Of a stretch of 64,000 nucleotides of DNA, positions 1 through 64,000 are shown in pieces. Every line of letters starts with the position of its first letter. The first letter of the stretch is position 1. The translations under genes and the position numbers were made by a program. Origin of the DNA: Candidatus Latescibacterota bacterium (lineage in GTDB: Bacteria > Latescibacterota > UBA2968 > UBA8231); the NCBI GenBank assembly GCA_963422735.1, contig OY730476.1, forward strand, positions 3,520,001-3,584,000, given 5' to 3'. The notes under the pieces are model-generated. The model was given only the letters and a program-made list of their open reading frames with translations, did not search any database and had not been told where the DNA came from.

Positions 1-3000
1 TACAACCATCACTCTGGTTGACGCCGACAAGCCAAGTACGGAGATCAATCTCTCGTTCTCTGATACCGATATAAGCAAGAGGGATGGTGCGACCGATATT
101 GTCGTGACGGCTACCTTGAATGGAAAGAAGCTAAAAAAAGACGTGAGTTTTCAATTGATTATTCCTCCTGGAGAAAGTAGCGATACTGGGACGGCGAAGC
201 GCGATATAGACTACTCGGATACGATGGCCAAGATAACCATTCCAGACCGCAAGGTGTCGGGAAAAGCGACGATAACCATCCGTCCTAAGAACGCAGGAAC
301 CGGTCTTATCTGGGTGGGAGCTCCTTCTGACGCCAAGCTAACTAATGACGAAAACAACCCCATAAAGGTTAATTCTAATAAAATCGAGATAACTGGCGAT
401 CCCGCTAAAGAAATTACCGGGCTGACACCGACTCCTTTCTCGATACGCGAGGATGCTGGGGAGAAGAAGATTACGCTGAAAATTTCCTTGCAGAACGCCT
501 TGTTGACTGACGAGACGGTGCAGTTCACTATTGAGGACGACAGCGACGGCCTGTGTGAGGATTCGGATTCCGATTGCCCGTTCTATGGCGCAGTGAATGC
601 ACAGCGCGATGTAGATTATCGTGCGGACGTGAAGCCGCTGATCATTCCGAGGGGCGAGACAGAAGGGACGACGACGATTACCGTCACTCCCATCTCCAAC
701 AAAAAGGAGGATTCTCCGCGGGCCTTCACAGTGAATGCGAGGGTTGGAAGCAACAAACCCTTAAGTGCAGGAATCTTGATTACCGACGACGATACACCAA
801 GCGATTCGATCACGCTAGAGGTGAGTCCGGACGAGATAAACGAGGAAGCGGGGGCGACCGAGGTTACGGTGACCGGCACCTTGAACGGGAAGGAGTTCGA
901 CAACGACGTGGTCGTGTTATTGGTTATCAATGACGATATTAACCGCGATGGGACGGTGGATGACAAGGATAAGGCGGCGACGCGCGATGCAGATTACACT
1001 GCCGACCTTCACCCTTTGGTGATTAAGGGCGGCTCGGTGTCGGGGACGACGAAGATCACCATCACCCCCATTGACGACGACGACGAGGAAGACGACGAGA
1101 AGATCGGCTTGCGGACTCTGGAGTCTAGACCTCCCATAGGCAAAGATGATGACGACCTCGAAGATCTGGAGGTCACCCCCGTGACGATAACGCTGAAAGA
1201 CACCGACGACGAAGATCAACGGCCACAGCCGAAGGATCCGAAGCTCCCGGCCTTCGCCGACAGCGCTGCAGTCGCCAACCAGAAGTACGCGGTTGGAACG
1301 GCGATTGCCGCTCTTGTACTGCCGGAAGCTACGGGCGGCGATGGCGACCTGAGGTACAGCGTCTCGACCCTGCCGAAGGGCCTATCGTTTGACGCGGCCA
1401 CGCGGACGATTTCAGGCACCCCTTCGGAAGCGACGAAAGGCGCGGTCAACATCATCTACACGGTGATCGACGACGAAAAAGACGCCGCCGCATTAACTTT
1501 CTCCATCACAGTCAACGCTGATGAGACGCCGCCGCCCTCCCCAACTGCAGACGCTCAGCTAACGGCGGTTCCTTCGTCGATCCGCGAGGACGCCGAGGAG
1601 ATACAAATCTCGTTGACTGTGGCCTTGGCGGCTCCCAAGAAAATTGCCGAGATAGTGAGGTTTACGCTTGTCGATCCAAGCGAAGGCACGAAGGCCGTGC
1701 GCGATGTGGACTACAAAGCGACATTGGGGAAAGTCGTCTCCATCCCGGTCGGTGATACCGTAGGGAAGACGACCTTCACCATCCGCCCCCAAAACAACGG
1801 TGATAAGGATGGCCCGAGAATGTTAGGTGTGCAGGCTGCGTTCGCATCCGGTGGGACGCTATCGACGAACATCGAGATAGCCGACGACGAAACGTCTAGT
1901 ACATCCATTGCGCTGTCGGTAAGTCCTACGGTGATCGCGGAAGGCGATACGAGCACTGTTAAGGTGACAGCTACGTTGAACGGGAAGCCATTGCAAGAAG
2001 AAGCAATTGTTACTGTATCTATTGATAATGCGTCGACAGCGACGCGCGATGTGGATTACTCCTCCAAGGATTTCAATCCACGGCTTGTGATTCCGGCCGG
2101 AAAGACAACGGGCGCGACGACCTTTACAATCATCTGCTCACCCGACGATATAGCGGAGGGCAACGAGACCATCAAGCTGACCGGTGATTCAGGTCTGGAG
2201 GTTGACGCGGTAGAGATCACGCTGAGCGACCGAGCAGCGGAGGCGGAGGAGCCGGAGGCGGAGGAGGCGTCCCTTGCCTTCCCCGATGACGCTCCAGTTG
2301 ACGACCAAGTGTACACCGCTGGATGGGTGATAGCCGATCTCGTGCTACCGGCTGCTACGGGCGGCGATGGCGACCTGACGTACAGCGTCTCGGCCCTGCC
2401 GAAGGGCCTGTCGTTTGACGCGGCCACGCGGACGATTTCGGGCACCCCTTCGGAAGCGACGGACGGCGCGGTCAACATCATCTACATGGTGATCGACTAC
2501 GAAAAAGACGCCGCCGCGTTAACTTTCTCCATCACGGTCAACACGCCGTTGGAGTTTGATCTGAAAGACTTTTTCGATTTTTTTAGCGGGATGGGCAAGG
2601 CCAACCCAACGTCTGATCCCACGATGTTGGCTGCAATCGACGGCTTCGTCGTTGGCCAGCGCGTGGCGGGTCTCGTGCTGCCGGTGGGTACCGGCGGCAC
2701 CGCCCCGCTGACGTATAGCCTCTCGCCGGGGTTGCCGGCGGGTCTGTCGTTTGACCCGGTCACGCGGACGGTGTCGGGCATACCCACGGCTGAGGGCCAA
2801 CCCGTATATACCTACACAGTTACGGACGCCCACGGCGCGCAGGCGTCGCTTTCGTTGCAGACGCGGCCGACCGCCTTCGCCTTAGCAGATAATTATCCGA
2901 ACCCGTTCAACCCCTCGACGACGATCCGGTATGCGTTGCCGCAGGCGTCGGATGTGGAACTGCGGGTGTATAACGTGGTGGGTCAGGCAGTTCGGACGTT

Positions 3001-3151
3001 GGTATCCGAGCATCAGAGCGCCGGTCGGTATGTAATCGCGTGGGACGCGACCAACGACAGCGGACAGCACTTGTCGTCCGGGCTGTATTTCTACCACCTG
3101 CAGGTGGGCGGACAGTTTCACGACGTCAAGAAGATGCTGCTGCTCAAGTAA
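1..3151 (+). CDS. Large secreted/surface protein, 5'-truncated: Calx-beta-like repeats, putative Ig (He_PIG) domains, C-terminal FlgD-Ig/T9SS type A-like sorting domain
   Basis: Frame is open from base 2 (TTITLVDADKPSTEINLSF...). Recurrent A.RD.DY motifs, LPKGLSFDAATRTISGTP He_PIG motifs, C-terminus NYPNPFNPSTTIRY...SSGLYFYHLQ...KKMLLLK. Confidence 0.85.
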   Translation, partial: TTITLVDADKPSTEINLSFSDTDISKRDGATDIVVTATLNGKKLKKDVSFQLIIPPGESSDTGTAKRDIDYSDTMAKITIPDRKVSGKATITIRPKNAGTGLIWVGAPSDAKLTNDENNPIKVNSNKIEITGDPAKEITGLTPTPFSIREDAGEKKITLKISLQNALLTDETVQFTIEDDSDGLCEDSDSDCPFYGAVNAQRDVDYRADVKPLIIPRGETEGTTTITVTPISNKKEDSPRAFTVNARVGSNKPLSAGILITDDDTPSDSITLEVSPDEINEEAGATEVTVTGTLNGKEFDNDVVVLLVINDDINRDGTVDDKDKAATRDADYTADLHPLVIKGGSVSGTTKITITPIDDDDEEDDEKIGLRTLESRPPIGKDDDDLEDLEVTPVTITLKDTDDEDQRPQPKDPKLPAFADSAAVANQKYAVGTAIAALVLPEATGGDGDLRYSVSTLPKGLSFDAATRTISGTPSEATKGAVNIIYTVIDDEKDAAALTFSITVNADETPPPSPTADAQLTAVPSSIREDAEEIQISLTVALAAPKKIAEIVRFTLVDPSEGTKAVRDVDYKATLGKVVSIPVGDTVGKTTFTIRPQNNGDKDGPRMLGVQAAFASGGTLSTNIEIADDETSSTSIALSVSPTVIAEGDTSTVKVTATLNGKPLQEEAIVTVSIDNASTATRDVDYSSKDFNPRLVIPAGKTTGATTFTIICSPDDIAEGNETIKLTGDSGLEVDAVEITLSDRAAEAEEPEAEEASLAFPDDAPVDDQVYTAGWVIADLVLPAATGGDGDLTYSVSALPKGLSFDAATRTISGTPSEATDGAVNIIYMVIDYEKDAAALTFSITVNTPLEFDLKDFFDFFSGMGKANPTSDPTMLAAIDGFVVGQRVAGLVLPVGTGGTAPLTYSLSPGLPAGLSFDPVTRTVSGIPTAEGQPVYTYTVTDAHGAQASLSLQTRPTAFALADNYPNPFNPSTTIRYALPQASDVELRVYNVVGQAVRTLVSEHQSAGRYVIAWDATNDSGQHLSSGLYFYHLQVGGQFHDVKKMLLLK

Positions 3152-3178
3152 GCATCCATCCATGCACAGCGCGTTCGT

Positions 3179-3220
3179 GAAATAGGGCCTCAGTTTGATA
3201 TTTGAGGCCCTATTTCTTAT
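3179..3220 (+). terminator. Intrinsic terminator-like hairpin
   Basis: Perfect 14-bp stem GAAATAGGGCCTCA / TGAGGCCCTATTTC followed by TTAT, directly after the stop codon. Confidence 0.75.
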
Positions 3221-3277
3221 CTATTCTATAAATAGCGAGTAATTATCGGGATGCTATTTCTACAAGTAAGGAGTTGA

Positions 3278-6200
3278 GTGATGCTACATGCAAAGTTGTT
3301 CATGCGGTGCTTGGCTTGGGGGCCTTGGCTGCTGGCCGTCGGTTTGGTGTTGGGATGGAGCGGGGAAGCTGAAGCACAGACAGACTTGAAGTTGTCGGTG
3401 AATCCTAATAGTGTGCGCGAAGACGCCGGTGCGACCGCTATCACTGTAACTGTTGAAGTTACTGATGATACCGCGGTGGATGCGGATACGTATGTGCTCT
3501 TGAGTGTATCCAGTCAGGGTCTTAATAGTCGCTTCAACATCAGGCTGACCGATCTCGTGATTCCGGCTGGCAAGAAAAAGGCAACCGGGACATTCACTAT
3601 CATCCCCATTGACGATGAGTCCGCCGACGAGGATCTCTCTATTGAGATCAGCGGCAATGCTGGCAGTAAAACAGTGAAGCCGACGACGATTACGCTGATT
3701 GACAACGACAAAGCTAGCAAAAAAATCTCGCTGTCGGCGGATATTGTCGAGCTGAACAGGTTCGATGGTGCGACCAAGATCGCCGTGACGGCTACCTTGG
3801 ACGGTAAGGCGCTAAACAGCGCGACGAGTTTTGCCTTGACGATTGGCGATCATCCCGACTTGGATAGCCCGATCGACGATGCCGGTGCGACGGCGGACAA
3901 TCGCGAGGCGCAGCGCGACTTGGACTACACGGTAACACTGGCGACGATCACGATTCCGAGAAATGCAGTGTCGGGGACCGCGACGATTACCGTTACTCCC
4001 AGCCGCCGCGGCTTGCCGGGTACGATCCGGTTGGGGGTGCCTGATAGGGATGCGGATACCGAAGGGATCCAGCTTGCAGTGGGTGGGCTAACGGTCAGTC
4101 CGGTGGACATAAAAATAAAAAAAGAGGCCGCTGCTACAGCCGATACCGTTACGCTTAGTCAAGAGAGCATACGCGAGAGCGCTGGTGAGACGACAATCGA
4201 GCTAAAAGTCACCTTGACGAGTGCCTTGATAAAGGACGAGGTGATGCGGCTCGTCCTTTTGTCGGACGGCGCGGCTTTGCCGTCTGGTGGCACGGTGTCG
4301 GGCACTCCGACCCGCGATATACATTACACGCTGGCCTTTGGTCCGCCGGTCACCATTCCGGCCGGTGCGACCGAGGCGACGACGAAGTTTACCCTGACCC
4401 CGAGGAACGACACCGAGGCGGTCACGCGCGGGTCGATATATATACAGGTCATGATCGGCAGCGTCTCGGTGGTTAAAACGATAGCCATTGCCGACGACGA
4501 CGCGAATAGCACGAAGATCTCGCTGGAGGTGGCTCCGACCGCGATCAGCGAAGGGTCGGGTAGTACCGATGTGGTGGTGACCGGAACGTTGAACGGGAGA
4601 GCCCTCGGTGATGACTTGGTCGTGCTCTTGACCATTGACCCCGATCCCAAGGATACAGACGCAAAGGGCAAGGTCGTTGATGTTGTTGAGGCGACGCGCG
4701 ATATAGACTACAGGGCCGTCTTGCGTTCGCTGCGGATTCCGGCTGGCGCATTGTCGGGGACGGCGACGATTACCATCACTCCTGTTGATGACAATGTAGT
4801 GGATTCCGGCGAGAAGATCAGGCTGACCGTGCCAAACAAGCAAATCTCCGCCAGAAGTGCTGAAGGGGACGTTCTCCAGTTGACGGTTGGCACCGTGGAT
4901 ATAACGCTGAAAGACGGCGAGGACAGTGCGTCAGACGGCGGCGAGGACAGTGCGCCTTCCTTTGCCTTGGGTGCCTCCATCGCCGACCAGGCGTACACAG
5001 TTGGGGTGGCGATTGCCAGTTTGGTGCTGCCGGCCGCTACGGGTGGCGACGGTTCCCCGACGTATAGCGTTTCGGCTCTGCCGGCGGGTTTGGTTTTTGA
5101 CCCGTCCACGCGGACGCTTTCGGGTGCGCCCACGGCTGCGACCAACGGTGCAGTCGTTGTTACCTACACGGCGACCGACAGCGATGGCGACGCGGCCGAG
5201 CTGACCTTCACCGTTGCTGCAACGGCTGCAACGGCTGCAACGGCTGAAGACGGTGCGATGCTGGCCTTTGCCTCGGGTGCATCCATCGCTGACCAGGCGT
5301 ACACAGTTGGGGTGGCGATTGCCAGTTTGGTGCTGCCGGCCCCTACGGGTGCTGACTGCGCCTTGACGTATAGCGTTTCGGCTCTGCCGGCGGGTTTGGT
5401 TTTTGACCCGTCCACGCGGACGCTTTCGGGTACGCCCACGGCTGCGACCGACGGTGCGGTCGTTGTTACCTACACGGCGACCGACAATGATGAAGAAAAA
5501 GAAAGCGTGGAGTTGGCTTTCACCATCACGGTCAACTCGGCACTGTCTTTCGGGGAGATATCTAGGGTGATGGCTGCTGGGCTGACGGCGGAGCCAGCGG
5601 TGGTGCTCGAAAATGCTGGGGCGACGGCAATCTCGCTGACGTTTACCTTGGCGTCCGCCTCGCTGACGAACGAGGCCGTGCTGTTCTCTATTGTGGAGCC
5701 AAGCAACGGCCCTGCGGCGGTGCGCGATGTGGACTACACTGCGGAACTGGAGGCGCTCATCATCATTCCGGCTGGTACTACTGAGACGACGACAACGCTG
5801 ACTCTCACTCCCACCAACGATAATAACGAGGGCCCGAAGGCTTTGGGTGTGCAGGCCTTGCTCGTATCAACGGGCGAGATATTAGTGAAGGACATTGAGA
5901 TCGCCGCCGCCGCCGCGTCTAGTAAGTCCATCACGCTGTCGGCGAGTCCGAGCACGTTGAGCGAGCAGGACGATTTGACCGCTATTAGGGTGACCGCCAC
6001 GTTGAACGAGGCATTGGGATCAGACGCGACCGTGCATTTGGCCATTGACGACGCGTCCACGGCAACGCGCAATTTGGACTACGTCACGCTGTTTACTCCT
6101 AGCCTGGAGATTCCGGCCGGCTCGATAACTGGGACGATGAGACTTTACGTCGATCCAGTTGCCGATGACTTGGAGGAAGGCGACGAAGTCATCAGGCTGA

Positions 6201-6571
6201 TCGGTACGATTGACGGGCTAACAGGGGACGAAGTAGAAATCACGATAAGTGAATCAGCAGCGGCGAAGGCAGTGATTCAGACGCGGCCGGCCGCCTTTGA
6301 GTTAGCGAATAATTATCCGAACCCGTTCAACCCAACGACGACGATCCGGTATGCGCTGCCTTTGTCTTCGGATGTGGAACTGACGGTGTATAACATGGTC
6401 GGTCAGGCGGTTCGGACGTTAGTGTCCGAGCATCAGAGCGCCGGTCGCTACTCGGTGGAGTGGGACGCGACCAACGATAGCGGACATCGCTTGTCGTCGG
6501 GGTTGTATTTCTACCACCTGCAGGTGGGTGGACAGTTCCACGATATCAAAAGGATGCTGTTGCTCAAGTAA
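3278..6571 (+). CDS. Large secreted/surface protein, paralog of the upstream gene (Calx-beta-like + He_PIG + FlgD-Ig/T9SS-like CTD)
   Basis: Signal peptide ending ...WSGEAEA|Q. A.RD.DY repeats, two LPAGLVFDPSTRTLSG He_PIG copies, NYPNPFNPTTTIRY...KRMLLLK C-terminus. Confidence 0.88.
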   Translation: MMLHAKLFMRCLAWGPWLLAVGLVLGWSGEAEAQTDLKLSVNPNSVREDAGATAITVTVEVTDDTAVDADTYVLLSVSSQGLNSRFNIRLTDLVIPAGKKKATGTFTIIPIDDESADEDLSIEISGNAGSKTVKPTTITLIDNDKASKKISLSADIVELNRFDGATKIAVTATLDGKALNSATSFALTIGDHPDLDSPIDDAGATADNREAQRDLDYTVTLATITIPRNAVSGTATITVTPSRRGLPGTIRLGVPDRDADTEGIQLAVGGLTVSPVDIKIKKEAAATADTVTLSQESIRESAGETTIELKVTLTSALIKDEVMRLVLLSDGAALPSGGTVSGTPTRDIHYTLAFGPPVTIPAGATEATTKFTLTPRNDTEAVTRGSIYIQVMIGSVSVVKTIAIADDDANSTKISLEVAPTAISEGSGSTDVVVTGTLNGRALGDDLVVLLTIDPDPKDTDAKGKVVDVVEATRDIDYRAVLRSLRIPAGALSGTATITITPVDDNVVDSGEKIRLTVPNKQISARSAEGDVLQLTVGTVDITLKDGEDSASDGGEDSAPSFALGASIADQAYTVGVAIASLVLPAATGGDGSPTYSVSALPAGLVFDPSTRTLSGAPTAATNGAVVVTYTATDSDGDAAELTFTVAATAATAATAEDGAMLAFASGASIADQAYTVGVAIASLVLPAPTGADCALTYSVSALPAGLVFDPSTRTLSGTPTAATDGAVVVTYTATDNDEEKESVELAFTITVNSALSFGEISRVMAAGLTAEPAVVLENAGATAISLTFTLASASLTNEAVLFSIVEPSNGPAAVRDVDYTAELEALIIIPAGTTETTTTLTLTPTNDNNEGPKALGVQALLVSTGEILVKDIEIAAAAASSKSITLSASPSTLSEQDDLTAIRVTATLNEALGSDATVHLAIDDASTATRNLDYVTLFTPSLEIPAGSITGTMRLYVDPVADDLEEGDEVIRLIGTIDGLTGDEVEITISESAAAKAVIQTRPAAFELANNYPNPFNPTTTIRYALPLSSDVELTVYNMVGQAVRTLVSEHQSAGRYSVEWDATNDSGHRLSSGLYFYHLQVGGQFHDIKRMLLLK
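4955..5530 (+). repeat. Near-identical tandem He_PIG domain duplication separated by a (GCTGCAACG)x3 linker
   Basis: ~4955-5215 and ~5262-5530 share long identical DNA stretches. The linker encodes AATAATAATA. Confidence 0.8.
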
Positions 6572-6595
6572 GCATCCATCCATGTACAACGCGTT

Positions 6596-6634
6596 AGCAA
6601 AATGGGCCTCGATTTGAGGCCCATTTTGCTGTTT
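6596..6634 (+). terminator. Intrinsic terminator-like hairpin
   Basis: Perfect 15-bp stem AGCAAAATGGGCCTC-GATTT-GAGGCCCATTTTGCT, homologous to the hairpin at 3179. Confidence 0.75.
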
Positions 6635-6657
6635 AGCGGTGAGGTCGCACCGCTGAT

Positions 6658-6693
6658 GGGGCGGGGTTTTGCACTCCGCCCCTTTTTATTTTC
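6658..6693. terminator. Second hairpin between convergent genes
   Basis: GGGGCGGGGT-TTTGC-ACTCCGCCCC followed by TTTTTATTTT. Confidence 0.6.
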
Positions 6694-6703
6694 TCGCGCC
6701 CGT

Positions 6704-7708
6704 CTAACGCTCGGCTTGGTGGTAAGGCGGGGGTTGAGGGAGCGTGTCGAGGAGGGCGGATCGAGTGGGGAAGAGGAGCCGGGCTTTTGCGGGCGTTATG
6801 GAGAAGACGTGGCCGGTGGTGTGGAGGCGGAGGTAGCGGCCTTGGTCGTCGGCTGCGCCAATGGCGAGCGTGTCTATTGTGCCCTCTTCGTCTTCAAGAT
6901 AAAGGTAGCGGGCCTGAGCAAAGGCATCGGTCTGGCCCGGATCGTGCAAAGCCGACCACGTCAAGCGTTTGAGAAAGTCGGTGTAGGCCTCTGCATTCGC
7001 GGAGAGGCAGATCTCCGCGCCAGCCGCAGAGAAGGCAACCCACTCGTAGGTCGGCATCATAGGGGTCGGAGTTGTCATGGCTTTTAGCTGGTGGCTGAGG
7101 GATTGCACCGGGTAGGAAGGGTCGCTGGCGAAAGCGATTCGCCGGAGGCCCTTGCGCTGTAAGGCTTGGGGCAGGACTCGATGGTCGAGCATAGGAACCG
7201 GCGGCGCGGTGTCGAGGGCATGGGCAGGATGAGCGTGGAGATGGAAGATGCTGTCGGCACCAACGCGCTGGACATACGATTCCCCAGCGCGTGCCCCGGG
7301 GGCACCGCGCCCTTGGCGCACTTCCAGCAAAGGACGGCCCTGTTGGTCGAGCAGGTGGATGCGGACACTACCCGGGCCGAGGCCATAGCGGGCCAAGTCC
7401 CCAAGCTCGGCCGAGACGAAGGTCGCCGGCGTAGCGAGCAGACTCTGGAGCAGGTGCTCGACGCGGCGATTGAGGACAATAGCGCGGTGATACGCTGGGA
7501 AATACCAAGTGTTCCCGCGCCGGACATAGTGCCAGCGCCGTCCGGCGGCGCGGATTTCAATCTGAGCGACGGCTGAAGCCGGCTCAGGTGCCAAGAGGCG
7601 CAAAGTCCCGGCGGTGCGGCGCACAGTGCGCTGGTGCTCGCGCAGCGTACTCTCCCCGAGGACGAGCAGGACCAGCAAGGCCCCCAGTGTGCAGAGCAAG
7701 CGGATCAC
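6704..7708 (-). CDS. DUF4340-type membrane-anchored periplasmic protein (gld-like ABC accessory)
   Basis: N-terminal TM helix and DLARYGL motif; lies after gldG-like gene. GTG start overlaps the upstream TGA (GTGA at 7705-7708). Confidence 0.7.
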   Translation of the reverse strand: MIRLLCTLGALLVLLVLGESTLREHQRTVRRTAGTLRLLAPEPASAVAQIEIRAAGRRWHYVRRGNTWYFPAYHRAIVLNRRVEHLLQSLLATPATFVSAELGDLARYGLGPGSVRIHLLDQQGRPLLEVRQGRGAPGARAGESYVQRVGADSIFHLHAHPAHALDTAPPVPMLDHRVLPQALQRKGLRRIAFASDPSYPVQSLSHQLKAMTTPTPMMPTYEWVAFSAAGAEICLSANAEAYTDFLKRLTWSALHDPGQTDAFAQARYLYLEDEEGTIDTLAIGAADDQGRYLRLHTTGHVFSITPAKARLLFPTRSALLDTLPQPPPYHQAER

Positions 7709-10700
7709 GCTCGCCTCGTGCGGCGATAGAGGGCATAGCCCAAAAACAGCAGCGGCCCCGCGCCCACCACCAACACTCGCCACAGGCGCTTGGCCTCGGT
7801 GCTCTGGAAGGGAAAGCCGCGCGGAGTTGGCCGCCGCGCCTGTAAGGTGCTTAGCTCTGCGCCATAAGCGTTGTACGCCACAGCATTGAGCAAGAATTGA
7901 TCGTGATGAAAGCCCGGGACCAACAGGTGCTCGTTTTTGAACATCTCCGAAGAGCCAATCAGGAGTAGAGCACCCGGTTGCCGCGGGTGCTCGCCCACGC
8001 GCTGGAGCACGGCGCGACCATCCTCGTCTTCAGTAAAGGCGACCTCGGGAAAAGGCCCGGTAAGCAACGCGACTAGGGGTTGGGGGCCGGACAGGTATGT
8101 CTGCGGGGCGAAGACCTCCGGTGGTAGCCAACCACCCTGCCATGGGTACGCCCAGGCTTGGGACGAGGTGGAGATTAGGGTTTGGGCCGTTATGCCCGCA
8201 CTGCTTAGCTCTGCTGGGTGCAGGGCAAGTCGGTTCCCCCAGATAAAGAGCAGGTCGCCGAGGTGTCGGGTGATGGGAGAGGTGCGGTCGTAGTACTGGC
8301 CGACAGCGCGAATCAAGAAAGGCAAGGCGACCTTTTGCGGGTCGTACTCGCGCACGGCGGTGCGATTGACTTGGGTCTCTAGGTCGAGGTGGGACTGGGT
8401 GCGATCGAAGAGCACTTCGCGGAGCTGTTCGACGCCAAAGAGCTGGAGGTAGCGGTCGAGGTCTTGGAATTGGGGCTGGGGCCAGTACACCGTCTGAAAC
8501 CCCGCGCCGCGGTACTGGCGTTGCTGGATGTTGAAGTGCTGCATGGCGACAATGGCCTTGCCCCCCTGCGCGAGATACTGGCTCAGCAACAGCAGGATCG
8601 GACCCGAGTCGCGGCGCGGCTGCATCCACAACAAGACATCTATGTCTGAGGGCATGCTCGGCGTGCGGGGGTTGATGTAGTGGACGTCGTAGAGATAGTC
8701 GGCGAGTAGGGCTTTCAAGTCGCTGTACACGTCGGTGCCGCCCGGAGCGATGAGGCCTTTCTTTTGGTAGTCTTCGAGGGCTTCGGCCGGCGAGAGGCGC
8801 GGCAAGTCGGAGATGACAGCCACGCGCATTTTGCGCCCCTGTTGCAGGCTGTGGGCGGCTGCAGCCAAGAGGAATTCGAGATGGCGCAGTGTGCGCTGGT
8901 CGAGTCGCGGCACGGCAATGCTGTGCCCATTGCCCCGCAGGTACAGGCCGCTCCATACGTATTGGGTGGCGAGGGTGTCGTTGAGGACCCTTTCAGTTGG
9001 GAAGGGCAACAGCCCCTCGGCGGCGAACGCCTGCCGCTGGTCGGGGGTCAGCACATCGGGTCGGATCACGCGCAGAGGAATGTTGCAGTCGGCGAGCAAG
9101 GTGCGGATGCGGTCTTCGGCGTCTTTGAGTTGTCGGGGCATGGAAGCCCGGTGCGTGGCGATCAGCTCGGCGGATAGGGACGTGCCCTGCAACAAGCGGC
9201 CCAAAAGCGGCGAGGGTGTGTTGAGCTGGTCTGCCGTCAGGTCGAGATAGGGGCCGCGTCCGCGCCAGACGAGTGCGCCAACGAGGAGCACCAAGCCGGC
9301 GAGGCCGAGCTGTCGGCCCCAACGGCCGATCGGCCAGCTCGGGCGGCCGTAGCGCAGATAGTGCCTAACACCGAGGCTGACAAACGCCAGCGGAACCAAA
9401 AAGATGGCAAAGAACCGCCAGAAAAAACGGGCGAGTGCGCCGGGCGGAACGAGCCGCTGCGGCCCGCCCTTTTCCACGCGTCCCCGCAATATGCGCTCCG
9501 GTTCGCCGTAGGTGCGGGTGAGGTTTTGTAGGAAGACGCGGTGGGCGTAGCCGGGCTGGTTGATGATGCCGTCTTGAAAGGGCGACGCGCTGGCCAAGAC
9601 GAATAGTTGCCCTTGCCAAGGGTCGTCCGGCTTGAGCAGGACCAGCAAATTCTGTTTGGGCACGGGCAAGCCACCGGTTAAATCGGCGTCGGTGAAGGAG
9701 TCTGCCGGCAGGGGCAGGACGCGGGGGCTTTCGGTGGTGGTGCCGACAATTTCCGCGTGGAAGCCCTTGGCTTTTGCGATCTGCGGATTCACTTCGAGCG
9801 CGCTGGCGGCGACGAAATTAAGCCCACCTCGGCCTGGTGCCGCAAAACTCTTCATATTGTAAAAAGCAGGTAGCACCCGCAGGTGAAAAGGCGCGACGAC
9901 CTCGCCCGAGTCGAGGGCGATCGGCCCGGTGTTTTTATCGACGAGCAGGTCCGGCACCGGCCGGATGCCAAAGGGCTGGAGCAGTTGTCCCCAAGCAGGC
10001 GGCGTGTGATGTACCCAATAGGAAATCGCGTCCTCTGCTGGGGAATAGCCGATCTGATAGGTGCTGCCGGCGAGCACGGCACTGCGGCCGGATGCTAGAA
10101 AGGCAAGCAACTGCCGCACGTGCTCGGGCGTGGCGACCTCAGGCTGGATCCAAAACAGCACGTCAATTTTCGGGGGAATGGTGGGGTCGCTGTTGAGGTC
10201 TAGCTCGATGACCGGCCCAGCCTCGTTGAGAAAGGCCGCCAAAAGCTGAAAGGGCGGCGGTGCCGAGACGCCAAAGGTCGATTGCGGCGGTGCTCGTCCG
10301 GTCTGCAGTTGGGCGATGACGTACTCCTCTAGATAAAGCAGGTGCTCTGGCTCTATGCTTTGGACGAGCACTTCGGGCGCGTCGGTACGCGCAATTACCA
10401 GCGAGGACCAGATTTTCTGCTCGGAATGCTCGTCGTGCAACACCCGCCGTACGCTGAAGGAGGAGGCCCTTTTGCTAGCCGCATAGCCGATGCCCGCGCC
10501 CCCGCTCTGGTCCGGATCGATAACCCGATAGTTGATGCGGTCGGGCGCGTGGTCGCGCAGCGCCGACAGAAGCTGGCGGACTTGGGGTTCGAGTTCTTTG
10601 AGGTGCGCCGGCATATTTTCGCGGGCGGTGGCAAAGTAGGTGATGGAGAGCGGGGCGTCTAAGGAGCGGAGGTAGTGCTCGGTCGCCGGCGCGAGCGTGG

Positions 10701-10827
10701 CGATGTCGTCCCCCGCTAGATCTAGGGTCCAACTCCCCGTCAGGTGCAGGAGGCGGCAGGCGTACGCGACGATGCCCAACAGCAGCGCGAAAGCCAGCGC
10801 AGTTTGGAGCAAGAAATGCCGCTTCAA
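7705..10827 (-). CDS. GldG-like ABC transporter auxiliary protein with tandemly duplicated domain
   Basis: Two copies of TM + DL(A/T)xD..TL + ABC_transp_aux-like region (IDVLFWIQP / IDVLLWMQP; HRVFLQN / HDQFLLNAV). Probable TTG start overlaps the upstream stop (TTGA 10824-10827). Confidence 0.75.
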   Translation of the reverse strand: MKRHFLLQTALAFALLLGIVAYACRLLHLTGSWTLDLAGDDIATLAPATEHYLRSLDAPLSITYFATARENMPAHLKELEPQVRQLLSALRDHAPDRINYRVIDPDQSGGAGIGYAASKRASSFSVRRVLHDEHSEQKIWSSLVIARTDAPEVLVQSIEPEHLLYLEEYVIAQLQTGRAPPQSTFGVSAPPPFQLLAAFLNEAGPVIELDLNSDPTIPPKIDVLFWIQPEVATPEHVRQLLAFLASGRSAVLAGSTYQIGYSPAEDAISYWVHHTPPAWGQLLQPFGIRPVPDLLVDKNTGPIALDSGEVVAPFHLRVLPAFYNMKSFAAPGRGGLNFVAASALEVNPQIAKAKGFHAEIVGTTTESPRVLPLPADSFTDADLTGGLPVPKQNLLVLLKPDDPWQGQLFVLASASPFQDGIINQPGYAHRVFLQNLTRTYGEPERILRGRVEKGGPQRLVPPGALARFFWRFFAIFLVPLAFVSLGVRHYLRYGRPSWPIGRWGRQLGLAGLVLLVGALVWRGRGPYLDLTADQLNTPSPLLGRLLQGTSLSAELIATHRASMPRQLKDAEDRIRTLLADCNIPLRVIRPDVLTPDQRQAFAAEGLLPFPTERVLNDTLATQYVWSGLYLRGNGHSIAVPRLDQRTLRHLEFLLAAAAHSLQQGRKMRVAVISDLPRLSPAEALEDYQKKGLIAPGGTDVYSDLKALLADYLYDVHYINPRTPSMPSDIDVLLWMQPRRDSGPILLLLSQYLAQGGKAIVAMQHFNIQQRQYRGAGFQTVYWPQPQFQDLDRYLQLFGVEQLREVLFDRTQSHLDLETQVNRTAVREYDPQKVALPFLIRAVGQYYDRTSPITRHLGDLLFIWGNRLALHPAELSSAGITAQTLISTSSQAWAYPWQGGWLPPEVFAPQTYLSGPQPLVALLTGPFPEVAFTEDEDGRAVLQRVGEHPRQPGALLLIGSSEMFKNEHLLVPGFHHDQFLLNAVAYNAYGAELSTLQARRPTPRGFPFQSTEAKRLWRVLVVGAGPLLFLGYALYRRTRRA

Positions 10828-11591
10828 TACTTGGATCTCTGGAGGCTGATATAGTTCATCGAAACGAAAAAGCCGCTCATCAACGCGAAGTACAGCAGGT
10901 CGGCGAGGGCGATTACGCCGCGGCCAAAAGCCTCGTAGTGGGGCAGGACCGATATGGTCTCGTACAGCCACGTGCCCGGCTGATAGGCCGGAGCTAATCC
11001 GTCGAGGACCTCGACTACTTTCTCGTGCCCGCTGAGTACGAAGAAGAAGCCTAAGAGCGCGGCGAGCACAAAGGCCACGATTTGGTCGCGGGTCAGGCCG
11101 GAGGCAAACAGACCGAAAGACAGGAAGAAAGCACCCAACAGCAGTGCGCCGAGATAACTCGCGCATATACGCCCGAGATCGGGATCGCCGAGGAAGAGGA
11201 GCATCAGCACGATGGGCAGGCTACCGGCGAGGACGATCGCGTAGAAGCAGAGAGCCGCGAGATACTTGCCCAGCACGACCTGCAAGGAGTGCAGCGGCAG
11301 GGTCATCAGCAACTCGAAGGTGTGCTGGGCGCGTTCCTCGGCCCAGGCCCGCATGGTAATAGCTGGGACGAAGGGGATCAGCAGAAAGGGCAGGGCGGTG
11401 AAATACGGCCCCATATCGACAACCCCGTCGAGAAAAAAGGAATTCATAAAGGTGGTGCAAGACAGCACCAAAAAGACCGCCGCGTACGCATAGGCAATGG
11501 GCGAGTCGAAATACGCCACTAGCTCGCGGTCGAAGACAATGCGCGTACCGCGCAGGCACTCGGCAGCAGACAGGCGTTGCGCGTCAGACAT
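10824..11591 (-). CDS. ABC-2 permease, GldF-like
   Basis: RELVAYFDSPIAY, PAITMRAWAEER..TFELLMTLP, VVLGKYLA, LTRDQIVAF motifs. Confidence 0.88.
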   Translation of the reverse strand: MSDAQRLSAAECLRGTRIVFDRELVAYFDSPIAYAYAAVFLVLSCTTFMNSFFLDGVVDMGPYFTALPFLLIPFVPAITMRAWAEERAQHTFELLMTLPLHSLQVVLGKYLAALCFYAIVLAGSLPIVLMLLFLGDPDLGRICASYLGALLLGAFFLSFGLFASGLTRDQIVAFVLAALLGFFFVLSGHEKVVEVLDGLAPAYQPGTWLYETISVLPHYEAFGRGVIALADLLYFALMSGFFVSMNYISLQRSKY

Positions 11592-12333
11592 GGGTAGGGG
11601 TTGTGGTGCGGACTAGGTGGGCGAAGACCGCTTCGAGACCGGCCCCGGGGATGCCGGCGTCTGCGGCCAACTGTTCGACGCGGCCATCGCCGAGCAAGCG
11701 CCCTTGGTGGATGATCAACACGCGGTCGGCAATGGCTTCGACGTCGCCGATGATGTGGGTGCTAAAGAGGATCGCTCGGCCCGAGCTGAGCGTACGCAAG
11801 GTGTCGCGGAAAGCCAGTACCTGCAAGGGGTCGAAGCCGTGAGTTGGCTCGTCGAGGAGCAAGACCGGCGGATCGTGTACCATGGCGGTAGCCAGGCCGA
11901 TGCGCTGCCGGAACCCGGTGGAGCACTCCTTGACGCGCTGGGTAAGCACGTCTTCGAGCCCGCAGAGCGCGACTGCGCGCGCCAAGCTCCGCTGCAAGGC
12001 GTCGCCTTCGAGTCCGCGGGCTTGGGCGATGAAACGGAGGAACTTATCGACGCGCATCTCTTGGTAGAGCGGAGTGTCGCCCGACAGATAGCCGATGCGG
12101 CGGCGCACGGCCAGCGGGTGCTCCACCACGTCGATCCCGTCGATGGCGATTGTGCCGGCCGTAGGGTGGATAAAAGTGGAGAGCATCTTGAGCATGGTGC
12201 TCTTGCCGGCACCATTCGGGCCAACAAAGCCAACGATCTCGCCTTGATCAACGGCGAAGCTGACCTCGTCAACCGCGGTCAAAGTACCGTAGCGGCGGGT
12301 GACGGATTCTACGCGGATCATCTGCGGGTACAA
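11584..12333 (-). CDS. ABC transporter ATP-binding protein, GldA-like
   Basis: Walker A GPNGAGKST, signature-like CSTGFRQR, Walker B LLLDEP, H-loop STH. Confidence 0.93.
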   Translation of the reverse strand: MYPQMIRVESVTRRYGTLTAVDEVSFAVDQGEIVGFVGPNGAGKSTMLKMLSTFIHPTAGTIAIDGIDVVEHPLAVRRRIGYLSGDTPLYQEMRVDKFLRFIAQARGLEGDALQRSLARAVALCGLEDVLTQRVKECSTGFRQRIGLATAMVHDPPVLLLDEPTHGFDPLQVLAFRDTLRTLSSGRAILFSTHIIGDVEAIADRVLIIHQGRLLGDGRVEQLAADAGIPGAGLEAVFAHLVRTTTPTHV

Positions 12334-12747
12334 CTACTGTTTGAATACCCCGCAGCGGAGCATGGAAGCGCCGAAATAGGGATTGGCAATTTGGGACTGG
12401 TCCTTCTGGACCCAGTGCGCTCCCTTATCGCCGTCGGCCATCGGGCAGTACGCCACGACGTAGCCTTTGGGTATCTGGCCCTGCATCAATTCCTCGGATA
12501 GCGGCTTAAACGCCGTGCGCACCGAGGCAAGGTCGGCGGCGCGTGCGGCGTTTTCCGCCAGCGGCTTGAGCGTTGGGCTGGCATTTTGCACCATGCCTTG
12601 CAGTGCTTGGTGCGCCCGGTCTAGATCGTCGTCGGCCAAGGCTTCTTGGGCTGCGACGTAGTGGGTCAGCGCCGTAGGGGCCGGGTCGGGCGAATCACAA
12701 GCCGCGATTGCGAAGGCGATAAGGAACAGACGAGACGGGGAGCGCAT
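12334..12747 (-). CDS. DUF3347-type lipoprotein, putative metal-binding
   Basis: Lipobox IAAC; YCPMA...W.Q....IANPYFG.SML.CG motif. Confidence 0.78.
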   Translation of the reverse strand: MRSPSRLFLIAFAIAACDSPDPAPTALTHYVAAQEALADDDLDRAHQALQGMVQNASPTLKPLAENAARAADLASVRTAFKPLSEELMQGQIPKGYVVAYCPMADGDKGAHWVQKDQSQIANPYFGASMLRCGVFKQ

Positions 12748-12912
12748 TGGGATTTCTCGCGGAAAAGGGTAGTGGCCTGTTTTGAAAATTCAAGTTCATC
12801 ACCGTTTTAGAGAAAAATCGCGTCGGTCTTTCCGGTTTCTTTCTTGCAGCAACGTGAGCTTGCGCTGCAAAAGAACCAAGGAGTAGTCCTATTTTGTTGA
12901 GTAAACCAGTGC

Positions 12913-13140
12913 TCATCCCACTGATTTTAATAACTGAAAATATCGCTCTTTACTAATTCCAGCAGTTTTTAGATTAAATTGTATAATATCTCTCTCTACT
13001 TCTTTTCTCTTGGGAATTACTATTGATCTTCTACTAGGCTTCCTCATAATAATAGGATCGCCTTTTACACGCGAAAGAACAGAACCATCAGCTTCAAACA
13101 CCTACATTAATGTTCTCCAACTGCACGGCGTAAGTCTCAT
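12913..13140 (-). pseudogene. hicA: HicA-family toxin with in-frame TAG
   Basis: MRLTPCSWRTLM*VFEADGSVLSRVKGDPIIMRKP...IVIP...LKTAGISKERYFQLL. TAG at 13102-13104; the expected GSH/GDH His is Pro. Confidence 0.7.
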
Positions 13141-13445
13141 TGCTATAGCTTTTTGGGATGTAGATTTCTATAAAAAGAGCGTTTTGCTTGGGCAGCTCTA
13201 TACCATTAACCTCGAACTCTCCATTGACCCCACATTCTTTGAGAAGCTCTTTTAAGGTTCCGCCATCGAAAGCATCCTCAACAAACAAATAGCTGTACGG
13301 CCTCAGAAATCACGCGATGGGCTTCGTCCTTTGTCGTTCCCTGACTGCATACGTCAAAGGTGGGACAACGAGAAACATAGCCAAGCTCACCTTGCTCTAT
13401 CTCTATAGGGGATAAATACTTAGAATATAAAATCGCACCTGTCAT
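13094..13445 (-). pseudogene. hicB: HicB-family antitoxin, frameshifted
   Basis: GYVSRCPTFDVCSQGTTKDEA...EAVQLF continues in another frame as VEDAFDGGTLKELLKECG. A 4-bp duplication (CAAACAAA, 13282-13289) accounts for the shift. Confidence 0.75.
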
Positions 13446-13494
13446 CGGAAGTTTCTCCACAAGGGGAACTACTCATAATCTCATTTCCTTAGCG

Positions 13495-13523
13495 AATGTA
13501 ATAAGGTATATTTCCCGTGTCAA
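13495..13523 (-). promoter_or_regulatory. Sigma70-like promoter upstream of hicBA
   Basis: Minus strand TTGACA-17 nt-TACATT. Confidence 0.55.
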
Positions 13524-13566
13524 AAGAGAAGCGTTGCCCTGCTTCCGTACCCTAGATGTCGCTTTA

Positions 13567-15024
13567 ATGAGGATCGTGTCAGAAGCCGACCCCTATCCCG
13601 GCCCCAACGAGGAAGTGCTGGCCGCGCAAGCACGCGTCTGTACCGGGCCGCACCAGAGCCGCCCGCTGGGCAAAAAAGAGGGCGACCCAGACCCTCGGCG
13701 CATTCTGGAGCTAGTTTTCGCTTCGCTCAAGGGGGCCTTGCCCCGTGCAGAGCAGGTTTCCCCGGCCCAGATGGGCGCATTTTTCGCGGCGATGTCCATC
13801 CGCCGCACCTTCGGTGCGCAGACCGGTTGGAGCGCAGCCGAGGTCGAGGCGTTTGACCGCTATGGGGACGCGCTGGCGCAGATGCCCGAGGATTTGCGCT
13901 TCTTGCTGGGGATGGAACCTGATTTTGCCGGCCGCGGTGCGGGTGAAGCGCGGGTGGTTGCGGCTCTACGCCCGGTTTTGCAGGGCGAGCATTTGCTTTA
14001 TGAGGAAGTGCGCGATGCGCTCGGGGCCATGCTAGCGGGCGCGGTGCGCCCCTCGCTGATGGCCGCGTTCTTGATCGGCCAGCGGATGAACATCGAAGAT
14101 GCGGAAGAAATTCGCGCTCATCTCGACGCTGTGCTTCCCTCAGAGCAGGTGTTCGCTCTGCAAGTGGAGGCACTGACGCATTTTGGCCAGCCCTTTGACG
14201 GCGCGACGCGTTTCTTCCGCCCGACGCTCTTCGTCGCTGCCGTGCGCGCGGCCTTGGGCCGGGCGACCGTGCTACACGGCGTCGCCGAAATGCCGCCCAA
14301 GCGCGGAGTCACCGAGGAAGGGATACTAGCGGCCTTGGGTGCGCGGGTCGATCTGTCGCTGGCGTCGGCGGCCCGTTGCATCGAAGACCCGGCCGTTGGG
14401 TTCGCATACGTGAGTCAGCGCGCGTACGCCCCCCGCGCGTACGCGTTGCGTCATTTGCGCACCCACATTGCCAAACGCCCGCCTTGGGCCACTACTGAGA
14501 AGGCACAGCAGTTGTTTGCCGGCGCGACTTGGAACGGCATGATTGCGGGCTTTTACCACCTTGGCTACGAAGACAAGCTGTTGGGGTTGATGCAGGAGCG
14601 TGGCTTAGACGCGGGGCTGGCGATCAAGGGTGAGGAAGGGAGTAGCCACTACGGGTTGCGCTTGGGCAAGTCCTCGGACGCTCGGCGCAAGGCCATCAAC
14701 TACGTGCAGGGATTCCGCCGCGTTGGGGGCCGGTTGGAGACGGTGGCCGGCGACGTGAACCCAAGAGCCTACGGTTTTCGCTACGAGCAAAGCCCGCGTC
14801 CTGCGGAGGTGAGTGCGCGGGCTTTTGCCGCATTGGGCGTGGCGGCACTCAAGGGCGAGCAGGGGCCTGTTCGCGACCGCATAGTACTCAACGCGGGCTT
14901 GACCGACTACTATCTGGGCCTAAGTGCGAGTGCCGAAGAGGGGTTGGTCGAGGCGCGGAGGGCTATGGATAGCGGCCGGGCACTGGCGCATCTGGAGCGT
15001 TATATCAGCCAGTCGTGCGATTAG
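13567..15024 (+). CDS. Anthranilate phosphoribosyltransferase-like protein (TrpD/YbiB superfamily, long form)
   Basis: Duplicated helical N-domain (AQMGAFFAAM / LMAAFLIGQR), HFGQPFDG, VLHGV..MPPK.GVT, KRPPWATTEK, KGEEGS, LNAG. Start uncertain. Confidence 0.72.
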   Translation: MRIVSEADPYPGPNEEVLAAQARVCTGPHQSRPLGKKEGDPDPRRILELVFASLKGALPRAEQVSPAQMGAFFAAMSIRRTFGAQTGWSAAEVEAFDRYGDALAQMPEDLRFLLGMEPDFAGRGAGEARVVAALRPVLQGEHLLYEEVRDALGAMLAGAVRPSLMAAFLIGQRMNIEDAEEIRAHLDAVLPSEQVFALQVEALTHFGQPFDGATRFFRPTLFVAAVRAALGRATVLHGVAEMPPKRGVTEEGILAALGARVDLSLASAARCIEDPAVGFAYVSQRAYAPRAYALRHLRTHIAKRPPWATTEKAQQLFAGATWNGMIAGFYHLGYEDKLLGLMQERGLDAGLAIKGEEGSSHYGLRLGKSSDARRKAINYVQGFRRVGGRLETVAGDVNPRAYGFRYEQSPRPAEVSARAFAALGVAALKGEQGPVRDRIVLNAGLTDYYLGLSASAEEGLVEARRAMDSGRALAHLERYISQSCD

Positions 15025-15445
15025 GAATTGATGTTAGGCAGTCGTTGTCGTTTGCGGCTCCCGCGCACGTGGGAATCCAGCAGACAGCTTCGTGTCGGCG
15101 AGGACGCTTTGTGCGTCATTCGCTTACACTCAGTCGAGTCGTCGAGTTGCTCAGCAGTTCGACGGAACTCATCGAAGCCTAAGTCGCCGTGGGCTACTCT
15201 GGATGCTTGCTTGTCACGCCTTGTGGCGCGGTGAAGCGCAGGCATGATCCGTTAGGTAATCGGAAATCGGGATCTCGTGGCGTCTTTTGCGACAGATATC
15301 GGCCAATTCTTCGCGACATGGCACATCTTCGGCCGCTAGCCCCGCGCCGATCCACACGGCCCGATGCCACCAAATCGTGTAATAGGACGCGGCCGAACGG
15401 ATTTGGTAGGCCCTATGTGCCTCACAAGTGCTGCAACGCTGGATA

Positions 15446-17815
15446 CTACCTGCGGAAGAAGTTGCGGAAGTTGAGTCTTTTGTCTGAGAGACGGCCGGCA
15501 CCGGGCACGTACTGGCCGGTTCGAATATGGTCAATAGCGTACGCCGGGAATTCGACCCTGTACAGGCACTGGCCGCTGATTTCAAAGCCATCCCTCCAAA
15601 ATAAGAAGTCGAAGCTGTCGAAGCCGTATTTGAAGCGGTCGCCTTGGAGAACATTGGCATTGGCGGGATACACATGCACGAAGAACTGAACGTCGGGGGC
15701 TTCGCCTTTCGGTTCCTCTCCGCAGCCGTTCGTACCCTTGTTCACATACAACAGGCTATTCTGAGACCAGTACACGGTGTAGTCAGCGGAGTCTATTAGG
15801 ACGCGAGATTTTTTGCGATGGCTCATCCAATACTCCTGATATTCTGGGTTGGTGGCGGCCACCGTCTCGTACAGCTCGGCAAGTGCTCCGTGGATGAGCC
15901 AGTTTTCGGGTTCGCTCCGGACGGCTTGGGCGGCTTGGGCATCCACTAGGGCGAGCAGCTTCTTCGCCTCATTCCGGTGCATATAGATCCTTTGCCATTG
16001 CAGCACCACATTCTCGAAGAGAAGGGTGCGCGGGAGATTCGCCAGCGGCTCGAACTCGGCTGTGAGCCATTCGAAGTGTTCGACGACCTGATCGATGGTC
16101 TGATCTTCCACGCTCATAATTTCGTTCAAGCCGCTGGCCGTGGAGTGAATCGAGTGGTTGGCGTTCAGCCCTACTCCAACCAGCCCCACTGCTGCTAAGG
16201 CGAGAACAGCGCGGGCCCAGTGCCCGACGGCGACCTTTCGGCCAAGCCGGTCGATCCGAGAGGAAATCGACAGTCGAATCCAGCTCTTCTCGCGGCTATT
16301 CTGCGCTTCTAGGTTGGCGACGAAGGCGAGCAGTAGAATGTATTGCAAGGAGCCAGTGGTGGTGTCGAATAGGACCTGTTTTTGCACGAAGTATCCTGCC
16401 AGTGCCGCGCCCACAAATAAAATCAGGGTCTGGTCCTTGGATTCCGCTCCTTTGGCGGCGCGCAGCGCGGCGTAGAACAGGAATCCCCATAAGGCGAGAT
16501 ATCCGAGCAGACCAAGCGTTCCTGTCGTCGCAAGTACCTCGACGAGCTTGGCGTGTGCATAGTCGTGAATCTCTATGTCGACCTCTCCCTTGATATACCG
16601 GCCGAAGACGACAATGAAATTTTCCGGCCCCCAGCCGAGCAGAGGCCTGTCGGCGAAGCCCGCGAGGCCCGACTCCCAGGCCACTATGCGGGCACTAGCA
16701 CTCTCAGCGGCAGTTCGCTTGGGTGCATTTTCGTATGAGCCTACTCTGGACGCGACCATTTTCCCCAAGCGCTTTAGCAATACATTCGAGGATGATCTCA
16801 GATCGCCAAACGGCAGAGACAGAATCAATGCCAGCAGGATCGCGCAGCTAAGGAAACCTGTCGCACCATCAGCGACGCGCTGCACAGGTCTCGAGTGCGC
16901 TAGGTACGAGTACGCCGCTGCCAGAAACGCCAAGGCCATGCCGAGACCGGCGAGTCCCCCTAACGAGCCACTCAGGAAGAGGACCCACAGGCTGAGCAGG
17001 GCCGTGGTCCCCCAGAACAGCCTCGCGGCCCAAAGCATGTCGGGAGAATTCTTTCCGGCTGGCGGTACTTGTTGTCGGCGTCGTTTGCCGCGTTTTTCGG
17101 GCAAAGGTGCCGGCGCGGTCGGGGCCGCGGGAACGAACGACCGCGCCAAGAACCCGACGGCGACCACGAGGTGTACTAGCATGTACGCGCTGAGGTAGGT
17201 TGAATTGCCGAGGGTACCCAATGCCCGCCTATCCATATCGAAGCCGGGGGGCGGCCTCTGCGTCGCCGGGATATCCGGGTAGATCACCAAAATATCCGAG
17301 TAGAACGGCAGACGCACACCGTGGTTGAGCGCGATGACTAGCAGGGCCATGGCCAGGCCGCCGCCGAGATTGAGGTTTAGCAGCAACCGCCACTGGCTCG
17401 GCGTGCGGACCACGGATACCAGCACGACAGCAAGCGCGAACCAGTGCGCCTGATCCACCAAGCCCTGCATCCGTTCATAATTCGACCACAAGCTGCGCTG
17501 CATGCTGACGCCGAAACATGCCGCCAGCACCGAGATGCCCAGCACGACGGCGAGCAGGATCAACAGCCGGGAGCGCGGCGGTCGATACGCAGGATTGAAC
17601 AGGGCCAGTAGGGCCCAGCAGCCGACGACGATCTCGATCAGCGTGCGCGAGAACAGGGCCTTGCCGACCACAAAGGGAAAAATGGTTTCGGGCGTGACGA
17701 TAAAGGGCGTGACGAGGATCAGAGCGAAGCCCGCCCAGACGACGGCGAGCAGGACTTGCTCCGGCCGGCGAAGCGAGGCCGCCAGACCAGAGCTGTGTTT
17801 AGTCGTGGTTCCCAT
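15446..17815 (-). CDS. O-antigen ligase (Wzy_C) family protein with TPR-like region and extra C-terminal domain
   Basis: Many TM helices; SNYERMQGL, RALGTLGN, ARIVAW...DRPLLGWGPENF, DYAH motifs. C-terminal FFVHVYP...GFDSFDF...C...IRTGQY domain. Confidence 0.82.
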   Translation of the reverse strand: MGTTTKHSSGLAASLRRPEQVLLAVVWAGFALILVTPFIVTPETIFPFVVGKALFSRTLIEIVVGCWALLALFNPAYRPPRSRLLILLAVVLGISVLAACFGVSMQRSLWSNYERMQGLVDQAHWFALAVVLVSVVRTPSQWRLLLNLNLGGGLAMALLVIALNHGVRLPFYSDILVIYPDIPATQRPPPGFDMDRRALGTLGNSTYLSAYMLVHLVVAVGFLARSFVPAAPTAPAPLPEKRGKRRRQQVPPAGKNSPDMLWAARLFWGTTALLSLWVLFLSGSLGGLAGLGMALAFLAAAYSYLAHSRPVQRVADGATGFLSCAILLALILSLPFGDLRSSSNVLLKRLGKMVASRVGSYENAPKRTAAESASARIVAWESGLAGFADRPLLGWGPENFIVVFGRYIKGEVDIEIHDYAHAKLVEVLATTGTLGLLGYLALWGFLFYAALRAAKGAESKDQTLILFVGAALAGYFVQKQVLFDTTTGSLQYILLLAFVANLEAQNSREKSWIRLSISSRIDRLGRKVAVGHWARAVLALAAVGLVGVGLNANHSIHSTASGLNEIMSVEDQTIDQVVEHFEWLTAEFEPLANLPRTLLFENVVLQWQRIYMHRNEAKKLLALVDAQAAQAVRSEPENWLIHGALAELYETVAATNPEYQEYWMSHRKKSRVLIDSADYTVYWSQNSLLYVNKGTNGCGEEPKGEAPDVQFFVHVYPANANVLQGDRFKYGFDSFDFLFWRDGFEISGQCLYRVEFPAYAIDHIRTGQYVPGAGRLSDKRLNFRNFFRR

Positions 17816-18061
17816 GATTCCGTCGTGCTGGGATTACCTGTGGGACGCAGTGCTTCTTCGGCCGGATCCGCGTCGGCACCTCGTCGAGGCCCGAGCACTC
17901 CAGCGGCGGAACGCGGTAGCGGTCTGCCGGGACGAGTGGCATTCGCACCTTGCATGCCCCACACCGTGCCGTGCGGAAAGGCGGTCCGGACGAGGTCCCG
18001 ATCGCCCGCCGGCAGGGGCAGGAACGGCCTCCTTCCGGCTTTCCCCAGTTGCTTTGCGCCG

Positions 18062-19447
18062 TCATCTCTTGGCCCCGAGCCCCAGCGCGGACCGGCCTGC
18101 GGCCCACAGGAAGCTGGCGTCGTTGCGCCGCGGCAGCCAGACCGAGGACCAAGCCATTCGAGTCCCTGTGTGGAACGCGATCGCGAGAAGGAGGAAACGG
18201 CACAGCATGCCGAAGGTCATGGCCCAGGCGGCCGCTTCGACTCCGAGCCCTGGGTACAGCGCGAGAAGCGCGCAGAGATTGACGCAAAGCCCTAGGAAAA
18301 CCGCACACGAACAAACATGGGGCAGGTTGGTGCCCTTGAAGTGGGTCATGAATATCCCGGAGAGGGCGTATGCCAGTATGCCGGGCGCGATGATCCACAG
18401 CAACGGGACGGCCGGCAGGAAGGCTTCGGAAAGCGCCAGACGGACCAGCGGTGTGCTGAGCGCGAGAAAGGCGAGGAGGGGAACGACAGTTGCTACGCCG
18501 ACCAAGCGCAGGCAGAGTGCTACCAGCTCGGTGCGCTCTAGGTAGGCGACTCGGGGGAACAAGGCGCTGCCGATGGAATTGGAGACTAGGTTGAATCCTA
18601 GCATCAGCGTGCTGACTGCGGAGAACAGCCCGATTTCGGCTGTGCTCGCGAGCAGTCCCAGAACCACCACGCTGCTCTGGAACTCGACAGCGCTGCCGAC
18701 GCTGGCAGGATGATATTTCAGGCCGTAGCCGACAATACAGGTGAAATGCCGGCGGCTGGGCCACTCCAAGGTCAGCCCACAGTGCCGCCGCAGGTAGAGC
18801 AGGCAGACGGCGAACATGAGGCCGCGCGCGGCGGCGAAGGCGATGACGGCACCATTGACCCCCAAGCCTAAGTGCCAGACGAAAACCAGAATCATTAGCA
18901 CATTCGCCGCGAGGCGGAGCAGTGCCAAGAAAGACAGGCACCGGAAGCGCCGGAGCGCGACCAACTGGTGATCGAGTGCCAGGGAGAGGACCGTGAGGGG
19001 AATCAGCAGGAGGGACAGCAAGAAGGAGGGAGTCTCCGCCTGCTGGAAGAAAGCGATCTCGCTGTGGATGAGCGGGATGGCCAAGGCCGCGGCCAAGCCG
19101 CCCCCGACAAGACCGATCATCAGGGCGGAGGACACCGCTTGCGAGACGCTCATCTGCCTAGCCGCGACGAAATACTGTGCGCCCTGTAGCGCACCGGGAG
19201 TAAACAGCAGCCCGAACAAAGTCCCAAACGCGATGCAGACCGCATAGGCACCCCTCCCTTCAGGAAGGAGCATATAGGCGAGAATCCCCTGAACCAGAAG
19301 AGTCAGAGCGGCCGTGCCGACTAGGGTGGCAAACATCACGGACACGTCCTGCCCGCCGGTGGTGTCCGGGACTTTCAGCGCATCTGCCGCTCTTGGCTGC
19401 GATTCAAAGGTGCGCTTGAAAGGGGGTTCAGTTGGGGGAGCAAGCAT
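18062..19447 (-). CDS. Wzx-type oligosaccharide flippase
   Basis: About 12 TM helices; LLPEGRGAY, GLFS.......FPRVA, FLPAVPLLWIIAPG. AAGGA RBS before ATG at 19447. Confidence 0.85.
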   Translation of the reverse strand: MLAPPTEPPFKRTFESQPRAADALKVPDTTGGQDVSVMFATLVGTAALTLLVQGILAYMLLPEGRGAYAVCIAFGTLFGLLFTPGALQGAQYFVAARQMSVSQAVSSALMIGLVGGGLAAALAIPLIHSEIAFFQQAETPSFLLSLLLIPLTVLSLALDHQLVALRRFRCLSFLALLRLAANVLMILVFVWHLGLGVNGAVIAFAAARGLMFAVCLLYLRRHCGLTLEWPSRRHFTCIVGYGLKYHPASVGSAVEFQSSVVVLGLLASTAEIGLFSAVSTLMLGFNLVSNSIGSALFPRVAYLERTELVALCLRLVGVATVVPLLAFLALSTPLVRLALSEAFLPAVPLLWIIAPGILAYALSGIFMTHFKGTNLPHVCSCAVFLGLCVNLCALLALYPGLGVEAAAWAMTFGMLCRFLLLAIAFHTGTRMAWSSVWLPRRNDASFLWAAGRSALGLGAKR

Positions 19448-19455
19448 ATAAATCC

Positions 19456-20460
19456 TTACTTTGTAAGACGCCCCGGCCAGAAGAAGCCAAACCCCCAGCA
19501 CAGATGCATGACTGCCAGAACTAGCGGAAGCAGTGCGGCCGCCGAGTCACCCCGCCGACATCCCACGATCGCAGACCCAACCACGAGCATCGGAACGTAA
19601 GCAGACAGCAGTGCGGCCAGCAGCCACGGGAAGCCGACCGCCGCCAGCACCGCCCCGGCCGTTAGACCCAGCGCCAGACCGGGAGCGGCAAGCTGTCGGG
19701 GTTGAACCGACCCCGGATGCTTCATAAGCACCACCGACTTCCATCGACCATAATCGAAGTACTGCCGCGCCAGCGCCCAGAGCCTGCCTCGGGGCCTGTA
19801 ATTCACCACCAGTTCGGGGTCGAACCATATAGTCTTCCCGCGCTTTCGCAGTCGGTAGTTGAGTTCGTAGTCCTGGTTTCGGGTCAGGGTGACGTCATAG
19901 CCCCCTATCTCGTCCAGCGTCTCCCGTCGGAACGAACCGAGGAATGCAGTATCGCTGGGTCCCTCCTCTCCCCCTAGACGATGGCGAGAATTGCCCACCC
20001 CCAGCGGCGTGGTCATGGCTATTGCCACGGTCCGCTCGAAAAAGGTGATTCCCACCGCTTGCTGACGGCCGCCCACATTCGCGGCCCCGGTTCGCTCCAG
20101 CGTTTCTACAGCGCGGCCCACGTACTCGGGCGGAAACACCGTATGCGCGTCACATCGCACCACGATGTCTCCGGTCGCCACCCGAAACCCGGCGTTGCAT
20201 CCGTAGCCGAGCGTTTTTTCCGGGTTGGGAATCAACTTCACTTGCGGGTAAGAGCGGCGGATAAGATCGGACATGGCGGGGGTATCGGAGCCATCGGCGA
20301 CTATGATCTCTATCCCTCCGGCATAGTCTTGGGACAACAGCCCATCGAGCGCGGAGGCGATAGTCGCTTCCGAGTTGCGGGCTGGAATGATGACCGATAC
20401 GCTGGGGAGATGAGAGGAGGAGCCACCAGATATCGAGGTCTGTCGATTCGAAGTGCTCAT
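19456..20460 (-). CDS. Glycosyltransferase family 2 (ExoA-like)
   Basis: VSVIIPARN, IIVADG, RCDAH, RNQDYELNYRLR, QYFDYGRW; C-terminal TMs. Confidence 0.9.
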   Translation of the reverse strand: MSTSNRQTSISGGSSSHLPSVSVIIPARNSEATIASALDGLLSQDYAGGIEIIVADGSDTPAMSDLIRRSYPQVKLIPNPEKTLGYGCNAGFRVATGDIVVRCDAHTVFPPEYVGRAVETLERTGAANVGGRQQAVGITFFERTVAIAMTTPLGVGNSRHRLGGEEGPSDTAFLGSFRRETLDEIGGYDVTLTRNQDYELNYRLRKRGKTIWFDPELVVNYRPRGRLWALARQYFDYGRWKSVVLMKHPGSVQPRQLAAPGLALGLTAGAVLAAVGFPWLLAALLSAYVPMLVVGSAIVGCRRGDSAAALLPLVLAVMHLCWGFGFFWPGRLTK

Positions 20461-20544
20461 GTATTATCCTATCTTATGCACCTGTTCCCGCTTGCGAAAG
20501 GACAAGTGGGGGCATGACGGGGCTGGTCGGGTTCGTTGCTCGTT

Positions 20545-23500
20545 TCATCGGCCAGGTTTACGCGGGGCTAGGGACAGACGTTGCGCGGAAGGTTCGCCAC
20601 CCGCACCCTCAGACCCCAGCGCACAGCTCAGGCCGGCCAGAAACATGAACGCCCCGAAGGTGAGCAGATCATGATAGTTTACGCCAAACAAGGCCATGAT
20701 CACCGCCCAGCCGACGGCGACATCTCGCGCTAGGGAGCGCGGCGCGGTCCAGCGCAGTCGGAGTAAAAAGAAAAGAAACAGGCAGTAGAGCACCAACGGC
20801 GCAATGCCGGCTTCGCCGAGCAGCATCAGGTACAGATTGTGGATGCCCTCCGGGGATCCCTGCGCATTCTTCAGGTTGCCGGCGAGGCTCTGAGCCGTCG
20901 CCAGACCGCTGCCGACGAAAGGCGATTCTAGCCCCTCTTCGAGGTACTCCTTCCAAATGGAAAAGCGACGAGATGTCAGCACGGCGGTCTGGAGGCTGAA
21001 GTTGTTGCCGGTGAGGCGCAGCGCGAGGTCCTCGCGTATCAGCTCGGGCGGAAAGGGGTCGGTCAGCAGGTTGCTTTCAAGTGCCAGCGTGTTCAGATTG
21101 ACCAGTCTGTCTAGCTCCGGCGGGACGGTGCCGGTGAGTTGGTTTCGGCTCAGGCGCAGCGTGACGAGCTGATCCAAACCGCCGAATTCCGGGGGAATGC
21201 GGCCGTTTAGTCCCTGCTCCGCCAAGTCCAACCTGACCACCTGCCCTGTGCCGCCCACAGTGACGCCCTGCCAGAAGCCGATGGGAACGTACACGCTCCA
21301 GTTGAGGGGCTGGTCGCCGGCTATGATGTCTCTGGCCGTTAGCAAAATCTCGCAGTCGGCCAGCAGGCCCGAGCTAATGGTCGTATGCGAGTCCAGACAC
21401 AACGTTTCGTTTGTCAGGTCTTGGCCGGCAATGCCGAACAGCGCCAACGGAGAGGGGCCAGTCAGGTCGTTGTCCGCCAGCCACAATCCTTGGAGCTTCT
21501 CCAGCTTGCCCAGCTCGGGCGGGATGGTGCCGCTCAGGGCGTTGGTAGTGAGCGACAGTACCTGCAAGTTGGCCAGCTTGCCCAGTTCGGGCGGAATCGG
21601 ACCGGTCAGCCAATTGTTAGCTAGGCGCAGTAGGACAAGCTGGTCGAGGTCGCCAAGCTGCGGGGGAATGCGGCCGTTCAAGTCCATCCCCGGCAGGTTC
21701 AGCGCGACCACCCGTTCTGATGGGCTGCCCACGATGACGCCTTGCCAAGAACCAATGGGAATATCCTCGCTCCAGTTGAGGGACTGGTCGCCAGCCAAGG
21801 CGTCTCTGGCCGCCAGCAGCACATTGCAATCGGCTAGCAAGCCCGTATTGACCTGCCCTACCTGACAGAACGTACCGCGGGCGAAGTCGGATTTGACAAA
21901 CTCCACCCCTGTCAGCGAGCTGCGATGGGGATCTCCAGTTATGAGGCCGAAGGCCTGCCCCCCGAAGGCTTCTAGCTTGGGCGGAACGGAGCCGGTCAGG
22001 CGGTTTTCCGCCAACCACAAGTCCGTGAGCTTCTCCAGCTTGTCCAGTTCGGGCGGGATGGTGCCGCTCAGGACGTTGGCACCGAGCGACAGCACCTGCA
22101 AGTTGGCCAGCTTGCCCAGTTCGGGCGGAATCGGACCGGTCAGCCGATTGGTGGCCAATAACAGCAGGGTGAGTTGGTCGAGGTCGCCAAGCTGCGGGGG
22201 AATGCGGCCATTCAAGCCCATCCCCGGCAAGCCCAGACCGACCACCCGGACCGGGGGTACATTGCCCACGATGACGCCCTGCCAGAAGCCAATAGGGATA
22301 TCCTCGCTCCAGTTGAGGGGCTGGTCGCCAGCCAAGGCGTCTCTGGCCGCCAGTAGCACATTGCAATCGGCGAGCAAGCCCGTATTGACCTGTCCTACCT
22401 GGCAAAACAGGTTTTCGGCAGAGACGACTTCGATATTAGCAGACGCGGGCAGGGGAATCCGGAGCCGCTCGGCACCAGCGGCGACATCGACTTCAGTCGG
22501 TTCCCGCAGGGGAATATAGGGCTGCTTGGCAACAACGGTGGCATCGACTAAGGGGGCAAATTTTTCCAGCGCGGGCGGGAGAGTTCCGGTCAGGTAATTG
22601 TTCGCCAGCCACAGGTTTTTGAGGTTTTTCAGGTTGGCTAACTCGGGCGGGAGAGTTCCGGTCAAGTGATTGTTGGTCAGGCGCAGCGTTGCGAGTTGGT
22701 CGAGGTCGCCAAGCTGCGGGGGAATGCGGCCGTTCAAGCCCATCCCCGGCAGGCTCAGCTCGGTCACCCGCCCCTGCGGACCGTCCACGCGAACACCCTG
22801 CCAGACGTCGATGGGAACGACTCTGCTCCAGTTGAGGGGCGCGTCGCCGGCTAGGGTGTCTCTGGCCCCCAGCAGAATCTCACAGTCGGCCAGCAGACCC
22901 GGGCTGGTCTGCGGCAGCGGCAGGCAGAACTCGAAGCGGTTCAGGTCGCGACCCAGGGTCAGATCGCGCAGCGGCCACAAGCCACTGGCTACGGTCGCGT
23001 ACCAGGCAGAGCCGACTAGGCCCATAGCAACCGAACCGAGGAAAAAGAGGTTCCATTTGCGCCCGCCATTGCACAGCGGTAGGAAAACCAGAATCCCGCA
23101 CACCACCAAGAGGGCGGTTCTGGAAAACGACACCATGGCCGCGACACAGCCCACGGCCAAGCCAAAATAGCCGAACCTGCCCTGCCTGCTGTGCGCCAGC
23201 AGTGCCAGCACCAGCACCACTGTCATGCAGCCTATGAAGCCCGCGTCATTCGGGTCGGTGAAGGCGCCGCTCAAGCGAAAGGGCAGTCTGAAGGTCAGCA
23301 GTATGTCCCAATAACGCAGCAGCGGCGTGGCCAGCACGACGAGACAGCTTGCGAGCAGGATCGCCAGCACCCCCTTGAGCAAGGACTCGGCTCCGGTTCG
23401 CGCCAGAATCATGCGGCCGCCGAGCAGGGCCGCCAGCAGCACGAGGAGGAAGAAGATTTGGCGCAGGATGTCTTTGCCCGTAGCCAGCCGCCATTGCGCG

Positions 23501-23829
23501 TCCGTGATGAATAAGGCAGCGGTGCCGATGACCAGATAGGCCGCTATCGCGGCGCAGATCAATACGCCGGGCGTTTCCAGTATCTCCTGCCATCGGGTGC
23601 CGCTCAGACCCAGCAGGATCAGACAACAGACGAGCATGAAGCCGTAGCCGACCTCCCGCATCGCCGGCATCCCCCATAGATGCAGCCAGTGCAGATTGAC
23701 CAGAACGATGGCGGTTAGCCCCCAAAAAGCGTATGGGGCTAACCGGAGCCAGGGAGGCTCGGGGTGCCGCCCCGACGATCCGGCACCCCGGATCCTGAAG
23801 CGTTTCTCTTTCGGTCGGTCGGGTGTCAT
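20545..23829 (-). CDS. O-antigen ligase/polymerase (Wzy_C) with four inserted plant-type LRR modules
   Basis: N-terminal TM region with RLSGAFTDPNDAG and SFSRTA. Four C..GLLADC..LL.ARD.LAG...LNW...WQGV caps, each followed by LxLxxNxLTGxIPPELG repeats. C-terminal R..IW...PFVGSG...HNLYLMLLGEAG plus TMs. Confidence 0.85.
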   Translation of the reverse strand: MTPDRPKEKRFRIRGAGSSGRHPEPPWLRLAPYAFWGLTAIVLVNLHWLHLWGMPAMREVGYGFMLVCCLILLGLSGTRWQEILETPGVLICAAIAAYLVIGTAALFITDAQWRLATGKDILRQIFFLLVLLAALLGGRMILARTGAESLLKGVLAILLASCLVVLATPLLRYWDILLTFRLPFRLSGAFTDPNDAGFIGCMTVVLVLALLAHSRQGRFGYFGLAVGCVAAMVSFSRTALLVVCGILVFLPLCNGGRKWNLFFLGSVAMGLVGSAWYATVASGLWPLRDLTLGRDLNRFEFCLPLPQTSPGLLADCEILLGARDTLAGDAPLNWSRVVPIDVWQGVRVDGPQGRVTELSLPGMGLNGRIPPQLGDLDQLATLRLTNNHLTGTLPPELANLKNLKNLWLANNYLTGTLPPALEKFAPLVDATVVAKQPYIPLREPTEVDVAAGAERLRIPLPASANIEVVSAENLFCQVGQVNTGLLADCNVLLAARDALAGDQPLNWSEDIPIGFWQGVIVGNVPPVRVVGLGLPGMGLNGRIPPQLGDLDQLTLLLLATNRLTGPIPPELGKLANLQVLSLGANVLSGTIPPELDKLEKLTDLWLAENRLTGSVPPKLEAFGGQAFGLITGDPHRSSLTGVEFVKSDFARGTFCQVGQVNTGLLADCNVLLAARDALAGDQSLNWSEDIPIGSWQGVIVGSPSERVVALNLPGMDLNGRIPPQLGDLDQLVLLRLANNWLTGPIPPELGKLANLQVLSLTTNALSGTIPPELGKLEKLQGLWLADNDLTGPSPLALFGIAGQDLTNETLCLDSHTTISSGLLADCEILLTARDIIAGDQPLNWSVYVPIGFWQGVTVGGTGQVVRLDLAEQGLNGRIPPEFGGLDQLVTLRLSRNQLTGTVPPELDRLVNLNTLALESNLLTDPFPPELIREDLALRLTGNNFSLQTAVLTSRRFSIWKEYLEEGLESPFVGSGLATAQSLAGNLKNAQGSPEGIHNLYLMLLGEAGIAPLVLYCLFLFFLLRLRWTAPRSLARDVAVGWAVIMALFGVNYHDLLTFGAFMFLAGLSCALGSEGAGGEPSAQRLSLAPRKPGR
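21480..22405 (-). repeat. Near-identical LRR module duplication (modules 2 and 3)
   Basis: ~22020-22405 and ~21480-21868 share long identical DNA tracts, e.g. CCTGCAAGTTGGCCAGCTTGCCCAGTTCGGGCGGAATCGGACCGGTCAGCC. Confidence 0.85.
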
Positions 23830-24005
23830 CCGGATGAACCCGGGGCGGAGATCGTCTTCACGGGGCAGCGAAGATGTTCAACAAAATTGTGCAGCGTCAG
23901 GACGAATCCTCCCATCCCCTATCTTGTAGTTAGAAGCCTTTCTTTGCTTGCATGGGCGAGCCTATTTCTCCGCAATCAGTCTGATGTTCAGAAGCATCGG
24001 ACCTA

Positions 24006-24815
24006 TTAGCAAGTGGCGCTGGCGCGCCAGCCAATGATCGAGGCGACCGGGCAAGTCCCGATAGCGTTTTCCACGCTCCGCACCAGGCCTACTCGGCAAC
24101 GAAAGTGCCATCGGGGAATCCCGACCACGGCGCGGAGGCGTCGGAAACCGATGTCGCGGAACATGGTCTCCACCTCGCCGTAGGTGTACTCTTTCAAGTG
24201 AAATCCGGTCGCAATGGTATCGAAGTATCGTGAAACGTCACAGGGACCGCGGAGCCGATTCGGCGTACTACAGAAATAGTGCCCGCCAGGCTTGAGCACC
24301 TTGTAAACATTGTGAAAGTGTTCTACGGAGTCGTCGGGATGCAAATGCTCCAGAAGCTGATCGCTGAAGGCAAGGTCGATGGTCTTCGGCGGAACCGGGA
24401 TGCTGACGCCATCCGAGAGCACGAATTTCAGATTCCCCTCCGGGGCCGCGCGTGATCTCAAAGCAAAGGTCACATCAACGGCATAGACCTGCCTGACGCG
24501 GTTCGCAACGCGCCGGCTCAGGGCACCTCCACCCGCCCCGATTTCCAAGAAGGTCATATCGGGCCCAAGCATGGGTTCGAGCCAGCGCATTTGCCCAAGC
24601 ACGTTCCGGCGCTCCACGTCCGGGTTGTCCCGCTCCAGGACCTGGGGATGATCGGGAACACGGGCAAATAGCTCATCGTACACGGCTGAATAGAGCACCC
24701 GCCGTTCCGGCTTGCTCGCGTTCTTAAGTTTGGTGGCAAGCACTTTTTCGATCTCATAGTGCTCACGGATGTGGTCCTTTGATCGTTTCTTGGTAAAATA
24801 GTTAGGGAATATCAT
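24006..24815 (-). CDS. Class I SAM-dependent methyltransferase
   Basis: FLEIGAGGG motif I, VYAVD, LLEHL, VLKPGG...STPN. Confidence 0.88.
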   Translation of the reverse strand: MIFPNYFTKKRSKDHIREHYEIEKVLATKLKNASKPERRVLYSAVYDELFARVPDHPQVLERDNPDVERRNVLGQMRWLEPMLGPDMTFLEIGAGGGALSRRVANRVRQVYAVDVTFALRSRAAPEGNLKFVLSDGVSIPVPPKTIDLAFSDQLLEHLHPDDSVEHFHNVYKVLKPGGHYFCSTPNRLRGPCDVSRYFDTIATGFHLKEYTYGEVETMFRDIGFRRLRAVVGIPRWHFRCRVGLVRSVENAIGTCPVASIIGWRASATC

Positions 24816-24845
24816 TTAGTCGCTCGGTGCGGAGTCCGTATTCAC

Positions 24846-25925
24846 TCACAGGCCGCGCAGGTCCTCGGCCACGCTGTCGTACCAGTGTGCGCTGCGGAAG
24901 CGATCCCCCCGCCGTTTGGCGCCCTCGCACAACCGCCGGTACAGCTCGGGGTCCGCCATCAGCCGCTCGATGGCAGACTTGAGCTCAGCGGCGGAACGGG
25001 GTTCCACAATCAGCCCGCTTTTCTCATGTTCGACCAGCTCGGGAACGCCGCCCCACCGGGCCGCGACGACGGGCAGACCGCACTGAAAGGCTTCCAGAAT
25101 GCTACCGGGATAGCCTTCCCGTCCGCGATAGCTGGGAAACAGCATCAGGTCATGTTCGCTGAGGACCCGTGGCACTTCTGTCGGCTCCAGCACGCCGCCA
25201 TAGGTCGCCCGGGGGTGGCCGTCGAATCCGGAGAGGTCCGTGTCGGACGTACAAGGGCCAAACACATTGAGATGACAATTGTCAGGCAAATGACGGCACG
25301 CCTCCAATGCTTCTGCCAGCCCCTTGTCCATGTGCAGTTGGGCGATAAAGACAAGCCTATTGACTTTCTCACGCCTGACGCAGCTAGGCCCTTCTATATC
25401 TCTCGTATTGGGGAACCAGCGAAAATTGGTCCTGTCGCCGAAGCTGCGGTGCGACTGCTGAGTTTCCACATACACCAAAGCGGAGCGCATGTAGGTCCGG
25501 TCCGCCACCCAGTGCGCCAAAGCCCCATATCCTTGGTAGGTCGCCCCAAAGCCGGACCCGGAAATCCGCAGCACCAAGGGGCGGCGCACCGTTTTGCAGA
25601 TGACCCAGAAAAACGACGCCAGCCCTATCGCCGAATAGGGCGCGATTACCAACATGACCACTTGGGAGTGGCGGAGCTTCTTAGCGGCCCTCCAGACCAC
25701 CCGTAGGAACCTAGTCAAGCGAATGGCCCGGATTTTCCAGGCGGAGAGGTTCGTCACGTGGCCCGAAGTGTCAACGATCTCCAAGTTGAAATCCCGCTGC
25801 CCTAGCTCCCGGAGGAGTTCATTGGCCATCACCTTGTTGCCCCCGATGATGTTGGTATCGGAGTGTCCAGATCTGTGCAGCGGGGCGATGAGCAGGATGG
25901 TCGGTTTTCGATTCTCTTTGGCCAT
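24846..25925 (-). CDS. Glycosyltransferase family 4
   Basis: KGL, FPS...EGYPGSILEAFQCGLPVVA..WGGVPELV. Confidence 0.9.
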   Translation of the reverse strand: MAKENRKPTILLIAPLHRSGHSDTNIIGGNKVMANELLRELGQRDFNLEIVDTSGHVTNLSAWKIRAIRLTRFLRVVWRAAKKLRHSQVVMLVIAPYSAIGLASFFWVICKTVRRPLVLRISGSGFGATYQGYGALAHWVADRTYMRSALVYVETQQSHRSFGDRTNFRWFPNTRDIEGPSCVRREKVNRLVFIAQLHMDKGLAEALEACRHLPDNCHLNVFGPCTSDTDLSGFDGHPRATYGGVLEPTEVPRVLSEHDLMLFPSYRGREGYPGSILEAFQCGLPVVAARWGGVPELVEHEKSGLIVEPRSAAELKSAIERLMADPELYRRLCEGAKRRGDRFRSAHWYDSVAEDLRGL

Positions 25926-26044
25926 GCTCCAAGTTCCTAAGCTCAGTTCTTTCCTATGTGATTAACTGACGTTACAGTAGTTTGTCGCGGACGAACCAGT
26001 CCATGCGGGTGGTCCCAACCGGTGGCCCCCCGGCTGGATGTCAC

Positions 26045-26148
26045 GCCTAAACCAAATCTACCAAGCCCTGCATCCGTTCATACATTCGACTAGCTGACGC
26101 CGAACATGCCGCCAGCACGACGGCCAGCAGCACCCAGCAACCGCCAAA
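26045..26148 (-). pseudogene. Remnant of O-antigen ligase paralog (second fragment)
   Basis: CCAAGCCCTGCATCCGTTCATA is identical to ~17458-17479. Encodes VLLAVVLAAC/FGVS*/YERMQGLVD with frameshifts. Confidence 0.75.
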
Positions 26149-26653
26149 GTACCGGCGTCTTACGTGTGCTCCGACCGCATGGATTTTTCGGGGGGGGGTA
26201 TAAGTAATTATTTTTATTTAACTTATGGCGTTTTATTGGCTTGCCGCCGGCAGAGGCTTCATCGGCCTCGAGAATGCCGTGTAGCAACCTAGCCCCGGGC
26301 GGGGTACGGAGGCGATGCTGCATGGAAAGGGCTATCTGGTGGGGCAAATCAAGAAAGCGGGCAAGCTCGTAGCTGGAGAGACTTTTCTTGGCATTGACCA
26401 TCAACCCGATAGCCATAAGCCATTCTTGAAGGGGTGCCTTTGTTTTGCTTAGGACGGTACCAGATAGCACATTAAAACTTGACCGACAATCGCGGCAATT
26501 CCAACGGCCCACGCGGTTGCCATCTATCTTTCGCTCTACTTTCTCGCTTTCGCAATGCGGACAAGTAGTAATGCCACCCCAACGAATCTCTTCAAGATGG
26601 GCAATGCAAGCTTCTTGGCTGAGAAAGAGCGAAAAGATGGTACTCAAATTCAT
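26149..26653 (-). mobile_element. Truncated IS1595-family transposase
   Basis: CIAHLEEIRW...CPHC...WNCRDC..FNVLSGT zinc ribbon, HTH (LSSYELAR), GILEADE...GGK. The DDE C-terminal part is missing. Confidence 0.8.
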
Positions 26654-26714
26654 GGTTTAGCCCCCCCTGACTATAGGTATAAGATAACTCATAGCCTTCG
26701 GCAGTGTAAAGCCC

Positions 26715-26826
26715 ATAAGCTGCTATTCCGACCGCCAATGATCTCGATCCGTGTGCGCGAGTACAGTGCTTTGTCGGCCACGAAGAAAAAAATGGTTTCG
26801 GGCGTGACGAGGATCGGAGCGAATGC
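26715..26826 (-). pseudogene. Remnant of O-antigen ligase paralog (first fragment)
   Basis: FAPILVTPETIFFFVADKALYSRTRIEI matches FALILVTPFIVTPETIFPFVVGKALFSRTLIEI at ~17620-17730. Confidence 0.78.
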
Positions 26827-26980
26827 ATGAAGAGGGGCGTCCGAAAGCCCCTGAGCACATTCTTGCTTCAGTTCATCAAGCTCGAAACCCTGAAAACTAT
26901 CTAGTGCATATATTTTCCTCGGGATCCCGATCCTATCCACGTACCGGGCCATCATAATCGACGTTCCGCACCTCGCCGGG
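26827..26980 (-). pseudogene. TylF/MycF-like O-methyltransferase fragment
   Basis: ARCGTSIMMARY....PRKIYALDSFQGF resembles the TylF GxS...RxxxxFDSFxG motif. Fragment only. Confidence 0.5.
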
Positions 26981-27031
26981 CCGCCGATGTCGTCTCCTTG
27001 AATCCACTATCGACCCGTCCTTTAACCCCCA

Positions 27032-27700
27032 TCAGCTAGTCGCAGGAATCCAGACAGCCTCGTTGACCTGCCCGGTCTGCCCGGTATCCAGATAGGCGCG
27101 GATCGCGCTGGCCGAGCGGCGGATGGCGTCCATGATCGGCTCGGAGTAGGCGGCGAAGGCGGCGTGAGTAATTTCCCGCGGCCTCGTTTCGTCTGGGGCC
27201 TCCTTGTAGCGGGCTTGGCCCTCGATCGATTCGGTCCGTTTGCAGACTAAGGCGTCGAAGTCGTCGAGAGCGACTTCGACGAAGGCCCCCACTTCTTCGT
27301 TGAATACGGTTTCCCCCAGCGAGATAGGCCGCGTACAGAGGTAGAAAAACTGCATTGCGGAGTGCCCTATGTTCTGGAGCGGTTGCTGTCCGAGGAGGAC
27401 CAACTCGACGGGTGTCAGCGCGATGCCGACTTCCTCGGCGAATTCGCGCCGCGCTGCTGCTATGGGCGTTTCTCCGGCCCGTATGTGCCCGCCGGCCGGT
27501 GCGTCAAGGCTGCCGAGATAGGGGTCGCCGGGGCGCGAGCGAGCCTGGAGCAGGGTGTGGGCGGTGCCGGAGGATGTGCGCCAAGCCGCCCAGACGAAGG
27601 CCAATCCGACGCAGTTGCCATCGCGGTAGGCGGCGGTGCGTTCCTTAGTGCCTGTGGGACGGCCTTGACCATCGAAAAGCGCGATGAGTTCGTCGGGCAT
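27032..27700 (-). CDS. NUDIX hydrolase (IDI/YfcD-like)
   Basis: LDAPAGGHIRAGETPIAAARREFAEEVGI Nudix box. Confidence 0.85.
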   Translation of the reverse strand: MPDELIALFDGQGRPTGTKERTAAYRDGNCVGLAFVWAAWRTSSGTAHTLLQARSRPGDPYLGSLDAPAGGHIRAGETPIAAARREFAEEVGIALTPVELVLLGQQPLQNIGHSAMQFFYLCTRPISLGETVFNEEVGAFVEVALDDFDALVCKRTESIEGQARYKEAPDETRPREITHAAFAAYSEPIMDAIRRSASAIRAYLDTGQTGQVNEAVWIPATS

Positions 27701-27708
27701 GAAGCAGG

Positions 27709-28509
27709 CTACAGAAACACGGCGATAAACTGCAAGGCAAACGCGCCGACCGTGGCCAGCAGGCACAAACCACCGGCCAAATAAGCCCCCAAGCCCTCGC
27801 GCTCCGAGCTGCGGCTGAAAACATACGCCGCGGCGTAGCCACCGATGAAGCCGCCGCCGTGCGCCCAGTTATCAACGCCAGGCATTACAAAGCCCATGAT
27901 GAAAAGCAAGACCGCCCACTGGAGAAATTGCCGGGTAAAGAGCTGTGCCCCAGCGCGCCGACCGTAGGCAATGGCCGCGGCTAGGAGGCCGAAGATCGAG
28001 CCGGAGGCCCCCAGCGTGAGTTCGTGGCCTGCTAGCGTCGAGGCTACAAAGCCGGCGATGCCAGCGATCGTGAAAATCGCAAAGAGGCGGAAGGGGCCGA
28101 AGAGATCTTCTACAACCGGACCAAGCTGGCGCACCCACATCATGTTGAAGAAGATGTGCAGCAGGCTGCCGTGCAAGTAGATGGCGGTGATCGGAGTCCA
28201 CCAAAATTCATAGGAGAAGACGGGCACGGTGCCGGTGACGCCGAGTTTGAAGCTGGCTTGGATGCTCGGCGAGAGAATCTGCATCAGGCCCTGCGTCTGA
28301 AAAATCGCCGATGGATCTAAGGCCAACGCGACCAGGTAGAGTACGCCGCAGAACACGGTGATTAAGTGCGGGAAATTTAGCTGTAGGCCGAGCTTGCGCA
28401 TGGTGGCCGTCGCGCCCCACAACCCGGGTTTGCGCTGGCCGCAATGGGGGCAGGTTTCGGCGTCGGCATTGACGATTTTGTGGCAGCGAGGGCAGAGGAT
28501 GGCGGCCAT
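27709..28509 (-). CDS. Rhomboid intramembrane serine protease with N-terminal zinc ribbon
   Basis: CPRC...CPHC; HGSLLHIFFNM, GASG, AHGGG. Confidence 0.92.
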   Translation of the reverse strand: MAAILCPRCHKIVNADAETCPHCGQRKPGLWGATATMRKLGLQLNFPHLITVFCGVLYLVALALDPSAIFQTQGLMQILSPSIQASFKLGVTGTVPVFSYEFWWTPITAIYLHGSLLHIFFNMMWVRQLGPVVEDLFGPFRLFAIFTIAGIAGFVASTLAGHELTLGASGSIFGLLAAAIAYGRRAGAQLFTRQFLQWAVLLFIMGFVMPGVDNWAHGGGFIGGYAAAYVFSRSSEREGLGAYLAGGLCLLATVGAFALQFIAVFL

Positions 28510-28513
28510 CGTT

Positions 28514-29785
28514 TTAGATCCCCAGATGCTCGTTGATCTCGGCTTGGTACGCGTTGATCTGGTCGTTGCAGACGGCATCGACCGAGAGCGCACAGCCGGC
28601 GACTTGGGACTCCATTAGGCTGTAAGACAGACCCACGGCGCGAGCGCCTTGATGGGCATCGACTTCGGGCTGTCGTCCCTGTTGAATACAGGTGCCAAAC
28701 TCGTGGTATTCGACGGCAATTAGCTTGCGGTCGGTCGCGGGAAAAGGCAAGTGGTACTCGAAGAGCCGGTCCCCGCCAAAGAGCGCGGCCGTGGCCTCGT
28801 CGAGGCGGTGATCGGGCACTAGGTCGAGGAGGGCTTGGTCGTCTATGGGGTCTGCGTCGTCAAGGTGGAGCGCGAGGCGGTTGCCCGAGCGGTCGCTAGG
28901 TAGTTCGAGCGAGCCGAGGCTGCCGTGGATGGACCGCCGCCACAGGTTTTGGCCATGGGCCGCGTGGTCTTCGATGTACTGGGCGACCGCGCCGCTTTTG
29001 AAGAGGATGGTGGCGTAGGCCGCGTCGTCGGCGGTAGCTGTAAACTTGGCCGGCATGTCTTTTTGCCAGCGTTCATAGACGCCCCCTGGGGAGCCGCTGC
29101 TGACGGCTGCGCGACCGGCTACGGGGTTTTTGCGGGTCGGCTCATGCAGGCGCGTTTGCGCGTAGGCCGTGTCGGCCTCCCCGAGAAAATACTCCATGAT
29201 GTCGGCAAAGTGAACGCCTACGTCGAGGAGGACGCCGCTGGCGTTTTTCTGGTGCCGCCACACTGAAATGAGCATGCCGTCGCCGCCGCCCATGGTAATT
29301 TGCTGCATCAGGCGCGGACGCCCAATGATGCCGGCTGAGAGCAGGGCTTTGGCGAGGCGGTTTACCGGGTCGCGGCGGTAGTTTTCGGCCACTGATAGGA
29401 CGCACCCAGTCTCTTGAGTTTTGGCGATCATCTGCTTGCTGGCGCGGGCTGTAAGCCCCATGGGTTTTTCGCACATCGCGTGCCAGCCGCGTTCCATGGC
29501 CTCGATGGCCACTGTGTGGTGATGGGCCGGCAGAGTGGTAATATCAACGGCTTGGACCGGGGCGACCGAAGCTAGTTCAGCGAGGTCTTTGACGGGTTGA
29601 GGTCGCGCCCCTAGCCGCTCCTCGGCTTGGTCGGCGAGCGAGTGGGCGTTGTCGAGATTGGGGTCGCAGGCACCTACCAACTCAAAGGGCGACAGGCCGG
29701 CGCATTGCAACTCGGCGAGGCCGTAAAGATGGCGGTGGCCCATGCCGCCGCAGCCGACGATGGCGAGGGGCAGTTTTTTGGACAT
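28514..29785 (-). CDS. Gfo/Idh/MocA oxidoreductase
   Basis: IVGCGGMG, CEKP, ENYR, GVLLDVGVHFAD. Confidence 0.9.
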   Translation of the reverse strand: MSKKLPLAIVGCGGMGHRHLYGLAELQCAGLSPFELVGACDPNLDNAHSLADQAEERLGARPQPVKDLAELASVAPVQAVDITTLPAHHHTVAIEAMERGWHAMCEKPMGLTARASKQMIAKTQETGCVLSVAENYRRDPVNRLAKALLSAGIIGRPRLMQQITMGGGDGMLISVWRHQKNASGVLLDVGVHFADIMEYFLGEADTAYAQTRLHEPTRKNPVAGRAAVSSGSPGGVYERWQKDMPAKFTATADDAAYATILFKSGAVAQYIEDHAAHGQNLWRRSIHGSLGSLELPSDRSGNRLALHLDDADPIDDQALLDLVPDHRLDEATAALFGGDRLFEYHLPFPATDRKLIAVEYHEFGTCIQQGRQPEVDAHQGARAVGLSYSLMESQVAGCALSVDAVCNDQINAYQAEINEHLGI

Positions 29786-29932
29786 ATCCATCCTTTCCAT
29801 ATATAAGATATAAGCTCAATATAAGGTGCTAGGGCGATGCTCTCCACTTGAGATTGTGGCGGTAAAAGGCGGCAGGTATATTACCCGTATGATATTTCGC
29901 ATCTGAAGCCGAAGGGGCGAGGACGATAGCCC

Positions 29933-30484
29933 ATGACAATTGTCGAACATATTGCCACGGCGGCGGACTTGGAGCGACTACCGGACGATGGGTTTCGCTA
30001 CGAATTAGTGTGTGGGGAGGTGCGTAAGATGACGCCAGCGGGCAATGAACACGGAAGAATCGCCGCGTTAGTAACGGCATCGCTAGTACAGCACGTGCTG
30101 GCCAACCGACTCGGATCAGTGTATGCGGCGGAAACGGGTTTCCGGCTGGCGTCGAACCCGGATACGGTGCGGGCACCGGATGCGGCTTTTGTGTGCCAAG
30201 CGCGGCTGGATGCGGTGGGCGCGGTGGCCGGCTATTGGCCGGGAGCGCCCGATTTGGCGGTGGAGGTGGTCTCGCCCGGGGATCGCTACGGGGAGGTCTC
30301 GGAAAAGGCGGCTGCTTGGCTGGCGGCTGGGACGCAAATGGTGGTGGTCGTCGAGCCGCGGCAGCGCACGGTGGCGGTGCATCGCGTTGACAGTGCCATT
30401 CGCACCTTGGGAGAAGGCGATGTGCTGGAGGGAGGGACGGTGGTACCGGGGTGGGCCGTGTCGGTCGCGGCGTTGTTTACCTAG
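29933..30484 (+). CDS. Uma2/DUF820 family endonuclease-like protein
   Basis: RYELV.G, P...HG, VRAPDAAFV, APDLAVEVVSP. Confidence 0.9.
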   Translation: MTIVEHIATAADLERLPDDGFRYELVCGEVRKMTPAGNEHGRIAALVTASLVQHVLANRLGSVYAAETGFRLASNPDTVRAPDAAFVCQARLDAVGAVAGYWPGAPDLAVEVVSPGDRYGEVSEKAAAWLAAGTQMVVVVEPRQRTVAVHRVDSAIRTLGEGDVLEGGTVVPGWAVSVAALFT

Positions 30485-30552
30485 TGCAGCAAGTCTCTGT
30501 AGAAAGGGCGAGGAGCGGCCTGTTAGTTCCCAACGGGAAATCAGCCAGCAAC

Positions 30553-31188
30553 CTACAAAGCATCATCATCTAACTCAGATTCAATTTTCTCTTTAGCATC
30601 TAGAAAGGCTTCCCAAGAGGGCCCTTCATACCCCAATTGTATAAATCCCCGACCTCGCTTAAGCCCCTTAAGTTCTAGTCCTATCATCATTCCCGACTTC
30701 TCATCTTCAAAAATAGATGCCCAAATCCCACAACCATCATACTTCAAACACTGATAAAATTCATCCCATTCGTCCCACAACTTCCTTCCCGAAGATTCGT
30801 GTTCGGCAATAGGAGAACCATACTTCTTTTTTAGACTTGTCTTAATCTTCTCATACTGTTCCTTCCCCTTTCTTCCGGACACATCATCTTCAATGTCTTT
30901 AGAAGACATACTAATCTTCTGAAGATGTTTTTCCGTAACAAATATTAAGTGATAAAACTCAGCTATGGTCAAATTCTTCGGTAAGGACGTAGCTTGAAGA
31001 ATTCCCGTAACACCCAAAGGAAGATCTGATTTAATCTCTTCTTTAATCTCTACTTCCACTAATTGAGCTACTTGTGCTTCCGTCATTCCCCACGTTAAAC
31101 CAAACGGAGCATTCCCTTCCTCTGAAAACACAGCGGACGCATACAAGAAACAAAAGCTAACAGCTAACACTCCATTTCGTCTCAGCAT
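30553..31188 (-). CDS. Hypothetical secreted protein in an AT-rich segment
   Basis: Signal peptide, APFGLTWGM, LKKKYG.P. GGAG RBS; visibly lower GC than its flanks. Confidence 0.7.
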   Translation of the reverse strand: MLRRNGVLAVSFCFLYASAVFSEEGNAPFGLTWGMTEAQVAQLVEVEIKEEIKSDLPLGVTGILQATSLPKNLTIAEFYHLIFVTEKHLQKISMSSKDIEDDVSGRKGKEQYEKIKTSLKKKYGSPIAEHESSGRKLWDEWDEFYQCLKYDGCGIWASIFEDEKSGMMIGLELKGLKRGRGFIQLGYEGPSWEAFLDAKEKIESELDDDAL

Positions 31189-31250
31189 ATAAAGTTCTCC
31201 TTTTTTAGACTGATTTTCGCAATTTTATGGCATCAGGTCCTCTATCTGCG

Positions 31251-33095
31251 TCAAGCTAAATGGCGCAGCGGTCCGCGATGGGGATCGACGAGCGGCACGG
31301 GTGCTGAGAGCGCAATCAAGTCGGGGATATCAAATTCGGCCAGTAGGCCAAAGCAATAAAGGGACGGGGCGGCATCGTAGGTCAACGGCCAGTCGATGAG
31401 GCGGCCTAGCGAGTCAAGCAGAGTGTTGGTCGTCAGCGAGGCGAGGGCTTGGGGTTTTAGCGCAGCAGCGATTAGCGCGACGACCGGGCAGACGCGGCCG
31501 TGGGCCGTCAGGTGTAGCGCCCGGCTCTTTTGGCCTGCTGTCGCCAGTAGCGCGAGCACTTGGCCGACTTGGATGCCGAGTGGGCGCTGGCCAGCAGTGG
31601 CGACTAGCATCTGGTGGCGCGGGTCGGTGCGGAGTTCGCCGGTAGCGAAAATGTCGGCGGCGATCACCCGGCGGCCTTGTGCGAGGGCGGCGGCTAGCGG
31701 GGCAGCAAGCGCACCGCGCCCGCCATCGGCGATGAGCAGTTCAATGCCTCGGGGGCGCGGCGGCGTGTATTCGGTCAGTGGCAGGGTCCAGGTATCGTCG
31801 AGGTGCAATAAGTAGTGTTGGATAGTACCGGTTTTGCGCTTTTGTGCGGTGCCGCCTTCTTGCAGGGATCTATTCTTCCACTGCGGCAGCTTGAGTAGTG
31901 AGGCGAGTGCTTGGCGTGCGGCGGCCGGAGGGCGCGTTTCTTTTGGGTGCTCCCGGATCTTGCGAAGAGCTGCCTGCGCGATGGAGAGCAAAGTGGCGTT
32001 GTCGGGGGGCAGGCCGACGGCGAGGGCTTCTTCGGTTTGCAATTCGTCGCGATAGGACAGGTCGTAGTCTGATGTTTCCAATCCCCAATGTCGGTTGAGA
32101 AATTTGTAGAGCTGGCGGCGGTTGTCGCGCTCGTAGTTGTGAGAGCCAGGATCGGTATTGTCGTAGAGGGCGATGTTGTCGCGGGCACCCAAGAGCGCAA
32201 AGACGGGTCGAATAGGTTCGTAGATGGACTTGCGCGTTCGCCTCGTCTGGAAGCAGCAGTCGTCGTGGCGGTTGTAGATTAGCAAGGTTGGGCGCGGCGC
32301 AAAGAGCGCGGAGAGTGCGTCGTAGTCGGCGACTGTGCAGAGGTCGGCCGGGCATTGCTCTTGGTCGCCAATATCCTCGATGCAGCCCCGGCGCTGCCAG
32401 ACGGCCGAATGACCAGCGACTGGGACAATGACTTTGACCCGCTCGTCGAGGGCTGCCAGCAGGGCCGTTTGCCAGCCGCCGCCCGACAGGCCGGTCATTC
32501 CAATGCGTTCGGGGTCGGTCTTGGGATGGGAGAGCAGCACGTCGAGGCCGCGCTTCATCAAGAGATAGAACACGCCAATGCCAGCGATGCCGCACAGGTC
32601 GAGGTGGCCGATGCGGTTGTGTTCGATGTCGGCGCGCAGTTCGCCCATCCCAAGAAACTCGGTATTGAGTGCCAGCATCCCGCGCTTGGCGAGGTTGATG
32701 CAACGGGCCTGTTTGTAGTCCATGGCCTTGCCGCCGGCGTGGTGGCCGTTGGGGTTGAGAATGGCTGGGGCCTTTTCCCCAAGCTGCTCAGGCTCGTATA
32801 GAAGGGCCGGTACCCAGAGGCCGGGATAGCCCTCGTAACCCAGCTTGCGGATGGTGTAGCCGGTACCCGTCGCGATGCGGTCGCCCCAGTGGACTTGCGG
32901 CTGTTCCGCGAGGAGGCTGGCGGGCTGGCCGCGGAAGAACAGGTCGAGGACTTGGACGCGCAGGGCTAGGGCTTGCTTGCGCCAGGCCGCGGCCGAAGTG
33001 GGGGGTGTGAAGCGGGGCAAGTGCTCGCCGAGGAAGGCGAGGAGTTGGCGATGGGCCTTGGGGCCGATGAGCTTTCTGTGCAGTGCGCGTTGCAT
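31251..33095 (-). CDS. Alpha/beta hydrolase (acetylxylan esterase-like)
   Basis: VPALLY.P, GH, TGLSGGG nucleophile elbow, APRP.L, H.Y. Confidence 0.82.
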   Translation of the reverse strand: MQRALHRKLIGPKAHRQLLAFLGEHLPRFTPPTSAAAWRKQALALRVQVLDLFFRGQPASLLAEQPQVHWGDRIATGTGYTIRKLGYEGYPGLWVPALLYEPEQLGEKAPAILNPNGHHAGGKAMDYKQARCINLAKRGMLALNTEFLGMGELRADIEHNRIGHLDLCGIAGIGVFYLLMKRGLDVLLSHPKTDPERIGMTGLSGGGWQTALLAALDERVKVIVPVAGHSAVWQRRGCIEDIGDQEQCPADLCTVADYDALSALFAPRPTLLIYNRHDDCCFQTRRTRKSIYEPIRPVFALLGARDNIALYDNTDPGSHNYERDNRRQLYKFLNRHWGLETSDYDLSYRDELQTEEALAVGLPPDNATLLSIAQAALRKIREHPKETRPPAAARQALASLLKLPQWKNRSLQEGGTAQKRKTGTIQHYLLHLDDTWTLPLTEYTPPRPRGIELLIADGGRGALAAPLAAALAQGRRVIAADIFATGELRTDPRHQMLVATAGQRPLGIQVGQVLALLATAGQKSRALHLTAHGRVCPVVALIAAALKPQALASLTTNTLLDSLGRLIDWPLTYDAAPSLYCFGLLAEFDIPDLIALSAPVPLVDPHRGPLRHLA

Positions 33096-33163
33096 GGGAT
33101 AGTCCTCGCATTTTGGCGTCGATAGTATAGGGTACGGCCTGGCAGTGGGCCAAGCTGGGCGGG

Positions 33164-33193
33164 TTGACACGTCAAGTAGGGTTTGCTATCACT
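33164..33193 (+). promoter_or_regulatory. Possible sigma70 promoter for NUDIX gene
   Basis: TTGACA-17 nt-TATCAC; TTGACACGTCAA is a near-palindrome. Confidence 0.4.
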
Positions 33194-33219
33194 AGCGGCC
33201 ATTGCGGGAGGCGGGATAC

Positions 33220-33996
33220 ATGGAACCTATTGCGGCAACGACCAATCCATTCGGCGGCATCATTCCCAAACCAGAGGCTCTCGACCCAGAGCCGGTGGTG
33301 TTTGTTGAGAGGCTGCGCGCTTCGCTGGCGGCTTGGAAGGACGAAGGCTACCGGGTCGTCTGGCTGGAGGTCTCGATTGCCAAGGCGGCGTTGATTCCTG
33401 TAGCGGTGGAAGCCGGGTTTACATTCCACCACAGCGGCGACGGCTATCTAATGATGACCTTGCAACTGGAAGAAGGTGCTTACGTGCCGGCCCATGCTTC
33501 GCACTATATCGGCGCGGGCGGGGTGGTGCTCAACGAGGCGCAGGAACTGTTGGTGGTCAGCGAAAAGTACCATCGGCACGCGCCCGGTCCACCGCGCTAC
33601 AAGTTGCCCGGCGGCGCACTGCGCGCCGGCGAGCATTTGGCCGAAGCCGTGATGCGCGAAGTCGCCGAAGAGACCGGAGTAGAGACCGAGTTCGACGCGC
33701 TGGTGTGCTTCCGTCACTGGCACGGCTATCGCTTCGGCAAGTCGGATATTTACTTCGTCTGCCGCCTGCGCCCACTGAGCACCGAGATTAGCATCCAAGA
33801 GGACGAGATCGCCGAGTGCCGGTGGATGCCGGTGGCCGATTATCTGGCCGAGGAAAACGTCAGTGCCTTCAACAAGCGGATCGTCGAGGCGGCGCTCAAC
33901 AGCACGGGGGTGCAGCTAACGGAGATGGAAGGCTACGGTACGCCGGAGCAATACGAGTTTTTCATGCCGTCGGATCTGGGGTCGGAGGAGGGCTGA
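33220..33996 (+). CDS. NUDIX hydrolase, NUDT6/AtNUDX2-like with N-terminal extension
   Basis: L.ASL..W...G...VWL...GFTFHH, HYIGAGGVVLN, KLPGG...GE.LAEAVMREVAEETG, FGKSDIYFVC. Confidence 0.85.
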   Translation: MEPIAATTNPFGGIIPKPEALDPEPVVFVERLRASLAAWKDEGYRVVWLEVSIAKAALIPVAVEAGFTFHHSGDGYLMMTLQLEEGAYVPAHASHYIGAGGVVLNEAQELLVVSEKYHRHAPGPPRYKLPGGALRAGEHLAEAVMREVAEETGVETEFDALVCFRHWHGYRFGKSDIYFVCRLRPLSTEISIQEDEIAECRWMPVADYLAEENVSAFNKRIVEAALNSTGVQLTEMEGYGTPEQYEFFMPSDLGSEEG

Positions 33997-34068
33997 AGTG
34001 CCGGTGCATTACTGTCCGGTATGCGAATTGGTACTTTCGACGATTTCCTCGCCCGCGCCGTCAGTCCA

Positions 34069-35067
34069 CTATCCCGCCAAATCCAACCTATCCAGCACTT
34101 CTTTGTTGACCACGTGATCGGGGACTTTCCCCTGCAATAGCGCGACGATGCTCTGCGCGGCGACGAAGGCCATGCGCTTGCGGGCGCTTAGGGTCTTGGA
34201 ACCGGTATGGGGCAGGGCCAACACCTTGTCGCGGCGGACCAGTTCGAGGGACTGGCCTTGCGGCGGCTCGGTGGCTTGGCAGTCGAGGCCGGCACCGGCT
34301 AGGTGCCCGCTGTCGAGCGCGGCGATCAGGGCGGCTTCGTCAACCAAACCGCCGCGGGCGGTGTTAATCAGGTAGGCTTCCTCTTTCATAAGGCCGAGGA
34401 ACCCGGCATCGACGAGGTGGTAGTTTCCCTCGGTCAGGGGCAGGTGCAAGGTAACGGCGTCGGCTTGGGACAGCAGGTTGGCGCGGTCGGCAGGCTCGGC
34501 ACCGAGTGCGCGGATTTGCGCGTCGTCGATCCAAGGATCGTGGACTAAGACTCGCATCTTGAAGCCGCGTGCGCGGCGCACGACTTCGGCGCCGATGCGG
34601 CCACAGCCGACTAGCCCCAAGGTCATGGCGCACAAGTCCTCGCCGACGGGAACGTCGTAGGTGTCTTTCGCCTTGACCCGCTGATCGCCTAACCTGAGCG
34701 AGCGCACTAGGCCGAGGAGCAAGGCAAAGGTCAGGTCGGCTACCGCGTCGGCCATGGCACCGGGGGTATTGGTGACGACGATGCCGCGCTGGGTGCAGTA
34801 ATCGAGGTCAACCTTGTCGAAGCCAACGCCGTTGCGGGCGATGATCTTGAGCTGTGTTGCTTGGTCGATGGTGTCGGCGTTGAGGTTTTCGCCGCCGGCC
34901 AGCAGGGCATCGAAGCCGACCAGCTTTTCGCGCGTTTCCTCGTTGAGCCAGCCGGGTTGGGGGTGCCGGACCTCGATGGCAAAGCCGGCGCGCTCAATAA
35001 GCTCGCGGGCTTTGCTTTGGCCTTGAAACTCGATCTCGACGCTGGACAGGATGCGGAGTTGAGTCAT
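34069..35067 (-). CDS. D-isomer-specific 2-hydroxyacid dehydrogenase (SerA-like)
   Basis: RNGVGFD, GCGRIG, INTARG, LPHTG. Confidence 0.9.
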   Translation of the reverse strand: MTQLRILSSVEIEFQGQSKARELIERAGFAIEVRHPQPGWLNEETREKLVGFDALLAGGENLNADTIDQATQLKIIARNGVGFDKVDLDYCTQRGIVVTNTPGAMADAVADLTFALLLGLVRSLRLGDQRVKAKDTYDVPVGEDLCAMTLGLVGCGRIGAEVVRRARGFKMRVLVHDPWIDDAQIRALGAEPADRANLLSQADAVTLHLPLTEGNYHLVDAGFLGLMKEEAYLINTARGGLVDEAALIAALDSGHLAGAGLDCQATEPPQGQSLELVRRDKVLALPHTGSKTLSARKRMAFVAAQSIVALLQGKVPDHVVNKEVLDRLDLAG

Positions 35068-35081
35068 CTCTTCCTCTTCTT

Positions 35082-36083
35082 CTATTGGACAGTAAAGCGG
35101 GTATGTTCGTAGGCGGCGAAGGGAGTGGGCACCCCCAGTTCGTCGGCTAGGTCTTGGAGGCTCTGCTGGTGCTGGGGGCTGATGGGCACGCCGTCGCGGG
35201 CGTACTCGCGCTCCCGTTGCCACTCCAGATTGCCGGGCAGCTCAGCGCAGTCGAGGCCGGGAAAGGGCCGCATGTTGCGGGCGGCGGCGACGAACTCGTC
35301 CATCTGCGCTTGGAATTCTTCTAAAGGCATAAAAGCGCGTACGTCAAAGGCCGCTAGAAAAACCCCTTGGTTGGATTCCCAAGGCGACACCGGCGGGATA
35401 AATTGGGGCAAGTAAATCCCGGCCAGCACACCGCCCAATGCCCGGTTTACCGCGCCGATACCCAGTTCCTTGAAGAAGGCAAAGGGGATCTGGGCAAAGA
35501 GGTTTTCGTCCCAAGGCAGCATGTGCGCGCCCATGTCGAGCACGAGGGGCGGTTGCTCTTCGTTGGGAAAGGCGATGCTGATCGGCGAGGCGGCGTTGAC
35601 GCCTTTGACTAGCGAGTCCGACGGCAGGTCGTAGCGATGCGAGGAGATGGCAATCCCCACGCAGCCGGCTGCGGCTGCCATCCGAGAGTACTTACCGGCA
35701 CTGCCAAAGTGGAAGTGGTTGCGGGTGGTCGCCGCGGCCGTGCCGTACTCCGCGGCCGTCTCGGCTACCCAGGTCATGGCTTGGTGACAGGGAAAGTGCC
35801 CCATGCCGCCATCGCCGTCATAGACGCGGGCAGTGGTGGTTGAACTGGTCACCTTTATATTAGGGCGGGGATTGGCGCGGCCTTCGATCATCAGATGCAC
35901 GTACCCGGGGAGTTGCCAAGTCCCATGGCTGTGGACGCCGCGCAGGTCGGTGGCAGTCAAGAGGTCGGCGAGGATCTGGGCGTCCGCCGGATTGGTGCCG
36001 GCCTTGTGGAAGAAATCGGCGGTGAGTTGGCGCAAGGCAGCGGCTGGGACGCGGAGGCCTTCGGCAGGTGGAGTGTTTCCCAT
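35082..36083 (-). CDS. Ldh_2 family oxidoreductase (malate/L-lactate/ureidoglycolate dehydrogenase-like)
   Basis: DLRGVHSHG, DGDGGMG, HFG, PLVLDM, LPG..E. Confidence 0.85.
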   Translation of the reverse strand: MGNTPPAEGLRVPAAALRQLTADFFHKAGTNPADAQILADLLTATDLRGVHSHGTWQLPGYVHLMIEGRANPRPNIKVTSSTTTARVYDGDGGMGHFPCHQAMTWVAETAAEYGTAAATTRNHFHFGSAGKYSRMAAAAGCVGIAISSHRYDLPSDSLVKGVNAASPISIAFPNEEQPPLVLDMGAHMLPWDENLFAQIPFAFFKELGIGAVNRALGGVLAGIYLPQFIPPVSPWESNQGVFLAAFDVRAFMPLEEFQAQMDEFVAAARNMRPFPGLDCAELPGNLEWQREREYARDGVPISPQHQQSLQDLADELGVPTPFAAYEHTRFTVQ

Positions 36084-36115
36084 GATGGCTCTCTGAGTAA
36101 GGGTGAAAAAAGCGA

Positions 36116-36147
36116 ATTATATACGGGGTTGGGCTTAGGCGTGTCAA
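36116..36147 (-). promoter_or_regulatory. Sigma70-like promoter for the Ldh_2 operon
   Basis: Minus strand TTGACA...TATATAAT (spacing 18-20 nt). Confidence 0.5.
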
Positions 36148-36189
36148 GAAGCCGCAGAGGCTTTTAATAGAAGCACGGAGTAAAGGGAA

Positions 36190-37413
36190 ATGTCCTACGA
36201 TCTGTTGTTAAAGGGTGCGCGGGTGATAGACCCAGCGCAGAGCGTGGATGGGATACGCGATGTAGGCATCGTCGGTGAGAAGATCGCCGAAGTGGCCGAG
36301 GAAATAACGGCCCCAGCGGCGGAGACGATCGACCTGTCCGGCAAAATCCTGACGCCGGGGTGGATCGATATCCACGCGCATCTCTACGCCGGATGCACGA
36401 CTTGGGGGATCCGCGGCGACGCACTGTGCTTGGCCACGGGCGTGACGACGATCGTCGATGCTGGAAGTGCGGGGTGGGCCAATTTCGAGGGATTTGTCGA
36501 TTACGTCGTCGAACCAGCGCGGACCCAAGTTTTGGGGTACGTGCATATTTCGGCGATTGGCCTGACCTGTGGGCCGGTGGGGGAGATGATCGATTTGCAG
36601 TACGGCGATCCAGAGCGCACGGCTTTTGTGGCCCATCACTGGCGGGCGCACTGCGTTGGCGTCAAGGTCCGGCAGGGCGGTTTCCAAGTCGGGGAAAATG
36701 GGACCAAACCCTTGCAATTGGCAGTGCAGGCAGCCGAGTGGGCAGGGGTGCCGGTGATGGTACACATTGCCCGGGGGGTGCCGATTGCCGAGGTGCTTGC
36801 CCTGCTGCGGCCCGGTGATGTGGTGACCCATTGCTATCAAGGCACGGGAGACTGCGTGATTGACGATTCGGGGACGGTAGTGCCGCAGGTGTGGGAAGCG
36901 AGAAAGCGAGGCGTGCTTTTCGACGTGGGGCACGGCGGCGGCAGTTTCGACTACGGAATCGCACGACAGGCCCTAGCCGACGGCTTTGTCGCCGACGTGA
37001 TCAGCACGGATTTGCACGCCCATAGCTGGGACAGTCCGATCGAGAGTCTGCCGGAGACCGCGTCAAAGTTGCTCAATCTGGGTGTGCCAATCGAGCGCGT
37101 CGTGCAGCAGAGCACGGCTGCGGCGGCCAATGCCATCGGCCGCGGCGCGGCGTTGGGTACCCTGCGGGAGGGCACGGTGGCGGATCTGGCGGCATTTGAG
37201 GTGCTGGAGGGAACGTTCGAGTTCGAGGATGTACGCGGCCAGTGCGCGCAGGGCGATCGCAAAATCGAGCCGGTATTGACCGTGCGCCAAGGCCGGGCGC
37301 ATCGGCTGGAGGATCTGCGCGGGGAGCTACAGGAAGCTCGCGAGCGGGCGCGCTTTATGCGGCATCTCACCGGCAAGAACTTTGCGGCCTTGGGGTGGGT
37401 GCCGGGCGGTTAG
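36190..37413 (+). CDS. Amidohydrolase/deacetylase family metallohydrolase (dihydroorotase-like)
   Basis: PGWIDIHAH, GVTTIVDAGSAG, VGVKVR, MVHI, THCY, DVGHG, ISTD. Confidence 0.88.
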   Translation: MSYDLLLKGARVIDPAQSVDGIRDVGIVGEKIAEVAEEITAPAAETIDLSGKILTPGWIDIHAHLYAGCTTWGIRGDALCLATGVTTIVDAGSAGWANFEGFVDYVVEPARTQVLGYVHISAIGLTCGPVGEMIDLQYGDPERTAFVAHHWRAHCVGVKVRQGGFQVGENGTKPLQLAVQAAEWAGVPVMVHIARGVPIAEVLALLRPGDVVTHCYQGTGDCVIDDSGTVVPQVWEARKRGVLFDVGHGGGSFDYGIARQALADGFVADVISTDLHAHSWDSPIESLPETASKLLNLGVPIERVVQQSTAAAANAIGRGAALGTLREGTVADLAAFEVLEGTFEFEDVRGQCAQGDRKIEPVLTVRQGRAHRLEDLRGELQEARERARFMRHLTGKNFAALGWVPGG

Positions 37414-37480
37414 GGTTGCAAGTGGCGAGTGAATAGTATTTAGACGATAAGAATTTATAAATAGTAAGGAGTAGAAAGGC

Positions 37481-38539
37481 TTGTTCGAATCAACTGACGA
37501 TCTGCGCATTGCCCAACTCAAACCGCTAATCCCACCGTCGATTTTGATGGAAGAGTTGCCCACTTCAGAAGCGGCCTCCCACACCGTGGCTGCGGCCCGG
37601 CGCGCATTGGACGCTATACTGGCTGGAGAGGACGACAGGCTAGTGGTAGTGGTCGGGCCGTGTTCGATCCACGACCCCGAAGCCGCGCTTGAATACGCGG
37701 AACGGCTGCGGAAAAAGGCCGCGGCCCTAAGCGACGAGTTGTACGTGGTGATGCGCGTGTATTTCGAGAAGCCGCGCACGACCGTCGGCTGGAAGGGGTT
37801 GATCAACGACCCGCATTTGGACGACAGCTTTGCCATCAACAGCGGCTTGCGCGCCGCGCGCGGCCTGCTGGTGCAGTTGGCGGATATGGGCTTGCCGGCC
37901 GGTTCCGAATTCCTCGATACCATCACGCCGCAGTTTATCGCCGACCTGATTGCTTGGGGTGCTATTGGTGCCCGCACTACCGAAAGTCAGGTTCACCGCG
38001 AATTGGCTTCCGGGCTGTCGATGCCGGTTGGCTTCAAGAACGGGACCGCAGGCCATGTGCAGACCGCCCTCGACGCCATCGGTGCCGCCCGGCACCCGCA
38101 TCACTTTCTCTCGGTGACCAAGCAGGGCATTGCGGCGATTGTCGGGACTTCGGGCAATGCAAGCTGCCATCTGATTTTGCGCGGCGGCAACGACGGGCCC
38201 AATTGCGATCACGTCAGCGTCGGCATGGCCGCGGCCCGACTCAAGGAAGCGGACTTGCCGCACCGCGTGATGATCGATTGCAGTCACGGCAACAGCGCCA
38301 AGGATCACAAACGCCAGCCGGCTGTTGCACGCGGAGTTGCCGCGCAGGTGGCGGAGGGGACGCAAGATGTTTTCGGGGTGATGCTGGAGAGCCACTTAGT
38401 CGAGGGCAATCAGAAACAGCAGGCAGGTAGTGAGTTGGTTTATGGGCAGAGCATTACCGATGCCTGTATTGGGTGGGAGGATACGGTGGAGGTGTTGGAG
38501 GAGTTGGCCGCGGCGGTGCGGACGCAACGGGAAAAGTAA
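37481..38539 (+). CDS. aroG: 3-deoxy-7-phosphoheptulonate (DAHP) synthase, class I-alpha
   Basis: GPCSIHD, MRVYFEKPRTTVGWKGLINDP, IGARTTESQVHRELASGLS, DCSHGNS, SITDAC. Isoenzyme (aroG/F/H) cannot be resolved. Confidence 0.95.
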   Translation: MFESTDDLRIAQLKPLIPPSILMEELPTSEAASHTVAAARRALDAILAGEDDRLVVVVGPCSIHDPEAALEYAERLRKKAAALSDELYVVMRVYFEKPRTTVGWKGLINDPHLDDSFAINSGLRAARGLLVQLADMGLPAGSEFLDTITPQFIADLIAWGAIGARTTESQVHRELASGLSMPVGFKNGTAGHVQTALDAIGAARHPHHFLSVTKQGIAAIVGTSGNASCHLILRGGNDGPNCDHVSVGMAAARLKEADLPHRVMIDCSHGNSAKDHKRQPAVARGVAAQVAEGTQDVFGVMLESHLVEGNQKQQAGSELVYGQSITDACIGWEDTVEVLEELAAAVRTQREK

Positions 38540-38569
38540 TCAACGACGGGGCCGATTGGCCTGACTAGC

Positions 38570-39736
38570 GTGAAAAATCTTTCGCTGCTCTTTTTGTGCG
38601 AGGCCCTCTCGCGCACCGCCAGTATCATCATGCTCTCGAGCATGGCACTCGTCGGCCAGCGGTTGACGCCGAATGCCGCGCTGACGACCCTGCCGCTGGC
38701 ACTGGCACCGGTGGCCACAATGCTGATGACGGTGCCCGCGGCGCAGCTAATGCAGCGGCGAGGCCGCAAGCTGGGTTTCGCCTTGGGTGCCGCGTTGGGC
38801 GTCGTCGGGGGCGCGGTGGGGTGTCTAGCCGTGTACCATGGCCAATTCGCGCTGCTTTGTTTGGGCGGGTTGGGCATTGGTGCGGTCAACGGCTTTGCCA
38901 CCTATTATCGCTTTGCCGCTGGCGAGGTGGTCGCCGAGGATTTTCGCAGTCGCGCCATTTCGCTGGTGATGGCCGGGGGCGTCATTGCCGCGATATCAGG
39001 CTCCAATCTGGCGGCGTGGTCGCGGGAGTGGTTTCCCGACTATCTATTCGCTGGCTCTTTTCTGGGGATTGCCGCCGTTCATGCGCTGGTTTTGCTGGTC
39101 CTCTGCTTTGTCTCCTTTCCCGCGCCCAGTGCCGAGGAGCAACGGGCGGGCGGGCGTTCGCTCAGGGAAATCGCCCGGCAGTCGGATTTCGCGCTGGCGG
39201 TGATCGGGGCGGTGGCTGCTTGGGGGCTGATGTCGCTTTTGATGAATGCCACGCCGCTGGCGATGAAACGGCATTTGCATTCCTTCGCCGATACGGCTTG
39301 GGTGATTCAGTGGCATGTGCTGGGCATGTTCGTGCCGTCTTTTTTTACCGGACACCTGATATCGCGTTGGGGCGAGCACCGGATCATGTTCACCGGCATC
39401 GCGTTGCTCGGGTGCTCCATCGCGGTCAATTTGAGCGGTATTGGGATCTATCACTACACGACCGGGTTGGCTCTATTGGGCGTGGGGTGGAATTTTCTTT
39501 TCGTAGGGGCAACTTCGCTCTTGGCGACGACGCACCGGCCCGAGGAAAAGGCGCGGGTGCAATCCTGCAATGACTTTCTGGTCTTTGGCCTGATGGTGTT
39601 GACCAGCTTCGGGGCGGCACCTTTGGAGGGGATGCTGGGGTGGGACAGGCTCAATCACTTGGCTGTGCCCTTTTTGGTGGCAGTGGCGGTGACGCTAGGG
39701 CTGCTGTGGGTGCGGGCGGGCCGGAGCGGCTGGTGA
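38570..39736 (+). CDS. MFS transporter
   Basis: 12 TM helices; YRFAA, RAISLV..GG, IQWHVLGMFVPSFFTG, LGVGWNF. Confidence 0.9.
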   Translation: MKNLSLLFLCEALSRTASIIMLSSMALVGQRLTPNAALTTLPLALAPVATMLMTVPAAQLMQRRGRKLGFALGAALGVVGGAVGCLAVYHGQFALLCLGGLGIGAVNGFATYYRFAAGEVVAEDFRSRAISLVMAGGVIAAISGSNLAAWSREWFPDYLFAGSFLGIAAVHALVLLVLCFVSFPAPSAEEQRAGGRSLREIARQSDFALAVIGAVAAWGLMSLLMNATPLAMKRHLHSFADTAWVIQWHVLGMFVPSFFTGHLISRWGEHRIMFTGIALLGCSIAVNLSGIGIYHYTTGLALLGVGWNFLFVGATSLLATTHRPEEKARVQSCNDFLVFGLMVLTSFGAAPLEGMLGWDRLNHLAVPFLVAVAVTLGLLWVRAGRSGW

Positions 39737-39907
39737 TCTACACGGTCTTAGGCCAGCCCGTGCGGCTACTGGTTGACCACATATAGGCCGCTGGCGTGTC
39801 TGCACTATCCGGGCGGGAAGCAGGCTCGCCGAGTGCTCTATCTCAAGTGAAGGACACTCCGCGGTGAGTGCCGAATAAATGGACCATACCCGAGGAGGAT
39901 TCCGACA

Positions 39908-41023
39908 ATGGCTAAATATCGCGTGGGCTTGATCGGGGCCGGGCGCAAAGGTACGCAGCACGCACGCGCCTATATGCTCGACGAACGCACGAAGTTGGTG
40001 GCCGTGGCCGATGGAGATCCGGAGAATTTGGCGCTGTTTCAAAAACGCACGGGTGTGCCCGGTTATGCCGACTATCGCCAGATGCTAGAAAAAGAGGCAC
40101 TCGATATTGCCGCGCCGATTTTGCCGGTTGGCGTCAACCCGGAGGTCGTCATCGCCTGCGCTCAAGCTGGGGTCAAGGCCATTCTCTGCGAAAAGCCGAT
40201 CGCGGCCTCACTCGAAGAGGCCGACCGCATGGTCGCCGAGTGCAAGCGCCGGCGCATCCCCTTTGGCGCGGGCGACTTGGATGTCAACCTGCCGGCCTAC
40301 CAAAAGGCCCTAAAATTCATCGGTGCGGGCGAACTGGGGGCGGTCAAGCGCATCACATTGCTCGGCGGGTCGGGCACGGAGATGTCAGGTGGCGGCTGCC
40401 AGCGCTTTACGCTGATGCGCCACTTCGCTGGATGCGCCGAGGTGGCGTGGGTATCGGGCTGGGTCAGCGACGATCCCCTGAGCGAACACGACCAAGGCGG
40501 GGCTGGGTACGTGCGCTTCACCAATGGGATCGAGGCGTTTACCTGCCGGGACAAGGATGCGCGGGGCCGCGGCTACGAGGTGGTCTGCGAGGGTGGGGTC
40601 TTCTACTCAGATGACAATCTCGCCGGCTTGTACCGGTACGTCGAAGGCGACGGAGCGAGCTGGGAGAAGTTGAAAAAAATCGAGGGCGTCTTGCCGGAAG
40701 GGCCGATCTACGGCGCGAAACGCGGGTACGACGCCAAGGGCTGGCGATGGCCCGGGGACCGCAACGTGGCTAGTTGCAAGGCGATTATCGATGCCTTGGA
40801 ACAGGGCGAGGATCCGCCGGGCAGCGGCGAGAACGGCGTCAAGGTCCTCGAAATGGCCATCGCGGTGCGCGAGTCGCACCGGCGGGGATGTGCGCCCGTC
40901 GCGTTGCCGCTGGCCGACCGCAGCCTGCGCATCATTCCCCGCCTCTCGCGGATGTACAACAAAAAGCCGATTTTCGGTCGTGAAAAATACATGGATCAGG
41001 TGTTGTCGCACAAAAAGGACTAA
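39908..41023 (+). CDS. Gfo/Idh/MocA oxidoreductase
   Basis: GLIGAGRKG..HA, CEKPIA. Confidence 0.88.
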   Translation: MAKYRVGLIGAGRKGTQHARAYMLDERTKLVAVADGDPENLALFQKRTGVPGYADYRQMLEKEALDIAAPILPVGVNPEVVIACAQAGVKAILCEKPIAASLEEADRMVAECKRRRIPFGAGDLDVNLPAYQKALKFIGAGELGAVKRITLLGGSGTEMSGGGCQRFTLMRHFAGCAEVAWVSGWVSDDPLSEHDQGGAGYVRFTNGIEAFTCRDKDARGRGYEVVCEGGVFYSDDNLAGLYRYVEGDGASWEKLKKIEGVLPEGPIYGAKRGYDAKGWRWPGDRNVASCKAIIDALEQGEDPPGSGENGVKVLEMAIAVRESHRRGCAPVALPLADRSLRIIPRLSRMYNKKPIFGREKYMDQVLSHKKD

Positions 41024-41072
41024 TGTACGAAACCACGATGAGGCCGCTGCGCCGCGAAATAGGAGCCTAGCC

Positions 41073-42644
41073 ATGGACCGACCCCGTTTGATTCACTACA
41101 ACGACGCGCACCACTTTCACGCCAAACGACTCGAACCACCGGCCAGCCTCCACCTCCTGAACTGGCCGGTAGATGAGGTGTTGGGCACGGGCGTGGATTT
41201 GCTGGTTTTGGGATTGGGTTATAGCGATGTCTTCTTTCACCAGAGCGAGGTCGGCCGCGTGGTGGGGCAGGAAAAGGAGGTGTGGGAAAACTACATTGAC
41301 TGGCGGATCATGCGGATGGTCGAGGTCGCCAAGGAACTGGGCACCGACCAGCTACAGGCCGTCATTGAGCGCGGCCGGGAGACGGGGCTGAAGGTGTTTC
41401 CCAGCCTAAAGCTACAGGACTCCTCCCGCCCGGGACACGATCGCTCGGGGCGGCTCAAGGAGCAGCGCAAAGCTGCGGTGTGCATTGGCGACGCGGGCCG
41501 GGCGGAGTGGTGCTACGATTACGCGCAAGAGGCCGTGCAGGAGGACAAGCTGGCCATTATCGGCGAAGTGTTAGAAGGCTACCGGGCCGATGGGTTGGAA
41601 CTGGATTTTTGCTTTGACAACTTCTATTTCAAACAGGATGAAATCCAAGAGAACGCGCCGCTGATGACCGAGTTTGTGGCCAAGGTACGGGCGTTGGCTG
41701 AGGAAATCGGCGTGCGGCAGAGCCGCAAAATTCCGCTGATGGCGCGAGTGCATCTGTACGAAGAAGACAACCTCGCGGTGGGGCTGGACGTGGCGGCTTG
41801 GCTGCGCGCTGGCAGCCTCGATTGGGTCGTCGGCCAGGACGAGAATGCGTTGGTTGACTTAGGCATTCAGGCACCGTGGCTGGCCGAGGTGGCCGAGAAT
41901 GCGGGTGCCGCCGCGTATTATCGGCCGCCGCGCCGGATCTACGACGAGCGGGTGGGATTGCCGGGCATTGAGATGTACCGCGCCCTCAGCCAGATCCTCG
42001 CTTGGCAGGGCTACGCCGGGATGTATCTGGGCTATATGCCTTGGCCCTTTGCCGAGCGCGAGTACCAAATCCTGCGCGAAACCGCCTATCCGCAGGTACA
42101 CGCCCGGCGCGACAAGCGCTACCTGCTACAGCCTCGCGAGGGGGTGTTGGGTGAGGCGACTTCTACGCCGGAGCGCCAATTGCCGGAACAACTCTTGGAG
42201 GGCGAGACGGTCGCGCTCGACATCTGGGTAGCCGACGATGTGGAGAGTGCCCGCCGCGACGGCGAGATGCGTCCGGCCATTTTGACGCTGCGTTTTGCCT
42301 TTTTCTGCATTGAGGACGAGATCGAAATGCGCTTTAACGGTCGGGTCCTGTCTCGCGCCGAAGCCGAAATCAACGACGAGCGTGCGTTGACCATTCCCCT
42401 ACAGCTCGCCGGCAGTATGGCGGTACAGGCCCCGTTGGGTTTTTCAGCGCACTGGTTCCGCTTTTGCTTGGCACCGGAGGAAATAAGGCGTGGGGCCAAT
42501 CGAGTCGAGATCGAGGTGAAGAAACTGGAGGCGCGGGCGGGTTTTGCCCGCAGCATCAATGGAGCGGAAATACTAGTCCGCTACAAGGACTTTGTGCGGC
42601 CTGAAGGCTTGGGGCGGGAGCGGATCGCCCCGCCGGGAGGTTGA
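41073..42644 (+). CDS. Hypothetical TIM-barrel glycoside hydrolase-like (GHL10-like) protein
   Basis: IHYND, YDYA..AV, Y.ADGLELDF, GLDV..W; beta-rich C-terminus (RRGANRVEI). AGGAG RBS. Confidence 0.55.
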   Translation: MDRPRLIHYNDAHHFHAKRLEPPASLHLLNWPVDEVLGTGVDLLVLGLGYSDVFFHQSEVGRVVGQEKEVWENYIDWRIMRMVEVAKELGTDQLQAVIERGRETGLKVFPSLKLQDSSRPGHDRSGRLKEQRKAAVCIGDAGRAEWCYDYAQEAVQEDKLAIIGEVLEGYRADGLELDFCFDNFYFKQDEIQENAPLMTEFVAKVRALAEEIGVRQSRKIPLMARVHLYEEDNLAVGLDVAAWLRAGSLDWVVGQDENALVDLGIQAPWLAEVAENAGAAAYYRPPRRIYDERVGLPGIEMYRALSQILAWQGYAGMYLGYMPWPFAEREYQILRETAYPQVHARRDKRYLLQPREGVLGEATSTPERQLPEQLLEGETVALDIWVADDVESARRDGEMRPAILTLRFAFFCIEDEIEMRFNGRVLSRAEAEINDERALTIPLQLAGSMAVQAPLGFSAHWFRFCLAPEEIRRGANRVEIEVKKLEARAGFARSINGAEILVRYKDFVRPEGLGRERIAPPGG

Positions 42645-42645
42645 G

Positions 42646-43491
42646 ATGCGCGTATTGATTACGGGAACCAGCGGTTTTATTGGCCGGGCGTTGGCCGCAG
42701 ATATGGCTGCGGACCACGAGGTGGTCTGTCTGTCGCGCCAGCCGACGGAGGTCTCAGGGGTGGCGGTGGTGGTTGGAGATTTTTCGCGGATAGAGGATTT
42801 GCACCGATTGGACGGGTGGGACTTCGACGCGCTGGTCCATCTGGGAGCGGTGACGGGCGCGGGTGCCGAAGCGGACCTCATGCGCGTCAATGTCATGGGA
42901 ACCTACGGCTTGTTGCGCTATCTGATCGAGCGAGGTTGCGGAAAATTCGCATTGGCCTCGTCGATCGCAGCGGTCGGGATGCAGTCGGTGCATTTTCGGC
43001 CGCTCGAACTGCCGATGTCGGATGAGCATCCGTGTCTCGACCGCGACGGCTACGGTTTTTCCAAATACATGATGGAGGAGACGACCCGCTATCTGGCGCG
43101 GCAGCGGGAGGACCTAGACATCATCAATATTAGGCTGGCTTCGATTTGGCCCGAAGACAGGGTGGCTGAGCCACGGCAGCCGGGGCCGGTGGTGCAGTGG
43201 GGGATGGGGGCGATTTCGTGTATGTATTTGAGCGATGCGGTGCGGTGCTTCCGGCTGGCGGCGGAGCGCCCGTACAAGGCAGGGGTGCGGATTTTGAACG
43301 CGGTGGGGACGCAGGCCTGTGTGGCCTGTACGGTGCCGGAGTTGATGCGGATTTGGTATGGGGCGGATGCGGAGGAGATCGACATGGCGCATTATGAGCG
43401 GGCGGGGCACGAGCGGGATCCGGTGTATGATATTGCGCGGATTGAAGCGGAGTTGGGATTTGTGCCGGCGCGGAGTGTGTTGCCGGAGTGA
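42646..43491 (+). CDS. NAD-dependent epimerase/dehydratase
   Basis: ITGTSGFIG, ASS, YGFSK. Confidence 0.88.
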   Translation: MRVLITGTSGFIGRALAADMAADHEVVCLSRQPTEVSGVAVVVGDFSRIEDLHRLDGWDFDALVHLGAVTGAGAEADLMRVNVMGTYGLLRYLIERGCGKFALASSIAAVGMQSVHFRPLELPMSDEHPCLDRDGYGFSKYMMEETTRYLARQREDLDIINIRLASIWPEDRVAEPRQPGPVVQWGMGAISCMYLSDAVRCFRLAAERPYKAGVRILNAVGTQACVACTVPELMRIWYGADAEEIDMAHYERAGHERDPVYDIARIEAELGFVPARSVLPE

Positions 43492-43575
43492 ACGCGGGAT
43501 CCGGGCGATCTGGCGATAGTCGGGGATCTCATACTGGCCAATGTCAACTACGCGCCCTTCACCCATTGCCACTGG

Positions 43576-44979
43576 CTATTCTTGCGCGAACGGTTGACTT
43601 TTGCTGGTCGCAGAGTCTTTCCAATGGCCGCCTACCGGCCTGAGTTGGCCCTTGCCCGTCACCGCGAAGTTGCGGCCATCTCGCTCGGGCACCACGTAGC
43701 GTTCGTACCACGCCTCCAGCCGCTGCTTCAGGTCGCCGATCCGTCCGGCTTGGCTGGGATCGTCCGCCAGATTGATGCGCTCGTCCGGGTCGTTGGCTAG
43801 GTCGTACAGTTCGTGCGGCCCATCTGGATAGCGATGGACGTATTTCCACTCCTTGGTGCGCATCATCCGCGTCGCCCCGTACTCGTCGTAGATCACTACC
43901 TCCTGCCGACCGGTTTCGTCCTCCCCCAACAACAGTGGCAGCACACTCCGTCCGGGCAAGCCGAGGCCCTCGGGCCGCGGCAGCTCTAGATAGTCGAGCA
44001 AGGTCGGCATAAAGTCGTAGGCGCTGACCATGCCCTCCTGTACGCCCCCCGCAGGTATGCAACTGGGGTGGCTGACGACGAAGGGAACCTTGATCGAATT
44101 CTCGTACATGTTCGGCGGACAGGTACCATTGCCCTTGCCCCAGAAACCATGGTGGCCGCAGCTAAAGCCATTGTCGCTGGTGAAGATTACTAGCGTGTCC
44201 TCGCGCAGCCCCTTTTCCTCCAGCTTGTCGATGATACGCCCGATGTCGCGGTCCATCGCCGTCACCGCCGCGAAATAGCCCTTGAGCATCTCGCGGTTGC
44301 CCAAGCAGTTCTCGCTCAGCGAGTGGCCCACCGCCCAGGGGTGGATCGCCTCCTGCGGACAGGAGTCGAACGCGCAATTATCATAGGAATCGACGATCTC
44401 CTGCGGGTGACCAGTCCACGGACTGTGCGGCGCCGTGTAGTGTACGCCTAGGTAAAAGGGCGCGTCGCCGTCGGTGTGCCGATCGATAAACGCCAGCGCG
44501 TCGTCGGTGATCGCCGTCGTCACGTAGCCCGGCTCGGTGATCAGCTCGCCGTTGCGGATCATGGGCGCGTCGTTGTATGGCCCGCCGCCCTGCTGATGCA
44601 CGTACCAATGCGCGAAGCCGTGCTGCGCGAGTTGGCTGTGTCCCAGATGCCACTTGCCGCTTAGTCCGCAGACCCAGCCGTTTGCAGCGAGGATGTCGGT
44701 ATAGGCTACCTCGCCTGCGATATAGGCGGCTGCGGACGCGCCGATGTTGCCCTCTCTGATCCAGTCGTGGACCCCGTGCTGCGAGGGGATCTGCCCGGTC
44801 AAAAAGGTCGCACGGCTGGGCGAGCAGACCGGCGTCGCGACAAAGAAATTGTCAAAGCGCATGCCGGTCTGGGCGATGTGGTCAATTGCCGGAGTGCGGA
44901 TTTCCGCGTTGCCATAACAGCCGGCGGCCCAAGGGCCTTGGTCGTCGCTGAGGATGAAGACGATGTTGGGTCTGTTCAT
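43576..44979 (-). CDS. Sulfatase (Cys-type, formylglycine)
   Basis: PNIVFILSDD, CSPSR, GKWHLG, APH, TSDNG, ELYDL..DP.E. Confidence 0.95.
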   Translation of the reverse strand: MNRPNIVFILSDDQGPWAAGCYGNAEIRTPAIDHIAQTGMRFDNFFVATPVCSPSRATFLTGQIPSQHGVHDWIREGNIGASAAAYIAGEVAYTDILAANGWVCGLSGKWHLGHSQLAQHGFAHWYVHQQGGGPYNDAPMIRNGELITEPGYVTTAITDDALAFIDRHTDGDAPFYLGVHYTAPHSPWTGHPQEIVDSYDNCAFDSCPQEAIHPWAVGHSLSENCLGNREMLKGYFAAVTAMDRDIGRIIDKLEEKGLREDTLVIFTSDNGFSCGHHGFWGKGNGTCPPNMYENSIKVPFVVSHPSCIPAGGVQEGMVSAYDFMPTLLDYLELPRPEGLGLPGRSVLPLLLGEDETGRQEVVIYDEYGATRMMRTKEWKYVHRYPDGPHELYDLANDPDERINLADDPSQAGRIGDLKQRLEAWYERYVVPERDGRNFAVTGKGQLRPVGGHWKDSATSKSQPFAQE

Positions 44980-44996
44980 ACTATATATCATATCGA

Positions 44997-46067
44997 TTAA
45001 CCGTAGATCGCCTGAATCATGGCATTGATGTAGCCGAAGCAGTAAGCATAGGACTGATAGTAGCCCTTCGGATCGTCGTCGGTGCGCGGGACGTGATCAG
45101 GATCAATGCCGTAACAGTAGCCTGTGTCCTTGAGGGCCTTTAATACCCGGTGGAAGTCCATATCTCCTTCGTCGGGCAGAGCCTCGCGGAAGCTGTAACG
45201 CCCTCCGAGGAGGTTGCGATAGTGAACGAGGAAGATCGTATTACGGCTGCCAAAGTATTCTATGATGGGGTAGATTTCATTGGCCGGAACTTCGAGCCCT
45301 TCAGCGATGGAGCCGACGCAGAAGTTCCAGCCGTGATACGGACTGCGCTGAATCTCGATGAAACGCTTCATGCCCTCAAAGTCATTGAGAACTTTGTCAA
45401 CGCCCTTATAACCGGGAGGTGTGGCAGGGTCTTCCTGAGAATTGCCCATTCGAACCTTGAATTCTTCTGCCACTGGGATCATGCGTTCGAGCAGATACTC
45501 AATTCGTTCCCAGTGCATGTCTGCCGTGACGCGCCCGGCCTCAGTCAGCTTGGCCTGTTCTTGTGCCGGGACCTTGTCTAGGCGGAACGCAGTGTGGTAG
45601 TAGCCGCCGCGACCTTCTTCTCGTTCGGTGCGGTCGATGGGCAGGACGCAAGTGTTATAGCGCAGAGAATTGATGCCGGCGCGCGAAGCGGTTCGGATCA
45701 TTTCGCATACGAGGTCAATTTCTCGGTCGCGCTCCGGGCTTTTGCCAAAATAGATGATGTTGGGAAATTTCTCATATATGGGTAGCGCACTCATATCCAG
45801 TGCCAGCCCGAAGGCTTCGTGGTGCTCTCTTTCTCGGACCAACTCGTCGAGATCCCAGCCACGGTCGGGGTGGAAGGGAAAGGTGGCGGCCTTGTGGCGC
45901 ACACCACAGCGCTGCAAAAAGCGCAACTCGGCATCGGTTGACCCAAAACCCTGTGTGCGCACATACATACGACCGCCGTTCGTCGATGTTTGTGATGCGC
46001 CTTCGGCGGCCGAAGCCGCGGCCTCACCGGCTGCGAGGCCTTTTTCAAATGGATCGGATTTCTTCAT
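44997..46067 (-). CDS. Mannonate dehydratase (UxuA)-like protein
   Basis: ERDREID, L..MIPVAEE, DP, FC.GS, VHYRN, DEGDMD, PDHVP. Divergent (SQEDP where UxuA has HPDDP). Confidence 0.72.
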   Translation of the reverse strand: MKKSDPFEKGLAAGEAAASAAEGASQTSTNGGRMYVRTQGFGSTDAELRFLQRCGVRHKAATFPFHPDRGWDLDELVREREHHEAFGLALDMSALPIYEKFPNIIYFGKSPERDREIDLVCEMIRTASRAGINSLRYNTCVLPIDRTEREEGRGGYYHTAFRLDKVPAQEQAKLTEAGRVTADMHWERIEYLLERMIPVAEEFKVRMGNSQEDPATPPGYKGVDKVLNDFEGMKRFIEIQRSPYHGWNFCVGSIAEGLEVPANEIYPIIEYFGSRNTIFLVHYRNLLGGRYSFREALPDEGDMDFHRVLKALKDTGYCYGIDPDHVPRTDDDPKGYYQSYAYCFGYINAMIQAIYG

Positions 46068-46224
46068 GTGATTCCTTTCGTTGGTATGGCGTTGATGTGG
46101 CAAGCCAGACGACGCACACTGTCGCTTTTTGTGGTAGTGAATTCTATAAAATAGTAGAAATGTATTTGAACCTAAAGGTTCTGATTGCTATTTCATAGCT
46201 AGGCGGCATTTGAACATCCATGTC

Positions 46225-47973
46225 TTATTGTGCGGGTTCTAAGTTGAGTAAGACGAGCAGCCAAGTGCGGTGCCAGTAGGCACTGTTGACGTAGGGGTTT
46301 TCAGCCGTGGGCCAGTTTTTCCAATAGGTTTCGTTGTGGGGAATCCGGTGATACCACTGGATCAGCGGGATCGAAGGCAGTTCGCGCAACCAGATATCCA
46401 TCGCCCGGCGGAAGAGCGCGACCAGTTCTGGGTCTTCCGGCGAAACCTCGGCCATGCGGTCGACGATCGCGTCGAATTCTTCATGTTGCCAACGCCAGAA
46501 GTACTCGGCCGCCGTCCCCGTCGGCTGCACGAAGCGACTGTGGTAGAGGCGCAAGGTAAAATAAGGATCCCGCACCGAAGCCGCGTGTCCCATCACAAAG
46601 GCCCGGGCCGTGCCTTGGGTCATACGAGTATAGGCGTCGTTGGTGGCGCGGAAGCTGGCGTCAAAACCGGCTTGGCGCAATTGTTCGATCAGCACCGGCG
46701 TGAAGTCTTGGAAGAGGTTGGGGAAGACATCTACCACTATCTTGAGGCGCGTCCCGTCCTTTCCCCAAAAACCGTCCGCGTCCTTGTGCCATCCCTTGCG
46801 CTCCATGATCTTCGCCGTGCGGGCCGGGTCGTAGGTATTCAACTGATATTGAGCGAAAAGACCTTGGATATGGTCGATATAGCGCATCAGCGGAGGAAAT
46901 TCGGGATAGGGATGTAGCGTGAATTTGCCCGCTCCCTGCCAACCTACGTCAACCACTTGGGCGCGATTGATCGCGTAGTTGATAGCCCAGCGAATCTCTG
47001 GGTCGCTGAAGGGCTCTTCGAGATTGTTGAAACCCAGCGACAGCGGCCACCAATCCAGATAGCCGTAGGGTGCTTTTCTGCCTGTCCAGGTGGAGATATT
47101 GGGATTTTGCTCGAGAACGGTCTTGATATTGACGGGGCGCAAGTCCACGCTCGAATCGATCTCGTTGGCCAAGAGTTGCTGGGACCACTTGGCTTCGTTG
47201 CCAAAGGGCAGATAGATGATGCGCTCCACCTTGGGTAGTCTCTGGAACCCCAATCCAGCCGCCCACCAGTCCTGCCTCAGATCCCAAACCCGCTGTTCGG
47301 GAGCGGCAATCACTAGGCGATAAGGCCCGCTGACCACCGGCCAGCCCTTTGTTTGGTCGAGGTTTTTGAAGGTCTTGGCGTCTTGGTCTTTCCAAATGTG
47401 CTCGGGGACGATGCGGACCCCATTGACGAAACAATCGGTGAAGTACGAAAACAGAAACCTTGGATTGGGTGCCCTCAGTGTAATGCGAGCCGTCAACTCG
47501 TCCACGGCCGCAGCCTCGGCGACCCAGGTTTTCATATCGGTGGACAGAAGCAATTCCGGCGCATGGGCCTTGAGCATATTGATGGTGAAGACCAAGTCGT
47601 GCGCCGTCCACGGCACGCCGTCGCTCCACTGGACCCCATCGCGAATTTTGATGGTGATTTCGGTATAATCCTCGTTGTATTGGTGGCTCTCCGCGATCCA
47701 AGGGATGAGATTATTTTCTTCGCTATAAGCATTGTAATAATAGAGCGGCTCGAAGAGGAAATTGGATCCCGTCGAAGACACGACGCCGGGTATAAAGGGG
47801 TTGAAGGCGTCGTAGTCCTGCATCTGGGTCAGTCCGAGGATCAGCGTCCGGTCACGAGGGACTTGCCGCACACTCGGCTCTTGTTCCGCTTGGTCGTCGG
47901 CACCACCGCACGCTAAGAGCAAAGCGCAACAAAACCAAGAGCACCAAATCCGCGTTTGGCTTCCGTCTCGCAT
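46225..47973 (-). CDS. ABC transporter substrate-binding lipoprotein, family 5
   Basis: Lipobox LLAC; FEPL, IRDGVQWSDG.P.TA.D..FT, SGPY, D.EIRWAINYAINR. Confidence 0.92.
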   Translation of the reverse strand: MRDGSQTRIWCSWFCCALLLACGGADDQAEQEPSVRQVPRDRTLILGLTQMQDYDAFNPFIPGVVSSTGSNFLFEPLYYYNAYSEENNLIPWIAESHQYNEDYTEITIKIRDGVQWSDGVPWTAHDLVFTINMLKAHAPELLLSTDMKTWVAEAAAVDELTARITLRAPNPRFLFSYFTDCFVNGVRIVPEHIWKDQDAKTFKNLDQTKGWPVVSGPYRLVIAAPEQRVWDLRQDWWAAGLGFQRLPKVERIIYLPFGNEAKWSQQLLANEIDSSVDLRPVNIKTVLEQNPNISTWTGRKAPYGYLDWWPLSLGFNNLEEPFSDPEIRWAINYAINRAQVVDVGWQGAGKFTLHPYPEFPPLMRYIDHIQGLFAQYQLNTYDPARTAKIMERKGWHKDADGFWGKDGTRLKIVVDVFPNLFQDFTPVLIEQLRQAGFDASFRATNDAYTRMTQGTARAFVMGHAASVRDPYFTLRLYHSRFVQPTGTAAEYFWRWQHEEFDAIVDRMAEVSPEDPELVALFRRAMDIWLRELPSIPLIQWYHRIPHNETYWKNWPTAENPYVNSAYWHRTWLLVLLNLEPAQ

Positions 47974-48169
47974 GTGAAATTCCTTCGACGTTTAAACGCT
48001 CTGCTCAGGTGCGGCTAAGTCGCGCAGTTTGCGTTGCCAGCAGTATTGGATTCCGCCGTTTTGTGGATAGACGGACTTGGAAAAAGCCGGACGAGCAGGT
48101 AGAAATGTAGGAAAATTTGACACAGGGGAGAACATTGCCCATCTCTAGAAAAACGGAAGGGAGTAGCTA

Positions 48170-48940
48170 ATGGAATACAGCGACGAACACCACGCCTGCT
48201 TTGAGGAGCACGGCTACGCACGGCTCGGGAAGGTCCTCGACGACGCGGGATTGGCCGAACTACAGCAGCGCATCAACGCGATCATGATCGGCGAGATCCC
48301 CTACCCGGAGATGGACTTTCAGCTCGACGGCGAGGACGCCGACTATGCGGAGATGCCCACCGTCTCTCGTGGCCACAAGGGCACCACGCTCCAGTACCGC
48401 AAGATTATGGGCTTGGAGCAGGATCTCGTCTATCTCGCCTACATGCAGCACCCGCTTTTCCGCCAGATTACCCTGCGCTATATCGGCGAGGATGTGTCGA
48501 TCTTCCGGGCGATGTTTATGAACAAGCCAGCGGAAAAGGGCACAATACTACCTTGGCACCAAGATGTGGGCGTGGGTTGGGGCGTGGATTACAACCCGAC
48601 TATCACGGTTTGGACCGCGCTTGACCCGGCGACGATCGCAAACGGCTGTATGCAGATCGTGCCCGGCAGCCACAAGCGCGGGGTAATCACCGAAAGGCAC
48701 TTTCCTTCGGCAGAGCAGCTAGCCGAATGCGCGCCGCCAGGAGCGGAAATCGACCTCGAAGCCGAGGCAGGCGAGGCGATTTTGCTCAACAACCTGCTGC
48801 TGCACCGCTCGGGGATCAACCCGACGGGTCAGTCGCGCCGCGCCTTTAGCGTCGCCTATATGGATGGGGCCGCGCGTTCTGTGAGCACGGGCGAGGGCTA
48901 TCCGATGATCTTTGGCGCAAAGGCGCTGGTCCCGGTCTAG
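48170..48940 (+). CDS. Phytanoyl-CoA dioxygenase (PhyH) family protein
   Basis: F.E.GY, KP, WHQD, W.ALD..T..NGC...PGSH, HRSG.N, RRA. Confidence 0.9.
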   Translation: MEYSDEHHACFEEHGYARLGKVLDDAGLAELQQRINAIMIGEIPYPEMDFQLDGEDADYAEMPTVSRGHKGTTLQYRKIMGLEQDLVYLAYMQHPLFRQITLRYIGEDVSIFRAMFMNKPAEKGTILPWHQDVGVGWGVDYNPTITVWTALDPATIANGCMQIVPGSHKRGVITERHFPSAEQLAECAPPGAEIDLEAEAGEAILLNNLLLHRSGINPTGQSRRAFSVAYMDGAARSVSTGEGYPMIFGAKALVPV

Positions 48941-49992
48941 CCGGGCCACTGCTGGGTGGAGATGGCGTAGCGGGCGACAGCCTCCTCGTCCAAATCCACG
49001 CCCAAACCCGGTCCGGTGGGCACGATTGCGTAGCCGTCTTTGACTAGCGGTTCTTTGAGCAGGCTGTGCTCGTGCACGAAGTTGCCGCAGAGGTCGGAGC
49101 CAAAGGTGCAGTTGGGTGCGGCGGCCGAAGCGTGGAGGCGGAAGGCATCGAAAATCCCCAGATCGACATTGGAGGCTTGCCACACGGGGAGGTCCCCGCT
49201 TGCGGCGATGCGCGCCATGTCGAGGAAATCCCAATCCGAGGGGGCAATGTTGAAAGCGTCAACCGCTTCGAGATGCACTGCGTCGATGATCTGGCGGGGG
49301 TTCTGGAAGTGCGGGGCGACGAAGACGCTGGTCTCTTCCTTAAAGCGTCGATATTCGTTGAGATCGGTTTTGGGGAAGGGATCTTCGAAGACCACGTCGA
49401 GTCCATCGAGACGGCGGGCTAGGTCGAGCGCGTTTTTAAGATTGTAGAAGCGCTCGTTGGGGTCTAGGATCACCCGCAGGTCCGGCGCAACTTCGAGACT
49501 GGCGCGGACCCGGTCCTCCATATTGGCATCTTCCCACCGGCACTTCATCTTGATGCCGTGGAAACCCAGCTCGGCGGCGCGTTGGCCCGCGCGGGCGGTA
49601 TCCGTGGCGTTCATCCGCCCGATCCAGTAGTCAACCAGCACCTTGTCTTGTAGCTTGCCGCCGAAAATGCGGCACAGCGGCCAGCCGACCATTTTGCCGA
49701 TCAGGTCGAGGAGGGCGATGTTCCAGCTACCGCCGCGCAAAGCGCGTGGCTCAAAGGTGCTGGGGTCTTTGCCGATCAGGTCGGGTGGTTGCTCTGCGTG
49801 GTCGCCGTAGTACGGTCCGCTCATGCCGAGGCCGGTCAGTCCTTGGTTGGTGTGAATCCTGAGGACATCTTGACGCCGCGTCGAGAGCGGCTCGGGATAG
49901 CCGGGCGCAGGCTCGTCGTACTCGGGCGGGGGTAGGATGCCTGGGAGAAAGGGCACGCAACAGACGGTGCGTTCGAGGCGGGTAATCTGCAT
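48937..49992 (-). CDS. Mandelate racemase/muconate lactonizing enzyme family
   Basis: IALLDLIGK, GFHGIKMK, LDPN, EDP, VPTGPGLGV. Confidence 0.88.
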   Translation of the reverse strand: MQITRLERTVCCVPFLPGILPPPEYDEPAPGYPEPLSTRRQDVLRIHTNQGLTGLGMSGPYYGDHAEQPPDLIGKDPSTFEPRALRGGSWNIALLDLIGKMVGWPLCRIFGGKLQDKVLVDYWIGRMNATDTARAGQRAAELGFHGIKMKCRWEDANMEDRVRASLEVAPDLRVILDPNERFYNLKNALDLARRLDGLDVVFEDPFPKTDLNEYRRFKEETSVFVAPHFQNPRQIIDAVHLEAVDAFNIAPSDWDFLDMARIAASGDLPVWQASNVDLGIFDAFRLHASAAAPNCTFGSDLCGNFVHEHSLLKEPLVKDGYAIVPTGPGLGVDLDEEAVARYAISTQQWPG

Positions 49993-49997
49993 GGCAC

Positions 49998-50873
49998 TCA
50001 GTACAGGGCTTGGTAGAGCTTGCGCTGATAGTCGGCTACCAGCGGATTGTCGCGGCCGAGTAGATGAAAGATGGCGACCATGGCATCCTTGGCTCGGTCG
50101 CCGTTCGGTTTTTTTCCCACGATGTGCAGCCACTCCTGCAACGCGATTTCGTAGTCGCCCTCAAAGGCCGCGCAACAGGCCAATAGGTAGCGGGCCTCTT
50201 GGTCGTCTGGCCGACTGAGCATCCGCTGGGTGCAGGCAGCGCGGCCCCCAGCCTGCTGGCACTGGTTGGCAAACTCGATCTGGGCGAGCAGCGCTTGGGC
50301 CTGCGGGTACTCGGGAGTATCCTCCCCGACGAGATTGACCAGTTCCTGCACGGTCTCGAAGCGGCTCTGCCTCAGGTGAATCTTCGCTAGGCCGATGAGA
50401 GCGGGGCCATCGGTAGGATTTTCCTCAAGCACGTTCTCGTACTGGCGGGCAGCCCCGTTGAGGTCACCGATGGCCGCTAAGTCGTCGGCGCGATGGACGG
50501 CTTCTTCGGCCGCTGGAAGTGGGGCTTGGGGCACTAGGGGCCGGAGGATCGCCTCGATCTGTTCCTTGGGCAGAGCGCCGGTGAATTCTTGGGCTAGCTG
50601 GCCGTCTTTGATGATTTTTACCGCGGGGATGCCTTGGACCCGAAAGGCCATGGCTAGCTGCTGGTTTTCATCGATGTTGATCTTGGCTAGGGCCACGCCG
50701 GGGCCAAGTGCCGCGACGATGTCTTCGAGAATGGGTCCTAAGGTCTTACAGGGGCCGCACCAAGGGGCCCAAAAATCGACGACGATGACGCGCTCCTGCG
50801 AGCCTTGGAGGACCCGCTCTTCAAAGTTTTGCTCATCGACGTCGAATATCTGTGGTTGGGTTTGGATTTCCAT
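49998..50873 (-). CDS. cnoX: Thioredoxin-TPR chaperedoxin (CnoX/YbbN)
   Basis: VDFWAPWCGPCK followed by TPR helices ending YQRKLYQALY. Confidence 0.85.
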   Translation of the reverse strand: MEIQTQPQIFDVDEQNFEERVLQGSQERVIVVDFWAPWCGPCKTLGPILEDIVAALGPGVALAKINIDENQQLAMAFRVQGIPAVKIIKDGQLAQEFTGALPKEQIEAILRPLVPQAPLPAAEEAVHRADDLAAIGDLNGAARQYENVLEENPTDGPALIGLAKIHLRQSRFETVQELVNLVGEDTPEYPQAQALLAQIEFANQCQQAGGRAACTQRMLSRPDDQEARYLLACCAAFEGDYEIALQEWLHIVGKKPNGDRAKDAMVAIFHLLGRDNPLVADYQRKLYQALY

Positions 50874-50938
50874 GGCGTCCTTCCGGTGTGAAAAAGAGGA
50901 ACATGTCGATTTTTGTTGGGTAGTTTCTAAATCGGTGA

Positions 50939-50966
50939 GTAGGGCACCCACAAGGGGTGCCCCTAC
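50939..50966. repeat. GTAG-type REP-like palindrome
   Basis: GTAGGGCACCC-ACAAG-GGGTGCCCCTAC, overlapping the stop at 50963-50965. Confidence 0.55.
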
Positions 50967-52012
50967 CGGGCGCGGCCTCGGCCGGCGACTTTCCATTCCT
51001 CTACGACTTCGCCGTTGCGGAGGGCGAAGAGGCGATCGTGGAGGTTGGTGGTCATTCCGCCGTGCAGGGGGATGAAAGAGAGGATATCGCCTACCTCGAT
51101 TGGACGATTTGCGGCGGTGATATCGACATGGCCGTGCTCGACGGACATACCTTTTATAAAGAGTTCAGGCTGCTCAATGCAGTAGCCATAGGGGATCGGC
51201 GGGTAGCTGGAGAAGGCCTTCTGGCCGGCATCGACGATGGCCTGTCCCGGGCGGGAGGTACTGACCACGGTGACGACCAAGCGCAACGGACAGCGGGTGG
51301 GGTCGAGGTCCTCGCACTTGCCCACGCGGGTCATGCCCTCGTAGGCATACGAGCCGATGCGGGTCTCGGTGCAACCGAGGGATTTGGAGATGGCTTCACT
51401 GCCGGTGCCGCCGCCGCTGATGATGTGCAGCGGTAGGCCGCTTTTTTGCGCCCCTTCGCGCACTTCGTCGAGGAAGGGGCGAACGCGCTCGCTGCTGGGA
51501 TAGGTCATAACGCCGGTAAAGTCCAGTCCCGGTAGCTGATCGATATGCTGGGCCAGCGCGAGGGTGTCGGCGGGCGATTGGGTGCCGACCCGGCCTCCGC
51601 CAGTGTCCATCTCGACGATTACGTAGATGCGGCAACCAGCGGTCGTGGCTGCCTGCGACAGCCCGTCAACAGTGGCCGCGGAGTCGGCGGCGAGCGTCAG
51701 GGTGCTTTTGCCACTTTGGATCAGGCGCGTCAGGCGGACCAGCTTGGGCCGGCCTACGATGTTGTAGGGAATCAGGATGTTTTGGATACCTCCGTCGGCC
51801 ATGGCCTCGGCCTCGCCCAGCTTCTGGCTGACGATGCCAATGGCCCCTGCGGCGATTTGCATGTGCGCAATGGCCGGCGTCTTGTGGGTCTTGGTGTGGA
51901 CGCGCAGGCCAATTTCGAGTTGATCGCAGGCGCTTTGCAAGCCGCGGATGTTTTTTTCTAGTACGTCGAGATCGACGCACAGGGCGGGGGTGTCGAGTTC
52001 GGTAAAATGCAC
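50963..52012 (-). CDS. D-threonine aldolase/DSD1-like PLP enzyme (alanine racemase fold)
   Basis: LDTPAL.VD, LRVHTKTHK, KLGEAE, D.G..R.G, SGGGT, DAGQK, SVEHG. Confidence 0.88.
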   Translation of the reverse strand: MHFTELDTPALCVDLDVLEKNIRGLQSACDQLEIGLRVHTKTHKTPAIAHMQIAAGAIGIVSQKLGEAEAMADGGIQNILIPYNIVGRPKLVRLTRLIQSGKSTLTLAADSAATVDGLSQAATTAGCRIYVIVEMDTGGGRVGTQSPADTLALAQHIDQLPGLDFTGVMTYPSSERVRPFLDEVREGAQKSGLPLHIISGGGTGSEAISKSLGCTETRIGSYAYEGMTRVGKCEDLDPTRCPLRLVVTVVSTSRPGQAIVDAGQKAFSSYPPIPYGYCIEQPELFIKGMSVEHGHVDITAANRPIEVGDILSFIPLHGGMTTNLHDRLFALRNGEVVEEWKVAGRGRAR

Positions 52013-52017
52013 GGCAC

Positions 52018-53109
52018 TTAGATCCTTCCGATAAAAAGGTCCATGTATTGGGCGGCGATTCTTTCCCGAGAGTATTCGCGTCGAACGTAAGCGCGGCACT
52101 GGCGACCGATATCGGCGCGCTCCGCCGGGCCGAGAGCGAGGAAGCGGTGGATCTGCTCGACGAAGGCCGGGTAGTCCTCTGGATCAACGAGAAATCCGCC
52201 TTCGCGCACACTCTCGGTCAGGGCATCGACGGCAAAGGCCACAGCCGGGGTGCCGGCGTACATACATTCGAGTTGGGTCTGGCCGAAACCTTCGACATCG
52301 CCGGGTATGTGGATGTTGGGCATTAGAAAAAGAGCGCAACTGGTGCGCAGCATGGCCAGCACATCGTCGGGGACTTGCCCGAGCAGGACGACGCGGTTCT
52401 CCAGACCCAGTTTGCGGCGGTACGCCTCCAAGCGCGCGGTTTCGCTGCTAGGAGCACCGCAGATCAAGAGGCGAATATCCGCGTCGAGCAGGGGCATGCC
52501 CTTTGCTAAAAATTCGACCATGCCCTTGCGGGGGACCTGGCGGCCGAAAAGCAGCAGGATGCGGTCTTGGCCAAAGCACAGCCCGTGTTCCTGCTCAAAG
52601 CGGACTCGGACCGCTGCCAACTCGTCGGCTGCCAACTCCGGCGGCTCAACCCCTAGATAGACGATTTCCAACTTGGCCTCGAGTACGCCGCTGGCAGCGG
52701 TAATGCGACGGCTGTGTTCGCTGATGACAACTACCTTGTCGCAGGCGCGGACTCCCCAGTGCATCAGTGTGCGCGCGAGGGAATTTTTGTAGGTCATTTC
52801 GAGACCATAGACGGTGGTGACGAATCGCGCTGGACCCAAAGGGCGCAAGAGTGGAGCCAGCACCGCGGCAACCCCGTCGGCGAAGTATACGGCATCGACG
52901 CGGCGGAAGAGCACGGCCCCAAATGCGACCATAAAGCAATAGGGAAGGAACCAAGTTAGATGCAAAAGCGATTGGCGGCCTAGCGCGACGAGGTGGACTT
53001 GGGCTTGGTCGGCTAGCTGAGTATAGAGCGCGTGGCAGTGGGTCTGGATGCCGCCGATAGTGGGCGGGTAGCGGCGGGCGAGGAAGAGAATGTGGGGGCG
53101 ATGGGCCAT
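52018..53109 (-). CDS. Glycosyltransferase family 4
   Basis: YPPTIGG, GRQVPRKG, MPNI...GDVEGFG...LE. Confidence 0.9.
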   Translation of the reverse strand: MAHRPHILFLARRYPPTIGGIQTHCHALYTQLADQAQVHLVALGRQSLLHLTWFLPYCFMVAFGAVLFRRVDAVYFADGVAAVLAPLLRPLGPARFVTTVYGLEMTYKNSLARTLMHWGVRACDKVVVISEHSRRITAASGVLEAKLEIVYLGVEPPELAADELAAVRVRFEQEHGLCFGQDRILLLFGRQVPRKGMVEFLAKGMPLLDADIRLLICGAPSSETARLEAYRRKLGLENRVVLLGQVPDDVLAMLRTSCALFLMPNIHIPGDVEGFGQTQLECMYAGTPAVAFAVDALTESVREGGFLVDPEDYPAFVEQIHRFLALGPAERADIGRQCRAYVRREYSRERIAAQYMDLFIGRI

Positions 53110-53451
53110 AGTGGACTCGAAGAGTGCGACCTCGGGGCCGCCAAAGAACCCCGCGTTCTGGGCAAGACGCGGAACGCGAGGTTAATTTCCGTTCGCAGGT
53201 AGTGCATTCGACCATTTTAGTGCCACTCTTCACGCTACTGAATAGCAGAAAAGCTACGGCGCGAGCAAGCGAGCGGAAATTAAACGTTGAGTTTGTGCAG
53301 AAAGACATGCGTCGTTTTATGCGGTCCTACGCAACTATATGGGGATCTGGCAGGCAGTGCGTATGGGACTAGCTCAAAGCGGCTGATTGCTCTTGCGCAC
53401 AAATAGGCATCACGAGCAACCGCTTCGCGGTTCGGGCACAACACAGCGGAC

Positions 53452-53525
53452 ATGGACAGCGAACTCCGGGTGCTGGAGCGCAAAGTGACGGCCGGGGCGC
53501 ATTTCTGCTGACGCAGCCGGTCTGT
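53452..53525 (+). pseudogene. Remnant of methylenetetrahydrofolate reductase (MetF/YitJ) domain
   Basis: MDSELRVLERKVTAGAH(F)/LLTQPV with a frameshift; matches the K..AGA.F..TQP motif. Confidence 0.55.
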
Positions 53526-53667
53526 GCGGCGGGGTCGCTGCAGGGGGATGCTCAATGGACTCGCTAGTACGTCCCCAACCGCGTTCCAGAGCAATATTTT
53601 ACAGTCTGCGCCTAAACCTCAACTCCTCAGATGCTCAGGAGATCGCCGTTACGAGCACTCGCTGAGA

Positions 53668-55869
<2,202 letters not shown>

Positions 55870-56273
55870 TTAGGGATAATAAACGGCGTTCTCTCGTTAC
55901 CAGGCAAGGGGAATTTGGCTCGGGTAATGGCGCAGGTCCGGGCATCCACCCTCCGCAGTAGTGCTGCTACAGAGGACGGGTGGCGGAGGGTTCGGCAGCC
56001 TGTTGCCAGCGTGAGATAAGCCCTCCGTTCTGCCCGATCTGCCGCGATCAACTTCGCGTCGGGTTGGCCCATCTGACCGATTCCTCAAGCAGCTTGGCTG
56101 GCGATTGCCACGGAAGCGAGAACGTCTTTACGTTGGCCGTGAGCTTCATGGCCTCGATCACGCCTCCCTTAATCCTTGAGAAGCGTTCTTAGAGCGCGGC
56201 CATCACCTCGGGGCCAAGCCGAGCTCCTTGCTCTGTCCATTTGGGCCGCGACGAGGGTTTGGCGCGGGTGCGA

Positions 56274-57344
56274 TCACGGCTCGACGAGGATGTGGCCGGG
56301 GTTTTCCCCGATTACCTCGCCGACGAGCGCGGCGGCCTCTACGCCGTTTTGGCGGAGGGTGTGGCGGAGGGCCTCGGCCTCGGCTGCGGCTACGGCGATG
56401 AGGAGGCCGCCGGAGGTCTGGGCGTCGAAAAGGAGATTGGCGCGGGCTGGATCGACGCTGGCGGCAACGGTGACTTTGGATTCCAAGAAATGCTGGTTGT
56501 CGAGGGAGCCGCCTTCGAGTCCCTTGGCGGCCAGTGCCAAGCTGTGCGCTAGGGCCGGGACTTGGGCCGCGTAAAAAGTCATCCCCACTTGGCTGCCCTC
56601 GGCCATTTCCGCAGCGTGCCCCAAAAGGCCGAAGCCGGTGACATCGGTGACGGCGTGGACAGCAAAGGTGGACAGGGTTTCGGCGGCGGCCTTGTTGAGC
56701 GCGAGCATGGATTCCACGGCCTCGGTGAGGTCGGCTTCGCAGAGGCGGTCGGCCTTGAAGGCGTTGGCGATTAGTCCGGTGCCCAGTTTCTTGCTGAGGA
56801 TGAGGCGGTCGCCGGGCTGTGCACCGGCGTTGGTATAGATATAGTCGGGATGCACCCGTCCGGTGACGGCGAGGCCGTATTTTAGTTCGGAGTCTTGGAC
56901 GGTGTGACCGCCGACGAGAGTGCAGCCGGCCTCGGCGGCCTTGGACTGGCCGCCGAGGAGAATCTGGTTGAGTACCTCCGGCTCGAGCTCGTTGGCGGGG
57001 AAACCGACGATATTGAGCGCGGTGAAGGGTTGCCCGCCCATGGCATAGACATCGCTGAGCGCGTTGGCCGCGGCGATGGCCCCGAAGGTGTAGGGATCGT
57101 CGATGATGGGGGTGAAGAAATCGACGGTCTGCACGAGGGCCTCGCTTTCGCTGAGGCGATAGACGCCGGCGTCGTCGGCGAGGTTGAAGCCGACCAGGAG
57201 ATTGGGATCACTACTTTCTGGCAGACCTGCCAGGGCGCGCCGCAACTGGTCGGGGCGCAGCTTGGAGGCTCAGCCGCCGCAGGCGACCATTTGCGTCAGG
57301 CGCTTGGTCTTTTTATAGGTGAATATCTTTTGCCAACGATTCAT
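56274..57344 (-). CDS. selD: Selenide, water dikinase (selenocysteine-containing)
   Basis: MNRWQ...RLTQMVACGG(TGA)ASKL in frame with DDAGVY, TVDFFTP, ANALSDVYAMGG, DVTGFGLLGH, DAQTSGGLL. TGA at 57270-57272. Confidence 0.93.
57218..57233 (-). promoter_or_regulatory. Candidate SECIS hairpin
   Basis: CTGGCA-GGTC-TGCCAG begins 36 nt downstream of the UGA and contains GCAGGTCTGC as in the E. coli fdhF SECIS apex. The spacing is longer than in E. coli. Confidence 0.5.
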
Positions 57345-57472
57345 AAGCGTTTGGGAAAGATAGCATTATATTCTACGACAAGCGAGGCGAAGCCGCCTCG
57401 CCTTGTCCTGCCTAAGAGCAGGGTGAAGTAGGCGAGACCAAAGCGATCTGTTCGCTAGAAAGGTGATACCGA

Positions 57473-58933
57473 ATGCGCATTGCAATAGCGGGTTTTTCCC
57501 ATGAGTCGAATTCGTTCTATTCGCAGCCGACGCAATTAGAGGATTTCGGGGTCTGCGAAGGCGCAGACCTAATCGGCCAGTACGCGGGAACCTTCCACGA
57601 GATTGCTGGCTATATCTCCGGGGCCGAGCAGTTCGGCTATGAACTCCATCCGCTACTAGCGGCTTCAGCGACTCCGGGCGGTCCGGTGGCCGCGGCCACA
57701 TACGAGCACTTTGTCGGGCGCATCCTCAGCGGACTTGAGGCGGCCCCTCGGCTCGACGGGGTGCTCTTGGCACTGCACGGGGCCATGGTCGCCGAGGGAT
57801 TCCCCCAAGCCGACGGAGAGACCGTGCGCCGGGTGCGTGCGCTGGTGGGCGACTTGCCCATAGCTGTGACTCACGACTACCACGCCAACGTGCCCCCGGA
57901 TCTGGTGGCCGCGGCCGACTCCTTGATCATCTACAAGACCAATCCCCACATTGACCAGCGGGAACGAGGCTTGCAGGCCGCGTCCATTCTGACGCGGCAG
58001 ATTCGGGGCGAGGTTCAGCCCAAGATGGCCTTAGTTAAGCCGGAAGTGCTTTTCAACATCTACTTCCACAACACGAGCGTCGCGCCCATGCAGCCGCTGA
58101 TGCAGGCGGCGATTGAGTTGGAGTCTCAAGCGGAGATTCTCGGGTGTAGTATCGCCGGGGGCTACCAGTACGCGGATGTCCCTTATATGGGTCCGTCGAT
58201 CGTGGTGATTGTCGACGGAGACGCAGAAAGGGCGCGGCGCGAGGTCGAGCGGTTGGGCGAGCAGATGTGGGCCAGCCGCGACCAGCTAAAGGCCACCGTG
58301 CCCGCTCCAGCCGAGGCCGTGCAGTTGGCTTTGGAGAGCGAGGAGACTCCTGTTTGCCTGCTCGACATGGGCGATAACATAGGCGGCGGCTCGTCTGGGG
58401 ACTCGACGTTTGTGTTGGAGCAATTGCTCGCGCAGGAGGCGGACGGCTGGGTCGTGTCGATCTGGGATGCCAAAAGCGCGCAAGCGTGCTTTGCCGCGGG
58501 TGTCGGCGGGCCGGTCCAACTCAGCGTGGGTGGCAAGACCGACGACATGCACGGGCCGACCTTGGAAATTGCCGGCCGGGTGCGGACGCTGCACGACGGT
58601 TCGTACGAAGAGCGCGAGCGCCGGCACGGTGGGGGCCGCTATTTTAATCAGGGGCCGACCGCGGTTGTGCAGGTCGAGCGGGCCGGGCACAAAGGACTGC
58701 TTTTGCTCAACAGCGCGCGCGCCTGTCCCAACAGCATTCACCAGATTACTTGTGCAGGGATCCAGCCCGAGCAGCAGCGGATCTTGGTGGCCAAGGGCGC
58801 GGTGGCACCCCGTGCAGCCTACGAGCCGGTGTGCCCTCGCCTAATTGAGGTGGCTTCGGGCGGGGCGACGGCGATTGACCGCCCCCCCGATGAGTACCGG
58901 CTAGCGCGGAAGTCGCTCTATGAGTGGGGTTGA
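57473..58933 (+). CDS. M81 family metallopeptidase (MlrC-like)
   Basis: HESNSF, LALHGAMV, D.HAN, PHID, DNIGGG..GDST. Confidence 0.92.
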   Translation: MRIAIAGFSHESNSFYSQPTQLEDFGVCEGADLIGQYAGTFHEIAGYISGAEQFGYELHPLLAASATPGGPVAAATYEHFVGRILSGLEAAPRLDGVLLALHGAMVAEGFPQADGETVRRVRALVGDLPIAVTHDYHANVPPDLVAAADSLIIYKTNPHIDQRERGLQAASILTRQIRGEVQPKMALVKPEVLFNIYFHNTSVAPMQPLMQAAIELESQAEILGCSIAGGYQYADVPYMGPSIVVIVDGDAERARREVERLGEQMWASRDQLKATVPAPAEAVQLALESEETPVCLLDMGDNIGGGSSGDSTFVLEQLLAQEADGWVVSIWDAKSAQACFAAGVGGPVQLSVGGKTDDMHGPTLEIAGRVRTLHDGSYEERERRHGGGRYFNQGPTAVVQVERAGHKGLLLLNSARACPNSIHQITCAGIQPEQQRILVAKGAVAPRAAYEPVCPRLIEVASGGATAIDRPPDEYRLARKSLYEWG

Positions 58934-59056
58934 TAAGGGCCGGGTGGAGGCGCGTCAGAGGATTTTTTCACCGATGCACATGGGCCGAGGTCCGCTTGAG
59001 CCCTTTGCGGTCTCCGGCTATATTGTCTCAAAGAAATTACGCTTAGGAGATACGTC

Positions 59057-59323
59057 ATGACGGACGCCACTACCCAGTCCGCTCATTCCTCCGAACCCGA
59101 CGACATCCATTGGGGAGTGGCCTATCTGCGCCAAGACATCCAAGACCTGCGGCAAGACCTGCGCTAGGAGGTCCAAGAGGTGCGGCAGGATATGCGCCAC
59201 CAAATCGGCTTGGTACACAGCCGCATTGATGAGACCAATAAGCGCATTGATTCCCGCTTTGCTTGGCTCATTACCACGATGGTAGCACTGACCGGCATCC
59301 TCATCGCCGTGATAAAACTCTAA
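59057..59323 (+). pseudogene. Small coiled-coil + C-terminal TM protein (DUF1640/Bdr-like) with in-frame TAG
   Basis: AGGAG RBS; MTDATT...LRQDIQDLRQDLR*EVQEVRQD...RIDSRFAWLITTMVALTGILIAVIKL. TAG at 59165-59167. Not in the ORF track. Confidence 0.7.
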
Positions 59324-59396
59324 TTGGAATCAAGTAGCTTTCGCCCGCCGCTGTATAGCTGGTACACGCGACTAAAACCAACAGGAGAAAAACGGC

Positions 59397-60422
59397 TTGA
59401 CACTTCGCATAGGACTAATAGGCGCGGGGGCCAATACCCGCCTACAGCACATCCCCGGTTTTCAAGGCATTGACGGAGTCGAAATAACCGCCGTCTGCAA
59501 CCGCTCGCGCGAATCGGGCCAAAAGATCGCCGACGAGTACGGAATCCCACAGGTCTTTGAGGACTGGCGGGCGCTGATCGCAAGCGACGACGTCGATGCA
59601 ATCTGCATCGGCACGTGGCCCTATATGCACTGTCCGATGACGCTAACCGGGCTTGAAGCGGGCAAGCACGTGCTGACCGAGGCGCGGATGTGCATGAACC
59701 TGGCCGAGGCGCGGCAGATGTACGCGGCCTCGCAGCAAACGGATAAGGTGGCGATGATCGTGCCAGCGCCCTTCTATTTGTCGGCTGAGCCGCTCCTGCT
59801 CGACAAGCTGCACAGCGGTTTTTTCGGCGACCTATTGGAAATTCACTGCACCGGCCTCTCCGGCAGCTACGACCCGGACGCGCCGCTGCACTGGCGACAG
59901 CGCCGCGATTTGTCGGGCAACAACATCATGGTGATGGGCATTGGCAACGAGACCGTGCGGCGCTATGCCGGGCACGAGAAGGCCGTGATAGCCTACGGCA
60001 AGACATTTACGACAGATCGGCTCGACGAGGAAACGGGGAAGAGAGCACCGGCCGATGTGCCGGAGAGCTTGGGCATAGTCGCCGAGATGGAAAGCGGCGC
60101 GACAGCGGTCTATCACCTGAGCAGCGTCGCGCACTTAGGCCCTTCCTTTGGCTTTGCCTTTTACGGAACCAAAGGCTCGTTTAAGATGGACGAGAGTGGG
60201 ATATGGATAGCCGGCGAGGGCGACGACGAGTACCAGCCCTTCGACATCCCCGAGCATCCGCGCAATGGCTGGCAGGTGGAAGAAGACTTTATCGCCGCCA
60301 TCCGCGATGGCCAGCCCGTGACCCACACTAGCTTTGCCGATGGCGTCAAATACATGGAGTTTACCGAGGCCGTGCATATCAGCATGGCGGAAGGGCGGCG
60401 GGTGGAATTGCCGCTTGATTGA
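59397..60422 (+). CDS. Gfo/Idh/MocA oxidoreductase
   Basis: IGLIGAG.N...H, VCNRS, IGTWPYMH, GKHVLTEARM. Confidence 0.9.
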   Translation: MTLRIGLIGAGANTRLQHIPGFQGIDGVEITAVCNRSRESGQKIADEYGIPQVFEDWRALIASDDVDAICIGTWPYMHCPMTLTGLEAGKHVLTEARMCMNLAEARQMYAASQQTDKVAMIVPAPFYLSAEPLLLDKLHSGFFGDLLEIHCTGLSGSYDPDAPLHWRQRRDLSGNNIMVMGIGNETVRRYAGHEKAVIAYGKTFTTDRLDEETGKRAPADVPESLGIVAEMESGATAVYHLSSVAHLGPSFGFAFYGTKGSFKMDESGIWIAGEGDDEYQPFDIPEHPRNGWQVEEDFIAAIRDGQPVTHTSFADGVKYMEFTEAVHISMAEGRRVELPLD

Positions 60423-60430
60423 GGAGGGAA

Positions 60431-60697
60431 ACGACGAGTTTGATTGTTGCTCAAGTCTATGATGCGCTGAGCGAAGCGGGAACATCCAAAGAAAAGGCCA
60501 AGGCGGCTGTGGGGGCGATTCCCCTCGCCGAGCGGCTGGCCACCAAAGAGGACTTGGCCGAGTTGAAAGCGCAATTTAACGATCTGAAAGTGAGCATTAA
60601 CGAGCACTTTGCCAAAATTGAGCGCGATTTGGCGTTGCTCAAGTTTGGGTACGGTCCCGCCATTTTGGCACTGCTGGTCAAAATCGCGTTCTTCTGA
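60431..60697 (+). CDS. Small coiled-coil + C-terminal TM protein (DUF1640-like)
   Basis: VYDAL.EAG...EKAKAA, LATKEDL, hydrophobic C-terminus. Start ambiguous: ACG directly after the GAGGAG RBS, or TTG at 60440. Confidence 0.7.
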   Translation, partial: TTSLIVAQVYDALSEAGTSKEKAKAAVGAIPLAERLATKEDLAELKAQFNDLKVSINEHFAKIERDLALLKFGYGPAILALLVKIAFF

Positions 60698-60762
60698 GAG
60701 AGCCAGCAGGATCGAGAAAAGCGTAGTAAGTAAAGTAACGCCTGCTTAGCAGCTAAAGAGAA

Positions 60763-60794
60763 GCGGCCGGGGCTTTTGCCTCGGCCGCATTTTT
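60763..60794. terminator. Hairpin between convergent genes
   Basis: GCGGCCGGGGC-TTTT-GCCTCGGCCGC followed by ATTTTT. Confidence 0.6.
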
Positions 60795-61584
60795 ATGTGT
60801 TGAGTCGTTCGCCACAGTGCGGGCAGCGGCGCTCCGGGTCTTCTGACCGGTGAGCCGCTAGGGCCTCGACAAATCCCGCACCGAGAATGCCGGCTGGCAG
60901 CGCAAACATTCCGATCCCTAAGATGGCGATGATGGCGGCGATGGTCTGGCCGAGGGCCGTGATCGGATAGGTGTCCCCGTAGCCGACCGTCGTCAAGGTG
61001 ACGATGCTCCACCACATGGTGGCCGGGATGCTGGTAAAGACTTCGGGCTGGTCCTCGTGCTCGATGAAGTACATCAGCGACGAGGAGAGGGCCAACAGGA
61101 TCAGGAGCACTAAGAAGATGCTAACAAGCTCTTCTTTGCGATCGGAGATGACTTGGCCGAGCAAGCGCAGAGCGCGGAAGTAGCGCACCAGCTTGAGGAC
61201 GCGGAAAATCCGTAGGACGCGTATCACGCGGATAAAGCGCGCATCCACGGTCGGGGGCGGTAGTAATAAAGGGATAATGGCCAGCAGATCGATGATGGCC
61301 AGGGGCGTTAAGGCAAAGCGGAGGCGCCCGGTTACGGGCCGCGAAAATCTCGGGTTGGCAGTGATAGCCCACAGGCGTACCACGTATTCAATAGCGAACA
61401 CGGTCAGCGAGCAATCCTCAAAAAGTTCAAAGGCGGCGCGATTGAGATTGTAGATAGGCTCGACGGTTTCGAGGAGCAGGGCAACGATGTTGAGCAAGAT
61501 TAGGACGATAATGGCCACATCGACGATGCGTCCCGGCTCATAGTCCGGCTCGATAAAGTGATAGACGCGCTCTCGGATGCTCAT
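60793..61584 (-). CDS. Voltage-gated potassium channel-like ion transporter
   Basis: S4 RVIRVLRIFRVLKLVR, filter TTVGYGD, C-terminal CPHCG. Confidence 0.93.
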   Translation of the reverse strand: MSIRERVYHFIEPDYEPGRIVDVAIIVLILLNIVALLLETVEPIYNLNRAAFELFEDCSLTVFAIEYVVRLWAITANPRFSRPVTGRLRFALTPLAIIDLLAIIPLLLPPPTVDARFIRVIRVLRIFRVLKLVRYFRALRLLGQVISDRKEELVSIFLVLLILLALSSSLMYFIEHEDQPEVFTSIPATMWWSIVTLTTVGYGDTYPITALGQTIAAIIAILGIGMFALPAGILGAGFVEALAAHRSEDPERRCPHCGERLNT

Positions 61585-61588
61585 TGGC

Positions 61589-62722
61589 TCACTTCCATTC
61601 GGCGAAGACCTCCTCGGCCAGTCCGAAAGCGGTGGTCATGCCGTTGCCGCCGAGGCCGTTGACGATTGTTACGCCGCGTGCAGGCTCGGCGATGAAAGCG
61701 GCTTGGTCGGGGTGTTTGGCGTAGATGCCGTGCCAGCGTTGGGCAATGTGCAGCACTGAAGCGGCGAGAAAGGTCTGGAGATAGTCGAGGATTAGCTGGT
61801 CAATTTCGGGTTTGTCAAAAGGGTTGACGACCCAGTCGTACTCGTGCGAGTCGCCGATGGTGATCTCGCCGAGGCCATTTTGCGAGGCCATGACGTGGAT
61901 GCCCCAGCGGTCGAATTCGGGGTGCTCGGCGGCGATGCGCTGCGTGTATGCAGCCAGTGCTTGGCAGCACTTGAAGGCCGGGTAATGGCGCAGCGTAAGC
62001 CCAGCGGCGAGCATTGGCCCGAGGCACCAGTTACCGGGCTGAGGCGTGGTGCGCATCATCTGCAACTTGCAGCGGGTGAGTCCGCTGCTGGCAGATACTT
62101 GGGGATAGAGCGATTCAAAGTCGGTGCCGCTACAGACAATGGCGCGGTCAACGGTCCAGGTTTCCGCTGGCGTGTAGATCAGAGGCAGTTCAATGTGGTG
62201 GACCGGGGTGGAGAAGCGCACGGCAACGCCGCACTCGTGCGCTAGGTAGCCCGGCAGCGCGGCAATGGCTTCGCGGGGATCGACGCAGAGTTCGGTCGTG
62301 CTCCAGAGGCCGCCTTTGAGTCCAGCAGGCTGCACGGCATGGCTGCGAGAGAGCACGGTGTCCCGGTTGAGCAGCTCGACCGAGTAGCCGAGGGCAGGGG
62401 CGCGGTCGGCAAACTCCGCCAGCACAGCGCACTCGTCGTCGGCATAAGCCAAGTGCAAGGAGCCGGTCTGGGTGCTCCAGATGCCCGCTTTGGGGGCGAG
62501 GTCGAGCCATATTTGGCGAGTGCGGAGGGCGCGTTGGTGCATGGGACCGGGGGCTTGGCCGATGGGCCAGATCATGCCGAAGTTGCGGATAGATGCCCCT
62601 TGCGCTTGGGGAGTGCGCTCGAAGAGGACGACGCGGTGGCCGCGATTGGCGGCGGCAAAGGCGTGGGCCAATCCGACGATGCCGGCACCGACTACGGCGA
62701 TATCCGCTTTGAGATCGGGCAT
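61589..62722 (-). CDS. TIGR03364-like FAD-dependent oxidoreductase
   Basis: VVGAGIVGLAHA, GASIRNFG, CKLQMMRT, IGDSHEY, GG.GMT. Confidence 0.85.
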   Translation of the reverse strand: MPDLKADIAVVGAGIVGLAHAFAAANRGHRVVLFERTPQAQGASIRNFGMIWPIGQAPGPMHQRALRTRQIWLDLAPKAGIWSTQTGSLHLAYADDECAVLAEFADRAPALGYSVELLNRDTVLSRSHAVQPAGLKGGLWSTTELCVDPREAIAALPGYLAHECGVAVRFSTPVHHIELPLIYTPAETWTVDRAIVCSGTDFESLYPQVSASSGLTRCKLQMMRTTPQPGNWCLGPMLAAGLTLRHYPAFKCCQALAAYTQRIAAEHPEFDRWGIHVMASQNGLGEITIGDSHEYDWVVNPFDKPEIDQLILDYLQTFLAASVLHIAQRWHGIYAKHPDQAAFIAEPARGVTIVNGLGGNGMTTAFGLAEEVFAEWK

Positions 62723-62941
62723 AGCAGGTGCCGGCGGTAGTTGTGAAAGGTGCGCAGGCGTTCAATGTAACGATCTAGAATGGTTGCGAACGCACCTTCC
62801 TTTTTGGGGCCGCCGATGATGCTGGCAAATGGCTGCATCAGGCTACGGCTCCATTGCAAAGAAAGTCAAAAAGGTCCCAGTTGCGTGCCTGCCCCGATGC
62901 CAATAACTCGGCGTATCTGTGCGGAGGCCGTGGGCATGAGA

Positions 62942-63673
62942 CTAGTGCGGCTTACGCCAGTGGCCTTCGAGCAGATCTTGCGGCACCCAGCCCAGTAGGC
63001 GCCGGGCCTTGGCATTGCTGTAGCGGCCGTGAGGAGTGTCCGTGGTGATGTGGAAGATCTCGCAGCGCGAAGGCAGGGACGCCAATTCTACCTCTAGGCA
63101 CTTTTGCAGGGCGCGGGCGGCGTCGGGAAAGGTGACGGAAAAGGGATTGGTGCCGCTGCCGAGTTGTTCCGCTGGCGGCTCGGCCTCGCGGAAGCTCGAA
63201 AAGAGGGTGGTGAGTACGTGGATGGGGTGGTTGGCGGCGAATACGCGGCAAATCTCTTGGCCGAGCGATTTGGTGTGGGCGTAGAGGTTGGTACCCGAAT
63301 GCAGGGGAACTTCCTCGTTGATGTCGAAGTCGTAGTACTCGTAGGAGGGGCCGACTTGGGTGAAGTGGGGACCGGTGTTGACGAAGCGGGTGTGCCCGTT
63401 CTCGACGGCGGCAAGAATGCCGTTGTACGTGCCGGTGGCGTTGACATCGAAGGCGATCTTGCGGTCAGGGCGCAGGACCGAACAGTTGATGGTTACATCG
63501 GTGTCCTCGGTGGCGCGGCGCACTTGGTCGAGGTCGGAGACGTCCACCTGCATGGTCTCGTGCGGACTGTCGATGGGTACGATGTCAGTGATGCGCAGCT
63601 CGTAGGTGTCCTCGAGTTGTTTGACCACGTGCGGACCGAGAAAGCCGTTGCCGCCTAGGAGCAGAACTTTCAT
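62942..63673 (-). CDS. NAD-dependent epimerase/dehydratase (uronate dehydrogenase-like)
   Basis: LLGGNGFLG, YAHTK, KARRLLGW.P. Confidence 0.82.
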   Translation of the reverse strand: MKVLLLGGNGFLGPHVVKQLEDTYELRITDIVPIDSPHETMQVDVSDLDQVRRATEDTDVTINCSVLRPDRKIAFDVNATGTYNGILAAVENGHTRFVNTGPHFTQVGPSYEYYDFDINEEVPLHSGTNLYAHTKSLGQEICRVFAANHPIHVLTTLFSSFREAEPPAEQLGSGTNPFSVTFPDAARALQKCLEVELASLPSRCEIFHITTDTPHGRYSNAKARRLLGWVPQDLLEGHWRKPH

Positions 63674-64000
63674 GGATTGGCCTCAAAGTTGTATTGGGGG
63701 GCGAATGTTAGGTGGCTCTTGGCGTGCTCGACAGAGAATCGGGCGCGTGCCGCAGCGGATTGGATGTGGATGGTGCTGTACTGGCTGGCGGGTCCCTTTT
63801 GCACAATCTGGGCCACGGCTTGGGCGGCGTCGCGCTCGTCGAGCCACATTGGATCGTAGGACTGTCCAGCAACCTCTTCGGCGCGGACGAGGTGGCCAAG
63901 GCGGGCAATGGTGAGGCGGATCGCATGGCTATGGGCAAATTCGCGGGCAGTAAACTCGGCTAGATGGGCACCGAGAACGGCCGACGCGCAGGAGGGCAGC
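63670..64000 (-). CDS. C-terminal part of epimerase/dehydratase-like protein (5'-truncated by window end)
   Basis: Open frame LAEFTAREFAH...ARLG...WLDERDAAQA...AKSHLTFAP; TGA overlaps the next ATG. Confidence 0.65.
   Translation of the reverse strand, partial: LPSCASAVLGAHLAEFTAREFAHSHAIRLTIARLGHLVRAEEVAGQSYDPMWLDERDAAQAVAQIVQKGPASQYSTIHIQSAAARARFSVEHAKSHLTFAPQYNFEANP

Follow-up and report, generated by a model that had tools for sequence, protein, structure and literature searches.

Leucine-rich repeat modules within the periplasmic loop of a predicted WaaL-fold glycan transferase from a Candidatus Latescibacterota bacterium

Why would an enzyme related to O-antigen ligases carry plant-receptor-type repeats inside its catalytic loop? 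This question is raised by one gene in the window, i.e. the whole 64,000-nucleotide stretch of contig OY730476.1 analysed here. The gene is one open ORF encoding 1094 aa (P0001), in which four modules in tandem, each a Cys-paired cap followed by 3-4 leucine-rich repeats (LRRs), lie between the two halves of a membrane core. Both this anatomy, a WaaL-fold core with LRR modules in a loop, and the family assignment can be stated with near certainty. The parts are as follows.

20545..23829, minus strand: whole ORF P0001, 1094 aa, WaaL-like core divided by four LRR modules
22978..23829, minus strand: N-half, aa 1-284, Arg/Lys-rich cytoplasmic N-terminus and nine membrane helices
22927..22977, minus strand: linker from helix 9 to the first cap, aa 285-301, low model confidence
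22555..22926, minus strand: module 1, aa 302-425, cap (C302, C316, W343-Q-G-V) and 3 LRRs
21955..22404, minus strand: module 2, aa 476-625, cap (C476, C489, W516) and 4 LRRs
21448..21867, minus strand: module 3, aa 655-794, cap (C655, C668, W695) and 4 LRRs, 81% identical to module 2
20995..21399, minus strand: module 4, aa 811-945, cap (C811, C826, W853), 3 LRRs and a partial repeat
20806..20994, minus strand: periplasmic catalytic segment, aa 946-1008, with R955-x-x-I-W, P970-F-V-G-S-G, H997-N-L-Y-L and G-E-A-G
20545..20805, minus strand: helices 10-12 and cytoplasmic C-terminus, aa 1009-1094, with the stop codon

The original prediction of a 1094-aa ORF with an LRR insert inside a Wzy_C-type enzyme is borne out, with the four modules running from 22926 down to 20995 (predicted ~22930-20997). 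The collection's gene call for the same gene (P0002) is 1038 aa long and starts 56 codons further downstream. Since homologues align 5' of this shorter start, across membrane helix 1, the 1094-aa ORF is favoured. Four runs, each from a separate coded study, supply Logan contigs that tile the gene with 100% identity. The junction between the C-half and the LRRs is spanned by X1 record 2 and X6 record 18 (20626-21589) and that between the N-half and cap 1 by X6 record 21 (22875-23137), so both junctions are confirmed in runs of several studies.

The Pfam family Wzy_C (PF04932) has a gathering cut-off of 31.7 bits. A scan of the whole of P0001 finds the C-half only, at 25.0 bits, and the C-half scanned alone scores 31.7 bits, exactly at the cut-off. 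A six-frame search gives two partial matches within the one ORF, profile positions 2-64 at 22975-23163 (20.6 bits) and 78-149 at 20782-20985 (29.8 bits), the insert interrupting the profile. The insert-free proteins P0259, P0256 and P0258, with 46-48% identity to P0001 over both halves, each show a single contiguous match (43.0, 56.6 and 49.1 bits). P0001 thus belongs to Wzy_C. The P0001 model (mean pLDDT 77.7; relative module placement unreliable, with a pTM of 0.50 and linkers below pLDDT 50) superposes on WaaL 7tpj_B with Z 21.2 and rmsd 4.5 over 355 of 403 residues (model 27..1078), and contains the 12 helices and periplasmic helical segment of the WaaL-type fold. Insert-free P0259 reaches Z 22.2 (Foldseek E 1.4e-6), and the next-best membrane folds for P0001 are FtsW (Z 14.6) and RodA (Z 13.6 and 13.1). 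P0001 shares 13-17% sequence identity with the WaaL structures, and no PDB match was found by sequence, even at E <= 10. Profile and superposition together confirm the WaaL/PglL-family enzyme that had been predicted, and the model shows a 12-helix inner-membrane enzyme of WaaL fold with an intact and conserved core.

As described in the available text of PMC3643930, R215, R288 and H338 are required in E. coli WaaL and conserved in PglL. The N-half of P0001 contains RLSGAFTDPND (R185, periplasmic) and SFSR (aa 235-238), and the C-half (aa 946-1094) contains R955..W959, P970-x-x-G-x-G, H997-N998-x-Y-L and GEAG, followed by three helices. An hhalign comparison of non-significant score (E 0.07) places WaaL R215 on S-x-S-R and R288 on R-x-x-L-W, pairing them with R238 and R955 of P0001; H997 corresponds to H338 by motif order alone. 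With that reading of H997, all three residues of the WaaL/PglL signature are present. R955, W959, G973, G975, H997 and N998 are invariant in 8/8 aligned sequences, the R238 position varies across the family in this alignment, and conservation of H997 and R955 among 37 sequences is 90% or higher.

An assembly chimera, or a decayed gene with an enzyme inactivated by insertion, could be suspected from the whole-protein Pfam scan, which detects half of Wzy_C under the cut-off, and from an IS1595-type zinc-ribbon ORF 2.3 kb upstream. However, contigs from independent runs bridge both junctions, and the same split with both halves recurs in 52 of 264 proteins, many on megabase contigs. The reading frame is uninterrupted, GC content stays level across the insert (0.62-0.64), the catalytic residues are retained in the family, orthologues are conserved along their full length, and the core fits WaaL as well as that of P0259 does (Z 21.2 vs 22.2). 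Chimera or decay is hardly credible, and an assembly artefact is rejected on the bridging contigs and the recurring split core.

The short loops of P0001 hold 13 K/R in 54 'in' residues versus 4 in 54 'out', predicting cytoplasmic termini and an insert in the large loop on the periplasmic side, after helix 9 and ahead of the helix with the conserved Arg. This charge bias, the Cys pairs and the large loop preceding the Arg/His segment agree with the extracytoplasmic, catalytic-loop position first proposed for the insert. The genome of the bacterium itself encodes Omp85 outer-membrane machinery. Because P0001 is anchored in the inner membrane of a cell with an Omp85 outer membrane, the array faces the periplasm and not the cell surface or host. 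LpxC, LpxB, WaaA (PF04413) and LptD gave 0 matches in this genome (single contig, 95% complete), LpxC was found in 0/41 genomes of the class, and the control genomes were detected as expected. As no lipid A genes were found, a classical LPS ligase role would be impossible for P0001. WaaL function as an LPS O-antigen ligase was accordingly rejected, and the earlier assignment as an O-antigen ligase/polymerase for LPS does not stand. Nor does the suggested coupling to a host signal fare well: direct sensing of host proteins is unlikely for a periplasmic array, while small diffusible ligands are possible. Having Omp85 while its lipid A pathway went undetected makes the lineage interesting to envelope biology in its own right.

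Each cap follows the pattern C-x(12-14)-C and continues into a W-Q-G-V strand, at aa 343, 516, 695 and 853; the insert has exactly 8 Cys, two per cap. The LRRs are 24 aa each with the tail L-T-G-x-I-P-P-E-L and number 3, 4, 4 and 3 in modules 1-4. Module 2 as a query retrieves the other three modules with E values of 1.4e-69, 2.7e-42 and 1.8e-39 (81, 61 and 59% identity). LRR_1, LRR_4 and LRR_8 all exceed their Pfam cut-offs in P0001, and LRRNT_2 (PF08263) is unlisted for the whole protein (E <= 0.1) and for module 2 (E <= 1), so that of the anticipated split of Wzy_C around LRRNT_2/LRR_8 the divided Wzy_C and LRR_8 were found and LRRNT_2 was not. In structure comparisons, the best matches of a module are ERL1, PSKR, PGIP, SERK2 and BIR2 (28-37% identity), confirming at the level of fold the predicted plant-receptor type. 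Module 2 (model 487-629) superposes on ERL1 with Z 19.0 and rmsd 2.1 over 141 residues at 35% identity, and a module on PGIP with Z 16.6 and rmsd 2.0 over 140 residues. For ERL1, PGIP and SERK2, the superposition of cap and repeats on the N-terminal cap has an rmsd of 2.0-2.5, and among the Foldseek matches listed for the whole model, all are plant LRR ectodomains. The cap therefore has the plant-type fold and not the LRRNT_2 sequence profile, as the structures superpose while Pfam misses it.

Peptide-hormone receptor ectodomains and co-receptors (ERL1, PSKR, SERK2, BIR2, SOBIR1) being the closest structural matches, and the array directly adjoining the catalytic segment, the LRRs might sense small periplasmic peptides or metabolites, possibly host-derived, and so switch glycan transfer. 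We regard such ligand gating as very unlikely. The cell has Omp85 and the array lies in its periplasm, a module number varying from 0 to 9 is unusual for an allosteric sensor, and the core works without a switch, since insert-free paralogues exist and are conserved.

The original prediction held that this architecture was not known to be described, and literature searches for a WaaL-type core with inserted LRR modules likewise found no description. It is not a one-off, though: the split core is common to 52/264 proteins examined, in which the modules number from 0 to 9 and keep to this one loop throughout, and the gene occurs with a GT4-GT2-Wzx cassette in MAGs labelled as 14 different lineages, including Gammaproteobacteria, Alphaproteobacteria and Dehalococcoidia. 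Among the window's own relatives it is rare (2/40). Module count shifts fast between close relatives, with pairs of 2 and 4, 3 and 4, 7 and 8, and 5 and 6. In four 4-module orthologues, the modules are gap-free and 63-79% identical, compared with 61-74% for the membrane parts and 24-52% for the linkers. P0001 thus belongs to a family with 0-9 LRR modules at one site that is horizontally mobile along with a compact cassette for glycan synthesis, made up of GT4, GT2 and a Wzx flippase and frequently joined by a methyltransferase. In the window, the neighbours are:

15446..17815, minus strand: second Wzy_C protein, 789 aa, sequence unrelated to the LRR form
18062..19501, minus strand: Wzx-type flippase (Polysacc_synt), member of the conserved cassette
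19456..20460, minus strand: family 2 glycosyltransferase, member of the conserved cassette
24006..24815, minus strand: SAM-dependent methyltransferase, directly upstream of the P0001 gene
24846..25925, minus strand: GT4-type glycosyltransferase (Glycos_transf_1), member of the conserved cassette

The nearest Atlas clusters of the 789-aa protein are Wzy_C proteins, some with TPR families in 12-60% of their members. GT1, GT2 or Wzx relatives adjoin the gene in 11/20 loci. Differently armed paralogues share one cassette as tandem copies in L010 and L013, which also encode PMT_2 proteins, one with TPR repeats; in L018, a 2017-aa form lies beside insert-free P0259. The 8 annotated related loci yielded neither Wzz nor Poly_export nor Bac_transf, and the window cluster yielded no Wzz; elsewhere the genome has one Wzz (3.3 Mb away) and one Poly_export gene. 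No obvious candidate target protein, pilin included, adjoins the P0001 gene.

Somewhat short of even confidence, we favour P0001 as an en-bloc glycan transferase of PglL-like action whose LRR array docks acceptor proteins. The cassette would assemble a short lipid-linked oligosaccharide, Wzx would flip it, and the Wzy_C core would move it en bloc onto an acceptor held by the array beside the active site. P0001 would then act as a PglL-type O-oligosaccharyltransferase with its target range set by the LRR modules. The acceptor would not be LPS core, as lipid A pathway genes were not found in the genome; periplasmic or secreted proteins are the likeliest. Several differently armed paralogues per cassette fit one donor with several acceptor specificities. 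Selection of glycosylation targets by the LRRs, as proposed in the original prediction, is thus the best-fitting mechanism, which we infer from these features. LRRs also bind peptides, lipids and sugars, which counts against acceptor docking. That the cassette lacks Wzz and export genes says little here; the genome has one of each elsewhere.

The same neighbourhood may be read differently. With a Wzx flippase and two glycosyltransferases adjoining the gene, the setting is that of a classical Wzy, and a Wzy-type polymerase of the Wzx/Wzy pathway, with the array replacing Wzz as a scaffold or ruler for the growing chain or as a recruiter of export partners, is a rather unlikely alternative. Chain length or reach would then depend on module number, which changes rapidly between close relatives, and the cassette contains no Wzz. 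The gene is also the sole recognisable Wzy_C gene in most related loci, and one nearest Atlas cluster is auto-named 'polymerase' (lead-level score 0.86). Still, one repeat unit does not readily account for tandem paralogues with different arrays on a single cassette, the modules are conserved position by position among orthologues, as for specific binding and not for a spacer, and the conserved Arg and His-Asn motifs match the description of WaaL and PglL in the available text of PMC3643930. The same text holds WaaL, PglL and Wzy not to be distinguishable from sequence, and fold comparison cannot separate Wzy from WaaL, because no solved Wzy is among the structure matches listed.

A ligase whose acceptor is neither protein nor lipid A, for example peptidoglycan or a different glycolipid of the outer membrane, with LRRs binding that acceptor or its carrier, is decidedly unlikely. 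The lineage has an outer membrane, and lipid A genes were not found in it; a different lipid has to make up the outer leaflet and might be the one that is glycosylated, and the core fold is nearest to a lipid-glycan ligase. However, peptides and proteins are the usual ligands of plant-type LRR modules. Members of the family are also present in MAGs labelled Gammaproteobacteria, Alphaproteobacteria and Dehalococcoidia, whose envelopes differ so greatly that one lipid acceptor for the whole family is improbable.

Extended to the family, protein docking would amount to a mobile, modular protein-O-glycosylation system in which one cassette serves several WaaL-fold transferases, with targets programmed by LRR number and identity (0-9). 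We consider this possible, with considerable doubt. If true, such enzymes would, in outer-membrane symbionts without lipid A, choose the envelope proteins bearing the host-facing glycan coat. How bacterial O-linking glycan transferases choose their acceptors is poorly understood, and the P0001 family is a natural experiment with one catalytic core and 0 to 9 separable modules at one site. Should the modules set acceptor choice, they would give a handle for finding substrates and a template for engineered targeted glycan transfer. Eukaryote-like repeat proteins and surface-glycan genes, both hallmarks of host-associated communities, are joined here in one polypeptide across many lineages.

Compared with the solved WaaL of Cupriavidus metallidurans (PDB 7TPG and 7TPJ) and with E. 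coli K-12 WaaL, P0001 has the same 12-helix fold, periplasmic helical segment, cytoplasmic N- and C-termini and motif order (S-R, then R-x-x-x-W, then H-N). It differs in the about 660 aa of LRR modules held in the loop, and genes for the WaaL acceptor, lipid A-core, were not found in its genome. The O-linking oligosaccharyltransferases PglL, TfpO (PilO) and PglS work in organisms or at loci that have nothing to do with LPS. Their donor is a lipid-linked oligosaccharide that a few glycosyltransferases build and a Wzx-like flippase flips, and the same gene set is present here; unlike in these systems, no pilin or obvious target gene adjoins the P0001 gene. To our knowledge, their known members have no separate protein-binding domain. 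They are Wzy_C proteins like P0001, and PglL has the same three conserved residues as WaaL in the available text of PMC3643930, which gives the PglL_A motif (PF15864) as setting PglL apart from WaaL. PglL_A, drawn from proteobacterial PglL only, was not detected at E <= 1 in either P0001 half or in P0259, P0256 and P0258, in a search whose HMMER filters drop many weak matches. Wzy O-antigen/EPS polymerases share Wzx and glycosyltransferase neighbours and, in many cases, Pfam Wzy_C with P0001, whose cassette differs by having no Wzz/export partner and whose loci can hold several differently armed paralogues. A single module corresponds to the N-terminal cap plus the opening repeats of plant ectodomains (ERL1, PSKR, SERK2, BIR2/3, SOBIR1, PGIP). 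Unlike their one long solenoid, P0001 has short 3-4-repeat modules, each with its own cap, joined by flexible linkers, with the Cys pair at the start of the cap helix and LRRNT_2 unmatched; unlike plant receptors, it has no kinase, and a bacterial membrane enzyme anchors each end of its array. According to the available text of the preprint 10.1101/2020.04.19.049825, TfpW of Pseudomonas aeruginosa is an O-oligosaccharyltransferase that resembles TfpO and PglL to a limited extent and whose TPR domain, in the periplasm, is proposed for protein or sugar binding. This makes TfpW a precedent for the favoured acceptor-docking mechanism. Like TfpW, as described there, and the PMT/TPR-type GT-C enzymes, P0001 is a membrane glycan transferase with periplasmic repeats; those of TfpW are TPRs at the C-terminus, whereas those of P0001 are LRRs inside the catalytic loop.

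P0001 is a single open frame of 1094 codons on the minus strand (window 20545-23829). The hydropathy scan and the predicted structure place nine membrane helices in aa 26-283 and three in aa 1009-1077, with a soluble stretch between them. The limits found here for the insert, 22926-20995, agree with those of the original prediction (about 22930-20997). Four modules make up this insert, starting at C302, C476, C655 and C811, each with a C-x(12-14)-C pair, an 18-residue helix and a W-Q-G-V strand followed by 24-residue repeats of the pattern L-x-x-L-x-L-x-x-N-x-L-T-G-x-I-P-P-E-L (3, 4, 4 and 3 repeats in modules 1 to 4). The insert contains exactly eight cysteines, two per cap. Module 2, used as a query, matches modules 3, 1 and 4 with 81, 61 and 59% identity (E 1.4e-69 to 1.8e-39). 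On the DNA level, the module copies are only 65-81% identical and are therefore old duplications; recent recombination among them was rejected for the same reason. The database's shorter call of this gene, P0002 (1038 aa), begins 56 codons later, which would remove the conserved first membrane helix (window 23662-23829).

The gene lies within a single 4.95-Mb contig, with a flat GC content across it. The gene is tiled without differences by Logan contigs of four runs, one from each of four studies; the best-matching run is possibly the source sample of the assembly, and the other runs are independent. No run carrying the gene is listed as RNA, although one may be. The junction between the C-half and the LRRs is bridged by record 2 of run X1 and record 18 of run X6 (20626-21589), and the junction between the N-half and the first cap by record 21 of X6 (22875-23137). 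A misassembly or chimera is thus not borne out. None of the Logan contigs listed spans the whole gene, since repeats break short-read contigs.

A Pfam scan of the whole protein returned strong LRR families and detected Wzy_C in the C-terminal half only (aa 951-1016, profile 80-149; 25.0 bits, cut-off 31.7). The C-half alone reaches 31.7 bits to Wzy_C, while the N-half alone gave no match in the Pfam scan. In the six-frame family search of the genome, both Wzy_C halves were found in the P0001 frame, profile positions 2-64 at 22975-23163 and 78-149 at 20782-20985, as expected for a Wzy_C domain split by an LRR insert. NCBIfam gave nothing near any cut-off: the XopAC, XopAE and XopL matches are LRR-only and far below theirs, and PEP_O_lig_1 scored 16.5 bits against 188. 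The predicted split Wzy_C identity is settled by three shorter, insert-free relatives (P0256, P0258 and P0259; 436-459 aa), which are 46-48% identical to P0001 over both halves, carry 30-84 residues at the site where P0001 has about 660, and give a contiguous Wzy_C match of 43-57 bits.

Ten residues are invariant in an eight-sequence alignment (R185, N194, S236, R955, W959, P970, G973, G975, H997 and N998), and R955 and H997 are at least 90% conserved across 37 sequences. According to PMC3643930, R215, R288 and H338 of E. coli WaaL are functionally important and conserved in PglL as R224, R298 and H349, and simply comparing sequences does not separate the two enzymes. When the profile of the insert-free family is aligned with E. 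coli K-12 WaaL, the alignment, non-significant alone (E 0.07), places R215 on S-x-S-R (R238 in P0001) and R288 on R-x-x-L-W (R955). Judging by motif order and the expected distance, H997-N998 would be the equivalent of WaaL H338. The insert enters the periplasmic domain at its N-terminal edge, between helix 9 and the Arg helix, and R955 and H997 therefore stay contiguous.

The predicted relationship of P0001 to WaaL is visible among solved structures by fold comparison only, as a PDB sequence search with the insert-free profile A3 returned no chain at E <= 1 or at E <= 10. For the predicted structure of P0259 (pLDDT 83.7, pTM 0.86), the top match is the WaaL O-antigen ligase (Foldseek 7tpg_B, E 1.4e-6; VIA-align 7tpj_B, Z 22.2, 363/403 residues), with the SEDS polymerases FtsW and RodA well below it (Z 12-15). 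The full-length P0001 model (pLDDT 77.7, pTM 0.50) also has 7tpj_B as top match (Z 21.2, rmsd 4.5, 355/403 residues) over model residues 27-1078. The two halves, predicted originally to be a ligase core, therefore rebuild a complete WaaL fold in the model, with the array looped out. In Foldseek, only plant LRR ectodomains appear among the matches listed for the full-length model and the membrane core is hidden; it was recovered by VIA-align.

In VIA-align, single modules superpose on plant ectodomains over their N-terminal cap and first repeats, the best example being ERL1 (Z 19.0, rmsd 2.1, 35% identity), along with PSKR (Z 16.9), PGIP (Z 16.6) and SERK2, BIR2, BIR3 and SOBIR1 (Z about 15-16). 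The description of the modules as plant-receptor type suits their fold and repeat consensus but does not extend to the cap profile, as Pfam LRRNT_2 matches neither P0001 nor module 2. The short loops of P0001 contain 13 K/R in 54 'inside' residues versus 4 in 54 'outside' residues. Based on this bias, the predicted topology is N-in and C-in with the same 12 helices as WaaL, and the 725-residue loop, including the LRR insert, lies outside and not in the cytoplasm.

Among 264 fetched proteins, both membrane halves were matched in 52. By a cap profile built from P0001, these carry 0 to 9 caps, every cap lying between the two halves: 0 caps in 8 proteins, 1 in 4, 2 in 14, 3 in 2, 4 in 9 (P0001 and P0002, the same gene, both counted), 5 in 2, 6 in 3, 7 in 1, 8 in 7 and 9 in 2. 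Lengths range from 425 to 2058 aa, plus one fragment of 276 aa. Across the 43 module-bearing members, W-x-G-[VI] is present in 177/179 caps and the Cys pair, by the pattern used, in 133/179, with a median cap-to-cap spacing of 173 aa. Two members of the family, P0261 and P0262, have about 166 aa inserted at this loop site, without a cap or LRR match; the site appears, from these sequences, to tolerate insertions in general. A representative-protein search with whole P0001 gave 86,585 matches at E <= 0.001, dominated by LRR proteins, and added only P0123 and P0124 to the family. In the protein Atlas, no cluster with the P0001 architecture was found (best score 0.86, lead level only).

In an unrooted tree of the membrane parts (50 rows, leaving out P0002 and the fragment P0263), six 4-module proteins including P0001 form one clade (SH-aLRT 99), neighbouring 1-module and 0-module forms. 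Another group with good support (n=33) comprises the 2- to 9-module forms. Module number changed at least 18 times on this tree, and very close pairs differ as 2 versus 4, 3 versus 4, 7 versus 8 and 5 versus 6. In the 4-module clade, module order is collinear and the modules match the enzyme in conservation (63-79% identity, versus 61-74% for the membrane parts and 24-52% for the linkers), a pattern indicating specific binding surfaces under selection and not spacers. The alternative ranked second, a Wzy-type polymerase with the LRR array as scaffold or ruler, is to be weighed against this pattern; it seems rather unlikely, even with a Wzx flippase gene close by.

The cap+LRR module was also found in 105 fetched proteins without a Wzy_C core (572 caps), often fused, according to precomputed Pfam lists, to reprolysin-like peptidase, FN3, Calx-beta or Ig-like domains. 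It looks like a widely reused extracytoplasmic building block. In the window's own genome, the only other site at E <= 1e-10 is G000:C1:3412660-3414003 (-), one open frame of 814 aa with six module matches.

A scan of species-representative genomes yielded 20 loci, all in MAG records, whose lineages are the title labels of those records: Binatia, Pseudomonadales, Nitrospirales, Entotheonella, Gammaproteobacteria, Longimicrobiales, Gemmatimonadota, Latescibacteria, Alphaproteobacteria, Thermodesulfobacteriota, Vicinamibacterales, Bryobacterales, Dehalococcoidia and Paracoccaceae. Several of these lineages characteristically occur in sponge microbiomes. MAGs with the labels Binatia and Pseudomonadales contain the closest relatives (66-68% identity). 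Within the window's class, an N-half relative occurs in 2/40 other genomes, 1/24 in the genus and 1/12 in a second family; two loci of G018, a genome of the window's genus, are 100% identical to the Latescibacteria-labelled locus L010, which gives the genus of the window this label as well. In 11/20 loci, a relative of the window's GT4, GT2 or Wzx is found within 8 kb (41-72% identity), and in a Dehalococcoidia-labelled MAG all three are 66-68% identical to the window's. The patchy presence at home, the closest relatives under other phylum labels and the common cassette indicate that the LRR-Wzy_C gene has spread horizontally with its cassette.

The window's cluster, all on the minus strand, has the order GT4, methyltransferase, LRR-Wzy_C, GT2, Wzx and a second Wzy_C gene. 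The following features lie in and around it:

15446-17815, minus strand: second Wzy_C protein of 789 aa, two genes downstream of P0001 (Wzy_C at aa 271-440, 53 bits)
26090-26653, minus strand: IS1595-type transposase zinc-ribbon ORF of 187 aa, directly upstream of the glycan cluster
29933-30484, plus strand: Uma2-family endonuclease gene, near the IS1595-type ORF
104-3151, plus strand: protein of about 1000-1100 aa with He_PIG and FlgD_ig (Por_Secre_tail 27.1 bits, cut-off 27)
3278-6571, plus strand: protein of about 1000-1100 aa with He_PIG, FlgD_ig and a Calx-beta match (Por_Secre_tail 27.6 bits, cut-off 27)

The GC content dips to 0.51-0.55 around window 26000-27000. The last two proteins could be type IX secretion cargo; both matches to the C-terminal sorting domain are marginal, and no stretch passes the cut-off alone.

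The 789-aa protein shows no BLASTP similarity to P0259 (E 0.99), and a recent duplication as the origin of the two Wzy_C genes was rejected on that ground. In the Atlas, the clusters nearest to it consist of Wzy_C proteins, several of them with TPR repeats. The C-terminal 130 aa of this protein are found again close to the LRR gene in the related loci L003 and L010. No initiating Bac_transf, Wzz or Poly_export was found in the window cluster nor in the eight related loci annotated. Elsewhere in the genome, a single Wzz and a single Poly_export lie at 0.21 Mb, and a third, ordinary Wzy_C lies at 4.69 Mb with the only Bac_transf next to it.

Six Omp85-family matches were found in the genome, and none for LpxC, LpxB, WaaA or LptD; a search of 41 genomes of the class, including many single contigs of 93-99% completeness, found LpxC in none. 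The lineage looks to be outer-membrane-bearing without lipid A. With these four proteins unmatched, there is no lipid A-core for WaaL-type ligation, and the proposed role as an O-antigen (LPS) ligase was abandoned. Ligation to another envelope acceptor, ranked third, would keep the WaaL-like fold and do without lipid A; we consider it improbable. Given an inner-membrane anchor in such a cell, the LRR array would face the periplasm and not the surroundings. A ligand-gated enzyme, ranked fourth, would have its sensing confined to that compartment and is the least probable of these readings.

Several family members beside one cassette are often seen in related loci. L010 (7983-16677) has two 1-module members of about 590-615 aa, about 81% identical in DNA, with an AAA-ATPase/PD-(D/E)XK gene between them; an ordinary Wzy_C gene and a PMT_2 + TPR protein come next. 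L013 has two tandem copies, then two ORFs of similar size without a Pfam match, and also a PMT_2 protein. In L018, a 2017-aa many-module member (74-6127) occurs with the insert-free P0259 (436 aa, 11559-12869) and with GT2 and GT4 genes. Differently armed transferases beside one cassette are what an acceptor-selecting enzyme would look like, which favours P0001 as a putative transferase that moves a glycan en bloc onto protein acceptors held by the LRR array. We put this reading first, tentatively and at somewhat less than even confidence; a single donor pathway would then serve several transferases distinguished chiefly by their binding arrays.

The WaaL/PglL fold, plant-type LRRs in bacteria and glycan transferases with repeat domains are known parts. 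As originally supposed, no description of the combined architecture was found in a literature search conducted mostly at title and abstract level; as far as could be seen, LRR-Wzy_C proteins are common in metagenome protein collections, yet uncharacterised. New, as far as found, is a variable LRR cassette array in the Wzy_C catalytic loop, spread with its donor cassette over many lineages. A preprint (10.1101/2020.04.19.049825) describes TfpW as a pilin O-oligosaccharyltransferase with a periplasmic TPR domain. On that description, TfpW is a precedent for a repeat-bearing glycan transferase, but it belongs to another GT-C family and its repeats are TPR.
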